This document shows positions 1 through 64,000 of a DNA stretch of 64,000 bases, piece after piece (position 1 is the first letter of the stretch; every line of letters starts with the position of its first letter). Source of the stretch: Squalus acanthias. Its lineage: Eukaryota. The position numbers were made by a program, and so were the translations under genes. The stretch covers positions 67,148,001 to 67,212,000 of the forward strand of contig CM059432.1 in NCBI GenBank assembly GCA_030390025.1. Direction: 5' to 3'. The notes under the pieces were generated by a model. That model was not told the DNA's origin. It saw only the letters and a program-made list of their open reading frames with translations, and did no database searches.

Positions 1-1458
1 TTTAATTGATGTGCCTGTCAAATATTTTACTATTTTGTTTTATGTTCCTTGATAATTTAATTTCATAGTTCCTCTTTGCCTTCCTAACTGTTTTGTTGAC
101 TTCTTTCCTAATCTCTTCCTATTTTCCCCTCATCATGCTCTCCCCTGATGTCCATGTACTTAGTGTATGTCTCTTTCCTAACCATCAATTTTTCCCTTAT
201 GGCTTTATTCATCCATGGTGTCTCATGAGTGTTTGGCTTGTTCTTTTTTTAAGCAGAATATATTTTTCCTGGACTCTGTTTTAAATGTTTCCCATTGCTG
301 TTCTACGTCATTGTTTGCCAATATTGTTGTCCATTTTATTTTCCCAAGTTCTGTTCTCAGCCCCTCAAAATCAGCTTTTCTCCAATCTATTACCCTGGTC
401 TTCGTCATACTTCTGCCCTTCTCAATTATTATTTTAAAGCATATATTATGGTCACTATTGCCTAGATGATCCCCTACTTTTACTTCTCTTATCTGCTCTG
501 GTTCATTCCCCATTACTAGATCCAATAGCAAATCCTCCCTTGTTGGGCTTTTTACATATTGATTAGAATGGAGTCCTATACACATTGTAGGAACTCATTC
601 CCTTATCCGCCCTATCTACTTCTCCGGTCCAATTAATATCAGGGTAGTTGAAATCCCCCATGATTATTATTTTATGTTTTTTACTCATTTCCTAATTTGA
701 TTGCATATTTCTTCCTCTACCTCCCTTCCACTATTAGGTGGCCTGTAGACTACCCTATTAGTGTGATTGATCCTTTATTATCTTTCGATGAAGGACACCA
801 TCGAAGCACAGTCACACAAAGCTTTTCCTCACAAACACATATTCCAAGTTATGAGAATTACTTTTCAAAGTTCAGGCTGCCCAACTGCTGCCCACGAAAC
901 TCTTACGCCTGGTAGGGCCTGCTTTCACCAGCGCAAGGGTCAATATAAAGCTAAAATTAAAAATAAAAAATGCACAAACACTTAAAATTCAATTATGCAA
1001 ATTTTGGCCCCAATTAAAATGTTTAAAATTATTTTTCAAAACATTACATTTTTATTGTATTTGATGTATTGAAAGGGACTTTCAATTAAAGTTGAAAATG
1101 AGAACATTTCGTTTTATTGCAGTTATCTGAATTGTTTAATTATTTCGGGATTCCATTTGGGTTTATGGAGATTCAGTTCGTAAATGGAATCCTCCTTTCT
1201 CATTGGAGGACCTGGCCCACGTAATCCCAGGGATGCTTCCGAACTGCCTGCGTTCCTGGGATCCATGGGCCTTTACACAGGCATACGCCTGGAGGCCCAG
1301 GACCTGAACTCTTCGTAGCTTTGGAGCCAGTAAGTTGGTAGATGTTTTGCGGGTTGGAGGCGTACTCCGGAGGTACGCCTCCGACCGCAAATTCAGGGCC
1401 GTTTATTCGGTTTCTCTCTCTACAGATGCTGCCCGACCTGCTGAGTATTTCCAGCATT
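1..1458 (-). mobile_element. Chimeric CR1 copy 1: CR1 ORF2 endonuclease region + spacer + MITE half + PLE pLTR fragment (continues beyond window start)
   Basis: ORF 223..585 has APE motifs (LLDLVMGN, LGNSDHN); colinear with 38590-40253. Confidence 0.85.
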
Positions 1459-1677
1459 GGATTGATGTTAATTGGGTCAAGTTATTTGCCTCATCTCCCT
1501 GATGCTTCTTTCAGTTCGTTAGAACAGTAGAAGACGTTATTCTTCGAGCCACTTCTGTGGTTCATTTCATCGGTACTGATATCAACTATCCTGACTAATA
1601 ATCCATTTCAGCAGTAAGAACTTCTGCGATCTTCCCTGGGCATGTCAATAAAGCATGCAGTTGTTTGAGATGGGAAA

Positions 1678-2060
1678 AAGAACTTGCATTTATGTAGCAC
1701 GTTATCATGTCTTCACAGCCAAAGAAGTGCTTTTGAAGTGTAGTCACTTATGTAGGTAAATGCAGCATCCCATTTGTACATAAAAAGTCAGACAGCAAAT
1801 AAGACAAATGATTAGCTTCGGTTTATGATGGTATTAGTTGAGGAAGAAATGTTGGCCAGGACACTGGAAGAAAATAGTGCTATAAGATCTTCTATGTCCA
1901 CTCAAACAGACAAGTGAGGCCTTGGTTTAACATCTTAGCTTAAAGATGGTTTCTCCAACAATGCATCATTCCTTCAGTACTAAATTACGTCTTTGGAGTG
2001 GAGCTTAAACCCACAACCGCCAGACTTGGAGGCGAGAGTAGTACCAACAGAGCCAAGCTG
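1678..2060 (-). mobile_element. Deu-domain SINE (SacSINE1/AmnSINE-like), old
   Basis: tRNA-like head at the right end, Deu-like core, L2-type tail (acttgcatttatgtagcac); family recognised from recall. Confidence 0.65.
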
Positions 2061-2690
2061 GCATATTGGAACATAAAAAGAATGGAGCATAGTAGTCAGA
2101 AATATAAGGTCATCCTTTGGTTAACGCAAATTGAGAGAACCTGACAATAAGAAGTTATGCCATTAAATTGTGAACTCACAAGAAGTTGAACTCAGCTGTT
2201 TAAAAATATGACAGAACATGTATCATACTCTCAGGACAAGTTAATGGATTAATTACAAAAACTCTTGCCAGTGAAACAATGCAATTCCAACAATTACTGA
2301 CAGCACAGTCAATTGAAATGGGCTGGAAAGGGAAAAGTCACAGAAAGGGAGAAGTCATTTAAAGTACAATTATCTCAGATTTCCCAGCTGCAGAGTTAGG
2401 TATAGAGGATAAACAGTATCAAGTTGGATGCTAGGCGCATACAAAATGTAGTGATTGCAAACATTTTTGACATTAACAGATCACATACAATTAGAAAAGC
2501 ACTATAACTAGTAGCGATTTTGTTAAATGGCTTAACAGCATTAAAATAAGACATTTTCTGCAAATTGATTAACCAGTCCACAAGAAACAATTAAACCCTT
2601 CAGTGATAACTAAACATTTTATGAGCAGCAATAAAACTAACACTGCCATTTCATGTAATCATACTTAAGTTTGAAAGAAAGCTAAACTTA

Positions 2691-3150
2691 CTAGAGTGAT
2701 ACCAGAACTGAGAGGTTATACCTATCAGGAAAGATTGGACAGGCTGGGGCTCTTTTCTCTCGAAAAGAGAAGACGAAGGGGGTGACCTGATGGAGGTCTT
2801 TAAGATTATGAAATGGTTCGATAGGGTAGATGTAGAGAAGAGGTTTCTACTTGCAGGCAAGACTAGAACTAGGGGCCATAAATATAAGATAGTCACCAAT
2901 AAATTTAATAGGGAATTGAGGAGAAACCTCTTTACCCAAAGAGTGGTTAGAATGTGGAACTCGCTACCACAAGTAGTTGAGGCGAATGGCATAGATGTAT
3001 TTAAGGGGAAGCTAAATACACGAGGAAGAAAGGAATAGAAGGATATGTTGATGGGGTTAGATGAAGGGTATGAGGCGGCTCGTGTGGAGCACAAACACCA
3101 GCATGGACCTGTAGGGCCAAAGAGCCTGTTTCTGTGCTGTAAATACTTTG
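2691..3150 (+). mobile_element. CR1 LINE 3' fragment
   Basis: ORF 2790..3038 EVFKIMK...TRGHKYKI...FTQRVVRMWNSLP, typical CR1 ORF2 C-terminus. Confidence 0.9.
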
Positions 3151-3713
3151 TAATTGTAATACTTTGTAAAGGTTGCTTTACTCTGCATCCAGCTGACCTA
3201 GTACCCTTTGAGGCAGACACTGGATGCCTCAAATGGAAAGCTCCATTCCTTTGCAGTGATGAGCACTTTAGATGGATGTAGCTGCTAAGAGTACACTTGC
3301 TTATTACTCAGGACCTATGCAAGTGAACAGTCTTTAAAAATTCCTATATTAACTAAAACTTAAGCTGCTAAAAACCAGCAAGTATTCTACTGACAATTTA
3401 GAATGTCAGGTTGCAGATTATGTGGAAAGTAACAGCATTACACAACTACTGAACCTGTAAGAATACTCAACCACAGTGGAACTTTCCAGCACATGGTTGA
3501 GCCTTGCATTAAATTGGGAGGAGACAATTTGCGAGATAAACTGATTTTGCCGTTAATGGACATAAATACATTTATGCACTGAAAAAGAGACAAATATTTG
3601 AACAAAGGTTAAAAATAAATTTGCTACTATTGTTAGTATGTAAACCATTTTCTGCCATGGCTAAAGGCTACCTTATTTAAAAATAAATCCTACCACTTAA
3701 TATGAAAAATTAC

Positions 3714-3840
3714 CTTTTGCTCAGTCAGTAAGTCTGTGATAGTCTGGGACATTTCATCCAAACTCTGAGCTGCTTTGACCAGATTACGAAGAATTTGAAT
3801 ATGCTGGTGTAATGGCTCAAAGTCACACAGTGTAGGAACC
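3714..3840 (-). CDS. RB1CC1: RB1CC1 coding exon (~exon 14), 127 nt
   Basis: tgaaag|G VPTLCDFEPLHQHIQILRNLVKAAQSLDEMSQTITDLLTEQK|GTAATT. Confidence 0.96.
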
Positions 3841-6800
3841 CTTTCAGGAAAATGAATCAGAAACAGAAAATTAGCTCAAACATTAACTGAATTTTCCTCA
3901 TGCTGGAACTAGGTTCATTACAACAGCCAACCCTTTAAACAGGAAATAGATTTCACAGTTTTTTTTTTAAACGACTTAAAAAAAAAATTACAAGTCTTGG
4001 CTTACTCTCCTCCCCTTGCCAAGAAGAAAAATTCAAGACATATTTGTGGAAACCATTTAGAAAACACTGAAAATGGTGTCAGTAGACACAAACTTATTGT
4101 AAGCTCTTCTAAGACTTAAAAAAATAGGCTTCCAGTGGCCTGATGACATACCAACATACTGCATAAATGTATTAAGAAATGGATCGTACTTGCAATTTCT
4201 ATATGGTGACTCTCCAAAGTCACTTTTGCTACAAAGAAACACCAAGTGGAGGCAATTCACTTCCCCAGAGGGAGGAAGGCAACTAAATGTGGGAAAAATG
4301 AGTCAACCTATCTTTTATGTATCTCCATGCAATTGGTGGCACGGCAAGGGCAGCAAAAAAAACAGGAGCAAGTTGTTGGCCTACTAACCCCTCGATTGAT
4401 AAATGGTGGATGAGATAAAATGATACATAAAGAAAAAAGCTGGAAGCATTTTTTTTTTTTTAAATTACTCACCTTTACAAGAAGTAGTCCTCACTTTAGG
4501 AATCAAGTTATCCTCAACATACCAGGGCTAAGGTCAGCATAATAGCAATGGAAAAATAAAAACAAAACTCTAAGACTTTCAGCCAGAACTGCATGACATT
4601 TATATAAAATATAAATCATGTCCCTGTGTGGTCATCTTTACATCTTTTCATCCAGAGGTGGCGAGATAACAAAAAATACCCCCACCCATTAACAGAAAGC
4701 TTTGATAACATTTGAAACAATTAAATGTTAACTGTTCAGAATGACTATCTGAAAGGTTAACCTAATCAACATTTTATAAATTATGTCTCAAAGACTTCTC
4801 GATTTAGGTGTATTAAATTATAGGTGTATGAAACTGTAGGTGCAGAAAATATAAAACCCTAAACTGTAAAGGAGTGAAAGATGGAAAATTTGGTATGTGG
4901 TTAACTTCATTTGAAGAATGAGAAATACGGCACCTCAAGGTGAGTAAATCTACCTTTCTTCATTTGTTATCCTCCACATACCACAAAGTAGAACTTGCAA
5001 AGTACTATCTTGTTAGCAGCAAAAACTTGTTTATAATGATCAGTAGTCACTGAAACAGCTCGATGCAGGTAAATCCAGGTGATGCCTCCTGAATGTAGGG
5101 ATCACTCAATGTGGCTGTATTTCAAAGGATATCTAGCACAATCGTTAAGATATTCTACCTAGTGGCTCCTGCTCATGTGGAGTGAATAGCCCTTCATTTT
5201 GTTCTGCTACTATGTCAGCTGGTTGCCATTCAAGATACAACCAACTGGTGAGCTATTTTTTGGTCACAGATTTATCCTCAGTTTTGTTTCCATAGGTTAT
5301 CAATATCAAGGGAGGTTAATCTGGATAACCTAAATTCTATATGCATTACAACTGAAAACTCCTGGCATCCACATGGTAGAAATTGCATTCCATTTCACAT
5401 TTATATAGATGTTAGAAAGATAGTGCCACAATATGGTGGGATTCTAAGGCCCTGGGCAAGAATTTGATATAGTCCCCAACCTGCTGTTTTAATGCCATAG
5501 CTGATTGGCCACTCAGACTTGTAGTTTATTTATCCATTTCGATGATATTCATGTCATTAAGACACAAGTTCTTCACATCTGAAATTTCAGACGATAAACA
5601 AGTCATCACCCGAAGTCCAACTGGGACAGCAAGCCAATATTCTGGTTCAATCTTCTAATGTCCAAGATTGGTCTTATGCTCTTATTCTGCTGGGAGACTT
5701 AAAAAATTACAAGAATAAAACCTGCTTGTTAAGCTGTGAGGCAGTATCTCTACAGCTTGCAAACATGCCTGACGTTAATAAGGTGCCTATGGTTGGCGAT
5801 AGGACACAATGTTGCTGCATCAAAAGTATTTTCCATATATATTTCCATATATCAAGATACAGGTTCACACCCACAAGTTTCATGCCTTAATCTCAGGAAA
5901 TGACACCAGAGATAAGGCATTTTCCTATTTGAAGGGGGAAGAGGCGAAAGAGAAAAGTAGCCTTTTAACCCGACAACTTCCAAATTGCCTGCCTACCATC
6001 TAATGTGTGAAAATGGTGAAAGGCTAAGGTGACAAACACGAAGAGTGGATCGATTATTACAAATGGAGAAAAGGGGCGAGAGAAAAACACAAATATCATC
6101 TTAAGGGAGAAAAAATAATCAAAATACTTGTCTCTTTGGAGCCACCAATTCAGAACATTCTCCATCTTCACTCAAGAGGTGGACACTGAAACTAGCACTG
6201 TGTGCCATTCAGTAAACACTTAATACAGCCGATATAAAAGGGGAGAAAAGGAATCACTAGTTATAGGCCTAGAGTCTAATGCACTTAACACTAGCTTTAT
6301 TGTCCTCAGTAACAGGTGAAAAAGACGAGAGTAGAAATTTGGTATTCTGGCAAGACAACATTGAACATTCCTCAACAACTCCTTTCCTTTCAGAGATGGA
6401 GCAGTATCCAACGTGAGCTCACAGTAGGGTCAACAAAGAGCACAATGCATCAAGTTTGTCAAATGAAGGGGAAACAAGCTTGTAGTTGACAAAACCAAAA
6501 ATGAATTGGCTTGTTGACCCATTTATCTTTTGTTTGTTCCTAAAAATTCTGTTCTTAAAAAGATTGCTGCATTTAAATCTGCAGCAAGGATCAATACCAG
6601 CATCTAAAATGCACTAGATGATTTAGCATTGAATCGAAGGAGGGAATTTTCACTTGGCACTCAATTATTTTTTTCATTATTCACATTTTATTAATTCTTG
6701 CATGCATCAAGGTGAGGAATGAGAGTACTGCGGCTTGCAGCATCTATCCACTTTGGTATTCAGTAGCAGGGTCAAGCACTAATCAGGATGTCAAGATCAG

Positions 6801-6874
6801 GATGTCTTCTACTTTGACAATCATATACTTCAACCCCAATTTCAGAAGAATGTCCGTGTCATTATGTGTATTAA

Positions 6875-7030
6875 GATGTTTGTGGGAGCTTGCTGTGCGC
6901 AAATTGGCAGCCGCGTTTCCTACATTACAACAGTGACTACACTTCAAAAAGTACTTCATTGGCTGTAAAGCGCTTTGGGACATCCGTTGGTTGTGAAAGG
7001 CACTATATAAATGCAAGTCTTTCTTTTTTC
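6875..7030 (+). mobile_element. Deu-SINE 3' part with L2-type tail
   Basis: ...gtaaagcgctttgggacatcc...ggcactatataaatgcaagtctttc. Confidence 0.7.
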
Positions 7031-7087
7031 TTTGTCACATTTTGGGATTTTATGACCAATTTTCCACAAAGGATTGGCAAATGAGAT

Positions 7088-7290
7088 ACCCCTCCCTCAT
7101 TTCCCAGCCCCTAAACTTGCTTTAAAATCTGTTCCATTTCCTGCTTTTTTCCAGTTCTGACGAAAGGTCTTCGACCTGAAACGTTAACTCTGTTTCTCTC
7201 TCCATGGATGCTGCCTGGCCTGCTGAGTTTTTCCAGCGTTTTCTGTTGTTATTTCGGATTTCCAGCATCCGCAGTATTTTGCTATTGTAT
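7088..7290 (+). mobile_element. Solo pLTR of Penelope-like family A
   Basis: Same sequence as at 11310-11482, 50840-51036 and 60530-60720 (minus); contains a hammerhead core. Confidence 0.8.
7153..7189 (+). ncRNA. Minimal hammerhead ribozyme, family A
   Basis: AGTT-CTGACGA-A-AGGTC-ttc-GACCT-GAAA-CG-TT-AACT: stem I AGTT/AACT, stem II AGGTC/GACCT, palindromic ACGT in place of stem III. Confidence 0.8.
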
Positions 7291-10200
7291 TAGTGCGAAA
7301 AGCCAGATGAGGCAAATATACTTTTCTAGTTCCTTTTTCTTAAGGATTTTGTGATACAATTTACTGAAAAGATATACTATGGACTAGATTTTCCAACCAA
7401 GAATTATAAATGGGTGGAAATTCTAGCATCATCTGAACACACATATTAAAGCCAACTACAAAAAAGTCTTGCAATTAAAGATAACTTTGATACATACATC
7501 CAGCATGGATCTAATTTTCATTCCAATATTATTCCAACTCCAAAAAAGTTCACTTTAATAAAGCATTGAGACAACATGGTCTCTCCCTAAAAAGGGAATA
7601 CAAAGGATAAGAGGACCCAGTACTATTCAGAGGAAACATTATAAATCACACTGATGTAGACAACAGTTAATATTGAGGATTATAGAATATTTGTAGAATA
7701 TGTGAAGGGCAAGTTAGATGGTTCTGGCTGAAGAAAGTCTTAAAAGGACAAATTTCCCCAGAATGCTGATTTTACCTATGGTATGTGGAGGATAATAGAA
7801 AAAAAGATAGCACTACATCAAGTATAAATATAAAATACAGTTGTGTACCATTCTAAACTGTGTATTTGGAAGTGCTACGCACCGTGCTATTTTATTGTAT
7901 GGCACAGATAATAGGTTACCTACCTTTGGTATGGTTTTCCTCGTTGTTGAAAAATATTTCATTAACATAAATTATGAAAGTCATGGAACACTGATTCTTC
8001 TCCCCGTTCAGTAGCTACACCATGTCACATGAAATTCCCTAAATTAATGTACCCAACATGAACTTGTTCTCAATTTATCCCTCAGTTCATTGACAGAGGT
8101 TGTAGCAGCACAGAGTAAGCTCATATCGCAATGCAAAAAATATACACACACAATATATATATATATTTAAATTACTTAAAAGTTTTCCTCATTCTTTGAT
8201 GCAATCCAATCTCCACATACACAGTCAGAATGTTTTAATCCATCCATTAGAGGGAAGGAAACTTGGGCTCCCCCCCCCCCCCCCCCCCCAATCTGAATGA
8301 GCCCCTTAAGTCCATTCCCCATTCAGGTCCATATCTAAACAAGTTCTGGAATATCTGCTATTTCAATTGAATGGAAATTAAGGAGGCAAAACAAGAACCA
8401 ACTTTGTATGTGGAGTTTACACAGCACAAGGATGAGGAAGACTGGTCCTCCAGTAGGTAATACAAGATTCTTCAACTGCTAGTCTCTACGTGCAACTATG
8501 AATACGACAATAAGCAAGTGCAGAGGCAGGAAAAGGAGGAGGGGAGGAAAGAACAAAAGGGACGGCCTGTGATTGGGTGGAAGCCAGGAGAGATAAATAA
8601 CAAAAGGTATGATTGTATAAGACAAAAGGAAATGGTAATGGGACAAGTAAAGAAACAAAAGATGGGTCTAGAAGAGGTGTAAATGGGAATAGCCGTCCAA
8701 AGAAATATGGGCAGAGGTTATGATCTGAAATTATTGAACTCAATGTTGAGTCCAGAAGGCTTATCGATATCGATATCGCCAAGATATTCAGTGATCCTCG
8801 AACCATGACCCCACTACTGAACATCAAGCTATCATTTCCAAGACTGTCACTGACCTCATCTCCTCTGGAGATCTTCCCTCCACGACCTCCAACCTCATAG
8901 TTCCCCAACCCCGCACAGCTTCTACCTCCTTTCAGCCAGTTCTTGCCCCACGGAGCTGATTTCTTCCTATCGTGACTCTTTCTTTTTCTCCCCTTGGCCA
9001 TTCTCTTACCACCGATACCACCTGTATCCGTGACTCTTCCGACACCTTCCGCCACTTTAACAGTTTCCAGTTTCCTGGCCCTAACCGTCTCCTTTTCACC
9101 ATGCACGTCCAATCCCTCTACTCCTCCATCCCCAACCAGGACAGCCGGAGGGCGCTCTGCTTCTTCCTTGAACAGAGGCCAACCAGTCCCCATCCACCAC
9201 CACCCTCCTCCGCCTGGTTGAACTTGTTCTCACATTGCACAACTTCTCCTTTGACTCCACTCACTTCCTCCAAATAAAAAAGGAGGAAACGGTCCCTTCG
9301 GAATGCTGAAAGGGGAGGGAAAGATGTGTTTGGAGGTGGGATCACGCTGGAGGTGCCGGAAATGGCGGAGGATGATCCGCTGAATGTCGAGGCTAGTGGG
9401 GTGGAAGGTGAGGACAAGGGGAACTCTATCGTGGTTCTGGGAGGGAGGGGAAGGGGGTGAGAGCAGAAGTGCGGGAAATGGAATGGACACAGTTGAGGGG
9501 CCTATCAACCACGGTGGAGGGGACTCCTCGGTTGAGGAAAAATGAAAGACATATTGGAAGCACTAGTATGGAAGGTGGCATTGTCAGAACAGATGCAACA
9601 GAGACAGAGAAACTGGGAGAATGGAATCGAGGCCTTACAGGAAGCAGGGTGGGAGGAAGTGTAGTCCAGGTAGCTGTGGGAGTCAGTGGGCTTATAGTGG
9701 ATGTTGGTCGATAGCCTATCCCCAGAATGGAGACAGAAAAGTCGAGGAAGGGAAGGGAAGAGTTCGAGATGGAGGCGAGGGAAGGGTCAGTTGGAAGCAA
9801 AGTGAATGAAATTTTCTAGTTCAAGGTGAGAGCAGGAAACTGCACCGATACAGTCATCAATCTACCGGAAAAAAAGATGAGGGAGGGGACCCGAGTAGTA
9901 CTGGAACAAAGAATGTTCCACATATCCCATGAACTGGCAGGCATAGCTAGGATCCATGTGGGTTCCCATAGCAACACCTTTTATTTGGAGGAAGTGAGTG
10001 GAGCCAAAGGGAAAAGTAGTTCAATGTGAGAACATCCTGGTGGGGGGATGGAGGTGTAGAGGGATTGGACGTGCGTGGTGAAAAGGAGACAGTTAGGTCC
10101 AGGAAACTAGAAATTGTTAAAGTGGTGGAGAGAGACTGGACAAGGAGATAAAAGAGTCGAGATAGGAAGAAATCAGTTCCGTGGGGCGAGAACCAGCTGA

Positions 10201-10806
10201 AACGATGGGTCTACCAGGGCAGTCCTGTTTGTGGATCTTGGGAAGGATGTAGAAGCAGGCTTTGTGGGGTTGGAGGACAATGATGTTGGAGGCCGTGGAG
10301 GGGAGAGCAGAGACAGTCGACGTCACACCAGCAGTTCGCAATGAAAAGAACTAGAGAGGGTAAGAGGCCTGGGGAAGGGGTCCAGGTAGAACGAGAATTC
10401 TGAAAACAGGAGAAATGGTTGGTTGTGCAGGGGTAAACTCCTGGCCAAACAAGTGGGCATGGAGGTGAAGGTGACGGAACAAAAAGCTTGGCATTGTGCA
10501 GAGCTCGAAATTCATTGAGGAGGGGCTGTAGCTCGGGCCTTTGCAGAGGACTGTTCGTTCGGGGTCAGAGAGGGGAAGGTCGGGGGGGGGGGGGGGGGGA
10601 TAGTGAAAACACGGCAGGGGTGAGACTAGAAGAACGGATGGGGTCAGATGAAAGTGAAGGGGGAAGAAGGTTCCGGGGAGGGGCGTTGGTATCCAAGAGG
10701 TGTTGAAGCTTGCGATCCTTGACACCTGAAAAGGGGGGGGGGGATTTTTTGTTAAAGCGCTGGATGAGGCAAAGGATGAACTGGAACTGCAGACCTGGAC
10801 AGCTTT

Positions 10807-10953
10807 GAGAGAGAGAGAGACAGACAGAGAGAGAGACAGACAGAGAGAGACAGACAGAGAGAGAGAGACAGAGAGAGAGAGACAGAGAGAGAGAGACAGA
10901 GAAGAGAGAGAGAGACAGAGAGAGACAGAGAGAGAGAGAGAGAGACAGAGAGA
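10807..10953. repeat. (GA)n/(GACA) microsatellite
   Basis: Direct reading. Confidence 0.95.
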
Positions 10954-11347
10954 GTTGGTGCTGCTGGAGAGGTGTCGAGACCGTGCACGTGGCGTTGAGC
11001 GTCAATCTCAGGATGCGGCGAGAGCAGTGGTTCGAGGAACGCTGAATATCTTGGGAGATATCTGTAAGCCTTCTGGACTCAACTTTGAGTGCAACAATTT
11101 CAGATCATAACCTCAGCCCCCATTTTATTGGACGGCAGGTGTTATTGATTCTGCCATTCCCATTTACACCTCTTCTAGACCCATCTTTTGTTTCTTTACT
11201 TGTTCCATTACCATCTCCTTTTGCCTTGTACAATCATACCTTTTGTCATTTAATCTCCCTAGGCTTCCACCCTATAATAGACCTTCCCTTTTGTTCTTTC
11301 CCCGTCTCTGCACTTGCTTAAAACCTGTTATATCTCTAACCTTTTCC

Positions 11348-11384
11348 AGTTCTGATGAAAGGTCATCGCCCTGAAACGTTAACT
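11348..11384 (+). ncRNA. Minimal hammerhead ribozyme, family A (one stem II mismatch)
   Basis: AGTT-CTGATGA-A-AGGTC-atc-GCCCT-GAAA-CGTT-AACT, downstream of the PLE ORF stop. Confidence 0.7.
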
Positions 11385-12549
11385 CTGTTTCTCTCTCCAC
11401 AGATGTTGACTGACCTGGTGAGTATGTCCAACATTATCTGTTTTTATTTCAGATTTCCAGCATCAGCAGTATTTTGCTTTTGTATGAAAATAACAAAGCT
11501 GTTTAAGAAAACTGGATGTGGCTTTCTAATGATGTGACATCATCCCTAAATCAGAAAGGTGTGGCAAACACTTCATGCATGGACATCTTAAGCATCACTA
11601 CTGCCAAAGATGGCACTGATGATAGTAGGGGTGCTAGCCTGACAAACCAAGCCTGTAGATGTAGGGCTGTCATTGCTGTCACTCAAGTTATTTGGACAGA
11701 TCAGCCATCTATCTGGGGAGAATTGTGATGGATTGTCAATATAAGCCTAAATGAATCAGTAGCCAATTTCAGGATTAAGGGTTCATCATAGGGCAACTTA
11801 CTTCTGCACCTGTAAAGGGATGGATACTGTATGTTGCTGACCGATGCAAAAAAAACTTCCAAAAGTATCAATAACGGTATTGATCAGAACCACATTGCTG
11901 ATTATTTCCAATGTGTGAAAAACTGCTTTTCAGGGCCAAAGTCTGTACTTGTGAGGATAACCCTTCTGTAATATCAGTCAATAACCTACCTGCTTTAGTC
12001 ACATGGTTTAGATGACTTAATATTGAACCTCCTGATAAAATCTTATTTTTACAAGTTTTGCGAGTGAAGTTGGACGAGGTAATTCCAGTCCTTAAGGAAA
12101 CCTCCTCTTCAGGACACGTAACCTGAAGTTACAAGAGTGCTTCCTTAATGCCTAGAGAAATTGTTGTTGGATATTTTTCTCATCAAGATAGCCTTCCTTT
12201 TAATGAGACCACATCAAGCTCCCTTACAGAACTTGGAACAAGTTTTGCATTTTTGAATGTCATGCAACAGATACGGTTAGCATCTGTCACCGCAAAGTTT
12301 TCATTGCATTTGATGTTATGCATCAACTCCAGCTGTCAACATGAACTAGCGACCAAATTCCAGGTCAATTGGTAACAAACCAACAGTCTGATAGGCCAAC
12401 GCACACAGTGAACATGAGCAGACTACAGAAGACTTCATAACTTGTACAAGTCCACAGGTAAATAACTTCCAAAATAAATTCTAATACTGATATAAATCAC
12501 AGCTGATGCAATTTCTAACCAGAATCAATGCTAATGATGAGAGAAAATT

Positions 12550-12835
12550 GTATGTTCATGCCAAAGGACTTGCGCAAATAATCTAGGGCAATCAACAGTC
12601 CAGTACGGAGGAAGTGCTGCACAGTCAAAAGATCATGAACCAAGTCTCTAGTGGTTTAGTTGGACACAAGATCCACAGTACAATTTAAAAAGTGAGAGGT
12701 TCTAGCAGTGTCTTGACAATAATCATCCCTCAACCAATACCACCAAAAACAGGAGAACTAATTATTCATCTCACTGCTGTTGTGACTTCTTGCTGTGCAC
12801 AAAATGGTTGCCACATTCACTTATATAACTGTCAC
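12550..12835 (+). mobile_element. Highly diverged Deu-SINE
   Basis: cagtacggaggaagtgctgcacagtc...catctcactgctgttgtg...gctgtgcacaaaatggttgcc. Confidence 0.5.
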
Positions 12836-13697
12836 CGGACTGATCGTAGAAATTACAGCACAGAGGGAGAACATTCAGCCTAACACTTGTGCTTCAACAC
12901 TAGCTCTTCAACTTAAAACATACAACTAAAAAGGGAGAGTGTCTAAACGCGCATTAGATTTAAGGGGACAATATCCCCATGTGCCTCCCCCTCCCCAAAC
13001 ATATGAACAGACTATGCTGTGATGTGGATATGGATAAAGATAAACAAGGGGAAGCTAGGTAAGTATACAAGGGAGACATGAATAGAAGGATATGTTGATC
13101 AGGTTAGATGAAGTAGGGTGGGAGACTAGTGTGAAGCATAAAGACACTGGCGTAAACCAGTTGAGCCAAATGGCTTGTTTCTGTGCTGTAAATTATATGC
13201 AAATAATCAAGGTCCAAGCACACCAGACCAGAGAGACAAAGGAAGGAACTTTTTAGGTAAGGAATCAACTATGATCACAGCACAAGACCATGCAGAAGGC
13301 AGGCAAATAACATTCATCATTCAATCACCTTTAAATACAAACAAATTAGCCCCATGTACTATAATAGTGGGCAACTTTGACAGTTTTGAGGCCAGAGTGG
13401 ATTAGAGAAATACCTGTCACAATCAGATAGTAGCACTTGTTCATCACTGATTGATCCACTTGTGACCAGAGGACTTCCACTACCCATGTTGTTGTCTTAC
13501 AGTCAAAGATACATCTCTGAAATTGTTGCCACTGGATATTCTCATATTAAATCTGTAAGTGGTTAACTGCAATAAGTGGCACCTAAATCCTTAGAGTAAG
13601 ACAATAGTCCTCGAGAAGCAATGATTGCAAATAAAGTACAGTCATAGAATCACAGAAATTTCAACGAAGAATATTTAGCCCATCACATTTATTTCTG

Positions 13698-13982
13698 TAA
13701 TAAAAACAGAAAATTCTGGAAATACTCAGCACGTCAGGTAGCATCTGTTGAGAGAGAAAAACAAGAGTTAACATTTCAGGTCAGAACTGACTTTCCGACA
13801 AAAGGTCACTGACCTGAAAAGTTAACTGTTTTTCTCGCTTCACAGATGGGCAATAAATGCTGGCCTTGCCAGCGATGCCCACATCCCATGAACAAATAAA
13901 AAAAAGATGCTGCCTGACCTGAGTATTTCCAGCATTTTCTGTTTTTATTAGACTTCCAGCATCTGCAGTATTTTGCTTTTGT
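13698..13982. mobile_element. Old inverted pair of family A pLTRs with a LINE tail inserted
   Basis: 13698-13790 is the inverse of 13795-13982; hammerhead cores degenerate; LINE 3' tail ggcaataaatgctggcc...polyA inserted at agatg. Confidence 0.75.
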
Positions 13983-15384
13983 ACATTTATTTCTGTGCTA
14001 GTTCCATACTCTAATTCCATTTTCCTGCTCTTTCCTTGTACCCTACAAGAATTTTCTTGCCCTACTGATTGTTCTAATTTACTCATCTTCAAGTTAGTTG
14101 TAGTAAAACATTTCATATTCTAATAAACCTTTGCATGAAAAAAAAGTCAAGCCTCCTGCTTTGTACTTCTAGCCCTAAGTTACTGATCAACTGATAATAG
14201 GATGTTATCCAAAATAAGTTAAAGCAATTACAAAGGACCAAAAAGACAAAACCTTTTCCTATTTTCCATTGATTGGAAGACTATGGAGAACATATTAAGT
14301 AGCAGTAAAATCAAATCAAAAATATACCCAGTAAAGAAAGGTGATTTTCCTGTTGTATGACACAAATTCCTACTTGTATATTGAGGCTAAACACTCCACA
14401 AGTCTGATGAAAAACCAAGTATTTTAAAGTAATTTACTGGAAGCTTCTTCTCAAGAGTATACATGAAATACTGAACAATTCAAAATGTAACTTTTTCCAA
14501 AAACAATGTCCAAGAATAAATAACACCAGAAGTTTGTGGCTACACCATGGCACATTTTTTTCCTAAAGTCAGTATACTTAATGTATTCCAATATTATTCT
14601 GAAAAGGTCAAAATTTAATTATTTTGCAATCTACTGACTTTTCCCTACAAAGTGATTATTAAAAACTATGTTTGACAGGTAACACTTCCAATAAGTAAAC
14701 TCGGAGGCCTAAATTGCTCCGCAGGTGAATCAATCCTTTCCCATCCTAGGGGTGGCACTTCTAACAGTGTACCACTTCCTCGGTACTGGACTGGAGACAG
14801 TCTAAGTTATGACCTCAAGTACTGTTGTGATGCACAAACACACAACCTTCCGCCCCGATGGAAGAATACTTCCAATGGAGTCAACTTGACACTTAAAAGA
14901 CAGTACTCAAGTTATCTTACATGAAACATATTCAGCCTTAAGAATATAAGCTTAACAAGAAAACAATTTTGAAATTCACCTGTTGCTCAGGACACTTAAA
15001 AAAAGACACATTCCACCAGGAATGCTTTGGAGCTATTTCTCCTTCCAGATTAAAAATTATATTTCAACCAGAGACAGAGACTTTAATGACCCCGAGTTAC
15101 AAGACAAATTTTAATAAAGGGAATTTCCATCTTTGGAAAACAATAAAAATTATAATTTCAATCCCTCACTTCAGTATCCCAAACACTGTGAAAGTGTAAA
15201 ACTAGCAGGTCCCATCAAGAGAACATCCATAGTTAAGTATTGTAAGTCATATATAACTTTTTAAAACAAGTTTGGAATAGTTTTACACAAAGGAACTAAG
15301 TCGAGGCCATTATAATCCTGGATCGTTTCACATTATAATTAAACAAAGCTACAAGCTCGTGCAACATTCAACTGTGCAAGTTAC

Positions 15385-15488
15385 CTGAGGAAAGGCTGAA
15401 CTTCTGAAGGACAGCAGGACTGCAGAAACTGCAGGTCAGCTAAGGATATATCAGGAAGCTCAAAGTCAAACTTCCGAGGCTTGTGTGT
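15385..15488 (-). CDS. RB1CC1: RB1CC1 coding exon (~exon 13), 104 nt
   Basis: ttgcag|THKPRKFDFELPDISLADLQFLQSCCPSEVQPFL+AG|GTAACT. Confidence 0.96.
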
Positions 15489-15595
15489 CTGCAACAATAA
15501 AAGTTAACAATTTAATGCTGTTGCTGCAAAATATACTTAACACATCATGGACTGATTTAATGGTTTCTCATTTATCTAATTGTTTAGGTGGAAAA

Positions 15596-17580
15596 AACAG
15601 GAGCAGGAGTAGGCCATTCGGCCCCTCGAGCCTGCTTCACCATTCAATAAGATCATGGCTGATCTGATCTTGGCCTCAACTCCACTTTCCTGCCCGCTCC
15701 CCATAACCCTCGATTTCCCCTGTTTTTCAATCTGTCGATCTCCGCCTTGAATATATTCAATGACTCAGCCTCCACAGCTCTTTGGGGTAGAGAATTCCAA
15801 AGATTCACGACCCTCAGAAGAAATTCCTCCTCATCGGGTTACGGAGAGAAGGCGGGGACGGGATACTGAATTGGAGGATCAGCCATGATCTCATTAAATG
15901 GCGGAGCAGGCTCGAAGGGCCGGATGGCCTACTCCTGCTCCTATCTTCTATGTATCTATGTATCTCAGTTTTAAGTTGGCGACCCCTTATTCTGAAACTA
16001 TGCCCTCTAGTTCTAGATTCCCCCACGAGGGGAAACATCCTCCCTGCATCTACCCTGTCAAGCCCCCTCAAAATCTTATATGTTTCAATATGATCACCTC
16101 TCATTCTTCTAAACTCCAATGAGTATAGGCCCAACCTGCTCAACCTTTCCTCATAAGACAACCCCTTCAACTCAGGAATCAACCTAGTGAACCTTCTATG
16201 AACTGCCTCCAATGCAAGTACTGTATATCCTTCCTTAAATAAGGAGACCAAAACTGTATGCAGTACGCCAGGTGTGATCTCACCAACACCCTGTACAGTT
16301 GTAGCAAGGCTTCCCTACTTTTATACTTCATCTCCCTTGCAATAAAGGCCAATATTCCATTTGCCTTCCTAATTACTTGCTGTATCTCCATGCTGACTTT
16401 TTGTGTTTCATGTACGAGGACACCCAGATCCCTCTGTACTGCAGCATTCTGTAGTCTCTCTCCATTTAAATAATATTTTGCTTTTTCATTCTTCCTATCA
16501 AAGTGGATAACCTCACATTTTCCCACATTATACTCCATCTGCCAAATTTTTGCACAGTTAACCTATCTATACCTCTTTGTGTACTCCTCACAACTTGCTT
16601 TCTCACCTATCTTTGTATCATCAGCAAATTTGGCTACATTACACTCGATCCCTTCATCCAAGTCATTAATATAGATTGTAAATAGTTGAGGCCCCAGCAC
16701 TGATCCTTGTGGCAACCCACTAGTTACATTTTGCCAACCTGACAATGACCCATTTATTCCGACTCACTGTTTTCTGTTAGTTAGCCAATCCTCTATCCAA
16801 TCTAATACATTACCCCCAACACTGCGAGCTCTTATCTTGTGCAGTAACCTTTTATGCGGCACTTTATCGAATGCCTTCTGGAAATCCAAATACACAACAT
16901 CTACTGGTTCCCCTTTACCCACCCCGCTCGTTACATCCTTAAAGAACTCTAGTGAATTTGTCAAACACGACTTCCCTTTCATAAAGCCATGTTGACTCTG
17001 CTTGACTGTATTATGATTTTCTAAATGTCCTGCTATTATTTCCTTCATAATGGATTTCAGCATTTTCCCAATGACAGACATTAGGCTAACTGCCTTATAG
17101 TTTCCTGCTTTCTGTCTCCTTCCTTTCTTGAATAGGGGAGTGACATTTGCAGTTTTCCAATCTGCTGGGACCTCTCCAGAATCCAGGGAATTTTGGTAGA
17201 TTACAACCAATGCATACACTATATCTGCAGCCACTTCTTTTAAAACCCTAGGATGCAGGCCATCAGGTCCAGGGGACTTGTCAGCCTTTAGTCCCATTAG
17301 TTTGCCTAGTACTTTTTCTCTTGTGCTAGTGATTGTTTTAAGTTCCTCCCTCCCTATAGCCCCTTGATTATCAATTATTATTGGGATGCTTTTAGTGTCT
17401 TCTACCGTGAAGACCGATACAAAATATTTGTTCAAAGTCTCTGCCATTTCCCTGTTTCCCATTATTAATTCCCCAGTCACATCCTCTAAGGGACCAACGT
17501 TTACTTTAGCTACTCTCTTCCTTTTTTATATACCTGTAGAAGCTCTTATTGTCTGTTTTTATATTTATTGCTAGTTTCTC
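15596..17580 (-). mobile_element. CR1 LINE, 5'-truncated (RT to 3' end), with an opposite-strand CR1 tail inserted at ~15836-15961
   Basis: ORFs with [43 protein letters not shown]. Confidence 0.93.
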
Positions 17581-17882
17581 AATCTAGAAGTGGGACTCAT
17601 TCTCTATCAAGTCCTAGAATTGGCTTAATTAATGCTTTGAAAATGACAATTCAGAAGGCAGTTACATCTTCATGCAATTTCCACTTTGTGACAAAAGATG
17701 AACAGCAGAACTGTAGCCCAACCGGTGGCAGTTCAACACTTCGGTTAGGTGTGAGCCTACCAGGGAGAGGTAGTCCCATACTTTGGCTTTGCAATGGTTG
17801 CATTCAAGCTTCCTACAATAAATAGCTGACTATCCTACATTATCACCATCACTGGTAGTCAGAGGCTGGCGACAACAGTCTA

Positions 17883-18606
17883 CATAAGAACATAAGAAAT
17901 AGGAGCAGAGGTAGGCCATACGGCCCTTCGAGCCTGCTCCACCATTCAATAAGATCATGGCTGATCGTCGACCTCAACTCCATTTTCTTGCCCGATCTCC
18001 ATATCCCTTGATTCCCCTAGAGTCTAAAAATCTATCTAGCTCAGCCTTGAATATACTGAAAGACTCAGCATTCACAGCCCTCTGGGGCAGAGAACTCCAA
18101 AGATTCACAACCCTCTGAGTGAAGAAATTCCTCCTCATCTCAGTCTTAAATGGCCTACCCCTTATTCTGAGACAATGCCCCCTAGATCTAGACACTCCAG
18201 CCAGGGGAAACAACCTCTCAGCATCTACCCTGTCAATTCCCTTCAGAATCTTGTATGTTTCAATGAGATAACCCCTCATTCTTCTAAACGTGAGTATAGG
18301 CCCATTCTGCACAATCTATCATAGGACAGCCCTCTCATCCCAGGAATCAATCTAGTGAACCTTTGTTGCACCGCCTCTAAGGCAAGTATATCCTTCCTTA
18401 GATAAGGAGACCCAAAACTGTGCACAGTACTCCAGGTGTGGTCTCACCAAGGCCCTGTATAATTGTAGCAAGACTTCCTTACTCTTATACTCCAACCCTC
18501 TTGTAATAAAGGCCAACATGCCATTTGCCTTCCTTATTACTTGCTGTACCTGCATACTGTACTAGCTCTGTTTCTTGCACGAGGACACCCAAATCTCTGA
18601 ACACCA
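17883..18606 (-). mobile_element. CR1 LINE 3' fragment
   Basis: LYRALVRPHLEYCAQFW; FFTQRVVNLW; tail (ttcttatg)n. Confidence 0.9.
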
Positions 18607-19439
18607 ACATTGTCTGCATCAAGTATGCATGCAGAAAGCTCAGTTTGCCCTCGATGGCAAACAGTGCACAAGGGCATGGTAGCTCAGGATCATCTGCTCA
18701 ACACCCAAAAAACAGGCTCTGGAATTAAAACCAGTACCGGTGGCATCAAGAATTCAATGTTACTAGCACTATTATAAATTTTCAATTCCACAACAAATTA
18801 GTACTGCAAAAAATATATTTTAATATCAGTAGTTTAGGAAGGAATTGTAGCCTGAGGAGGGCCTTGTCCTGTCTGTTAGCACTGAGAATTTATATTATGT
18901 TTAATAAAAAAAACTAACCATTTTCACAGGCTCCATAAGAAGCTGCTTATTGTGACCATAACAAATACAATTTCTAACTCTGGACCCTGCTATAAAGAAT
19001 GTGTGTGACTGGACAAAATCTTCAAGCCAGAGGAAATAAAGCCTGTTTTTATAACAGATCGGATTAAAATACAAGTGTAGTCTCACAGATTATACTTGCT
19101 GGCAAGCCAGTTCAACTCATACTCATGATCAGGACCTACGCAACTCATTGGTTCACAGCTGAAGGAGAGTTCTATTCACTCTCGAAATGAATTCATAAAC
19201 AGACATACATTTTACAAAACAAAAGCTTTTCTTGCAAAGTTAAACAGCTGAGAAAAATTAAGTTTTCAATTACATGAGCAATTTTCTTTTAAATAATCAT
19301 AACCTTATAGGGAGCGTTCAGAAGCTTATGATTCAAACACTTTATAAAAAACCACAGTAAACCTCTTACTGCACAAGTTCAATGTTTTAAAATATTCTGG
19401 AAAATTTAATACATTGTTCAAACAAAAATTTATACGTAC

Positions 19440-19504
19440 ACAAAAAGATGATGGTGGCCAAGAGTCAAGCCCCTTAAACAAGCGATTTCTAAGAAATGAC
19501 CTTC
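19440..19504 (-). CDS. RB1CC1: RB1CC1 coding exon (~exon 12), 65 nt
   Basis: ccccacag|GA RSFLRNRLFKGLDSWPPSSFC|GTACGT; keeps frame with both neighbouring exons. Confidence 0.94.
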
Positions 19505-20111
19505 CTGTGGGGGGAGAAACCTCAGTATAAATATACAGTTGGCAGACTTAAACTCTTGAAATTTTACATAAGTTATTTGAAACAAAAACATTTCTAGAAA
19601 AGTGAACAAAGAGATCCCCTGATGGCTCAGTTAGATAAGACAGTGATGGGCGAGCCAGACCAGGAAGGTCTCTGCTTCAATTATAGTTTATGCTGAGTAG
19701 TAGAGCCACTCAATTAGTCACAGCACCACTAGGTTAGAAAGAGGGTGGAAAAAGGGTCAGCCAAGTTTCCTGCTTCTGATCATTATTCAGCAATACCTGC
19801 TGGAAGTGTATGTTGGGTGAAGGCAGGACCAGGCTTGGTTACAACATCCTTCAGATGAAGAGACTTCAGACACAGTCAGGGTTCATACAAAAAATGACCA
19901 CTTGGGCAAGGTAACACAGAGGGCAGAGTTCGTGAAACGTTTTCCTAAGTTAATGTCCTCAGAAGAGGTAGAGGGGAGAAAATTTACAACAAAAAGTAAT
20001 GTGATCAGTGTTCAGCATCCTCTAACATGCTCAGGCACATGCTGCCCTTTGTCTATATTATCCACAAGCATAGGATCAGCTTTTATATGCATTTTACATA
20101 CGAACATACTG

Positions 20112-23100
20112 CAGGAGTAGGCCACTCGGCCCTTCGAGCCTGCTCCGCCATTCAATAAGATCATGGCTGATCCGATTACTCCACATTCCCGCCTACCCCC
20201 GATAACTTTTTACCTCCTTGCTTACCAAGAATCTGTCTACCTCTGCCTTAAAAATATTCAAAGACTCTGCTTCCACCGCCCTCTGAGGAAGAGAGTTCCA
20301 AAGACTCACGATCCTGAGAAAAAATGTCTCCTCATCTCTGTCTTAAATGGGCGACCCCTTATTTTTAAACAGTGACCCCTAGTTCTAGATTCTCCCACAA
20401 GAGGAAACATCCTCTCCACATCCACCCTGTCCAGACCCCTCAGGATCTTGTATGTTTCAATCAAGTCACCTCTTACTCTTCTAAACTCCAGCAGATACAA
20501 GTCTAGCCTGTCCAACCTTTCCTCATAAGACAACCCGCCCATTCCAGGTATTAGTCTAGTAAACCTTCTCTGAACTGCTTCCAACGCATTTACATCCTTC
20601 CTTAAATAAGGAGACCAATACTGTACACAGTACTCCAGATGTGGTCTCACCAACGCCCTGTATAACTGAAGCATAACCTCCCTACTTTTGTATTCAATTC
20701 CCCTCGCAATAAACAATAACATTCTATTAGCTTTCCTAATTACTTGCTGTACCTGCATACTAACCTTTTGCGATTCATGCACTAGAACACCCAGATCCTT
20801 CTGTATCTCAGAGCTCTGCAATCTCACCATTTGGATAATATGCTTCTTTTTTATTCTTCCTGCCAAAATGGACAACTTCACATTTTCCCACATTATACTC
20901 CATTTGCCAGATCTTTGCCCACTCACTTAATTTATCTATATCCCTTTGTAGCCTCATGTCCTCTTCACAATTTACTTTCCTACCTATCTTTGTGTCATCA
21001 GCAAATTTAGCAACCATACCTTCGGTCCCTTCATCCAAGTCATTTATATAAATTGTAAAAAGTTGAGGCCCCAGCATTGATCCCTGTGGCACACCACTCG
21101 TTACATCTTGCCAATCAGAAAGTGACCCATTTATGCCTACTCTGTTTCCTGTTAGCTAGCAAATCTTCTATCCATGCCAATATGTTACCCCCTACACCAT
21201 GAGCTTTTATTTTCCGCAATAACCTTTGATGTGGCACCTTATCAAATGCCTTCTGGAAATCTAAGTACAGTACATCCACCGGTTCCCCTTTATCCACAGC
21301 ACATGTTACTTCCTCAAAGAACTCCAATAAATTGGTTAAACATGATTTCCCTTGCACAAAACCATGTTGACTCTGCCTGATTACTTTGAACTTTTCTAAA
21401 TGCCCTGCTATAACATCTTTAATAATAGCTTCTGACATCTTCCCTATGACAGATGTTAAGCTAACTGGCCTGTAGTTTCCTGCTTTCTGTCTCCCTCCCT
21501 TTTTGAAAAAAGGAGTTACATTTGCTATTTTCCAATCTAATTGAACCTTCCCCAAATCTAGGGAATTTTAGAAAATTAAAACCAACGCATCAACTATCTC
21601 ACTAGCCACTTCTTTTAAGACCCTAGGATGAAGTCCATCAACACGGAGACTTGTCAGCCCGCAGCTCCAATAATTTGCTTAGTACCACTTCCCTGGCGAT
21701 TATAGTTTTCTTGAATTCCTCCCTCCCTTCCATTTCCTGATTTACAGCTATTTCTGGGATGTTACTTGTATCCTCTATAGTGAAGACCGATGCAAAATAC
21801 CTGTTCAAGTCAACTGCCATCTCCTTATTTTCCATTATTAATTCCCCAGACTCACTTTTTATAGGACCAACGCTCACGTTGTTAACTCTTTTTAAAATAT
21901 CCATAGAAACTCTTACTATCTGTTTTTAATATTTCTAGCTAGCTTTCTCTCGTACTCTAATTTTTCTCTCCTTATTAATCTTTTAGTCATTCTTTGCTGT
22001 TTTTTATATTCTGTCCAATCTTCTGACCTGCCACCCATCTTTGTGCAATTATATGCTTTTTCTTGAAGTTTAATATTATCTTTAACTTTTTTAGTTAACC
22101 ACGGATGGTGGGTCCTGCCCTTGGAATATTTCTTTCTTGTTGGAATGTATATATTCTGTGTATTTTGAAATATCCCCTTTAATGTCTGCCACTGCAACTC
22201 TATTGACCTATCCCTCAACCTAATTTGCCAGTTCACTTTAGCTAGCTCTGCTTTCATGCCCTCATAACTGCCCTTAAAGTTTAAAATACTAGTCTTGGAC
22301 CCACTCCTCTCTCTCTCAAACTGAATGTAAAATTCAATCATATTATGATCGCTGCTACCTAGGGGCGCCTTCACTATGAGGTAATTAATTAATCCTATCT
22401 CGTTGCACAATACCAGGTCTAGTATAGCCTGCTCTCTGGTTGGCTCCAGAACGTGCTGTTGTAAGAAATTATCCCGAAAACATTCCATGAACTCCTCATC
22501 TATGCTACCTTTGCCCATCTGATTTTTCCAGTCTATATGCAGATTAAAATCCCCCATGATTATTGCTGTACCCTTCTGACAAGCTCCCATTATTTCTTCC
22601 TTTATACTCCATCCTACCATGTGGTTACTGTTAAGGGGCCTGTACACCACGCCCACAAGTGACTTCTTGCCTTTATTATTTCTCATCTCTACCCAAACCG
22701 CTTCTACATCCTGGTGTCCTGAACTTAGGTCATCCCTCTCTATTGTGCTAATACCATCATTAATTAACAGAGCCACCCCACCTTCCTGTCCTTCCTAAAT
22801 GTCTTGTACCCTTCAATATTCAGGTCCCAATCTATGTCATCCTGCAGCCATGTTTCTGTAATGGCCATCAGATCATATTTATTTATTTCTATTTGCGCTA
22901 TCAGTTCATCTGTTTTGTTTCGAATGCTACGTGCATTCAGATGCAGAGTCTTTAGTTTTGTCCTTTTATTATTTTTGTAACCTCTAGCCTTATCTGTTGA
23001 TTTACTCTTAGATTTGTACGCTCTATCCCTTCCTGTCACGGTCTGTTTATCATTTCCCACATGAATACCTTTCTCTATTGCCTTGTCTGTAATCTTTGAA

Positions 23101-23365
23101 TTATCACATCTCCCAAGTTTGATCCCATGCCCCCAATATTTAGTTTAAAGCCCTCTCTACCGCCCTAGTTATACGACTCGCCAGAACACTGGTCCCAGCA
23201 CGGTTCAGGTGAAGACCATCCCAACGATACAGATCCCACTTTCCCCAGTACTGGTGCCAGTGCCCCAGGAATTGAAACCCATTTCTCCCACATCAGTCTT
23301 TGAGCCACGCATTCATCGCTCTAATTTTATTTACCGTATGCCAATTTGCTCGTGGCTCAGGGAAT
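20112..23365 (-). mobile_element. CR1 LINE: end of ORF1 plus complete but frameshifted ORF2 (APE+RT)
   Basis: LNARSIRNK, ITETWL, MGDFN, SSDHN, LDFQKAFD, FADD motifs in successive minus-strand ORFs. Confidence 0.95.
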
Positions 23366-23589
23366 AATGCAGCGACCACTGTTACTGTGCAACTGTCTGT
23401 CCGATATCAAACCATGGATGAGCCTGAATTTCCTCCAGGGACAGACTGGCAAGACCACGCCCATCTGTTTCGTTCTCATTCAAAAAAAATCCCCGCTGAG
23501 GCCATACCATTCCAGCACCAGTTAATCTTAATCCAAAAGTGTATAACCGTTGTACTCTGCTTGAGCACGAACTGAACTTCAAACCCCAC

Positions 23590-24065
23590 AGAAACATGAC
23601 TCACTTCAGTCTCTACTTCACCTGGATCACCCATACTGCCAATGAAACCCATATTTACTCATTTTAACTTACCAATAGACTTGAATCCCTCTCCCAACCT
23701 CTATTCTGCAAAAACTCCAACATCATCCGGTTAGGATGTGGAATTCTGGAACATATCCCAGTCTCTATTACTGACCGCCACCTGGCTCACCAGCATTCTA
23801 ATCATTGCTCTCGTTTAAAAATCCCTCCTAGCAGTCCTCAACTCTACCACTGCAATACTGTTCAGTGCCATGGCACAGCGTGCACCTTGCACTCTTGATT
23901 TGGACTCCAAAGCATCCTCCCTCCCTTCAATCCACCATGAGTGACAGAAACTCCAGCACTTCGGAAATTCTCTCCCTAAACCAGTCTGCCTTGCTACATC
24001 TCTCTCCACCATCAACCACAGTTCAATCACCTTCTTTAACCTTCTCTCTATTCCTGCTTGGTATC
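23590..24065 (+). mobile_element. Old L2-like LINE fragment
   Basis: Pyrimidine-rich L2-like 3' sequence (aaaactccaa...ctggctc...tttaaaatcc...ctccctaaacc). Confidence 0.45.
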
Positions 24066-24125
24066 TAACAACAATATATCACCTTTAATATAACAAAACG
24101 TCCAAAGCCGCTTCACGGGAGGAAA

Positions 24126-25310
24126 TGGGGGGGGCGCGCGCGGAGAGAGGGGCGAGGGGGGGGAGGGAGAGAGAGAGAGAGAGCGCGCGCGAGAGGGAGG
24201 GGGCGGAGAGAGAGGGGGCAGAGAGGGAGCGAGAGAGGGGGGCCGAGAGGGAGGGAGAGACGGGGAGTGACAGGGAGAGGGAGCGACAGAGGGAGCAACA
24301 GGGAGAGGGAGCAGGAGAGGGAGCGACAGGGAGCAGGAGAGGGAAGGGGAGCTCGAGAGGGAGAGGGGGAGAGGGGGAGAGGGGGAGAGGGGGAGAGGGG
24401 GAGGGGGAGGGGGAGGGGGNNNNNNNNNNNNNNNNNNNNNNNNNNNNNNNNNNNNNNNNNNNNNNNNNNNNNNNNNNNNNNNNNNNNNNNNNNNNNNNNN
24501 NNNNNNNNNNNNNNNNNNNNNNNNNNNNNNNNNNNNNNNNNNNNNNNNNNNNNNNNNNNNNNNNNNNNNNNNNNNNNNNNNNNNNNNNNNNNNNNNNNNN
24601 NNNNNNNNNNNNNNNNNNNNNNNNNNNNNNNNNNNNNNNNNNNNNNNNNNNNNNNNNNNNNNNNNNNNNNNNNNNNNNNNNNNNNNNNNNNNNNNNNNNN
24701 NNNNNNNNNNNNNNNNNNNNNNNNNNNNNNNNNNNNNNNNNNNNNNNNNNNNNNNNNNNNNNNNNNNNNNNNNNNNNNNNNNNNNNNNNNNNNNNNNNNN
24801 NNNNNNNNNNNNNNNNNNNNNNNNNNNNNNNNNNNNNNNNNNNNNNNNNNNNNNNNNNNNNNNNNNNNNNNNNNNNNNNNNNNNNNNNNNNNNNNNNNNN
24901 NNNNNNNNNNNNNNNNNNNGAGAGAGAGAGACACAGAGAGAGAGAGACAGAGAGAGACACAGAGAGAGAGAGACACAGAGAGACACAGAGAGACACAGAG
25001 AGAGAGAGACACAGAGAGAGAGAGACACAGAGAGAGAGAGACACAGAGAGAGAGAGACACAGAGAGAGAGAGACACAGAGAGAGAGAGACACAGAGAGAG
25101 AGAGACACAGAGAGAGAGAGACACAGAGAGAGAGAGACACAGAGAGAGAGAGACACAGAGAGAGAGAGACACAGAGAGAGAGACACAGAGAGAGAGACCA
25201 GAGAGAGAGAGACAGAGAGAGAGAGACACAGAGAGAGAGAGACACAGAGAGAGAGAGACACAGAGAGAGAGACACAGAGAGAGAGAGACACAGAGAGAGA
25301 GACAGACAGA
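24126..25310. repeat. G/GA-rich simple repeats flanking a 500-N assembly gap (24420-24919)
   Basis: Direct reading; right side is GACACA(GA)n units. Confidence 0.95.
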
Positions 25311-26694
25311 GTAGAGGGTCAGTTCATGGCGACTGCGTGGCGGCACACTTTGGAGCAACAGAGGTGGAGGCACAGCACATGTACAATGGCCGCTGGAAGG
25401 TGGCTAAAACAAACAAGTTTAGGCCCCCGGTGAAACAAAAATTAGTATTAAAAAATTCAGAAAATCGTTTAAAGCCGGAAAAAAATACGGGAAAGTGATG
25501 TTGAATGTCCCGTGGTAAGTTCCAGTTAAATATTGGCAGGAGTTGTCCCCTTTTTGAAAAAGTCTATCAGGGTTATTTAAATCATGAGGGGAAAAAGTTT
25601 GTGCCCCCGTTTGTACCTCAGTCTGAGCGAGATGGAGGGAACGGCAGCAGAAAAAGAGGAAACAACTTCTCCAAAACTGATCCCAACTCATCGCCAAGGC
25701 TGGGGATAGATAACCTCATCGCCTTCTTAGGGAGTTTAACCACTTTATTCACTTTCTTATTTGAGCACCGTTTGGCATTAGAGTTTATTTTATTCTTTTT
25801 TGTTGTATGTTAACAACAGCGTTGAAGAGGGAAAGAGAAACTTGGAACAACTTCTGCCAAAGTTGCAACGAGACTTGAAAGAATTTAAAGATTTTTAATG
25901 AACTTTTCACAAAATGTGTTAAAAAAACTTTTTCCCCCTAAGTTTCAAATATGATTTTGGAAGAGACAAAACAAAAATCAATTTTCCTCTCATCTAAACA
26001 AGTTTCAACCAGGTCTTGAAGTTCAAACGCTTTTAAAGAGGTTCTGAAATGTTGAAACCATGTTAAAATTGAAATTTCTCAATATTTGATTTTGAACGAT
26101 CAACTGAGGTGAGTAGCTTTACACAAATATGCAACCATGCAGTTGAAGAGGGGGAGGGTGGGGAGGATTTGTAGGAGTTACATATTTTTTAAAGTCAATA
26201 AAAAGTATTAAGACGTTTAGGAAGAGAACCAAAAAAGGGGGAAAACACAAACCATTTTATTTTGTCTGTCGTTCTATAGTCCTAATAAGTCCCAGGAATA
26301 ATGTAAATATAGATTTCTTCTTAAACGTTTAGTGGAGTGTTAATAGAAACACGAGTTATGTAATGATGTATAAAAATTGCAGGAAGCTACTTATTGAGAA
26401 AGACACAGAAAATACTTTGATTAAACTGATAATGTACAATATTGATTTGGTATAAATGTTTGAAATAGGAGATTAAAAATTAATACAAAGAAGTTCATTT
26501 TCCACTATTTAATTGGGAAGTACCTAAAATAATTCAACACTTTGTGATAAGAGCAGGGATTAATATTGTGGAGAATGTTTGAGAGAAAACCCATTAGAAG
26601 CAAAATTCATAAATTATTAGTAAAAATTTCTAAGTCAGTCTGATTTATTCTCCTATCCAGGAAGAAAGATGAATGTTTATTTCTGTTAAATCAT

Positions 26695-27445
26695 GGCCCA
26701 GAAATTGGCCTCTCCGGCTTGCCGCGGGGGTAAGGATCGCGCGCGATCTTACCTACCGCGCCTGCCGTTCTGTTTTGGGCCCACACGAACTTCGGGTCCC
26801 GGGCCTCTCCCTGGTGCCGGCGCGCAGTGTGTGCGTGTCCCAGAGGCGCAGTTAGTTCGATGCGACCTCTGGGATCACGTGGGTCATGGAGAGCCAATGG
26901 CAGCACACCATCTTTCATTCATAGTTTTGACAGAAGAACTGTCAAAACTATGAATACAAATTGCCCCCAAAAGAACAGCTAAACCTCAATTACATTTTTC
27001 AAAAAACCCATCACATTAATAAAATAACTATAGTTAAATAAATTAACCACTTTAAACAAAAACTTAAATTTTTGCAAAAATTTAAATTCTTTTTAAAAGT
27101 TATAAAAATAAACTTACCTTTCTTTAAAGTCTCTAAAAAAGATAAACCTGTTGAAAAAAATTTAAAATACTTAATTAACTACTTACCTTGTTCAAAAGGG
27201 GTCTTATGCCTCCTTTTTTCATGTGTATAATCTTCCATACTTACCCTCGCGTTCAAACCTGAAAAAAAACCTAAGTGTGCTGCGTGCGCACAGCCTGTAG
27301 TGCGCACGCGGTTCACTTAGGAACCGCCCCCTTCGCAATATCGGAAGTGCCGGTTTCCCGTGCATGCAGGAAACCGGCACTTCGGGACCGAATACGGGGG
27401 AGTACACAGTGCATACTCTCCCGTATTCGGACGAATTTCTGGGCC
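26695..27445. mobile_element. PIF/Harbinger-like MITE
   Basis: 12-bp perfect TIR GGCCCAGAAATT / AATTTCTGGGCC; 3-bp flanking repeat CAT; GC-rich arms, AT-rich centre. Superfamily inferred from the 3-bp TSD. Confidence 0.75.
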
Positions 27446-27989
27446 CATAGCTTTTCCTGCTTTTGTTTTTAATTCGGTGACGCAAATTGTGTATATGTTT
27501 TTCTGCACTTGTGAATAAGTGCTGCATTTCTGACATGTTACATGGGGGGTGTGCTGGCTCAAGAAGACCACGTTTATTAATGGAAGTTGGAAATACGGAT
27601 AGCCATTTTTGTTCAATTCTTTTTAATATTGTGAACTAAAGAACTACAGCACTTTGTTTGTTGGTTGTCTGGTTGCATTGTGAATAATATTCTAATTACT
27701 TATGTGGACGTACAGATGTCAGTGCCAAAGGAAAGCCGCTGCTCCTGCAGCCATTGCTATAGTGACATGAGGGATGGGCTAATACATTGAAAACTTTAAA
27801 ATTAATACAAATTGCATGATATGCCTCTTTCAGCTCACCATGGGCTTTTGGATTGTTTGTCGATGCATAACCGTGTAACAGTAACGTTTCTGAACCGTTA
27901 ATGTATTATGCAGTTCTTTTATATCCCAGTCATTTCTGACAAGTAATTTTCTTTTTCTATATTAAATAGTTTGTACATGACAAACTAAA

Positions 27990-28292
27990 AGCTTTTAATT
28001 AATTCTACCGTAAACAAACTTGCAGAATGGGCATGTAAATGACAAATGAATTTCAATATAGAGAAGTGTGAGGTGGTGCATTTTGGTAGGAGGAATAAGG
28101 AGGCGGCCTACTCCTTGGAAAATAAGAGTCTAAATCGGGTAAATGTGCAAAGGTATCTAGGGGTATAGATTCACAAATCATTAAATGTAGGTTAATAAAG
28201 CCATAAAAGTACAAATAAAGCATTGGGGCTCATTTCTAGAGGAATAGAATTCAAAAGCAGAGAAGTTATGTTAAACCTGTATAGAACCTTGT
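27990..28292 (+). mobile_element. CR1 RT fragment
   Basis: W..KWQMxFNxEKCEVVHFGRRN-like sequence. Confidence 0.75.
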
Positions 28293-28907
28293 CTGATTGT
28301 CTCATGTTGTCCTAAAAGTTGCTGTCGTTGTTTTAAAATTTGCTCACGGAATGAAAAGGTCGTGCTCAAAGGAGTTCGTGGCCTGCTCAGTACAAAAAAA
28401 AATTAGAGGGTACATTGGCTGTTGGACTGGAGGAGGTTTCAGAGATAGGGAAGGATGAGGCTATGGAGGGATTGAAAAACAAGGATGAGAATTTTACAAT
28501 TAAGACATTGCCAGATCGGGAGTCAGCGAGCACAGGGGTCCAATCCATTCCTTTTTGAACACCATGGGATATGTTGCTATGCAAGTGTAAGTTGCTGACA
28601 CCTACAAATTATTTTGTGCAGAATGTTGTAGAAATTATTTAAAAATATAGTGAGAAGTGCAACATAAAGGCTGTACATATAAATTAAATATTCATAAATA
28701 CAAGGTCAGCAAAATTGTATTCATTAAATTATAAATGGTTAAAAGAATATATGCAAAGCAGAAAAATGGAGAAAAAAATCAGATTTGGGGTCATATATAA
28801 ACAGAAACATGATAAATTAGCGGCAAGTTAATTATCTAGTACAGATCATTAATGCTTCCCATTATGCCTTTATGCTATGAACCTGGGTAATGGAGAAAAT
28901 AACTTAC

Positions 28908-28989
28908 TAAACAGCTTTCCAAATGATTCCCTTTTTGCTCGCTCAGCTTCATAGAGTTGTTTCCCTTCTTTTACAAGAGCACTGGCCCA
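28908..28989 (-). CDS. RB1CC1: RB1CC1 coding exon (~exon 11), 82 nt
   Basis: ttaaag|WASALVKEGKQLYEAERAKRESFGKLF+A|GTAAGT; follows a 97-nt intron. Confidence 0.96.
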
Positions 28990-29086
28990 CTTTAAAGTAA
29001 AAACAAAGTTAAATTTGCTTATTTCTACATTCTGGATATGCATAGTAATATTGCATGGAGATATAGACCAGAATTGGTTAACATAC

Positions 29087-29273
29087 CTCCCTGTAATGTT
29101 TAGTGAACATTTTCCGCCTTACTACCTCCACAACAGCGAGGCAGTACATTTGAGGAACCGTGCTAAGTGCCTCAACAATCCGCACTCTCTCTTGCAGTTC
29201 TGTCAGAAGTCGCAGTAAAGCTTGGAGCTTTTCACCATTCTGATCTGCGTGAAGCATCACATAACAGCACCAC
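29087..29273 (-). CDS. RB1CC1: RB1CC1 coding exon (~exon 10), 187 nt
   Basis: tgttag|G WCCYVMLHADQNGEKLQALLRLLTELQERVRIVEALSTVPQMYCLAVVEVVRRKMFTKHYRE|GTATGT. Confidence 0.97.
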
Positions 29274-29592
29274 CTAACAAAGACATTAACAGAATCAGTG
29301 CCAAGTCACTTGGCAATCTTGAAACATGAAAGTGTCTGTAATGTTCATAAAAACAGTGAAATGCATTGAAAAACTTCTACAGTGGAATACTGACAAATAT
29401 AACTAGCTTGACGTAAGTAATGGGACATAATTTGCTGCAGAAGTGAATCCAACGGCTTCTGCCATTAGTTAGACATGCCCTTGCACGTTTAGGTTTTTAA
29501 ATTTTTTGCATCGCAAGTTGCTGGAACTGCGATCTGATAATGTCACAACGAGGAAAAACAGGCACCTGGGACCTCAGTGAACAGGGATAACA

Positions 29593-30964
29593 GTGAGAAG
29601 TCGCACAACACCAGGTTATAGTCCAACAGTTTTATTTGAAATCACAAGCTTTCGGAGCGGCTGCTCCTTCGTCAGGTGAAGTAAAGGAATACAAAATCGA
29701 CAAAGCATATATAGATAGAGAACAATGCATGTGTAACTTACAATGGCAGACGACTACATTTAATCCTCCTGACTGTTTATCTGCCGAGGCGTGACAAAAG
29801 GCAATCAGGTCAGCCAGGAAGGCACCACATCAAAGACATAGCAAGATACAACTGAGACAATGAGGTGGGGTTACAGGGGGTCTAATGTGTCAAAAGCTGC
29901 AGTCGGTATGGAAAACGATAAACTTTAAAATTTTTACTTTTTTACTGGGAATCACATCTGAACAATCCAACGACGACTCAAGTCTGGATGACTCTACGTC
30001 ATGTATCGTGACATAAACCCAAGATCCCGGTTGAGGCCGTCCTCATGAGTGCGGAACTTGGCTATCAGTTTCTGCTCGATGATTTTGCGTTGTCGTGTGT
30101 CTCTAAGGCCGCCTTGGAGAACGCTTACCCGCAGATCCGAGGCTGAATGTCCTTGACTGCTGAAGTGTTCCCCAACTGGGAGGTAACAATCCTGCCTGGC
30201 GATTGTTGCGCGGTGTCCATTCATACGTTGTCTCAGTGTCTGCATGGTCTCGCCGATGTACCATGCCGCGGTGCATTCTTTCCTGCAACGTATGAGGTAG
30301 ACAACGTTGGCCGAGTCACATGAGTATGTACCATGTACCTGGTGGGTAGTGTCCTCACGTGTGATGATGGTATCTGTGTTGATGATCTGGCATGTCTTGC
30401 AGAGGTTGCCGGCAAGGTTGTGTGGTGTCGTGGTCGCTGTTATCCTGAAAGCTGGGTAATTTGCTGCGAACGATGGTACTCTGAGGTTAGGCGGCTGTTT
30501 GAAGGCAAGTAGTGGAGGCGTGGGGATGGCCTTAGCGAGGTGTTCGTTGTCATCGATGACATGTTGAAGGCTGCGAAGAACATGGCGTAGTTTCTCCGCT
30601 CCGGGGAAGGACTGGACGACGTAGGGTACCCTGTTGGTTGTGTCCCGTGTTTGCCTTCTGAGGAGGTCTATGCGATTTTTCGCTGTGGCCCGTCGGAACT
30701 GTCGATCGATGAGTCGAGCGTCATATCCCGTTCTTACGAGGCCGTTTTTCAGCGTCCGTAGGTGTCTATCGCGTTCCTCCTCGTCTGAGCAGATCCTGCG
30801 TATTCGCAGGGCTTGTCCATAGGGATGGCTTCTTTAACGTGGTTAGGGTGGAAGCTGGAGAAGCGCCGAAAGCTTGAGATTTCAAATAAAACTGTTGGAC
30901 TATAACCTGGTGTTGTGCGACTTCTCACTTTTGTCCACCCACAGTCCAACACCGGCATCTCCGC
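29593..30964 (-). mobile_element. Penelope-like element family B (Neptune-like), 5'-truncated, with inverted partial pLTR
   Basis: RT thumb, CKTC linker and GIY-YIG C-terminus (QTLRQRMNGHR...VGEHFS...GLNRDLG); 13-bp TSD AACAGGGATAACA at 29580 and 30965; inverted pLTR at 30866-30964. Confidence 0.9.
29642..29679 (-). ncRNA. Minimal hammerhead ribozyme, family B
   Basis: TCAC-CTGACGA-A-GGAGC-agcc-GCTCC-GAAA-GC-TT-GTGA; palindromic AGCT. Confidence 0.8.
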
Positions 30965-31959
30965 AACAGGGATAACAACTGTGTATCTCTAACTAATCAG
31001 ATTGAAGGACTGTGAAATTAACAGCCTAAGGACCGAGAAGGAAGTGTAAATTAGAGTGGGTGAATTCAATGTCAAATCAGGTACAGAAAAAGAGCAAGAT
31101 TGGATTGATGAGAGAAAATATGGACAGAAAGGAAAAGTTTACGTTTAAAATAAAAAGTTGAATCTCTGACAACAATTAAAACCTGAAGGAATGAGGCTTC
31201 ACACTTGTAACGGTTAATTTTCAGTGCCAGAGAGGTTGACTGGCAGCAATTAACACTCATCAGGTCATTAAATGGGTACTTAGACTGAAATGGATGAGAC
31301 TTAACTTTCTGTGGCGAGTTTCGTTCGTGTCCACCACGCAAATAAAGCAACTTTTCGCCATTCAATTCAGTTCAACGGTGAGGCAGACAGAGAGATGCAG
31401 TTTTCGCGAAGCTAACGACTAGGCAGCGCATCTTGGACGGCAACTTTTGGATTTTCGTGTTTAACTGTGCATCTGCCCTCACCTGAAGTTCCTGTACCAT
31501 TTGCGCATAAATAACAGCGAACACCAATAGCTTCAGCGTTATTGTGACAGCAAATTATCACCCAATATATCAGAGAAATATCAAAGCACTTTTTGAAGTC
31601 ATGTTTGTAGGAAATAAATGTTCCACTTATGACTGAAGTACAGATTTTATAAAACTATTTTACAACCAAAGTCCCTGCAATTTAAATAAAAAGTACCAGT
31701 TTATATAGTAACCAGTATTCACAAAGGTATAGTAGCCTTCATGTAAGAGAATAATCTATACACCAGTGAGGAATCGAACCTAATTAAGAAAATAATTGGA
31801 GCACAATTTTAACCCCCCACACGCCTCCAAACCTGCCTCCACGGGTCAATGAAAATCCAGCCCATGGTAATTATCCCAGTGTTCAAAAAACAAGGGTGAT
31901 TTCTGAAGCACTAATCTCTAAGGGAGTCACCAAACACAGAGGGGGAGGGGGGCACAAAT

Positions 31960-33290
31960 GAATTGGAAACAGGCTAATGTAGTGCCCATATTCAAAAAGG
32001 GTGACAAAACAGATACTGGCAACTGCTGACCCATTAGTCTTATTTGCATTCCATGCAAAATAATGGAATCAATTATCAGGAATAAATGCGAGAACCATTT
32101 GTACAACTACCTACTTAACAGCAGTGAGCATGGATTCAGAAGGGGAAGAGCCTGCCTGACCAACCTTCTCGACTGCTTTGAGGAAGCCCAAGAACATGAT
32201 GTACCTTGACTTCCAAAAGGGTTTTACCAAAGTTCCACACAAAAGGCTATTAATTAGATTGATGGCTGCGGGGACTCGGGGTAAATTCTGGGAATGGATA
32301 AGAAACTGTTTGACGGGTAGGAAACAAGAACGCATTTGAGGAGTTATATCAGTAGGGGTACGGGGTGCGGGAGGTAGTATTGATTGGGGTACCTTGGGAT
32401 TTGCTACTGGGGCCACTCCGGTTTCTAATTACGTCAATGACCTAGATTCAGAGACATGATGCAAAATGGTAAAATTTGTAAATGATACCAAACTAAGAGA
32501 GCAGTGGAATCAGAGGAGGCAGCTCAGAAATTACAGAATGAGTTGAATAGAATATGCAAGTAGGTAGAACAATGGCAGATGAAATTTAATGCAGACAAGT
32601 GAAAAGTGCTACACATCGAAAGGACAAATAGACCATGTGCATATGCCATAAATAGTGTTGAAATAGCTACAGATGAAGTTATGAAACATAGGAGCCTTAG
32701 TAGACTTGACATTAAGTATATCCAATCAATGCAGAGAAACAAACAAAGCTAACAGGATGTTGAACTACATAGCCACAACAGTAGAATTATCTAGAATTCA
32801 AATCAGAGGAGGTAATGATTAAACTGTATAGTGCTTTGGTCTGACCATACTTTGAATACTATGTCCAGTTCTAGCTGCCAAGAAATGAGTGCGCACAGAG
32901 AAGATCCACATGGCTCATGTGAGTTATGAGAAAAGACTGAATATACTTGGGTTGACTTATTAGCAAGAGTTGGATTTTCAGCTTGGAAAGGATATACAAG
33001 AAAGATAGAAAAAGTTAACCCAGAATATTACTTTAAATTAAATTTTGGAAGTAGAACAAGGGGACACAAGTACATGCTAGTAAAAGTTAATTTTAGGGGC
33101 GATATCAGGAAATTCCTCTTCACACAAAATGTAATCAGCATGTGAAATAAACTTCCAGATAGAGTAGCGAAGGCAAAAATTAGAATATAAGAAACAATTG
33201 GATACTACAACTGATGGGATGTTGGGATCTCTCCAAGAATTAATTAAAATAGGCCAAATGCTGTTCCTCATCTGTAATTATCGTGATCTA
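31960..33290 (+). mobile_element. Old CR1 LINE (RT to 3' end)
   Basis: ANVVPIFKKG, YLDFQK.FxKVPH and WQMKFN remnants with many stops. Confidence 0.8.
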
Positions 33291-33849
33291 CATTTGAAAC
33301 TTTGTAAAATACAGTAGATTACCCATAGCATTGCTCATACACAAATTTAAAAAAAAAAAAATCTTCCTGTGCCTGTTTTGCTGGTTGTTTTCCACTTTTT
33401 CCCCTGCCCCTCACTTTTATGTTTCACTTAGTTCAAGGGAGTTGAAGGCTGGTATGGTAGATGGACTATCCTATCCTCCTAAAGTAAGTAATTTGGCCAT
33501 CATTCATTATACTCCACTCACCAAAGCAGGACCTCTTCATTAGGCTACAAGAAATAAAGAAACCAAGCCCTATTGGAAGGTTTACTAACTGGACTTGAGT
33601 TACATACCCAGTTAATGTGTAGCACAGTATAATACAACATTCTAACAAAACCCTAACCCTACTTATAGACCAGTTGTATTTCCACAGGATGCAATTAGTT
33701 GAGAGCATGGAAATACTATTGGCCCCAACGACACAATAGGAGAGTGTCCTTTTTTATGCAACAGTACAATACAACAATTGTTCCCTTCCCGGCTGGACAA
33801 TAAACACAAGATGCTACTAATTCCACATCCAAATAAAAATATTGATGTC

Positions 33850-34565
33850 ACTTCCCTAGCCTCCAAATTCATCCCTCTCCCTGGTCACTGCCCGAGGCTG
33901 AACCAGACCATTTGTAACCTTGGCATCCTATTTGACCACACATCCACTCCAAGACTGCCTACTGCCACCTCTGTAACATCACCGGCTCCATCCCTGCCTC
34001 AGCACATCATCTGTTGAAACCCTCATCCATGCCTTTGTTACCTCTAGACTTTACTATTCCAATGCTCTCCTGGTCAGCCTCCAGGTTTCCATCCTCCATA
34101 AACTTGAACTCATCCAAAACTCAGCTGCTTATATCCTAACTCACACCAAGTCCCATTCACCCATCACCCCCGTGCTCGCTCAGCTACATTGGCTCCTGGT
34201 CCAGCAACACCTCGATTTTAAAATTCTCATCCTGGTTTTCAAATCCCTCCATGGCTCCGCCCCCTACCTATCTCAGAAATCTCCTCCAGCCCTACAACCC
34301 TCAGAGATCTCTGCGCTCCTCCAATACTGGCCTCTTACGCATCCCTGATTTTAATCACTTTACCATTAGCGACCGTGCCTTCAGCTGCCTGGGTCCCAAG
34401 CTCTGGAATTTCCTCCCTAAGCCTCTCCTCCTTTAAGATGCTGTTTAAACACCACCTCTTTGACCACGGTCCTAATATCTCTATGTGGCCCGGTGTCAAA
34501 TTTTGTGAAGCGCTTTGCGCTGTTTTAGTACATTAAAAGGCACTACATAAATGCCACTTGTTCTT
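33850..34565 (+). mobile_element. L2 LINE 3' fragment
   Basis: RLxYSNALL, LHWLxV, RAFSCLGPKLWNxLP; tail gtgaagcgctttg...ggcactacataaatgc. Confidence 0.8.
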
Positions 34566-34884
34566 TTAATGATAAACTAGGCACGCAGCAGCGACATGAG
34601 AAAAAAGCTTCAACCTCCCAAGGCTCAAGTACCACTACTCTCTAAACAGGAGGCTAGTAGCAATATTTTCTTTAGATATAATCTCACCTCTATCATTCAT
34701 TCTGTTCATTCAAAGAAAGTTAGCAATAGCTTGCAAGGATGAGAACAATTTTAAATCAAGAACCCAATACATCAAGCACCTTCCACTCTTCCTTACAATA
34801 TTCAGGAATACACTTATTTAAGCTGAGCTGCATTTCAGATCCTAATTCAAGATAAAGCAATTGTTGAATAACCTCATTTTGTTT

Positions 34885-35468
34885 TTAATTCATTCATGGA
34901 TGTTGGCATCATTGGCAAGGCCAGCATTTATTGCCCATCCCTAATTGCCCTAGAGAAGGTGGTGGCAAGCCAACTTCTTGAACTGATGCAGTCTGTGAGG
35001 TGAAGGTACTCCCACAATGCTGTTAGGGAGGGAGTTCTTGGATTTTGACCCAGCAACAATAAAGGATCGGCAATATATTTCCAAGTCAGGATGGCACGTG
35101 ATTTGGAGGGGAACTTGCAGGTGGTGATAGAAACATAGAAAAAAAATAGGAGAAGGAGTAGGCCATTTGGCCCTTCGAGCCTGCTCCGCCATTCAATATG
35201 ATCATGGCTGATCCAATGTGCCTGCTGCCCTTGTAGGTAGAGGTTGCAGGTTTGGGAGGTGCTGTCAAAGAAGCCTTGGCGAGTTGCTGCAGTGCATCTT
35301 GTAGATGGTACACACTGCACCTATGGTGTGCCAGTGGTGGAGGGAGTGAATGTTTAAGGTAGTGGATGAAGTGTCAATCAAGCAGGTTGCTTTGTCCTGG
35401 ATGGTGTCGAGCTTCTTGAACGTTGTTGGAGCTGCACTCATCCAGGCAAGTGGAGAGTATTCCATCAT
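34885..35468 (-). mobile_element. Second CR1-group LINE family, 3' fragment, with a CR1 tail inserted at ~35127-35212
   Basis: MEYSPLAWMSAAPTT.KKLDTIQDKA; same family as 46330-48600. Confidence 0.85.
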
Positions 35469-35574
35469 AATTGGTTTTGTAGCTTAATCCTTATGCCATC
35501 TAGTTTTCAACTTGCCAGTATCGCCACTTTTCTATCAATTGATTCAGTTGGCAGGACTCTTGCTCAAATCAGAA

Positions 35575-35935
35575 GTTACCCACTCTGAGCTTGAGTATGT
35601 ATTCTACACTGATACTTTAATGCAGTACTAGGGAGTGCTGCACTGTTGGAGGCATTGTCTTTCAGATGAGATGTTAAACCAAAGCTCTGTCTTTCCAGGA
35701 GGATGTAAAAGATCCTCGACATTATTTGAAGAGGAGTGGGAAGTGTCAACATTCTACCATCATCCAAAAACAGATTAACCAGTCATTCAGCCTTTTCACT
35801 TTTTGTGGGATCCTGTTGTACAAATATTGGTTACTGCATTTAACATCGACTGCACTTCAAAAGTAAATTCATTGGAAGTGTTTTGAGACATCCCAAGAAT
35901 ATGATGAAGTTCTATATAAAGGCAAGTTCATTCTT
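35575..35935 (+). mobile_element. Deu-domain SINE
   Basis: gcagtactagggagtgctgcactgttggaggcattgtctttcagatgagatgttaaacc core and L2-type tail. Confidence 0.7.
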
Positions 35936-36089
35936 AAATTTGATTGCTTGTTGGAAGCAGCCTGCGTGTACATTAAATACACATTAGATGTCATGCCAAC
36001 ACCACTCCTAGCCTGCCTGAGAGAAGTAATACTGGAGCCTATTTGCAGTTTGGAAATTTTCTTCTTGCTGTACCACAAACAAGCACAGA

Positions 36090-39000
36090 TTAACATAGGA
36101 TTACATAGGATAGACTGCACAGAAACAGGCCATTCGGCCAGACTAGTCCATGCCGGCATTTATGCTCCACTCGAGCCTCCTCCCGTCTTTCCTCATCTAA
36201 CTCTCAGCATAACCCTCTGTTCCCTTCTATGCTTATCTAGCCTCCCCTTAAATGTATCTATGCTATTTGCCTCAACTACTCCCTGTGGTAGCGAGTTCCA
36301 CATTCTCACCACCCTCTGGGTAAAGAAGTTCCTTCTGAATTCGATTTGATTTCTTGGTGACTATCTTATATTGATGGCCTCTCGTTTTGCTCTTCCCCAC
36401 AAGTGGAAACACTCTCTCTGTATCTACTCTATAAAAACCTTTCATAATTTTAAAGACCTCAATTAGACCATCCCTCAGCCTTCTTTTTTCACGCAAAAAG
36501 AGACCTAGCCTGTTCATCCTTTCCCGATAGGTATACCCTCGCATTTCTGGTATCATCCTTGTAAATCTTCTCTGCACCCTCTCCAGTGCCTCAATATCCC
36601 TTTATACAGGAAACTTTTGTTCATCCGGCACCCAAATATCCGGAATTCTCGCTTAACCGGCAAAAATCATCCTCCGAAAACTCCTCTCAAATAACCGGCA
36701 ATGTTGCCGAGTCGCAGTCGAGTCTCCGCGAACGCCGAGTGCTCCGAAAAATCCTCAAATAACCGGCAATGTTGCCGATCCCGAGTCCGCGAACGCCGAT
36801 TTAGTCAGTAGGGGTACTTTTCAAAAGTGCCACTACTCGGCCTCCTGGCGCTGTCGCAAGTCCGAAACATTGCAGTAGCTTGAATAGATTCTCCCGTGCT
36901 GCTTGGAGTCTCTTTGTTAAAAATAGCCTCGGTAGATATAACTCTCTGTTATCCGGTACTTTCGATAAACCGGCACCACGCCGGTCCCGTCGATGCCGGA
37001 TAAACGAAAGTTTCCTGTAATATGGTGACCAGAATTGTACGCAGTACTCCAAGTGTGGTCTAACCAAGGTTCGATACAGATTTAGCATAACTTCACCACT
37101 TTTCAATTCTATCCCTCTAGAAATAAACCCTAGTGCCTGGTTTGGTTTTTTATGGCCTTGTTAACTTGTGTCACTACTTTTAGCGATTTGTTTATTTGCA
37201 CTCCGAGATTCCTTTGCTCCTCTACCCCCACCCAGACTCGCACCCTCCAAGTAATAAGTGACCTCCCTATTCTTCCTATCAAAATGTAATACCTCACATT
37301 TATCTATGTTGAATTTCATTTGCCAATTAGAAGAACATAAGAACATAAGAAACAGGAGCAGGAGTAGGCCAATCGGCCCTTCGAGCCTGCTCCGCCATTC
37401 AATAAGATCATGGCTGATCTGATCCTCACCTCAAATCTAAAGAACACAAGAAGTAGGAGCAGGACCCGGCCACTCAGCCCCTGGGCCCGCTACGCCACCC
37501 ACAGGGCCTCGACCGATCCGAACTCAGCCTCATGTCCAATTTCCTGCCCGCTCCCCGTAACCCCTAATTCCCTTTACTTCTAGGAAACTGTCTATTTCTG
37601 TTTTAAATTTATTTAATGATGTAGCTTCCATTATAGGCCCATTCTGCAAGTTTATTAATGTCTTTCTGTAATTTGATGCAATCCTCCTCAGTATTAACTA
37701 TCCCCCCAATTTGGTATCATCTGCAAATTTAGAAATTGTATTTTTGATTCCAATGTCTAAATCGTTAATATAAATTGTGAACAACAGAGGTCCCAGCACT
37801 GATCCTTGTGGAACACTACCCACCTTCTGCCACTGTGAATAGCTACCCTTTACCTCCACTCTCTGCTTTCTGCCTTGAAGCCAGCTAGTTATTCATTCTG
37901 CTACTTGACCCGACTCTGCATTCTCTGACCGTATTCATTAGTCTATTATGTGGTACCTTATCGAAGCCCTTTTGAAAATCTAGATGAATTACATCTACTG
38001 CATTACCCTTCTCTATTCACGGTTACTTCTTCAAAAAATTCAATGAGATTGGTCAAGCAAGACTTTCCCTTTTGAAATCCATGCTGACTATTCCTTATAT
38101 TTTTGGCTTCTAGATTTTCATCGATTTTTCACCTTTTGTAGGGATTCCATTATTTTTCCTGCCACCGATGTTAAGCTAACTGGTCTATAGTTCCCTGGAC
38201 ATGTTCTATTTCCCTTCTTAAATATAGGTATTATGTTAGCTATCTGCCAGTCCTCTGGCACTACACCCTTTGCTAATGAATTATTAAATATGTGTAGTAA
38301 TGTCTCCGCTATCTCTTCTCTAGATTCTTTTAAAATGCACGGAGGTAATCCATCCGGACCATGTTTTTTTTTCCTCCGAGTTTGATTAGTTTACTTAATA
38401 TATCTCCACTTTATTTTAAATGCAGTTATTTCATTACTGAGCTCATGATCCAATGGCATGTCCACTTGTTCTATCTCCCTGGTAAATACTGAAGCAAAGT
38501 AATTATTTAATATTTCTGCCTGTGGTATTATCTTGTCCATCCCTTAGTGGCCCTATTCCCATCCCGACCTTCCTTTTTTAAAAAAAATTTATGTGCCAGT
38601 AAAATATTTTACTATTTTGTTTTATGTTCCTTGATAATTTAATGTCATAGTTCCTCTTTGCCTTCCTAATTGTTTTATTGACTTCTTTCCTAATCTCTTC
38701 CTATTTTCCCTTATCATGCTCTCCCCTGAGGTCCATGTATTTAGTGTATGCCTCTTTCCTTACCATCAATTTTTCCCTTATGGCTTTATTCATCCATGGT
38801 GTCTCATTAGTGTTTAGCTTGTTCTTTTTTTAGCAGAATATATTTTTCCTGGACTCTGTTGAACACGGTTTTAAATGTTTCCCATTGCTGTTCTACGTCA
38901 TTGTTTGCCAATATTGTTGTCCATTTTATTTTCCCAAGTTCTATTCTCAGCCCCTCAAAATCAGCTTTTCTCCAATCTATTACCCTGGTCTTCGTCATAC

Positions 39001-40280
39001 TTCTGTCCTTCTCAATTATTATTTTAAAGAATATATTATGGTCACTATTGCCTAGATGATCCCCTACTTTTACTTCTCTTAACTGCTCTGGTTCATTCCC
39101 CATTACTAGGTCCAATAGCGAATCCTCCCTTGTTCAGCTTTTTACATATTGGGTTAGAAAGGAGTCCAATACACATTATAGGAACACATTCCCTTATCCC
39201 CCCTTACCTCCCTCTTCTGTCCAATTAATATCAGGGTAGTTGAAATCCCCCATGATTATTATTCTATGTTTTTTACTCATTTCCCTAATTTGATTGTATT
39301 TTTCTTCATCCACTTCCCTTCCACTATTAGGTGGCCTGTAGACTACCCCTATTAGTGTGATTGATCCTTTATTATCTTTCAATGAAGGACACCATGGAAG
39401 CACAATAACACAAAGCTTTTCCTCAGATACATATTCCAAGTTATGAGAATTACTTTCCAAAGTTCAATATGCAGCTCGCTATTTCAAATTACTATATTTC
39501 AGTTCACAAGGCATGCTTGAAGTGCAACGCTGAGTATACGCCGTCGTAAGCCTTCTGAAAGGCTCCGCAAGTTCCAGGTTTTCACATGCGCTGCGCATAA
39601 ACCCGGAACTTGCAATCGGTCATGGTACGCCTTGACAGATCTAATGAACAGACTCGAAATTCACTTTCGCTGGCGCAGAGTTGGGCAGCCCAGCAAATGC
39701 CTACGAAACGCTTACGCCTGGTAGGGCCTGCTTTCACCAGCTTATGGGTTAATATAAATCTAAAATTTAAATATAAAAAATGCACAAACACAAAATTAGT
39801 TTATGCAAATTTTGGCCCAGATTAAAATGTTTAAAATTATTTTTTATTGTATTTGCTGTACTGAAGGGACTTTTAATTAAAGTTGAAAATGAGAACATAG
39901 TTTTATTGCAGTTATCTGAATTGTTTAATTATTTGGGGATCCCATTAGGGTTTGTGGGGATTCAGTTCGTAAATGGAATCCTCTTTTCTCATTGGAGGAC
40001 CTGGCCCACATGATCCCAGGGACCCTTCCAAACTGCCTGCGTTCCTGGGATCCATGGGCCTTTACGCAGGCATACGCCTGGAGGCCCAGGACCTGAACGC
40101 TCCGTAGCTTTGGAGCCAGGAGGTAAGTTGGTAGATCTTTCGTGGGTTGGAGGCGTACTCCAGAGGTATGCCTCCGACCGCAAATTCTGGGCCGTTAATT
40201 CTGTTTCTCTCTCTCCACAGATGCTGCCTGACCTGCTGAGTATTTCCAGCATTTTCTGTCTTTATTTCAGATTTCCAGCA
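36090..40280 (-). mobile_element. Chimeric CR1 copy 2: CR1 ORF2 (APE to 3' end, 36090-39385) with mosaic 5' region
   Basis: CR1 motifs throughout; 38590-40253 colinear with 1-1458; interrupted by a MITE and a CR1 tail. Confidence 0.85.
36607..37017. mobile_element. Tc1/mariner (pogo/Tigger-like) MITE, 411 bp
   Basis: TA|CAGGAAACTTTTGTTCATCCGGCA ... TGCCGGATAAACGAAAGTTTCCTG|TA; 24-bp TIR with 2 mismatches; splits a CR1. Confidence 0.9.
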
Positions 40281-42239
40281 TCCACAGTATTTTGCTTTTG
40301 CTCCTTCACTATCCTCATTTCTTAGCCCTCCCTCCTATGCTCAAATATTTGCCCTCCACTCAACATCTAACCCCTCAACCTCCCTTTGCAAGACCTCTAT
40401 CCAGCTCTTCCCAAAGTCATTGATTCCAACACTTGCTCTTTCCGCAGTTACCTTCACCCGCACCATTACGACCCTTATCCTGGCAACATTGTCTTTTTTC
40501 ACTCTCCGCTTTAGTGTTGTCCTACACCATGACCCTTCGCCTCAGTTTCTCAATTTAAAAAAAAAGGTTAATCATTTTTAGTGTGACTAATCCATTTAAA
40601 AAGAAACTGGTCTCAGTTTAGCAAACATTAGTTTGAAACCTTCCATTATAAATGGAAATAAACCAAAAAAGCAATGACCTGCCACCAAAAACAGAAGTGT
40701 ATTTTTGACAGCTTACAACAGATGTCTATGCATCTTACTCAATAGAAGGGCTATATGAATCTTACCCAATTACATTTCAAATCAAATATTTTTCTGATAT
40801 ATCCAAAAAGCAAATTATCTAGGGTTACAGCCAAAACTAATAAAAAGCGAGAGAATCTGGTCATATTTTCTTCGAGTTACAATTCAAAAATTAACTTCAA
40901 TAATCTGTTTATTGCAAATAGCAAAGACCCTCCAGCTCAGGAAGTGGTCTGTGTATGTAACTGGAGGCAGATTTAAACCAAATGAAAAAACCTCACGGCA
41001 TTACATGGAATCCAAAAGCAAGTTTACAGTTGAACAAAACACGAGAACTACCAAATTATTTTTAACTTTATAACTTTAGCATTCAATAATGGCTCTGACA
41101 ACAATCCTGTACATTCTGTTCCGCCACTTAAAACCCAATAACCTTATGACTTTAATTAAAAAATATCCTCTGGTAGAGTTGGAGCTTTGTAGCTCAGTAT
41201 ATTAGGCAAGAAATGACTGGAATAAACTGGCTTGAAAAGAACACTTTTCTCATTGTATTTGTACAGTGCCATAAAATTATGTAACGGAAAATGGCATTTG
41301 TTTCCAGTTCCAAAAACTGAGCAAATTTGAAGAAACAAAATTTAGACAATCTCAAAATTGATATACTTGTATTTTTGCTACACATGCTGCTTATTTGGGG
41401 AAAGCTGGTGCTGGAAGCAACAAGTGCTAATCTTTTGTTAATTGGTAACCTGCCAAACAAAGTTAGAAGTTTAGATCACTCTCCAACTACTTAATGAAAT
41501 GCTGCACTTGAAAGACGAATCACCCATTCTTCCTCAACTAACACACACATAAAAGTGTACAGGGATTGAACTAAAAAAAGCTCTTCAGTTTTGTACTTAC
41601 TGTAAAAAGTTAGTACTTTGTTTTGAGAGAACATTATACAACCAAAGTAAATAAATATATAGATATATGCTGTCAGTGATTAATGTGCAGACATCACAGA
41701 ACAGCTCTTACAGTGCCATCATCTGATCAAACATTGCTTTGCATGCTTTTGATCTGTCTACTTTGGTATAAAAATGAAAATCCAAATAGCCAAAGTCGTA
41801 TGCTCATTTCAAAGGGATGCATACTTTAGTGAAAAATATTGAATGCCTATAAATAGAAAATAAGTTTGCAACCCACAGGGCAAGTTACCTACACACATTT
41901 CAAGAAATTAAAAATGGGTCTGTGTTCACTGACCCCCATCTCCCCTGCTCCCTTATTTGCAGAATTAATTTCCTGGATTGATTATACCACTTTAACTCTA
42001 GGTTAGTTTTCAAAAGGTGGTGAAGAATAGTCATCATTTTGGTGGGAAGAAGAGCAAGAGAAGGTTGAGAAAAAGAGGCAAGAGAGAGAAGATAGTCACC
42101 TAATTAGATTAAAAAGTTTCAATTCCATTTGAGGAAAAGGCATTTTTTGTTATTCTCGTATCCCCAAATACTACCATTGCCACCCTTGCCATAGAACGCC
42201 CAAACTGCTTCCTTTCTGCTAAGTGACCAAGTCCATAGG

Positions 42240-43095
42240 GTCCAGAATGGTGATGGACATTGAAGTCCCCCACCCAGAGTACATTCTGTGCCCTTGCTAC
42301 CCTCAGTGCTTCTTCCAAGTGGTGTTCAACATGGAGGAGTACTGATTCATCAGCTGAGGGAGGGCAGTAGGTGATAATCAGCAGGAGGTTTCCTAGCCCA
42401 GGCTTGACCTGAAGCCATGAGACTTCATGGGGTCTGGAGTCAATGTTGAGGACTCCCAGGGCCACTCCCGACTGTATACCACTGCGCCACCACCTCTGGT
42501 GGGTCTGTCCTGCCGATGGGACAACATATCCAGGGATGGTGATGAGGAGTCTGGGACATTGGCTGAAAGGTATGATTCTGTGAGTATGACTAGGTCAGGC
42601 TGTTGCTTGAATAGTCTGTGGGATAGCGCTCCCAATTTTGGCGCAAGTCCCCCGATGTTAGTGAGGACTTTGCAGTGTCGACTGGGCTGGGTGTGCTGTT
42701 GTCATGTCTGAAGCCGGTGCCTAGGTCGATGCCATGTGGTCCGTCCGATTTAATTCTTTATTGTTTCTCGTAGCGGTTTTGTACAACTGAGAGTCTTGGT
42801 CAGTTAAGAATCAACCACATTGCTGTGGGTCTGGAGTTACATATAGGCCAGACCAGGTAAGGACGGCAGATGTCCTTCCTCAAAGGATAATAGTGAACCA
42901 GATGGTTTTTTTTTTTCTCCACGATAATCTGATAGTTTCATGGTCACCATTATTGATACTAGCTTTTTATTCCAGATTTATTTAATTAACTGAATTTAAA
43001 TTCCCCAGCTGCCGTGGTGGGATATGAACTCACATCTCTGGATCATTAGTCCAGGCCTCTGGATTACTAGTCGAGTAACACAACCACTATGCTAC
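42240..43095 (-). mobile_element. tRNA-headed SINE-like segment (43095-42800) joined to a LINE APE domain (42780-42240)
   Basis: A-box-like TAGCATAGTGG and B-box-like GAGTTCATATCCC; then QQPDLVILTESYL, TYxPPS, VGDFNVHH. Confidence 0.7.
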
Positions 43096-43124
43096 AAAAT
43101 TCAGTACCATCCAGGTATTTTAAA

Positions 43125-43782
43125 AAATTTATTCATGGGATGTGGGCGTTGCTGGCAAAAGGTGAAGATACCCCCGCAGTGCTGTTAGGGAGGGAGTTCC
43201 AGCAACGATGAAGGAACGGCGATATATTTCCAAGTCAGGATGGTGTGTGACTATGAGGGGAACATTGGGTGGCGTTTCCATGCGCCTGCTGCCCTTGTCT
43301 TTCTAGGTGGCAGAGATCGTGGATTTGGGAGGTGCTGTCAAAGAAGCCTTAGCGAGTTGCAGCAGTGCATCTTGTAGATGGTACAACACTGCAGACACGG
43401 TGCACCAGTGATTGAGGGAGTGAATGTTTAAGGTGGTGGTTGGGGTGCCAATAAAGCAGGCTTGATGTGTTGAGCTTCTTGAGTGTTGTTGGAGCTGCAC
43501 TCATCCAGGCAAGTGGAGAGTATTCCATCACACTCCTGACTTGTGCCTTGTAGATGGTGGAAAGGCTTTGGGGAGTCAAGAGGTGAGACACTCGCCGCAG
43601 AATACCCAGCCTGTGGCCTGCTCTTGTAGCCACAGTATTTATGTGGCTGTTCCATTTAAGTTTCTAGTCAATGGTGACCTCAGGATGTTGATGATGGGGG
43701 ATTCGGCGATGGTAATCCTGTTGAATGTCAAGGAGAGGTGCCTAGACTCACTCTTGTTGGAGATGGTCATTGCCTGGCACTT
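43125..43782 (-). mobile_element. Second CR1-group LINE family, 3' fragment
   Basis: RLGILRRVSHLLTPQSLSTIYKAQVRSVMEYSPLAW. Confidence 0.85.
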
Positions 43783-44696
43783 TTGTAATTGTATTGTTGC
43801 TGAACTACAGCAACAATTTAACACACACAATTACATGCATCAGTGCAACTATAAACAAATGGATAATATATTCCATGTCACTGCACCCTTTTTAAACAGT
43901 TGAAAATAACCACTGTTCTATGTGCAGTGGGTCAGATGATAAGCTATCTCTAAATTGTTCCCCAGAGGATAACAGAATGCATTCCACACTGAAACCACAA
44001 AACACCCTTTGTGTCTTCTGCAGAGAAAAACTCAAAATCTAAACACAGTATTTTTAAATGAGCAGATGGGTATTTGATTTTTGAAATACTAATTTAGCAA
44101 TAGTTTCAGAAAGCAAAAATGGCTATCTTCAACTAAAGGTTTTTATTTCCATATTTTATTGTACCATTTAGGTAGTAATGTACAACAACCAAATAGTGCC
44201 AGTGCACTTTGTGTAGAATTGGCATTGGAAAAGCAAGCAAGCAAAATTCAACTGTGCCAATGTTTTAAGATTACATATCCCCCATTCCAAGTTAAGTAAA
44301 ATTCAAGAATGGGTTCCAACAGTATAAATAAGGGCGATGGGGAACAATTTAGAGATAGATAATAAAGCTCTTTATACAGTTCAAGAACTGGAGCATCAGT
44401 TACTGATACCACAGTACCTTAGGGAGAGAATACCTCAATACTCGTCCATTTATGTGCAGCTCTACCTATAAATTGAATTCCACTGCTCCCTCCAAGTCTC
44501 CAAAGAAATTGAAATTACTTATCTTCATAACCAAAGATAGTTCACTTAAAAATAATTCTAAACTAAAGTCACACACTCCTGCAACTAACTTTGAAATAAA
44601 AATAGTTCCTTTTTTTTGTTGCAATAAGACTGGTAATTGCTACTTCCTTTCCAGAGTGTCTGACAAAGCTTTTCCCTCAAACATGATTAAACTTAC

Positions 44697-44881
44697 TTCA
44701 ATCTGACTTGTAAGTTGTTTGCAAGTTCCTGCTTAGCAGTGGTACATTTCTGTTTAATATCCAGCAGCTTCTTGTGGTTTGTTAACATAATCATTAACTG
44801 ATTTGCATGACTCAGACATAAATCAGGAAGAACAGATGGGTCTTTCAGGTTTTCAGCTCTCTTCTGATTAGCTAAAAATCC
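44697..44881 (-). CDS. RB1CC1: RB1CC1 coding exon (~exon 9), 185 nt
   Basis: caacag|GFLANQKRAENLKDPSVLPDLCLSHANQLMIMLTNHKKLLDIKQKCTTAKQELANNLQVRL(K)|GTAAGT; not in the ORF track, translated by hand. Confidence 0.97.
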
Positions 44882-45509
44882 CTGTTGGTATAAAACAAGG
44901 CATTAATTATGCAAAACTCATATCCAAAAGTTACATCTAAGCAGTACAGAAACATTTCAGAATATAAATACTATGGGGTTTACATAATAATGCCTGCAAT
45001 GCACTGCTCACAGTATCACACTTCACATAGCTTATGGAACTCAAAATTTGCATGAAGTACCACTCCCAGACACATACTGTATATTCTATTTATAAAGCAT
45101 ATTTATTTCCTTGAACAGTTTAATTTTTTAGTTAGTTTTTGGCTGATTTTGGGCAGATTTCCGAGCACTTATGCAGTAAGAGGCTGTAAAGAAAGTGTTG
45201 TTTATGTGAAGTGGCCCACAGTCAACACAAAACTGTCAAAAACAAATTTAAATAGGATGCATATGGAAATGGGTCGTTTGTGAAAAATTGCCAGTTCCAG
45301 TTTAAAGTGGCACGAAGAGGCAGACACTAAACCGCCTGTAACGTCATTGGTACATCATGAAATTTATCACCCATAAAAATCCTTTGATTAAACTCTTATC
45401 CAACTCCAACAAGAAATTAAAGACAACCATTTTTATTTAACCGAGAAATCAAAGTGAAGGGCCATCATGCATGACAGTATCAAAGTTAAAAACTGTTGGA
45501 GAAAAGAGA

Positions 45510-45932
45510 AATTGAGCCTATACTCTCCTGGAGTTTAGAAAAATATGAGAGGTGACCTCATTGAAACATACAAGATTCTGAGGAGGATTGACAGGGTAGA
45601 TGAGGAGAGGTTGTTTCCCCTGGCAGGAAAGTCAAGAACGAGGGGGCACAGTCTCAGGATAAGGGGTCAGCCATTTAAGACTGAGATTAAGAAGAACTTC
45701 TTAACTCAGAGAGTTGAGTCTTTGGAATTCTCTACCCCAAAGGGCTGTGGATGCTGAATCGTTGAGTATATGCAAGGCTGAGATGGATAGATGTTTGGAC
45801 TCTAGAGGAGTCAAGGGATATGGAGATCGAGTGAGAAAGTAGAGTTGAGGTCAAAGATCAGCCTTGATCGTAATGCATGGCAGAGCAGGCTCGAGGGGCC
45901 ATGTGGCGAACTCCTGCTTCTGATTCTTATGT
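45510..45932 (+). mobile_element. CR1 LINE 3' fragment
   Basis: MRGDLIETYKILR...TRGHSLRIRG. Confidence 0.9.
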
Positions 45933-45947
45933 AAAACTTATGTAGAA

Positions 45948-46029
45948 CAGGAGTAAGAGCAGGAGTAAGAGCAGGAGTAAGAGCAGGAGTAAGAGCAGGA
46001 GTAAGAGCAGGAGTAAGAGCAGGAGTAAG
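45948..46029. repeat. Perfect 12-bp minisatellite (CAGGAGTAAGAG) x6.8
   Basis: Direct reading. Confidence 0.95.
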
Positions 46030-46319
46030 CCATTTGGCCTTTTGAGCCATTCAAGGAGAGGTGGCTAGACTCTCTTGTTGGAGATGAGCCATTCAATAAG
46101 ACCATGGCTGATCTTCTACCTCAACTCCACCTTCCCGCACTATTCTCATATCCCTTGATTCCCTTAGTTTCCAAACATCATTTGGAAGAAGCAATGAGAA
46201 TAGCAAGGGCACAGAATGCACTCTGACTTCAATGTCCATCACCAAGAGTGGCTCGGTAACACCACTACTGACTGAGCTGGGCGAGCCCTGAAGGGCATTG
46301 CTGCCAGACTGGGCATGCA

Positions 46320-48605
46320 GCAGGTGGAGAGAGAAACAACACGAGAGGAAAAACCTACTTGACCTCGTCCTCACCAATCTACCTGTCGCAGATGCATCTG
46401 GCCATGACAGTATTGGCAGCAGTGACCACCGCAGAATCCTTGTGGAGACGAAGTCCCGTCTTCACATGGATGACACCTTCCAGTGTTGTGTGGCACGATC
46501 ACCATGCTAAATGGGATAGATTCAGACCAGATCTAGCCGCACAAAACTGGGCATCCATGAGGCGCTGTGGGCCATCAACAGCAGCAAAATTGTATTCACA
46601 ACAATCTAACCTCATGGCCTCGCTCTACCATTAACACCAAACCAGGCGACCAACCCTGGTTCAATGAGAAGTGTAGAAGAGCATGCCAGGAGCCCCACCA
46701 GGCATTCCTAAAAATGAGGTGCCAACCTGGGGAAGCTGCAACACAGGACTACGTGGATGCTAAACAGTGGAAGCAGCATGCTATAGACAGAGCTAAGAGA
46801 TCCTACAGTCAACAGATCAGATCAAAATTCTGCAGTCCTGCCATATCCAGTCGTAAATGGTGGTGGATCATAAAACATCCCCATCCTCAATGATGGCGGA
46901 GTCCAGCACACGAGTGCAAAAGACGAGGCTGAAGCGTTTGCAACCATCTTCAGCCAGAAACGCTGAGTGGATGATCCATCGCGCCCTCCTCCTGAGGTCC
47001 CCACCATCACAGAAGCCAGTCTTCAACCTATTCGATTCACTCCACGTGGCATCAAGAAATGGCTGAGCGCACTGGATACAGCAAAGGCTATGGGCCCCGA
47101 CAACATCCTGGCTGTCGTGCTGAAGACTTGTGCTCCAGAACTAGCCGTGCTTCTAGCCAAGCTGTTCCAATACAGCTATAACACTGGCATCTACCAGACA
47201 ACATGGAAAACTGCCCAGGTATGTCCTGTCCACAAAAACAGCACAAATCCAATCTGGCCAATTACTGCCCCATCAGTCTACTCTCAATTATCAGCAAAGT
47301 GATGGAAGGTGTTGACGACAGTGCTATCAAGCGGCACTTACTCACCAATAACCTGCTCACCGATGCTCAGTTTGGGTTCCACTAGGACCACTCGACTCCA
47401 GACATCATTACAACTTGGTTCAAACATGGACAAAAGAGCTGAATTCCAGAGGTGAGAGTGACTGCCCTCGACATCAAGGCAGCATTTGACCGAGTGTGGC
47501 ATCAAGGAGCCCTAGTAACATTGAATTCAATGGGAATCAGGGGAAAGACTCTCCACTGGCTGGAGTCATACCTAGCACAAAGGAAGATGGCTGTGGTTGT
47601 TGGAGCCCAATCATCTCAGCCCCAGGACATCGCTACAGGAGTTCCTCAGGGCAATGTCCTAGGCCCAACCATCTTCAGCTGCTTCATCAATGACCTTCCC
47701 TCCATCATAAGGTCAGAAGTGGGGATGCTAGCTGATGATTGCAGAGTGTTCAGTTCCATTCGCAACTCCTCAGATAATGAAGCAGTCCATGCCCGCATGC
47801 AGCAAAACCTGGACGACATTCAGGCTGATAAGTGGCAAGTAACAATCGAGCCACACAAGTGCAAAGCAATGACTATCTCCAACAAGAGAGCATCTAACCA
47901 CCACCCCTTGACATTGAACAGCATTACCATCGCCGAATCCCCCACCATCAACATCCTGGGGTGTCACCATTGACCAGAAACTTAACTGGACCAGCCACGT
48001 AAATACTATTGCTACAAGAGCAGGTCAGAGGCTGGGTATTCTGTGGCAAGTGTCTCACCTCCCGACTCCCCAAAGCCTTTCCACCAGCTATAAGGCACAA
48101 GTCAGGAGTGTGATGGAATACTCTCCACTTGCCTAGATGAGTGCAGCTCCAACAACATTCAAGAAGCTCAACATCATCCAGGACAAAGCAGCCCGCTTGA
48201 TTGGCACCCCATCCACCACCCTAAACATTCACCCCCTCCACCAGCGGTGCACCGTGGCTACAATGTATGCCATCTACAAGATGCACTGCAGCAACTCGCC
48301 AAGGTTTTTCCAACAGCACCTCCCAAACCCATGAGCTCTACCACCTAGAAGGACAAGGGCAACAGGCGTATGGGAAAGCCATCACATCGAAGTTACCCTC
48401 TAAGTCACACACTATCCTGACTTGGAAATATATCGCCGTTCCTTCATAGCCCTGGAACTTGCTCCCGAACAGCACGATGAGAGTACCTTCACCACGTGGA
48501 CTGCAGTGGTTCAAGGCGCCGGCTCACCTTCTCAAGGGCAATCAAGGATGGGCAAGAAATATTGGCCTTGCCAGCAACACCACATCCCAGGAACAAGTTT
48601 TTAAA
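46320..48605 (+). mobile_element. Second CR1-group LINE family (end of APE + RT + 3' end), internally deleted
   Basis: LDLVLTN, GSSDH, KAMGPDNI, ALDIKAAFDRVWH, GVPQG.VLGP, LADD. Confidence 0.92.
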
Positions 48606-48614
48606 AAACTGGCT

Positions 48615-49052
48615 ACATTACACTCAGTCCCCCTCCTCTAAGTCACTGATATAGATTGTGAATAACTGAGGCCCAAACACTGATCCTTGCAGTAGCCCAC
48701 TAGTTACAGCCTGCCAACCCGAAAGTGACCCGTTTATTCCTACTCTGTTTTCTGTCTATTAACCAATCCTCAATCCATGCGAATATATGACCCCAATCCC
48801 ATGAGCCCTAATTTTGTTCAATAACCTTGTGTGGCACCTAATCGAATGCTTTCTGAAAATCCAAATACACTACATCCACGAGTTCCCACTCATCTACCCT
48901 GCTAGTTACAACCTTAAAAAAACGAACAGATTTGTCAAACACGATTTACCTTTCACAAATCCTTGTTGACTCTTCCCAATCATAGTATGATTTTCTAAGA
49001 GCCCTGTTATCACGTCCCTTATAATAGATTCCAGCATTTTCCCTACTGTCAG
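48615..49052 (-). mobile_element. CR1 RT fragment
   Basis: VGKMLESIIRDVI...GFVKGKSCLTNL. Confidence 0.85.
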
Positions 49053-50769
49053 GCAGCTACAATAAAATAGAGTACTTAAATAGAAAAACTTACAGGTTTC
49101 TGTTTTCACACTAATCACAACAGGAAATCTGAACCCACAGAACCCAACACAAACTACATGCATCTCAACTCACTGACATCAGCATATGCTGAACAGTGCA
49201 GCACAGCTAATTAGGCACCGGCAAATTAATAAACTAGTGTAGCAACAGACACCACTAAATCAATAAATTCAGAGAGCAACAAGCATCAACAAATTAATAA
49301 ATGATGACACCAGCTGTTACACAGGTGAATTCTAAACTAATGCAGCAGCAGGCATCAACAAATTAAAATGGAGCAGTGGGCATCAATGAAGCAATAAATT
49401 CAGAGCAGAGGGACACCAACAAATAAGTGCTCACTAACAAGCAGTGGTCACCAGTCAATTAATATCCCCTTCCTACCTTTGTCACCGCTGCTTCCAGCCA
49501 CCTCTGCTGCTAACTGACTGCCGGTTTCACCAGCAATTTACTTTTCAAAGCACTAGGAGTGATTATCTTTATATGCTGACTGTAGTCATAACGGCACGGA
49601 TGGAGGCCATTTGGCCCATCGAGTCCGTGCCGGCTCTCTGTACAGCAATCAGTCAGTCCCATTCCCCCGCTCTATTCCCGTAGCCCTGCAAGTTGATTTC
49701 CCTCAAGTGCCTATCCAGTCTCCACTTGAAAACATTGAGTGTCTCTGCTTCCACCACTTTCGTCGGCAGCGAGTTCCAGGTCCTCACCACTCGCTGCGTA
49801 AAAAAGTTTTTCCTTACATCCCCCGTATGGCTTGCCCAAAACCTTAAATTTGTGTCCCCTCGTCCTTGTACCATCAACTAGTGGGAACAGCCTTTTCCCC
49901 GTCTAGCCTATCCAAACCAGTCATAATCTTGTACACTTCGATCAAATCACCCCTCACCTCCTTTGCTCAAAGGAAAACAAATCCAGCTTCTCCAACCTGT
50001 CCTTGTAGCGAAGATCCCCCATCCCCAGAACCATTCTGGTAAATCTCCTCTGCACCCTCTCAGGGGCCTTCACAACCTTCCTAAAATGTGGTGACCAGAA
50101 CTGGACACAATACTCCAGTTGTGGCCTAACCAGTGCATTATAAAGATTCAGCATAACTTCTCTACTTTTGTACCCAATACCTCTATTTATGAAGCCCAAG
50201 ATCCCATATGCTTTGCTAACCACTCTCTCAATATGTCCTGCCACCTTCAGGGACCTATGCACATTAACTCCCAGGTCCCTCTGTCACTGCACACCCCTCT
50301 TTAAAACTGTGCCATTAAGTGTATATTGCCTCTCCCTGTTCCTTCTGCCAAAATGCATCACCTCACACTTCTCTATTAAATTCCACCTGCCACTTGTCTG
50401 CCCATTCTGCTAGCCTTCTATGTCCTGTTGCAGTCGAGTGGTATCATCATCACTGTTTGCCACACCCCCAAGTTTGGTGCCATCGGCAAATTTAGAAATT
50501 CTACTCTGTATTCCAATATCCAGGTCATTTATATATATCAAAAAAAGCAGTGGCCCCAGCACTAACCCTTGGGAACACCATTGTCTACCATCCTCCAGTC
50601 TGAAAAACAGCCATTTACCACAACTCGCTGTTTTCTGTCCTTAAGCCAATTCCTTATCCAAGGTGCCACTGACCCACCTATTCCATGAGCCTCAATTTTG
50701 TTAACCAGCCTTCTATGTGGTACTTTGTCAAATGCCTTCCGAAAATCCATGTAGACAACATCCATTGCA

Positions 50770-51036
50770 CCATCATCCCTTTTGTCTCTTAATCTCTCCT
50801 GCCTTCCATCCTATCACAGACCTTCCCTTTTGTTCTTCCCTTCCCCCCTTTCCCTGCCCCTACACTTGCTTAAAAACCTGTTCCATCTCCAGCTTTTTCC
50901 AGTTCTGACGAAGGGTCATCAACCTGAAACATTAACTCTGTTTCTCTCTCCGCAGATGCGGCCTGACCTGCTGAGTATTTCCAGCATTTTCTGTTTTTAT
51001 TTCAGATTTCCAGCATCCGCAGAATTTTGCTTTTGT
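50770..51036 (+). mobile_element. Family A pLTR with degenerate hammerhead (50901-50937)
   Basis: AGTT-CTGACGA-A-GGGTC-atc-AACCT-GAAA-CATT-AACT; two G>A changes at CpG sites. Confidence 0.8.
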
Positions 51037-51037
51037 A

Positions 51038-52212
51038 ATCTTCTTCTCTTAGGCAGTCCCTCGGAACAGAGGATGACTTGCTTCCACATTAAAAATGAGT
51101 TCTCAGGTGACTGATGAGCCCAATGCGGGACCTACAGTCTGTCACAGGTGGGGCAGACGGTGGTTGAAGGGGCGGGTGGGTGGGTTGCTTGGGTTGACGT
51201 GCGCTCGGGTTGACATGCGCTGCTTGCGCTTGGTTTCCACTTGCTCCCAGCGAAGAGATTCGAGGTGTTCGGCGCTTTCCTGGATACTTCTCCGCCACTT
51301 TGTGCGGTCTTGGGCCAGGGATTCCCAGGTGTCAGTGGGGATGTTGCACTTTTTCAAGGAGGCTTTGAGGGTGTCCTTGAAGCGTTTCCTCTGCTCACCT
51401 GGGGCTCTCTTGCTGTGTCGGAGCTCAGAGTAGAGCGCTTGTTTTGGGAGTCGCTTATTGGGCAATCGGACGATGTGACCCATCCATCGGAATTGATCGA
51501 GCGTGGTCAAAGCTTCGATGCTGGGGGTGTTGGCCTGAGCGAGAACACTGACATGGGTGCGCCTATCCTGCCAATGGATTTGCAGGATCTTGCGGAGGCA
51601 ACGTTGGTGGTACCTCTCCAGTGCTTTGAGGTGCCTGCTGTACATGGTCTATGTCTCTGAGGCATACAGCAGGGCAGGTATCACTGCTGCTCTGTAGACC
51701 ATGAGCTTCGTGTCAGGTTTGAGGTCCTGGTCTTCAAACACTCTCTTCCTCAGGCAACCGAAGGCTGCACTGGCACACTGAAGGCGGTGTTGGACTTCGT
51801 CATCGACGTCTGCCCTTGTCGACAGTAGGCTCCAGAGGTATGGAAAGTGGTCCACGTTGTCCAAGGCCTTGTCGTGGGTTTTGATAATCGGGGGGCAGTA
51901 CTGTGTGGCGGGGTCAGGTTGGTAGAGGACCTTTGTCTTACGGATGTTTAGTGTAAGGCCTATGCTCTCGTACGCTTCGGTGAAGGTGTTGACGATGGTT
52001 TGGAGTTCGACCTCCGAGTGAGCGCAGACGCAAGCGTCGTCTGCATACTGTAATTCGACAAGAGGATGGGACAACCTTGGATCTGGGCTGGAGGCGACGG
52101 AGATTGAACAGTTTCCCGTTTGTTCTGAAAATTAGCTCCACTCCAGCGGGGAGCTTACTGAGGGCGAGACGGAGCATTGCGGAAAGGAAGATCGAGAAGA
52201 GCGTTGGTGCGA
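51038..52212 (-). mobile_element. RTE-clade LINE, 5'-truncated
   Basis: LQYADDA, LNIRKTKV, YHQRCLRKILQIHWQD, RWMGHIVRLP..RLPKQALYSEL, KRFKDTLK. Confidence 0.92.
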
Positions 52213-53344
52213 ATCCATTGCATTCCCTTCATCAATCCTCTGTTACTTCATCAAAAAATTCAATTAGATTAGTCAAACACGATCTGCCTTTTACAAATCC
52301 GTGCTGGCTCTCCTTAATTAGCTTAAACCTCTCCAAATGCCCGTTAATTTTTTCCTTGATTATTGTTTCTAAAACTTTACCCACCACTGATGTTAAACTG
52401 ACTGTAGTTACTAGGATTGTCCTTGCACCCTTTCTTGAACAATGGTGTCACATTTGCCACTTTCCAATCCTCAGGCACCTCCCCCGCATCTAGGAAAGAT
52501 TGGAAAATGATGGCAAGCCCTTCCACTATCTCCTCCCCCAATTCTCTTAGCAACCTGGGATGCAAGCCATCAGGACCAGGCGACTTGTCCACTCGAAGCA
52601 TACCCAGCCTTTCTATCAATTTTCACCCCTTCCATTGCTTCTACCTTTTCCACTTCTACTGATATTTTGTAAGCATCCACCTCCTTAGTAAACACCGATA
52701 CAAAGTACTCATTCAGTATTCTAGCCTTGCCCTGCACCTCTAAGCATATATCACCTTTTCTGTCCCCAATAGGCCCCACCCCACCTCTTAATACCCGCTT
52801 ACTGTTTACATGCCGCTGGAAGATATTTGGGTTCCTTTTTATGTTAACCGCCATTCTACTCTCATATTCTCTCTTTGCCAATCTTATTTTCATCTTCACA
52901 TCTCCTCTCAACTTAGTGTATTTGGTCTGGTTCTCCCGTGAAGAATTCACCTGACGTACACCCTCTTTTTTTGTTTCATCATCTTCTCCATCTCACTCAT
53001 CATCCAAGGAGCCCTTGCTTTGGTTCCCTTATCCTTCCCTCTTGTTGGAATGTACCTAGCCTGTACATGGAACATCTCCTCCTTAAAGATCACCCATTGT
53101 TCCATTACAGTTTTTCCTGTCAGTCTTTGGTTCCATTTTACCCTGGCTAGATCCTTTCGCATCACATTGAAGTTAGCCCTATTCCAGTTTAGAAGTTCCA
53201 CTCTAGACTGTCCCTTGCTCTTCTCCATTGCTAATCTAAATCTTATGATACGATGATCACTCGTACCCAAGTGTTCTCCCAGACACTTGGTCGACCTGGC
53301 CCACCTCATTCCCTAGCACCAGATCCAGCAATGCCTCCTTCCTA

Positions 53345-53553
53345 CGATAGCAAAATACTGCAGATGCTGGAAATCCGAAATAACAACAGAAAACGCTGGA
53401 AAAACTCAGCAGGCGAGGCAGCATCCGTGGAGAGAGAAACAGAGTTAACGTTTCAGGTTCTGACGAAAGGTCATCGACCTGAAACGTTAACTCTGTTTCT
53501 CTCTCCACGGATGCTGCCTCGCCTGCTGAGTTTTTCCAGCGTTTTCTGTTATT
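53345..53553. mobile_element. 209-bp palindromic family A mini-element
   Basis: 14-bp TSD ATGCCTCCTTCCTA (53331, 53554); perfect 74-bp inverted arms 53385-53458 / 53477-53550. Confidence 0.92.
53456..53492 (+). ncRNA. Minimal hammerhead ribozyme, family A
   Basis: GGTT-CTGACGA-A-AGGTC-atc-GACCT-GAAA-CGTT-AACT. Confidence 0.75.
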
Positions 53554-56229
53554 ATGCCTCCTTCCTAGTTGGGCCAAGAACATATTGGTCAAGGAAATTC
53601 TCCCGAACACATTTCAGAAATTCCACCCCCTCCTTTCCCTTTACGCTAGCATTACCCCAATCGATATTTGGGTAATTAAAGTACCCCAATATCACCACTC
53701 TATAGCTCTTGCATATCTCTGCAATTTCCCTGCAGATTTGTTCCTCTACCTCCCGCTCACTATTTGGAGGCCTGCAGAATACCCAAATAGCATGATCATA
53801 CCCTTTTTGCTCTTCTACTCTAACCAAATGGATTCTGTCCTTGTCCCCTCAAGAACTTCCTCCCTTTCCAATACTACAATGTCTTCCTTAATCAGCACTG
53901 CCACCCCACCTCCCTTTTTTCCTTCCCTATCTTTTCTGAACAGCTTGTACCCTTAAATATTAAGTGCCCAGTCCTCACCGTTTTTAAGCCACGTTTCCAT
54001 TATTGCCACAACATCATATTGCCACACAGCTAATTGTGCTTGTAGCTCGCCAACCTTATTCACCACACTTTGTGCGTTTACGCACATGCATTCTAAACCC
54101 TTTTTTGAATTTTTCGTAGTCTTTCTTAGTCTGCTCCTATCTAATATGGTACTACTTCCGCCTCTAGTACTATCCAACATACTCACTCTTTTATGCACCT
54201 TATTCCTCTTTTCTACTCCTATATGCTGGTGCCCATTCCCCTGCCAAGCTAGGTTAAACCCTCCCCAACAGCACTAACAAACCTCCCCGCGAGAATATTG
54301 GTCCCGGCTCTGTTGAGGTGTAACCCGTCCAGCTTGTACAGGTCCCACCTTCCCCAGAAACGGTCCCAATGCCTCAGGAATCTAAATCCCTCCCTCCTGC
54401 ACCATCTCTCCAGCCATGCTTTCATCTGTTCTATCCTCCTATTCCTGTACTCACTAGTACGTGGCACCAGGAGTAATCCGGAGATTATTACCTTTGAGGT
54501 CCTGCTTTTTAATCTCTCTCCTAGCTCCCTAAACTCTGCCTGCAGGACCTCATCACTCTTTCTGCCTATGTCATTGGTACAGATATGGACAACGACCTCT
54601 GGCTGTTCACCCTCCCCCCTCAGAGTGTCCTGCAGCCGCTCAGTGACATCCTTGACCCTGGCACCAGGGAGGCAACATACCATCCTGGAGTCACGTCTAT
54701 GGCCGCAGAAACACCTGTCTGCTCCCCTAACTATCGAATCCCCTACCACTATTGCTCTTCCACTCTTTCCTCCCTTGCTGTGCAGCTGAGTCACCCGTGG
54801 TGCTGTGGACTTGACTCTGGCTGCACTCCCCAGAGGAACCATCGCCCTCAGCAGTACTCATAACGGAATACTGGTTGGAGAGCACGATGCACTCCGGGGA
54901 CTCCTGCACTACCTGCCTGGTCCCCCTCTTCCGTCTGGCGGTCACCCATTCCCTTTCTGCCTGCATACTCTTAAGCTGCGGGGTGACCACCTCTAGAAAC
55001 GTGCTATCCACATAACTTTCAGCCTCGCGGATGCACTGCAGTGACTCCAGCCGCCGCTCAAGCTCCGAAACCCGGAGCTCGAGTTGCTGTAGCTGGCGAC
55101 ACTTCCCGCACATGTGGTTGTCCAGGCTACTTGAAGCGTCCAGGACTTCACACGTGGCACAAGATGTGCACTCCACGGGACTGAGCTGCCCTGCCATGCC
55201 TCTGTTTAATAGACAAAGAACTAACCCAGCAGAAATAAACTTAAAACTTAAAAAAAAATACACTCACCAGCTACTCACCAATCAGCTCCTTGTGACAATG
55301 TCACTTTTTTTACTCTGACGTCACTTTCAAAAACTGCCTCTGTTGAGTTGCTGCCGCTCCTTTTAACTGCTCCGCTCTCACTGTGCTCCCTCCAGGTCCG
55401 CTCCTTCCGGTCTCAGGTGCCTGCCGCTCGGGAATGCTCCTTTTAACTGCACCGCTCGCGCTGTGCTCCCTCCGGTCTCAGACTCCTGCCGCTCGGGACT
55501 GCTCCGCTCTTGCAGTGCTCTATCCAGGTGCGCCCCTCCCGGTCTCAGGAGTTAAAAGTTAGTTAAAAAAACTAAAAGCCTTTCAGTCAAAGAAAGAGAC
55601 TTTCAGTTTTCTAATGCATGTAAACAGCATCAGCTTAAGTGCTTGGAATGTTTCCTGCCCTTTATAGTGGATAAAGCACACTGAATTTTTAAAGAAAGAT
55701 TGAAGAGAAAAAAGTTCGCAGAGCAGAGGGTGCAGATGTGGTGTGTGTTCTGCAGGTGACACAATGAAGTCAGGTGTCAAGGGTCAAGTATCACACTGTG
55801 GGTCACAAGGCCCAGGAGGTCAGAGTCAGCCATTATGAACCAACACGAAGTCTGAGGTCAGCTACTATACCAAGAACAAACAGTGCCGGTTGGCGGATCC
55901 CAAAATCAGGTGGCCAGTCACTATACTAAGGAAAACAGTGGAAGGGATTCGGGTAAATCCCAGCCCAAATTCTTATGGGTGGAAACAGAAGTGGGAGGGT
56001 GCAAATGGACAAGAGGATCCCAAGTTACCGTTCTGTCAGGTGAACACCTGAAACTCAGGTCTCAAACACCTGACAAATGAGAAAACATTTGAAAATGGGG
56101 TGGGGGGAAATGGCTGAAGTTGAGACTCAAAATCACATCACTAAAAAACAACTATATAATGGACAGAAATTATATTCCCTTCCATCAGTCAGTAAAATAA
56201 ATTTCAATATCACCAATTGCTAAATCGCA

Positions 56230-58548
56230 ACATAATTTCAGTATCCATCAAATCAAGCAGCATAATCTCAGAAGCGACCCCTCTTTCCCCTCCCCACCAA
56301 TGCCACTGACACAAAGCAGTCCTGCAACCAACCAGCCCTTCAACATCCCCCCACCCCCATGAATTCATGTCCTCACATTCATCATCAAACAAGATAGAAG
56401 GCCACTTACCACCATGCACCCAAGAATGAACAAGACGGGATAGTGGTGAAAAAGAACATTTATGTGATCTAAAGAAATAATAACTTTATCAGACACCCAT
56501 GTACAACTACAAAACCTTACTCTTCCTTTTTCTACTACTCCTACAAGGCAACCACTGTGGCTTCAGCAGGGCTCTGTAGAGGCAGGCTGCTCAGATCCTG
56601 CTCTGACTGGTGAAATGCCCGTGGCCGACATCCTCTGCATTTTGGCGCTCGTGAGGGCCCCACCAAAAATTGTTCCACCTGCACATGTGCAGGGGCAGAC
56701 TCAGCCATTGGGAGTCGAGACAGCATGTGCGCTGCTGACCGAGGTGGGCTGTGGGCAAGAAGTCGAAGCGCTTTGAGTGGAGTCCCCACTTCCATGTCCC
56801 CTTTCGCCATCATCCCTCTCATGGCCCAGCCGCATGTCACTGCTACCACTGTGCTGGAGAACACTTTGGTGCAGATCAGTGCTGCCCTGCAAAGCCAAGG
56901 CTAGCTTTTCGGTCAATGTATTTAAAGTGGCAGACACGTTGGCATCTACGTGGTCAAGGCGTACATGGACTCATTTGATTGAAGCGTATAACGGTCCATT
57001 TTGCTGGCCACTCTATCCATGGAAGAACACATCTTCTCAGTGGCCTGATACCACCCCCATCATGCTTAAGGTGGGCTCCTCCAATCTCTGTAATCATGTG
57101 AATTCCACTTTGACGGCCTGTCAGTGCATCGCACATTGTCTGTTGCTGCTCAATGATTCTCCTCTTCAATGGCCCCCGAGGTACAGCATCTGTGTCCAGC
57201 TGAGCAAAGCTTGGCGAGGGCTGTGCCCTCAGACGTGGAATCTCTACTGCTGTCCCTGTTACCACCATCTGCTCTTGCTCACTTGTGAAGTGAGAGTCAC
57301 CAAGTGAAAACCCAACTTGCTGCCTTACTGGTCCCACCGAAGTGTGAGTATCTGAGCTGGTCTGCATGATTCCTTTGACGGTGCACCCTCAGAAGGACTC
57401 AGCTCCTGAGGATTAGTTGTCAGCAACCTCCACTGACTGCCGCTGCACACGTGAAGGCCCTGTGGGGGATAAAAGACATGAATTAGTCCTAACAAGGTAA
57501 GAATATGTTGCAAGTTATCATTATGAAGCTGATCATATTTCACTCCCTGTTGAAAACAAGTCAACATGACAGTGCTGTATGACTTGTGGGTCGCTAATAT
57601 TTGTGTCACCGGGTAGCTGGGAGCTCCCTGTCTCCCCATCTCCAATGGCCAGGGATGCTGAAACTCCACTGATCTCCAGTGCCTCCTCCTCGGCGATCGT
57701 CAGCTGAGAGATGTTTGGAGGGCCCCCTCCGGTTCTCTCCCTCTCCCTGGTGTTCTGTGCTCTCTGCTCCTGCAAGGAGGGAAAGGAGACGTAGGAATGA
57801 GTGTAATGACATATGTTCATCTGATGGATGGATTGCATTTGATGAGGGTGACTATGAGGGAGAGGCATGACATTGCACAAGGATGAGGATGAGTGGCAGT
57901 GGTAGATGGATAGACTGGGATGTGAGGAAGTGCATAGAAAGAGGAGGGATGCACCTGCAAGGCAAGTGGGTGTGAGGAGTGATGTGCTGGAGTAGGCTTG
58001 ACAAGGCAGAGTGAGGGGGTGGGGTCATGCACACAGCAAGATGTAGGTGATTATGCCACTGTACTCACTTTTCTTGACTCGCTTAGGTCATTATAGCGCT
58101 TTCTGCACTGAATCCACGAGCGTGGCACCACACTTCTGCTACCTCCAACCACACCTTTTTGGTCTCAGCCGTAGGCTTCTTCATGCTGTTGGTGGAGAAG
58201 AGCATCTCTCTGACTCCTCACAGCCCGCAGCAGCACATCCAGGGAAGCGTCACTAAAACTAGGTGCAACTTTGCCTGTTTAGACTCCATTCTGGCACTTC
58301 CTTCTCCTTGGTTCCCAACTCCAAACTGCACGTTGGGAGTGTCCCTTTAAATACTGGAGTTGAGATCATGTCATGCGGGTCCACATCACGCCCGCTGCTG
58401 CTGATTGGATGGGAAACCCAGAAGCAAAATTATGATGAGGTGGCCGAGTTAAAAGCCACTGACAGACGCACTGGACTTACTTCCGGGTTTCCCGCGCGCC
58501 ATCGGAACCCTCCGCTCCCAGTGTGCCGTGGAATTAAAATCGGGGTCA
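56230..58548 (-). mobile_element. PIF/Harbinger-like transposon remnant with spliced Myb/SANT-like pseudogene
   Basis: APSFSDASLDVLL..., KKVWLEVA, IQCRKRYNDL|GTGAGT, then cag|EQRAQNTRERERTGGGPP; TIR-like taaaatcggggtc at ~58535-58547. Left boundary uncertain. Confidence 0.7.
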
Positions 58549-58733
58549 TAATGTTTCTATACATGACAGACCTAATTAGGAATGTGGTCTGACAGAAATA
58601 ATCTCAGTTAAAATTACATCAATAAATATCTCAAGCTTCACAACATCTCAATCCCTTAGTGCTCACAGCTCTGAAATACACCACACAATGAGTTATCCTG
58701 TATTAGCCTACATTTTTTGCGATGGAGATTTAC

Positions 58734-58904
58734 CTGAGCTAATTCTTTTTGTTCATTCACCAGTCTGTTACAGCTGGCTATCATTTGATCTAGGGCATAC
58801 AGTCGGTCCTCAAGTCCTTTAATTGCCTTCATGTTCTGATTATCAAGTTTGGCAATTGTTTCACGACACTCTGTCAAAAAAGGCTGAAGAAATTCTGGAT
58901 CAAG
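58734..58904 (-). CDS. RB1CC1: RB1CC1 coding exon (~exon 8), 171 nt
   Basis: tttcag|LDPEFLQPFLTECRETIAKLDNQNMKAIKGLEDRLYALDQMIASCNRLVNEQKELAQ|GTAAAT; phase 0/0. Confidence 0.97.
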
Positions 58905-59565
58905 CTGAAAGAAAAAAAAAGTATGAGGATATTTAAATTACTGCACAAAAATGGTCAATGATATTTTCTCTTACACCCTCTACCTCTCGCATAATAAATT
59001 GTGTTTAACTTGTCAGCAATTGATGAATGTTTTTGATTAGATTAATCAAAAACAAAGCTTTTCACACCTGTAACCCATTGTTGGCATGTTCAAATATATA
59101 CATTAGTCCATTTCAGGTTTAGCTTTGTCAAATTGCTGGAACTGTTCCCCTTTTGAACACCTACCATCTCAAATTATTTTTCTATTCCTTAAGAATAATG
59201 ACTAAATTTACTGTTGGGTATTACAAGTAAATGTTGTCATTCTATAGTTGGCATAAGTAGTTTCCTGAAATGCATCAGATTAGAAACCAGAAGAGGGGAA
59301 CCCTATCCTTGCAAGTTTGAACTCTAATAGTTTAAAACTGGCAATAAAAAAAGTTTCAATTTCATAAAGGACTACCAAATTTTGAACTTTAAATTAAAAA
59401 TAATAAAGAAACTATTTTCAGGTCAATGAATGATATGAAAAATGGTGCCTTCATTTATTTTTAAAACTTGGATTAGTCAGATGAGTTGAAGAGGGTGAAT
59501 TTCATTTTATAACTCAATCATAACTTGAACAAAAGTCTCCAATTTGAATTCTCAAAAACACTTAC

Positions 59566-59992
59566 TCGGTTCATTGAATCAAAGCATTTTCTGACCAGTG
59601 ATTCCACATCATTTGGTCTATCTTGTACATTAATCCAGTCCAGTAAGGAGACATTAAAGAAAGCTTGGTCATCCATTTCTTCATTAAATTCATCTTCCGC
59701 TGTAGTCTTCCGAGTTCTGTCTTCACTGGTCTCATTGTCATGTTCTTCCTGCTGAATAACACTACTCTGTACAGAATGTTCAAATGATATAGAACTAGAG
59801 GGTGATTTCCTGTTAACTACAGGTTTAACGGAACAAAGTACTGAATTGCTGGACCTCTCATCCTCAGTCTCTTCTTCTGTACTTTCTTTTTCTGTAGGTA
59901 ATTTCAGTCTTTCCTGACACTCTCGGTAACTGTGTCTGGTCAGGCATTCCAACAGTGGTATCTTAGCCATTACTGAAACTGCTGTGCCTAGG
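59566..59992 (-). CDS. RB1CC1: RB1CC1/FIP200 internal coding exon (~human exon 7), 427 nt
   Basis: tttaag|C CTA GGC ACA...; encodes LGTAVSVMAKIPLLECLTRHSYREC...FFNVSLLDWINVQDRPNDVESLVRKCFDSMNR; donor GTAAGT. Matches recalled vertebrate RB1CC1. Confidence 0.97.
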
Positions 59993-60529
59993 CTTAAATC
60001 AGAATATAAAAGAATGCATTAGTACAACCTAAAGTAATTGAACAGTCCATCACCAAACAGCTTGGAACATTTATAATTTTCCTTTTCCTGGTGGCAAAGA
60101 TTCAGCATTCAATCACTAGTGATAATGGGCTCTAAAGACAGATGTGCCAATTCTTCTGCCCTCTCATGAATGCAAGACCAGATCTTCGCTTTGCTTGTGG
60201 AGAACATTCTTGAGGAGAAAAAAAGGGTGTGAGCAGCAGAACTGCACCTATGGCAGTTGTACAAATGCCATACCTGTATGAGTTTCTGCACTTTTCTTTT
60301 GAACAATTAAAAAGGAGTGATGTTAACAGTCACTTTGAACAAATACATTTCTGTTAAATGTCAATTTTTGTTTCAAAACTGATCTAAATAAAAACGGATC
60401 TCAACCTGATTTTTAAAAACCATTTTAGTTAATTTTAACAAGCTCTCTTTACAAAATATGTAATCCCATTAGAAACCATTGTATAACCAACTGTTATATT
60501 AAAATGCAAACAAATAATATATAAATTAA

Positions 60530-60750
60530 TACGATAGCAAAATACTGCGGATGCTGGAAATCCAAAACAACAACAGAAAACGCTGGAAAAACTCAGCAGG
60601 CCAGGCAGCATCCGTGGAGAGAGAAACAGAGTTAACGTTTCAGGTCGAAGACCTTTCGTCAGAACTGGAAAAAAAGCAGGAAATGAAATAGATTTAAAGC
60701 AAGTATAAAGCTGGGAAAAGGGGGAGGGGATGAAAGAACAAAAGGAGATA
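60530..60750 (-). mobile_element. Solo family A pLTR
   Basis: Inverse of 7088-7290. Confidence 0.8.
60630..60666 (-). ncRNA. Minimal hammerhead ribozyme, family A, intact, sense to RB1CC1
   Basis: Reverse complement is identical to 7153-7189. Confidence 0.8.
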
Positions 60751-61658
60751 TTAAGAGACATTGAAAGATAATCAAGGCAAGAGGTGTTAATGTGACAGGT
60801 TGAGGCTAAGTGAAGTGTGAAATGCGCTGGCAGAATGAAGGACAGCTGCCCGCTTCTATGTACACACATAAACAAGTACTTTTAAGCACAGGTTCCTTAA
60901 AATTGTAGGTGGCCTTTAAATTCTAGCATGCTCTGCCAATAGTGCATTAATTTAAAATGTTTTACATCAGGTCAAAAGAAAAAGAGCAGCAGACCCTCTA
61001 GGAGCAACTGATGAGGAAGACAGCAAGTAGTGCCAGGGAGGACCAGAGCCGAAAGACCAAAGAGCTAGTCAGGGAGTACCAAGGAGCGGGCTTCAGATTG
61101 AGAGGCAGAGCAAGATTTCAAGCACAACAATTGTGCCATATTAAACAATTTATCAGTTTTAAAAATACCATCTTTTTTTGCAGGAGGCTCAGAGTGTAGT
61201 GAAGGTAGCTGAGGGATACAAGTTGAAAGGAGTAACAGTGCCACCTAGTGTGTGAAAGCTAACCACTATAGTAAACATGGATAGTTTATATTTAGATTAG
61301 TATTGGTTATGACCAGGTATTACTCGCTTAGGCATGGGAAAGCATTGTAAAATCATGAGGAAGCAAGTGTGGCAACAGAAAATGTAGTCACAAACATTTT
61401 AATATATTACTATTCAATCTCCTGGGAAGCAAGACTAAGTGTTGTCTTCAGGTGAGCCATGGTTAGAGGACAGAGACATAACAGAGCCAGGGCACACAAA
61501 CATAATTCCAATCCCCATCACAGTTTCTTCCTTCTTCATATTTCCATATACATTCCTGTGTCCACATTTATAATGCGGAGATGCCGGTGTTGGACTGGGG
61601 TGGACAAAAGTGAGAAGTCGCACAACACCAGGTTATAGTCCAACAGTTTTATTTGAAA

Positions 61659-61696
61659 TCACAAGCTTTCGGAGCTGCTGCTCCTTCGTCAGGTGA
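61659..61696 (-). ncRNA. Minimal hammerhead ribozyme, family B
   Basis: TCAC-CTGACGA-A-GGAGC-agca-GCTCC-GAAA-GCTT-GTGA on the minus strand. Confidence 0.8.
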
Positions 61697-61906
61697 AGTG
61701 AAGAATACAAATCGGCAAAGCATATATAGACAGAGAACAATGCCTGTGCAGTGTACAATGTCAGACGACTACAGTTAATCTTTCTGACTGCCTTTTATCA
61801 CACCTCGGCAGAGAGACAGTCAGAAAGATTAACTGTAGTCGTCTGACATTGTACGCTGCAGGCATTGTTCTGTCTATATATGCTTTGCCGATTTGTATTC
61901 TTCACT

Positions 61907-61944
61907 TCACCTGACGAAGGAGCAGCAGCTCCGAAAGCTTGTGA
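61907..61944 (+). ncRNA. Minimal hammerhead ribozyme, family B
   Basis: TCAC-CTGACGA-A-GGAGC-agca-GCTCC-GAAA-GCTT-GTGA. Confidence 0.8.
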
Positions 61945-62504
61945 TTTCAAATAAAACTGTTGGACTATAACCTGGTGTTCTGCGACTTCTCACTTTTGTC
62001 CACATTTATAATGGAAACTGTCTATGTAAATAGATCACACTGCATCACTCTCCCGTTAGCAACGGCAACGCATCCACTGGGAGGAGGGTGGGCCAATGTG
62101 CAATTACAGCATCACAAGCTTCATTTGCGGTATCCAGTATAAATGTGATAATAGAAATTTAGAATAGAAACCATAGGGCAGCAGTGCACACAGATGCAAG
62201 ATTTTTTTTAAAAATACAGACAAAATGCTTGCTCAGCAGTTGTATTTTTATAGGCAAACACTATTTTAAAACCTGTGAATGGCTGACAACCTAATATAGT
62301 CATGCAAGATAACTTTAAAAAAAAGTTATTTGGTCCAGTCTATCATTAAAGGGCTTTGAATGTTTTTCTCTGGCTGATTGGCTATGACTAGGTCTATTCT
62401 GAAACCATGAAGGTGATCATGATGGCCACACTATATATCCAGTAAGGCAAAATAAAGTGACAAAGTTTGCTACATTTATCTAGATATTGGGCAAGTAAAG
62501 GCAC

Positions 62505-63865
62505 AAGATATCAAGAGACAACTGAACACACTCGATACAGCAAAGGCGATGGGCCCTGACAACATCCCGGCTGTAGTGCTGAAGACTTGTGCTCCAGAAC
62601 TAGCTGCGCCTCTAGCCATGCTGTTCCAGTACAGCTACAACACTGGCATTTACCTTACATACTGGAAAATTGCCCAGGTATGTGCTGTCCACAAAAAACA
62701 GGACAAATCCAATCCGGCCAATTACCGCCCCATCAGTCTACTCTCAATCATCAGCAAAGTGATGGAAGGTGTCATCAGCAGTGCGATCAAGCAGCACTTG
62801 TTCACCAATAACCTGCTCACCAATGGGTCCTGACAGAACCCATTCGGCTCCAGACCTCATTACAGCCTTGGTCCAAACATGGACAAAAGAGCTGAATTCT
62901 AGAGGTGAGGCAAGAGTAACTGCCCTCGACATCAAGGCAGCATTTGACCAAGTGTGGCATCAAGGAGCCCTAGTAAAATTGAAGTCAATGGGAATCAGGG
63001 GAAAATTCTCCACTGGCTTGAGTTATACACAGCACAAAGGATGATGATTGTGATTGTTGGAGGTCAATCATCTCAGCCCCAGGACATCGCTGCAGGAGTT
63101 CCTCAGGGCAGTATCCAAGGCCCAACCATCTTCAGCTGCTTCATCAATGACCTTCCCTCCATCACAAGGTCAGAAGTGGCTATGTTCGCTGATGACTGCA
63201 GTGTTCAGTTCCATTTGCAACTCCTCAGATAATGAAGCAGCCCTGGACAATATTCAGACTTGGCCTGATAAGTGGCAAGTAACATTCTCGCCACACAAAT
63301 GCCAGGCAATGACCAACTCCAACAAGAGAGTGTCTAACCACCTCCCCTCGACATTCAACGGCATTACCATCACTGAATCCCCCATCAACATCCTGGGGGG
63401 TCACCATTGACCAGAAACTTAATTGGACCAGCCACATAAATACTGTGGCTACAAGAGCGGGTCAGAGGCTGGGTATTCTGTGGCAAGTGACTCACCTCCT
63501 GACTCCCCAAAGTCTTTCCACCACCTACAAGGCACAAGTCAGGAGTGTGATGGAATACTCTCCACTTGCCGCAACTTCTGCCACCTAGGTCAATAGCAGC
63601 CGCTGCACGGGAACGCCACCACCGCCAAGTTCCCCTCCAAGTCACACACCACCCTGACTTGGAAATGTATTGCCGCTCCTTCACAGTCAGTCAAAATCCA
63701 GGAACTCCCTACTTAACAGCACCGTGGGAGACCTTCACCACCACATGGACTGCAGCGGTTCGAGGAGGCGGCTCACCACCACGTTTACAAGGGCAATTAG
63801 GGATGGGCAATAAATGCTGGCTTTGCCAGCAATGCTCACATCCCGTCAATGAATTAAAAAAAATT
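62505..63865 (+). mobile_element. Second CR1-group LINE family (RT to 3' end)
   Basis: MGPDNIPAVVLKTCAPELA, ALDIKAAFD, MFADD; tail gggcaataaatgctggc...polyA. Confidence 0.92.
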
Positions 63866-64000
63866 ACAAGTGCAGACACCTCTACTTTTTTTTAAAATTT
63901 TAAACCTAAACCACACATGATTTCTAGTTGTTCAGCCAACGGTACGTCAAATGTGCAAGTGAGACTGTGAATACGAGCCATCTTAACTACTAGTGACTGA

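What the first reader, a model, noticed from the sequence alone, without database searches (positions are those of the whole stretch)
53331..53567. 209-bp ORF-less hairpin retroelement centred on a hammerhead, with 14-bp TSD
Seen: perfect 74-bp inverted arms with an 18-nt spacer holding the CTGACGA core, flanked by a perfect 14-bp TSD inside CR1 ORF2. Both arms share the variant AGGCGAGGC, whereas the solo copies at 7211 and 60598 have AGGCCAGGC. Inference: both arms were copied from one template in a single recent event. It may be a minimal non-autonomous ribozyme-bearing unit moved by PLE RT; it mimics a MITE and would form long dsRNA in the pre-mRNA.
Basis: partly seen in the sequence, partly recalled or inferred. 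Interest (0 to 1): 0.7.

Follow-up and report, generated by a model that had tools for sequence, protein, structure and literature searches.

The report
Minimal back-to-back Penelope retroelement insertion
This is a real 209-base insertion made of two back-to-back copies of the end of a very common Penelope-type jumping gene in a shark-like genome, likely an ordinary by-product of how such elements insert rather than a new self-spreading element.

Summary
In detail: 74-bp perfect inverted arms, an 18-nt spacer with the hammerhead core and an exact 14-bp TSD in a CR1-type endonuclease domain. The insert is asymmetric: a 114-nt arm carries a ~34-nt tail, and a 95-nt tail-less arm carries the spacer. 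This is the published Penelope-like element (PLE) layout (inverted 5'-truncated copy, tail at one end) at very small size. The window holds three more inverted PLE insertions with 13-17-bp TSDs, each with its own junction; one still carries a GIY-YIG ORF end. The short arm's two boundaries match the family's most frequent listed boundaries in public contigs. Neither arm contains the other, so both target nicks were likely primed, then closed at the self-complementary hammerhead stem. The hairpin is predicted to bury the ribozyme. A propagating hairpin family is not supported: the junction occurs once in 64 kb and was not among the listed contig joints. That test is weak, and no genome was available. 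The scan reported such PLE hairpins before on other pieces of this genome (e1-7790103, e1-9860681). Known kind, low interest.

The parts
53331..53344 (.). Left target-site duplication (14 bp), CR1-type ORF2 endonuclease sequence
53345..53378 (-). PLE 'tail' (~34 nt), present at this end only; the outer end matches the 3' end of the solo copies
   Evidence: depth of public contigs rises at the matching place (table 2)
53345..53458 (-). Long arm (114 nt): element 3' end including the tail, 5'-truncated inside hammerhead stem II; 96.5% identical to the young solo copies
53451..53458 (.). Inversion junction: 2-nt exact microhomology inside an 8-nt stretch that matches the natural upstream sequence at 6 of 8 positions
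53459..53476 (+). Spacer (18 nt): belongs to the short arm; hammerhead core CUGACGA and 5' strand and loop of stem II
53456..53492 (+). Minimal type I hammerhead motif (4-bp stem I with one G-U, 5-bp stem II, palindromic 15.2-16.2 pair, no helix III); predicted to be buried in the hairpin; no Rfam match
   Evidence: layout compared with PMC4209133
53459..53553 (+). Short arm (95 nt): starts at the 5' edge of the hammerhead, ends at the tail-less 3' site, lacks one GTT unit 3 nt from its end
53554..53567 (.). Right target-site duplication (14 bp)
52232..55263 (-). Host: decayed CR1-type LINE (esterase ORF1, endonuclease, start of RT), interrupted by the insert; outer limits are those of the ORF pieces scanned
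13685..13996 (.). Comparison B: older hairpin of the same repeat family, 14-bp TSD, tail on one arm, different junction, later ~60-nt insert in one arm
61559..62013 (.). Comparison C: hairpin of a second PLE family, two hammerheads, 17-bp direct repeat (7 nt of it also match the element), tail on one arm
29580..30977 (.). Comparison D: second PLE family, 279-aa ORF end (RT thumb region to GIY-YIG-like domain) plus a short inverted tail-bearing arm that begins in hammerhead stem II, 13-bp TSD
60532..60790 (-). Young solo copy of the same repeat, used as reference for laying public contigs and reads

Best explanation
It is one insertion of two head-to-head copies of the 3' end of an abundant Penelope-like retroelement, likely made in a single event in which both nicked target strands primed reverse transcription. 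Shown: 14-bp TSD; a tail-bearing 114-nt arm and a tail-less 95-nt arm; a junction with microhomology at hammerhead stem II; the same layout in three other insertions of the window. Inferred steps: (1) the GIY-YIG endonuclease nicked both strands 14 nt apart; (2) one nick primed at the tail start site and the other at the tail-less start site ~34 nt further in, with a 3-nt slip just after priming; (3) the tail-less cDNA stopped at the hammerhead's 5' edge, a frequent 5' boundary of this family that lies at an Inr-like motif about 31 nt after a TATA-like box and may be the 5' end of the RNA; (4) the two cDNA ends were closed through the self-complementary sequence around stem II, either by annealing to each other or by fold-back of the tail-less cDNA followed by annealing to the tail cDNA, which would also explain the shared variant. 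The result is predicted to be a dead end: as RNA it would fold into a 74-bp rod that buries the ribozyme. It is centred on the hammerhead because short cDNAs tend to end there, not because the hairpin is a unit that spreads.
For: Layout equals the typical PLE arrangement (inverted 5'-truncated copy, 30-40-bp tail at one end only: PMC8557442 passages and Fig. 2 legend; inverted pLTRs with 8-10-bp TSD and 31-bp tail: PMC3846280 passages). An anole PLE protein cleaves and extends both strands in vitro and starts RT at two sites that delimit the tail (PMC11167929, main text parts 1-2 of 4). 4 of 4 simple inverted insertions examined have a 13-17-bp direct repeat; 0 of 5 single arms examined have one of 8 bp or more at the limits searched (one of the five later proved to be an arm of a complex old insertion). 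4 of 4 junctions differ. In A, C and D the tail-less arm reaches further 5' than the tail arm. On 22,266 (X1) and 35,123 (X2) public contigs laid on the solo copy, the largest loose-end rows shown for X1 and X2 include 60665 (59 and 80 contigs) and, for X1, 60565 (55 contigs), with heterogeneous flanks (agreement 0.35-0.4); 12 of 497 rows were shown. The short arm maps to 60566 at its 3' end and 60663-60665 at its 5' end. TATA-like and Inr-like motifs lie at the same spacing before the hammerhead in 4 of 4 family-1 and 3 of 3 family-2 copies examined. The same repeat's upstream region follows a short ORF end beside PLE RT fragments at 8511-11488 (tblastn to PLE proteins down to E 4e-24).
Against: No genome was held, so junction recurrence was not counted genome-wide. 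The contig test listed no labelled strand-change joint at all among 10 rows, so its power to see hairpin junctions is low; the two raw-read runs gave 9 and 0 reads. The promoter and run-off step rests on short motifs, and several other Inr-like matches occur upstream; the same bases also read as a polypyrimidine tract plus CAG, a possible 3' splice site, as at helix I of D. virilis Penelope (PMC4209133), whose promoter is reported as internal and TATA-less (PMC2377424 passages). In the anole system the two RT start sites were used equally on both strands, which does not by itself explain one tail and one tail-less end. The shared private variant is explained only by a source variant, fold-back or later repair, and its frequency in the family could not be read (the variant table omits common known variants). 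In B both arms reach into the hammerhead centre and the junction is more complex.
Confidence: 0.75

Rival explanations
1. One reading: the 209-nt hairpin is a non-autonomous unit that is transcribed and re-inserted as a whole by PLE RT, forming a family with one shared junction.
For: Both arms share one variant and are identical over 74 nt. Both outer ends keep the RT start regions. Non-autonomous PLE derivatives are described (tandem retrozymes, bioRxiv 10.64898/2026.07.22.740005 passages; non-autonomous Chlamys).
Against: Exact junction 1 time in 64 kb; 4 of 4 junctions in the window differ; not among the joints listed from 57,389 contigs, where single-copy depth was about 9 and listed joints had depth 7-62 (weak test); one visibly inverted joint listed there has another junction. 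Hammerhead stems have predicted probability 0.0 in the hairpin. The junction lies on a natural imperfect inverted repeat, so even identical junctions could arise independently.
Confidence: 0.07
2. Single-template self-priming: one cDNA (or an antisense template, as proposed for rotifer PLEs) folded back to give a longer symmetric palindrome, later trimmed by an off-centre deletion and loss or gain of the tail at one end.
For: Shared variant and perfect arms. Self-priming was proposed to explain head-to-head PLE palindromes (PMC3846280 Discussion passage). An earlier scan note (e1-9860681) argues that arms were not made independently at another locus.
Against: The tail lies only on the left and the spacer only on the right; the GTT slip is only on the short arm; both ends sit directly on an intact TSD and on the family's standard ends; the same polarity is seen in C and D. 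Secondary trimming would need to repeat this pattern each time.
Confidence: 0.13
3. Two separate PLE insertions, or recombination between two nearby inverted copies, made the hairpin.
For: The family is very abundant (at least 8 pieces in 64 kb), and PLE endonuclease can cut its own pLTR in vitro.
Against: One exact TSD frames the whole insert and the host ORF reads through a single TSD copy; both arms share a variant absent from the two young solos; there is no second TSD inside.
Confidence: 0.03
4. A MITE (cut-and-paste DNA transposon) or an assembly fold-back artefact.
For: Short, non-coding, long inverted arms, TSD; the palindrome was seen only in the assembly, not in reads.
Against: The ends are not inverted repeats of each other; the arms are a PLE 3' end that occurs mostly as single copies; a read fold-back would not return to the flank, make a 14-bp duplication or give unequal arms.
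Confidence: 0.02

Closest known systems
Endonuclease-containing Penelope-like elements with inverted pLTR (D. virilis Penelope; Adineta vaga Pen2/Pen2a/Pen3a; general scheme in Craig et al. 2021, PMC8557442; PMC3846280; PMC2377424; passages read)
   Same: Head-to-head inverted 5'-truncated copy, 30-40-nt tail at one end only, TSD around the whole unit, hammerhead in the terminal repeat, palindrome or microhomology at the inverted junction.
   Different: Here both arms are cut back to about 100 nt, so no ORF is left and the junction falls in the hammerhead; TSD is 14 bp against 8-10 bp in the rotifer examples.
PAc, Poseidon-type PLE of Anolis carolinensis (Frangieh et al. 2024, PMC11167929; main text parts 1-2 of 4 read, supplements not seen)
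   Same: Two RT start sites that delimit the tail; both target strands cleaved and extended; start sites about 110-120 nt into the ORF that begins at hammerhead stem II, a distance like the arm lengths here.
   Different: PAc is autonomous and was tested in vitro; the text read does not describe hairpin products. The clade of this shark family was not determined, and no ATG lies in its stem II.
Minimal hammerheads (min-HHR) of metazoan PLEs (Cervera and de la Pena 2014, PMC4209133; parts 1-2 of 4 read)
   Same: Type I core, short helix I (4 bp), extra base before helix II, palindromic 15.2-16.2 pair and no helix III. The paper already notes dual min-HHRs 100-700 bp apart on opposite strands in Schistosoma.
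   Different: The pair closing helix II is A-U or G-U here, not the conserved G-C; in this insert the motif is predicted to be sequestered; cleavage untested.
L1 twin priming (5'-inverted insertions; abstract start of PMC2837659 in a search listing, passages of bioRxiv 10.1101/2024.12.14.628481; original model recalled)
   Same: Both target nicks prime cDNA, giving an inversion inside one TSD.
   Different: In L1 the two cDNAs copy different parts of one RNA; here they copy the same stretch, so the product is a palindrome.
Non-LTR retrozymes (bioRxiv 10.64898/2026.07.22.740005, passages read)
   Same: Short, ORF-less, hammerhead-bearing, PLE-related.
   Different: Retrozymes are head-to-tail tandem families; this is one head-to-head pair with no shown family.

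Membership tests
Penelope-like element insertion (endonuclease-containing) | Terminal repeat linked to an ORF with PLE-type RT and GIY-YIG endonuclease | tested here: met
   Not in the insert itself. The same repeat's upstream region follows a short ORF end and lies beside PLE RT fragments at 8511-11488; the link is physical, in an old rearranged copy. The sister family's ORF (D) matches RT-bearing proteins at E 6e-147. Pfam itself named neither piece.
Penelope-like element insertion (endonuclease-containing) | Inverted 5'-truncated copy joined head to head | tested here: met
Penelope-like element insertion (endonuclease-containing) | 30-40-nt tail at one end only | tested here: met
   ~34 nt on the left arm only; tail-less boundary frequent in public contigs
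Penelope-like element insertion (endonuclease-containing) | Hammerhead motif in the terminal repeat | tested here: met
   Motif read from sequence; no Rfam model reached its cut-off
Penelope-like element insertion (endonuclease-containing) | Clade (Penelope/Poseidon, Neptune, Nematis) by RT phylogeny or linker motif | not tested
   No tree built; the linker is missing from the family-1 fragments. Family 2 has a Cys-rich linker.
Minimal hammerhead ribozyme (min-HHR) | Conserved core, short helix I, extra base before helix II, palindromic 15.2-16.2 | tested here: met
   criteria from PMC4209133
Minimal hammerhead ribozyme (min-HHR) | G10.1-C11.1 pair closing helix II | tested here: not met
   A-U (or G-U) in family 1; G-C in family 2
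Minimal hammerhead ribozyme (min-HHR) | Self-cleavage (as dimer or protein-assisted) | not testable with these tools
   Folding predicts that both stems are lost in the hairpin
Propagating non-autonomous element (retrozyme- or SINE-like) | Several dispersed copies with the same ends and the same internal junction | tested here: inconclusive
   1 copy in 64 kb; not among listed contig joints, low power; no genome; 0 hits in metagenome, viral and prokaryote collections, which are not expected to hold shark DNA
Non-LTR retrozyme | Head-to-tail tandem units | tested here: not met
   Head-to-head pair
MITE | Terminal inverted repeats at both ends | tested here: not met
   The left end has ~34-40 nt with no counterpart on the right

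The most novel reading that the evidence does not exclude
The hairpin is the founder or a member of an ORF-less, MITE-like family that PLE reverse transcriptase copies as a whole, keeping one fixed junction. That would be a retroposed palindrome that spreads although its ribozyme is folded away, and that seeds perfect dsRNA across a shark genome.
Probability: 0.07. Interest if true: 0.6.

Novelty: new member of a known kind. Interest (0 to 1): 0.2.

Why it matters
As a single locus it matters little: it is a small example of a published PLE insertion layout. Its use is as a clean footprint of a step that is still unresolved in print, namely how PLEs make inverted ends and a one-sided tail. If a genome-wide set of such hairpins shows one tail end, one tail-less end, a TSD and junctions clustered at the hammerhead edge, that would support priming from both nicks with run-off near the RNA 5' end. 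It would also warn annotators that such hairpins can be mislabelled as MITEs.

Tried and rejected
No whole genome was held, so no genome-wide junction count was possible. Rfam at gathering thresholds: 0 matches in the window. Pattern scans for the inverted junction and for the family in metagenome, viral and prokaryote collections: 0 hits each; uninformative for a shark repeat. Sequencing runs: no RNA holder listed, so expression and editing were not tested. Raw-read runs X22 and X23 laid 9 and 0 reads: no test. The variant table lacks variants that are common among the window's own copies, so it was not used for the frequency of the shared C>G. Four joints table 5c that step back 30-34 places could be hairpins or tandem repeats; they were not counted. 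Host gene: 29 of the 82 stop-free frames listed for 55.5-64 kb were scanned against Pfam and gave only RT fragments and sub-threshold hits; the rest of the window was not scanned, so the pre-mRNA claim is open. Pfam did not name the PLE ORF ends. Rejected: MITE, assembly artefact, two separate insertions, pure single-cDNA fold-back (reasons under rivals). Literature searches showed no listing or passage on a propagating hairpin PLE family or on the run-off model; Evgen'ev and Arkhipova 2005 and Arkhipova 2006 were not read and may hold such models. PMC12910113 passages added nothing.
Full report
Observation. A 14-bp direct repeat (53331-53344, 53554-53567) frames 209 nt that hold 74-nt exact inverted arms and an 18-nt spacer with CTGACGA. 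The core folds at -158.3 kcal/mol, z = -23.9 against 200 shuffles. The flank scores as an endonuclease of LINE type, with a GDSL-esterase ORF1 upstream and an RT piece downstream. Each flank with one copy of the duplication reads in the same peptide, so the insert landed cleanly in a decayed CR1-type ORF2. The nearest relatives of a PLE protein from the window are from sharks, hence 'shark-like genome'.

Anatomy. The insert consists of two pieces of one repeat whose single copies lie at 7085-7290, 60532-60790, 50765-51037, 40193-40300 and elsewhere. The left piece (53345-53458, minus strand, 114 nt) runs from inside hammerhead stem II to the natural 3' end and includes a tail of about 34 nt. 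The right piece (53459-53553, plus strand, 95 nt) starts at the 5' edge of the hammerhead, owns the spacer, and stops before the tail; it lacks one GTT unit 3 nt from its end. So neither arm contains the other. The junction has 2 nt of exact microhomology inside an 8-nt stretch that matches the natural upstream sequence at 6 of 8 places. Both arms share one C>G change that the two young solo copies lack. Against a three-way comparison each of the three copies has 2 private changes in 114 nt, and no difference over 74 nt would still have a chance of about 0.075 if the arms had aged like the solos.

Context in the window. Three more inverted insertions have the same plan. B (13685-13996) is an older copy of the same repeat with a 14-bp TSD. 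C (61559-62013) and D (29580-30977) belong to a second family, with 17-bp and 13-bp direct repeats (7 nt of C's repeat also match the element). D still carries a 279-aa ORF end whose best relatives are RT-bearing proteins of 490-1,140 residues, plus a short inverted arm that begins in hammerhead stem II. All 4 have a tail on one arm only, and all 4 junctions differ. In A, C and D the tail-less arm reaches further 5'; B is more complex. None of 5 single arms examined showed a direct repeat of 8 bp or more at the limits searched; one of these later proved to be part of a complex old insertion (8511-11488) that ties this repeat's upstream region to an ORF end and to PLE RT fragments. The exact central junction of the finding occurs once in the 64 kb.

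Evidence from outside. No genome was held. Of 24 runs listed, the best held 55% of the sampled words of 52000-55500. Four runs were laid on the young solo copy. Two contig sets of organism A laid 22,266 and 35,123 contigs, and one of them also covered the unique flank at depth 8.7, so organism A is the same species or a close relative. The two raw-read runs laid 9 and 0 reads. Among the 12 loose-end rows shown of 497, the boundary at 60665 has 59 and 80 contigs and the one at 60565 has 55 (X1 only), both with mixed flanks. The short arm of the finding maps to 60566 at one end and 60663-60665 at the other. The finding's junction is not among the 10 joints of table 5 or the 12 of 17 shown in table 5c; one joint there is visibly inverted and has another junction, also in stem II. 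Against over-reading: no row was labelled as a strand change, although such insertions are common in the window, so the test has little power for single hairpins. Pattern scans of three non-animal collections found nothing.

Hammerhead. The motif fits the minimal PLE type (4-bp helix I, extra base before helix II, palindromic 15.2-16.2, no helix III; PMC4209133, parts 1-2 read), except that helix II closes with A-U instead of G-C. Rfam gave no match. In two solo copies stem II forms with predicted probability 0.86-1.0 and stem I with 0.01-0.03; in the hairpin both are 0.0. That paper found no cleavage by a single minimal motif, and the anole hammerhead needed the protein and was dispensable for insertion in vitro. 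A ribozyme role for this insert is therefore unlikely.

Mechanism. The published PLE layout is an inverted 5'-truncated copy with a 30-40-bp tail often at one end only (PMC8557442, passages; PMC3846280, passages; PMC8969392, passage; PMC2377424, passages). The anole PLE protein cleaves and extends both target strands and starts RT at two sites that delimit the tail (PMC11167929, parts 1-2; its supplementary figures, not seen, bear on genomic ends). I infer that both nicks were primed here, one at each start site. A TATA-like box about 35 nt and an Inr-like motif 4-7 nt before the hammerhead core occur in 4 of 4 and 3 of 3 copies examined of the two families, and the frequent 5' boundary lies at that motif. 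If the RNA starts there, RT started at the nearby tail sites would run off after 100-135 nt. Two such short cDNAs closed through the self-complementary stem II region give a ~210-nt hairpin centred on the hammerhead. Closure could be end-to-end annealing, or fold-back of the tail-less cDNA and annealing of its sense copy to the tail cDNA; the second would explain the shared variant and the slip on one arm only. These two routes cannot be told apart here. The promoter step is the weakest: the motifs are short, the same bases read as a 3' splice site, and the D. virilis promoter is reported as internal and TATA-less.

Comparison and novelty. It works like, and is, a PLE insertion with inverted terminal repeat, reduced to its smallest form. 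It fails the tests for MITE (no terminal symmetry) and for retrozyme (not tandem). Membership of a propagating non-autonomous family is untested genome-wide and unsupported by what could be checked. Seven literature searches showed no description of such a family or of the run-off model, but two key reviews were not read. Earlier notes of this scan describe PLE hairpins on other pieces of the same genome and judge them a known kind; these are unchecked notes and were not used as support.

Verdict. Real feature, known kind, interest 0.2. The most novel reading left, a self-spreading hairpin family, has about 7% probability.

Noticed in passing
window 13685-13996: Older hairpin insertion of the same repeat, 14-bp TSD, different junction; one arm holds a later ~60-nt A-tailed insert framed by a 5-bp repeat (looks like a SINE 3' end; label recalled).
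   Followed up: partly
window 61559-62013: About 420-bp hairpin of a second PLE family with two hammerhead motifs, tail on one arm, junction with ~7-nt near-perfect microhomology.
   Followed up: partly
window 29580-30977: Textbook inverted PLE insertion of the second family: 279-aa stop-free ORF end with a Cys-rich linker and GIY-YIG-like domain, short inverted tail arm, 13-bp TSD; 83% identical to a shark protein.
   Followed up: partly
window 8511-11488: Old, complex PLE insertion with nested inversions: outer inverted 3' regions (82% alike), inner inverted RT fragments (80-91% alike) and a GA-rich microsatellite.
   Followed up: partly
window 60666-60700, 7122-7156, 61875-61910 and other copies: TATA-like and Inr-like motifs at fixed spacing just before the hammerhead in both PLE families; the family-1 motif coincides with a frequent 5' boundary in public contigs and also reads as a 3' splice site.
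   Followed up: partly
window 1200-1458 and 40000-40300: Two family-1 copies are cut at the same place near the hammerhead cleavage region and joined to the same other repeat, which suggests a site-preferring insertion (an earlier scan note, e1-7805368, reports a Harbinger hot spot in such a repeat).
   Followed up: no
proteins P0007, P0008, P0010, P0011, P0013: Several annotated shark gene isoforms (septin, XRCC5, PPP1R12A-like and others) contain pieces of the family-2 PLE ORF, probably exonised or mis-annotated insertions.
   Followed up: no
window 45790-46179 and 15594-15947: Inverted pairs of CR1-like 3' ends, one around a 9-nt tandem repeat at 45945-46030.
   Followed up: no
window 51100-52210: A second LINE fragment (RTE-like by recalled motifs) abuts the CR1-type host on the minus strand.
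   Followed up: no
window 24420-24919: A run of 500 N (assembly gap).
   Followed up: no

What the first reader, a model, noticed from the sequence alone, without database searches (positions are those of the whole stretch)
61559..62013. ~430-bp palindromic element with a hammerhead on each strand
Seen: ~190-bp near-perfect inverted arms around a 26-nt spacer, no ORF, and identical intact family B hammerheads in both arms. It is flanked by the 17-nt direct repeat TGTCCACATTTATAATG, whose first 7 nt also match the element end (microhomology). It parallels the family A hairpin at 53345 in an unrelated PLE family. Inference: a general route by which PLEs generate MITE-like ribozyme hairpins that carry a ribozyme whichever strand is transcribed.
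Basis: partly seen in the sequence, partly recalled or inferred. Interest (0 to 1): 0.7.

Follow-up and report, generated by a model that had tools for sequence, protein, structure and literature searches.

The report
Mirror-image Penelope stub at folding hotspot
This 430-base palindrome is two short head-to-head copies of the ribozyme-bearing end of a common Penelope-type jumping gene, a known kind of insertion; dozens of look-alikes share its middle junction, likely because each was built anew at the same natural RNA hairpin rather than spreading as a unit, and its ribozymes are predicted to be locked inactive in the long hairpin.

Summary
The palindrome, both hammerhead cores and the 17-nt target duplication are real. 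A related species has the empty site (one contig). The element is the short end of a continuous series (0.4-5.3 kb) of head-to-head insertions of a Neptune-like Penelope-like element (PLE). Its 26-nt loop junction recurs in 12 of 38 short palindromes, and in 21 of 27 in a sister subfamily. These are not one MITE-like clade: AU p=0.0002, many arm haplotypes, and the tail falls on either arm. The loop is parental sequence inside a 3'-UTR stem-loop, a likely join hotspot, and the same loop also occurs flipped in parent-type copies. Of 72 double-armed insertions, 67 have one tailed and one tailless arm, which fits two primings at the PLE's two start sites (inferred). On either strand the hammerhead lies in the downstream arm, and folding it costs about 67 kcal/mol, so read-through RNA is predicted not to cleave. 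The layout is published, and the scan reported it before on other DNA (64 notes). The hotspot and the loop flip were not found in my searches.

The parts
61559..61575 (.). Left copy of 17-nt target-site duplication; last 3 nt shared with the element's tail end
   Evidence: empty site in organism C contig
61573..61599 (-). PLE 'tail' present only on the left arm; ends just short of the parent's ORF start codon
   Evidence: end at -1 relative to ATG; ORF follows the tail in L114
61600..61793 (-). Left arm: 3' end of the PLE (pLTR/3' UTR), sense on the minus strand; the parental loop continues from this arm
61659..61696 (-). Minimal type I hammerhead motif, minus strand
   Evidence: anatomy compared with PMC4209133
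61791..61816 (.). 26-nt loop: parental 3'-UTR sequence inside an imperfect stem-loop; recurrent junction
61814..62003 (+). Right arm: inverted, tailless copy of the same PLE end; stops 28 nt before the ATG position with 7-nt microhomology
61875..61882 (+). TATA-like motif about 30 nt upstream of the hammerhead (mirror copy at 61723); promoter activity untested
   Evidence: sequence only
61907..61944 (+). Minimal type I hammerhead motif, plus strand: helix I 4 bp, core CUGACGA, extra A, helix II 5 bp, GAAA-GC-UU; predicted cut after 61940
61997..62013 (.). Right copy of the target-site duplication; first 7 nt shared with the element end

Best explanation
This is a single, short head-to-head insertion of the hammerhead-bearing end of a Penelope-like retrotransposon, likely made when the element's enzyme cut both target strands, primed one DNA copy from each cut at its two start sites about 36 nt apart on what was likely the same RNA, and the two copies were likely joined at a natural stem-loop in the 3' UTR. 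Shown: PLE origin, target duplication, one tailed plus one tailless arm, the recurrent junction, several arm haplotypes, and both polarities. Inferred: staggered nicks, twin priming on one RNA, stalling and microhomology joining at the hairpin. The product is probably dead on arrival: read-through RNA from either strand is predicted to zip into a ~190-bp duplex that buries the ribozyme.
For: Parent copies carry RT (Pfam RVT_1, E 2.5e-8 to 3e-5; 1 of 3 above the curated cut-off) plus a C-terminal GIY-YIG-like stretch and a CX4CxxC linker. The arm 17-mer has 2,593 exact hits. Of 72 double-armed loci, 67 have one tail and one tailless end; 3 had none, 1 both, 1 was unparsed. The tailed arm is longer in 27, the tailless in 31, and they are equal in 9. 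Ends cluster near +2 and -36 relative to the ATG, TSDs are 11-15 nt in 45 of 51, and microhomology exceeds a shuffle null at both ends (>=3 nt: 41% vs 10% tailless, 25% vs 6% tail). Single-armed insertions with TSDs start at either site (4 tail, 6 tailless among 80 rows that include duplicates). Arms within an element differ at 4.0 of 155 columns vs 8.65 between elements, and 15 private variants are shared by both arms (63 elements). The loop is parental. The site is among the lowest 0.7% of 46-nt sense-RNA windows in 1.4 kb. Monophyly of the 15 same-junction copies is rejected, p-AU 0.0002, with 12 changes vs 13.5 shuffled. L104 has arms from two subfamilies inside one TSD (n=1). In vitro, a PLE protein nicks and extends both strands, is predicted to be a dimer, and starts RT at two sites that bound the tail (PMC11167929, main text read).
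Against: Nothing was assayed. Recombination between the arms after or during insertion could also flip the centre and homogenise the arms. The arm alignment is only 152 columns, and conversion among copies can blur the tree. The own partner arm is nearest in only 31 of 63 elements, and 80 private variants are on one arm only. The hairpin is unremarkable as single-stranded cDNA (27% of windows fold as well), the best-scoring inverted match at the site is in a different register from the observed junction, and other RNA hairpins of similar strength were not tested as hotspots. The in vitro data come from a Poseidon-clade element, not this clade. Longer loci were picked from the listed rows on contig C1 only.
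Confidence: 0.62

Rival explanations
1. Single priming at the tail, fold-back self-priming of the cDNA at the hairpin, a programmed stop about 36 nt short of the start, and later or concurrent inversion of the centre by recombination between the arms.
For: Arms share private variants. Arm lengths are often nearly equal. Microhomology is higher at the tailless end. L104 contains a short fold-back-like copy. Self-priming was proposed for palindromic PLE junctions (PMC3846280, passages).
Against: Without flipping it predicts a longer tailed arm every time, yet the tailless arm is longer in 31 of 67, at times by 500-850 nt (also the copy at window 29585). Tailless single-armed insertions exist. 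It needs near-equilibrium flipping in copies only a few percent diverged.
Confidence: 0.22
2. The palindromes are a self-propagating, MITE-like non-autonomous family: master hairpins are transcribed from either strand and re-inserted by the PLE protein.
For: Identical junction in 12 of 38 and 21 of 27 loci. A few pairs share haplotype and polarity (L010/L011; L141/L145).
Against: Monophyly is rejected. Haplotypes are shared with kilobase-long insertions. Copying a master would keep tail polarity, yet both occur (10:5; 11:7 among the 18 of 20 sister loci fully parsed). The loop is plain parental sequence. Exact-pattern copy numbers are in the tens against thousands of parent arms. A 190-bp duplex is likely a poor RT template (inference).
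Confidence: 0.08
3. The hotspot arises because the enzyme carries two RNAs, one from a flip and one from a flop parent, whose cDNAs are complementary across the loop.
For: Both loop orientations are abundant. L104 has two-subfamily arms.
Against: The two arms of same-junction palindromes mostly share one haplotype and private variants. Flipped parents are rare in this subfamily (49 hits including palindromes vs 2,593).
Confidence: 0.05
4. Assembly or library fold-back artefact.
For: No single contig in the runs laid spans the element, as expected for short-word contigs over a repeat.
Against: The arms differ by 3 substitutions and 2 indels. There is a TSD. An orthologous empty site exists. The same junction occurs at many loci with their own flanks.
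Confidence: 0.02

Closest known systems
Complex insertions of endonuclease-bearing Penelope-like elements: inverted 5'-truncated copy, 30-40-bp tail on one end, TSD (PMC8557442, PMC3846280, PMC2377424; passages read)
   Same: Head-to-head inverted PLE ends, tail on one end only, a TSD of 17 nt here and mostly 11-15 nt in relatives, palindromic junction.
   Different: The extreme short case with no ORF left. The junction recurs at one stem-loop whose loop also flips; that was not seen in the passages read.
Minimal PLE hammerheads, min-HHR (PMC4209133; parts 1-2 of 4 read)
   Same: Type I topology, 4-bp helix I, extra nucleotide before helix II, G10.1-C11.1 pair, palindromic AGCU in place of helix III. 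The paper already notes dual min-HHRs 100-700 bp apart on opposite strands.
   Different: Helix II is 5 bp rather than the 7-8 bp given for Schistosoma, and the cleavage triplet is CUU. The two copies are on opposite strands, so they cannot form the usual same-strand dimer.
Poseidon element PAc of Anolis in vitro (PMC11167929; main text read, supplements not seen)
   Same: Two end classes that bound the tail, AT-rich targets, hammerhead in the pLTR.
   Different: The parent here is Neptune-like and its ORF starts right after the tail. Genomic ends here show more microhomology than a null, whereas PAc initiation was reported as non-homologous.
MITEs and non-LTR retrozymes (PMC8969392; bioRxiv 10.64898/2026.07.22.740005; passages read)
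   Same: Short, non-coding, multi-copy; inverted repeats (MITE) or a PLE-type hammerhead (retrozyme).
   Different: No DDE-transposase parent and no homogeneous clade. It is head-to-head, not a tandem head-to-tail array.
L1 twin priming and quasi-palindrome template switching (recalled, no call read them)
   Same: Two primings give an inverted 5' part; a strand switch at an imperfect hairpin perfects the stem or inverts the loop.
   Different: Both primings appear to start at the element's 3' terminus rather than one internally.

Membership tests
EN+ Penelope-like element insertion | Parent ORF with RT followed by a C-terminal GIY-YIG nuclease with two Cys inside the motif | tested here: met
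   RVT_1 hits; motif read by eye in L116 translation; Pfam gave no GIY-YIG hit
EN+ Penelope-like element insertion | 3'-anchored, 5'-truncated copies with an inverted copy adjoining | tested here: met
EN+ Penelope-like element insertion | 30-40-nt tail on one end | tested here: met
   67 of 72 loci; end classes ~36-38 nt apart in the family, 27 nt at this locus
EN+ Penelope-like element insertion | Target-site duplication | tested here: met
Neptune clade | CX2-5CxxC linker between RT and EN (shared with Nematis) | tested here: met
   vs PMC8557442 passages
Neptune clade | Placement in an RT phylogeny | not tested
   no reference RT set fetched
Minimal type I hammerhead | Conserved core, helices I and II, palindromic 15.2/16.2 | tested here: met
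   Rfam has no matching hit; the isolated motif folds no better than shuffles (z -0.7)
Minimal type I hammerhead | Self-cleavage | not testable with these tools
   predicted blocked in read-through RNA
MITE | Homogeneous family amplified from a master copy | tested here: not met
   AU p=0.0002, 12 changes vs 13.5 shuffled
MITE | TIRs shared with a DDE transposase parent | tested here: not met
   the parent with these ends encodes an RT
Non-LTR retrozyme | Tandem head-to-tail units with same-strand hammerheads | tested here: not met
   single head-to-head pair

The most novel reading that the evidence does not exclude
Penelope-like elements build their inverted ends by double priming, one cDNA from each target nick at two fixed start sites on one RNA, and a 3'-UTR stem-loop steers where the two cDNAs join. 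The same strand switch repeatedly flips the 26-nt loop in otherwise normal copies and has founded a subfamily of over a thousand loop-flipped elements. This would explain the one-sided tail and the inverted pLTR, and gives a one-hairpin test of the mechanism.
Probability: 0.5. Interest if true: 0.55.

Novelty: new member of a known kind. Interest (0 to 1): 0.3.

Why it matters
As an element it is an ordinary, probably inert retrotransposon stub. Its value is as a record of mechanism: how PLEs make inverted repeats and a one-sided tail is still called undefined in PMC8557442. The strict tail/tailless pairing, the recurrent junction at a defined hairpin and the loop flip give concrete predictions for the existing in vitro PLE system. 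It also warns repeat annotators that identical-junction hairpins can arise repeatedly without being a MITE family. Such stubs, if transcribed, are predicted sources of ~190-bp dsRNA (untested).

Tried and rejected
Rfam scan of the window: no hammerhead family hit, only chance miRNA-hairpin matches. RNA evidence: no RNA holder was listed. Four runs guessed to be RNA gave family-level cover of the arms, only short low-depth pieces on the left flank, and no piece across the locus junctions, so nothing can be said on expression. In DNA runs the left junction is crossed by only about 20-27 nt (X1, X3, X5), below the tool's 31-letter bridging rule, and the right junction is not crossed. I first read the flipped loop as the parent of this subfamily from the copy at window 29585; one search showed that copy belongs to a sister subfamily. 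I first took both tail polarities as proof that a palindromic master is copied from either strand (note), then rejected this because copying a master keeps polarity and because long insertions show the same pattern. The two-RNA flip/flop idea was tested on 20 of 21 sister-subfamily loci and was not supported; flop-parent arms were not captured by that script. No separate count was obtained for flip vs flop restricted to the sister arm type. Literature searches found no paper describing PLE twin priming, a junction hotspot or a loop flip; the library lacks most subscription papers and Repbase. A word search of the scan's notes for hotspot/flip gave 0. The host-gene context of the site was not examined. 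The label 'shark' is recalled from the look of the repeats and from earlier notes, and comes from no test here.

Full report
Observation. The element lies between two exact 17-nt repeats (61559-61575, 61997-62013). Its arms (61600-61793, 61814-62003) align over 194 columns with 3 mismatches and two 2-nt gaps. They fold to -355.7 kcal/mol against a shuffle mean of -115. Each arm holds an identical minimal hammerhead motif with the anatomy given in PMC4209133. The left arm has an extra end of about 27 nt. No ORF over 59 aa overlaps it. One contig of a related organism (run X8, record 25) joins 61572 directly to 62010, removing 437 nt, within 1 nt of element plus one repeat. The repeat is therefore a target duplication, and the insertion postdates that split (flanks differ at 35 letters and 15 gaps in about 960 nt). 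This rests on one contig, and no record spans the filled site.

Parent. The window lies on contig C8 of a 3.7-Gb genome. A 17-mer of the arm has 2,593 exact hits. Long copies carry an RT (1 of 3 above Pfam's cut-off) followed by a CX4CxxC linker and a GIY-YIG-like stretch with two internal cysteines. By PMC8557442 that points to Neptune or Nematis. Neptune and Poseidon are the clades reported in vertebrates, so Neptune is likely; no RT tree was built. In the full-length copy L114 the ORF begins immediately after the tail.

A continuum. I examined 41 short palindromes and 31 longer inverted insertions, the latter picked from listed rows on contig C1. Lengths run from about 0.35 to 5.3 kb, and nearly all are two 3'-anchored copies joined head to head. 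In 67 of 72 there is exactly one tailed and one tailless arm (3 none, 1 both, 1 unparsed). The tailed arm is longer in 27, the tailless in 31, and they are equal in 9. In 51 of 66 loci where a TSD could be called (8 skipped, 7 without an exact TSD), 45 TSDs are 11-15 nt and the TSDs are 72% AT overall. Ends cluster near +2 and -36 relative to the ATG. Microhomology exceeds a simple null at both ends. The finding's 17-nt TSD and 7-nt overlap are at the upper extreme, not typical. Single-armed insertions with TSDs begin at either site (4 and 6 among 80 rows with duplicates).

The junction. The 26-nt loop is unaltered parent sequence between CTGACTG and CAATCAG. In the palindromes the downstream half reads CAGTCAG because it is copied from the other arm. 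Of 38 loci with a short loop at this site, 12 share this junction and 26 have others, some with templated-looking inserts; three of the 38 are identical copies on one contig. In a sister subfamily 21 of 27 share the register, in at least four loop variants. The site is among the lowest 0.7% of 46-nt windows in the sense RNA but is ordinary as single-stranded DNA, and the best-scoring inverted match is in another register. The hotspot is thus shown, and its cause is inferred.

Not a MITE clade. The 15 same-junction copies (12 above plus 3) carry several arm haplotypes, most shared with longer insertions or other junction types. On a 62-row tree (one arm per element, 152 columns; L104, L119 and 7 rows that failed trimming left out) they need 12 changes vs 13.5 shuffled, and monophyly is rejected at p-AU 0.0002. 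Support on this tree is weak, and conversion could blur it. The tail sits on the loop-continuing arm in 10 and on the other arm in 5, and 11 vs 7 in the sister set (18 of 20 parsed). Copying a master would keep polarity. Limited propagation of a few copies is not excluded.

Mechanism. Arms of one insertion are closer than arms of different ones (4.0 vs 8.65 differences; 15 private variants on both arms, 80 on one), which suggests one template or later homogenisation. A single cDNA folding back cannot put the tail on the shorter arm. Two primings, one per nick, at the two start sites can. This matches PMC11167929, where a PLE protein nicks and extends both strands, is predicted dimeric, and starts at two sites bounding the tail. 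L104 holds arms of two subfamilies within one 12-nt TSD (one case). The main rival is fold-back plus recombinational flipping of the centre.

Loop flip. The same loop occurs inverted between unchanged stems in parent-type copies: at least 1,441 exact hits vs at least 1,973 in the other orientation. In this element's own subfamily 49 hits show the flipped loop; of the first 25, 18 continue into the parent in several haplotypes and 7 are palindromes. This suggests recurrent micro-inversion at the same breakpoints as the palindrome junction (inference).

Ribozyme. On both strands the hammerhead is in the second arm transcribed. Forcing its fold costs 67.5 kcal/mol, and helix II probability is 0 in full and nascent read-through RNA but 0.93-0.98 if the RNA starts just before it. 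Single minimal hammerheads did not cleave in PMC4209133, and the PAc one needed protein (PMC11167929). The family A hairpin has the same one-sided layout by eye and a 14-nt TSD (53331-53344, 53554-53567) but only one full core.

Comparison and verdict. The layout is described (PMC8557442, PMC3846280, PMC2377424, PMC8969392; passages), and opposite-strand hammerhead pairs 100-700 bp apart were noted in PMC4209133. Earlier scan notes report the same kind of element 64 times in at least 10 genomes, several with a twin-priming reading; my reading was recorded before seeing them, and they are not independent support. I found no paper or note on the junction hotspot or the loop flip. Supplements of the papers were not seen. 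Verdict: a new member of a known kind, interest 0.3.

Noticed in passing
G000 genome-wide; window 29770-29810; L161-L185: The 26-nt 3'-UTR loop exists in both orientations between the same stems in parent-type copies (>=1,973 vs >=1,441 exact hits), and flips recur in several haplotypes.
   Followed up: partly
L104:405-1270 (G000:C22:9793350-9794650): One 12-nt TSD encloses a tailed arm with a short mirrored copy from one subfamily and a tailless arm from another subfamily.
   Followed up: partly
window 29577-30977: A 1.4-kb sister-subfamily insertion with a long tailless arm (ORF remnant on the minus strand), a ~115-nt inverted tailed arm and a ~13-nt TSD.
   Followed up: partly
window 53331-53567: Family A hairpin with a 14-nt TSD, one longer arm end, and its fold point inside hammerhead helix II, leaving only one complete core.
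   Followed up: partly
G000:C1:161619988 and 161620700: From listed rows, an apparent inverted insertion with the loop in one orientation on one arm and flipped on the other; not fetched.
   Followed up: no
L041, L054, L115, L125, L126, L127, L136, L137: In many long double-armed insertions the two arms end within about 2-80 nt of each other on the parent, as if both copies stopped at the same place.
   Followed up: no
G000:C3652:757490, 775714, 832972: Three identical palindrome junctions on one small contig, probably a segmental duplication.
   Followed up: no
window 62505-63870: A decayed LINE-like RT remnant (identity recalled, not tested) with inverted relatives elsewhere in the window.
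   Followed up: no
window 61997-62030: The target site itself matches another repeated sequence (over 90 contigs per run share one loose end after 62030).
   Followed up: no
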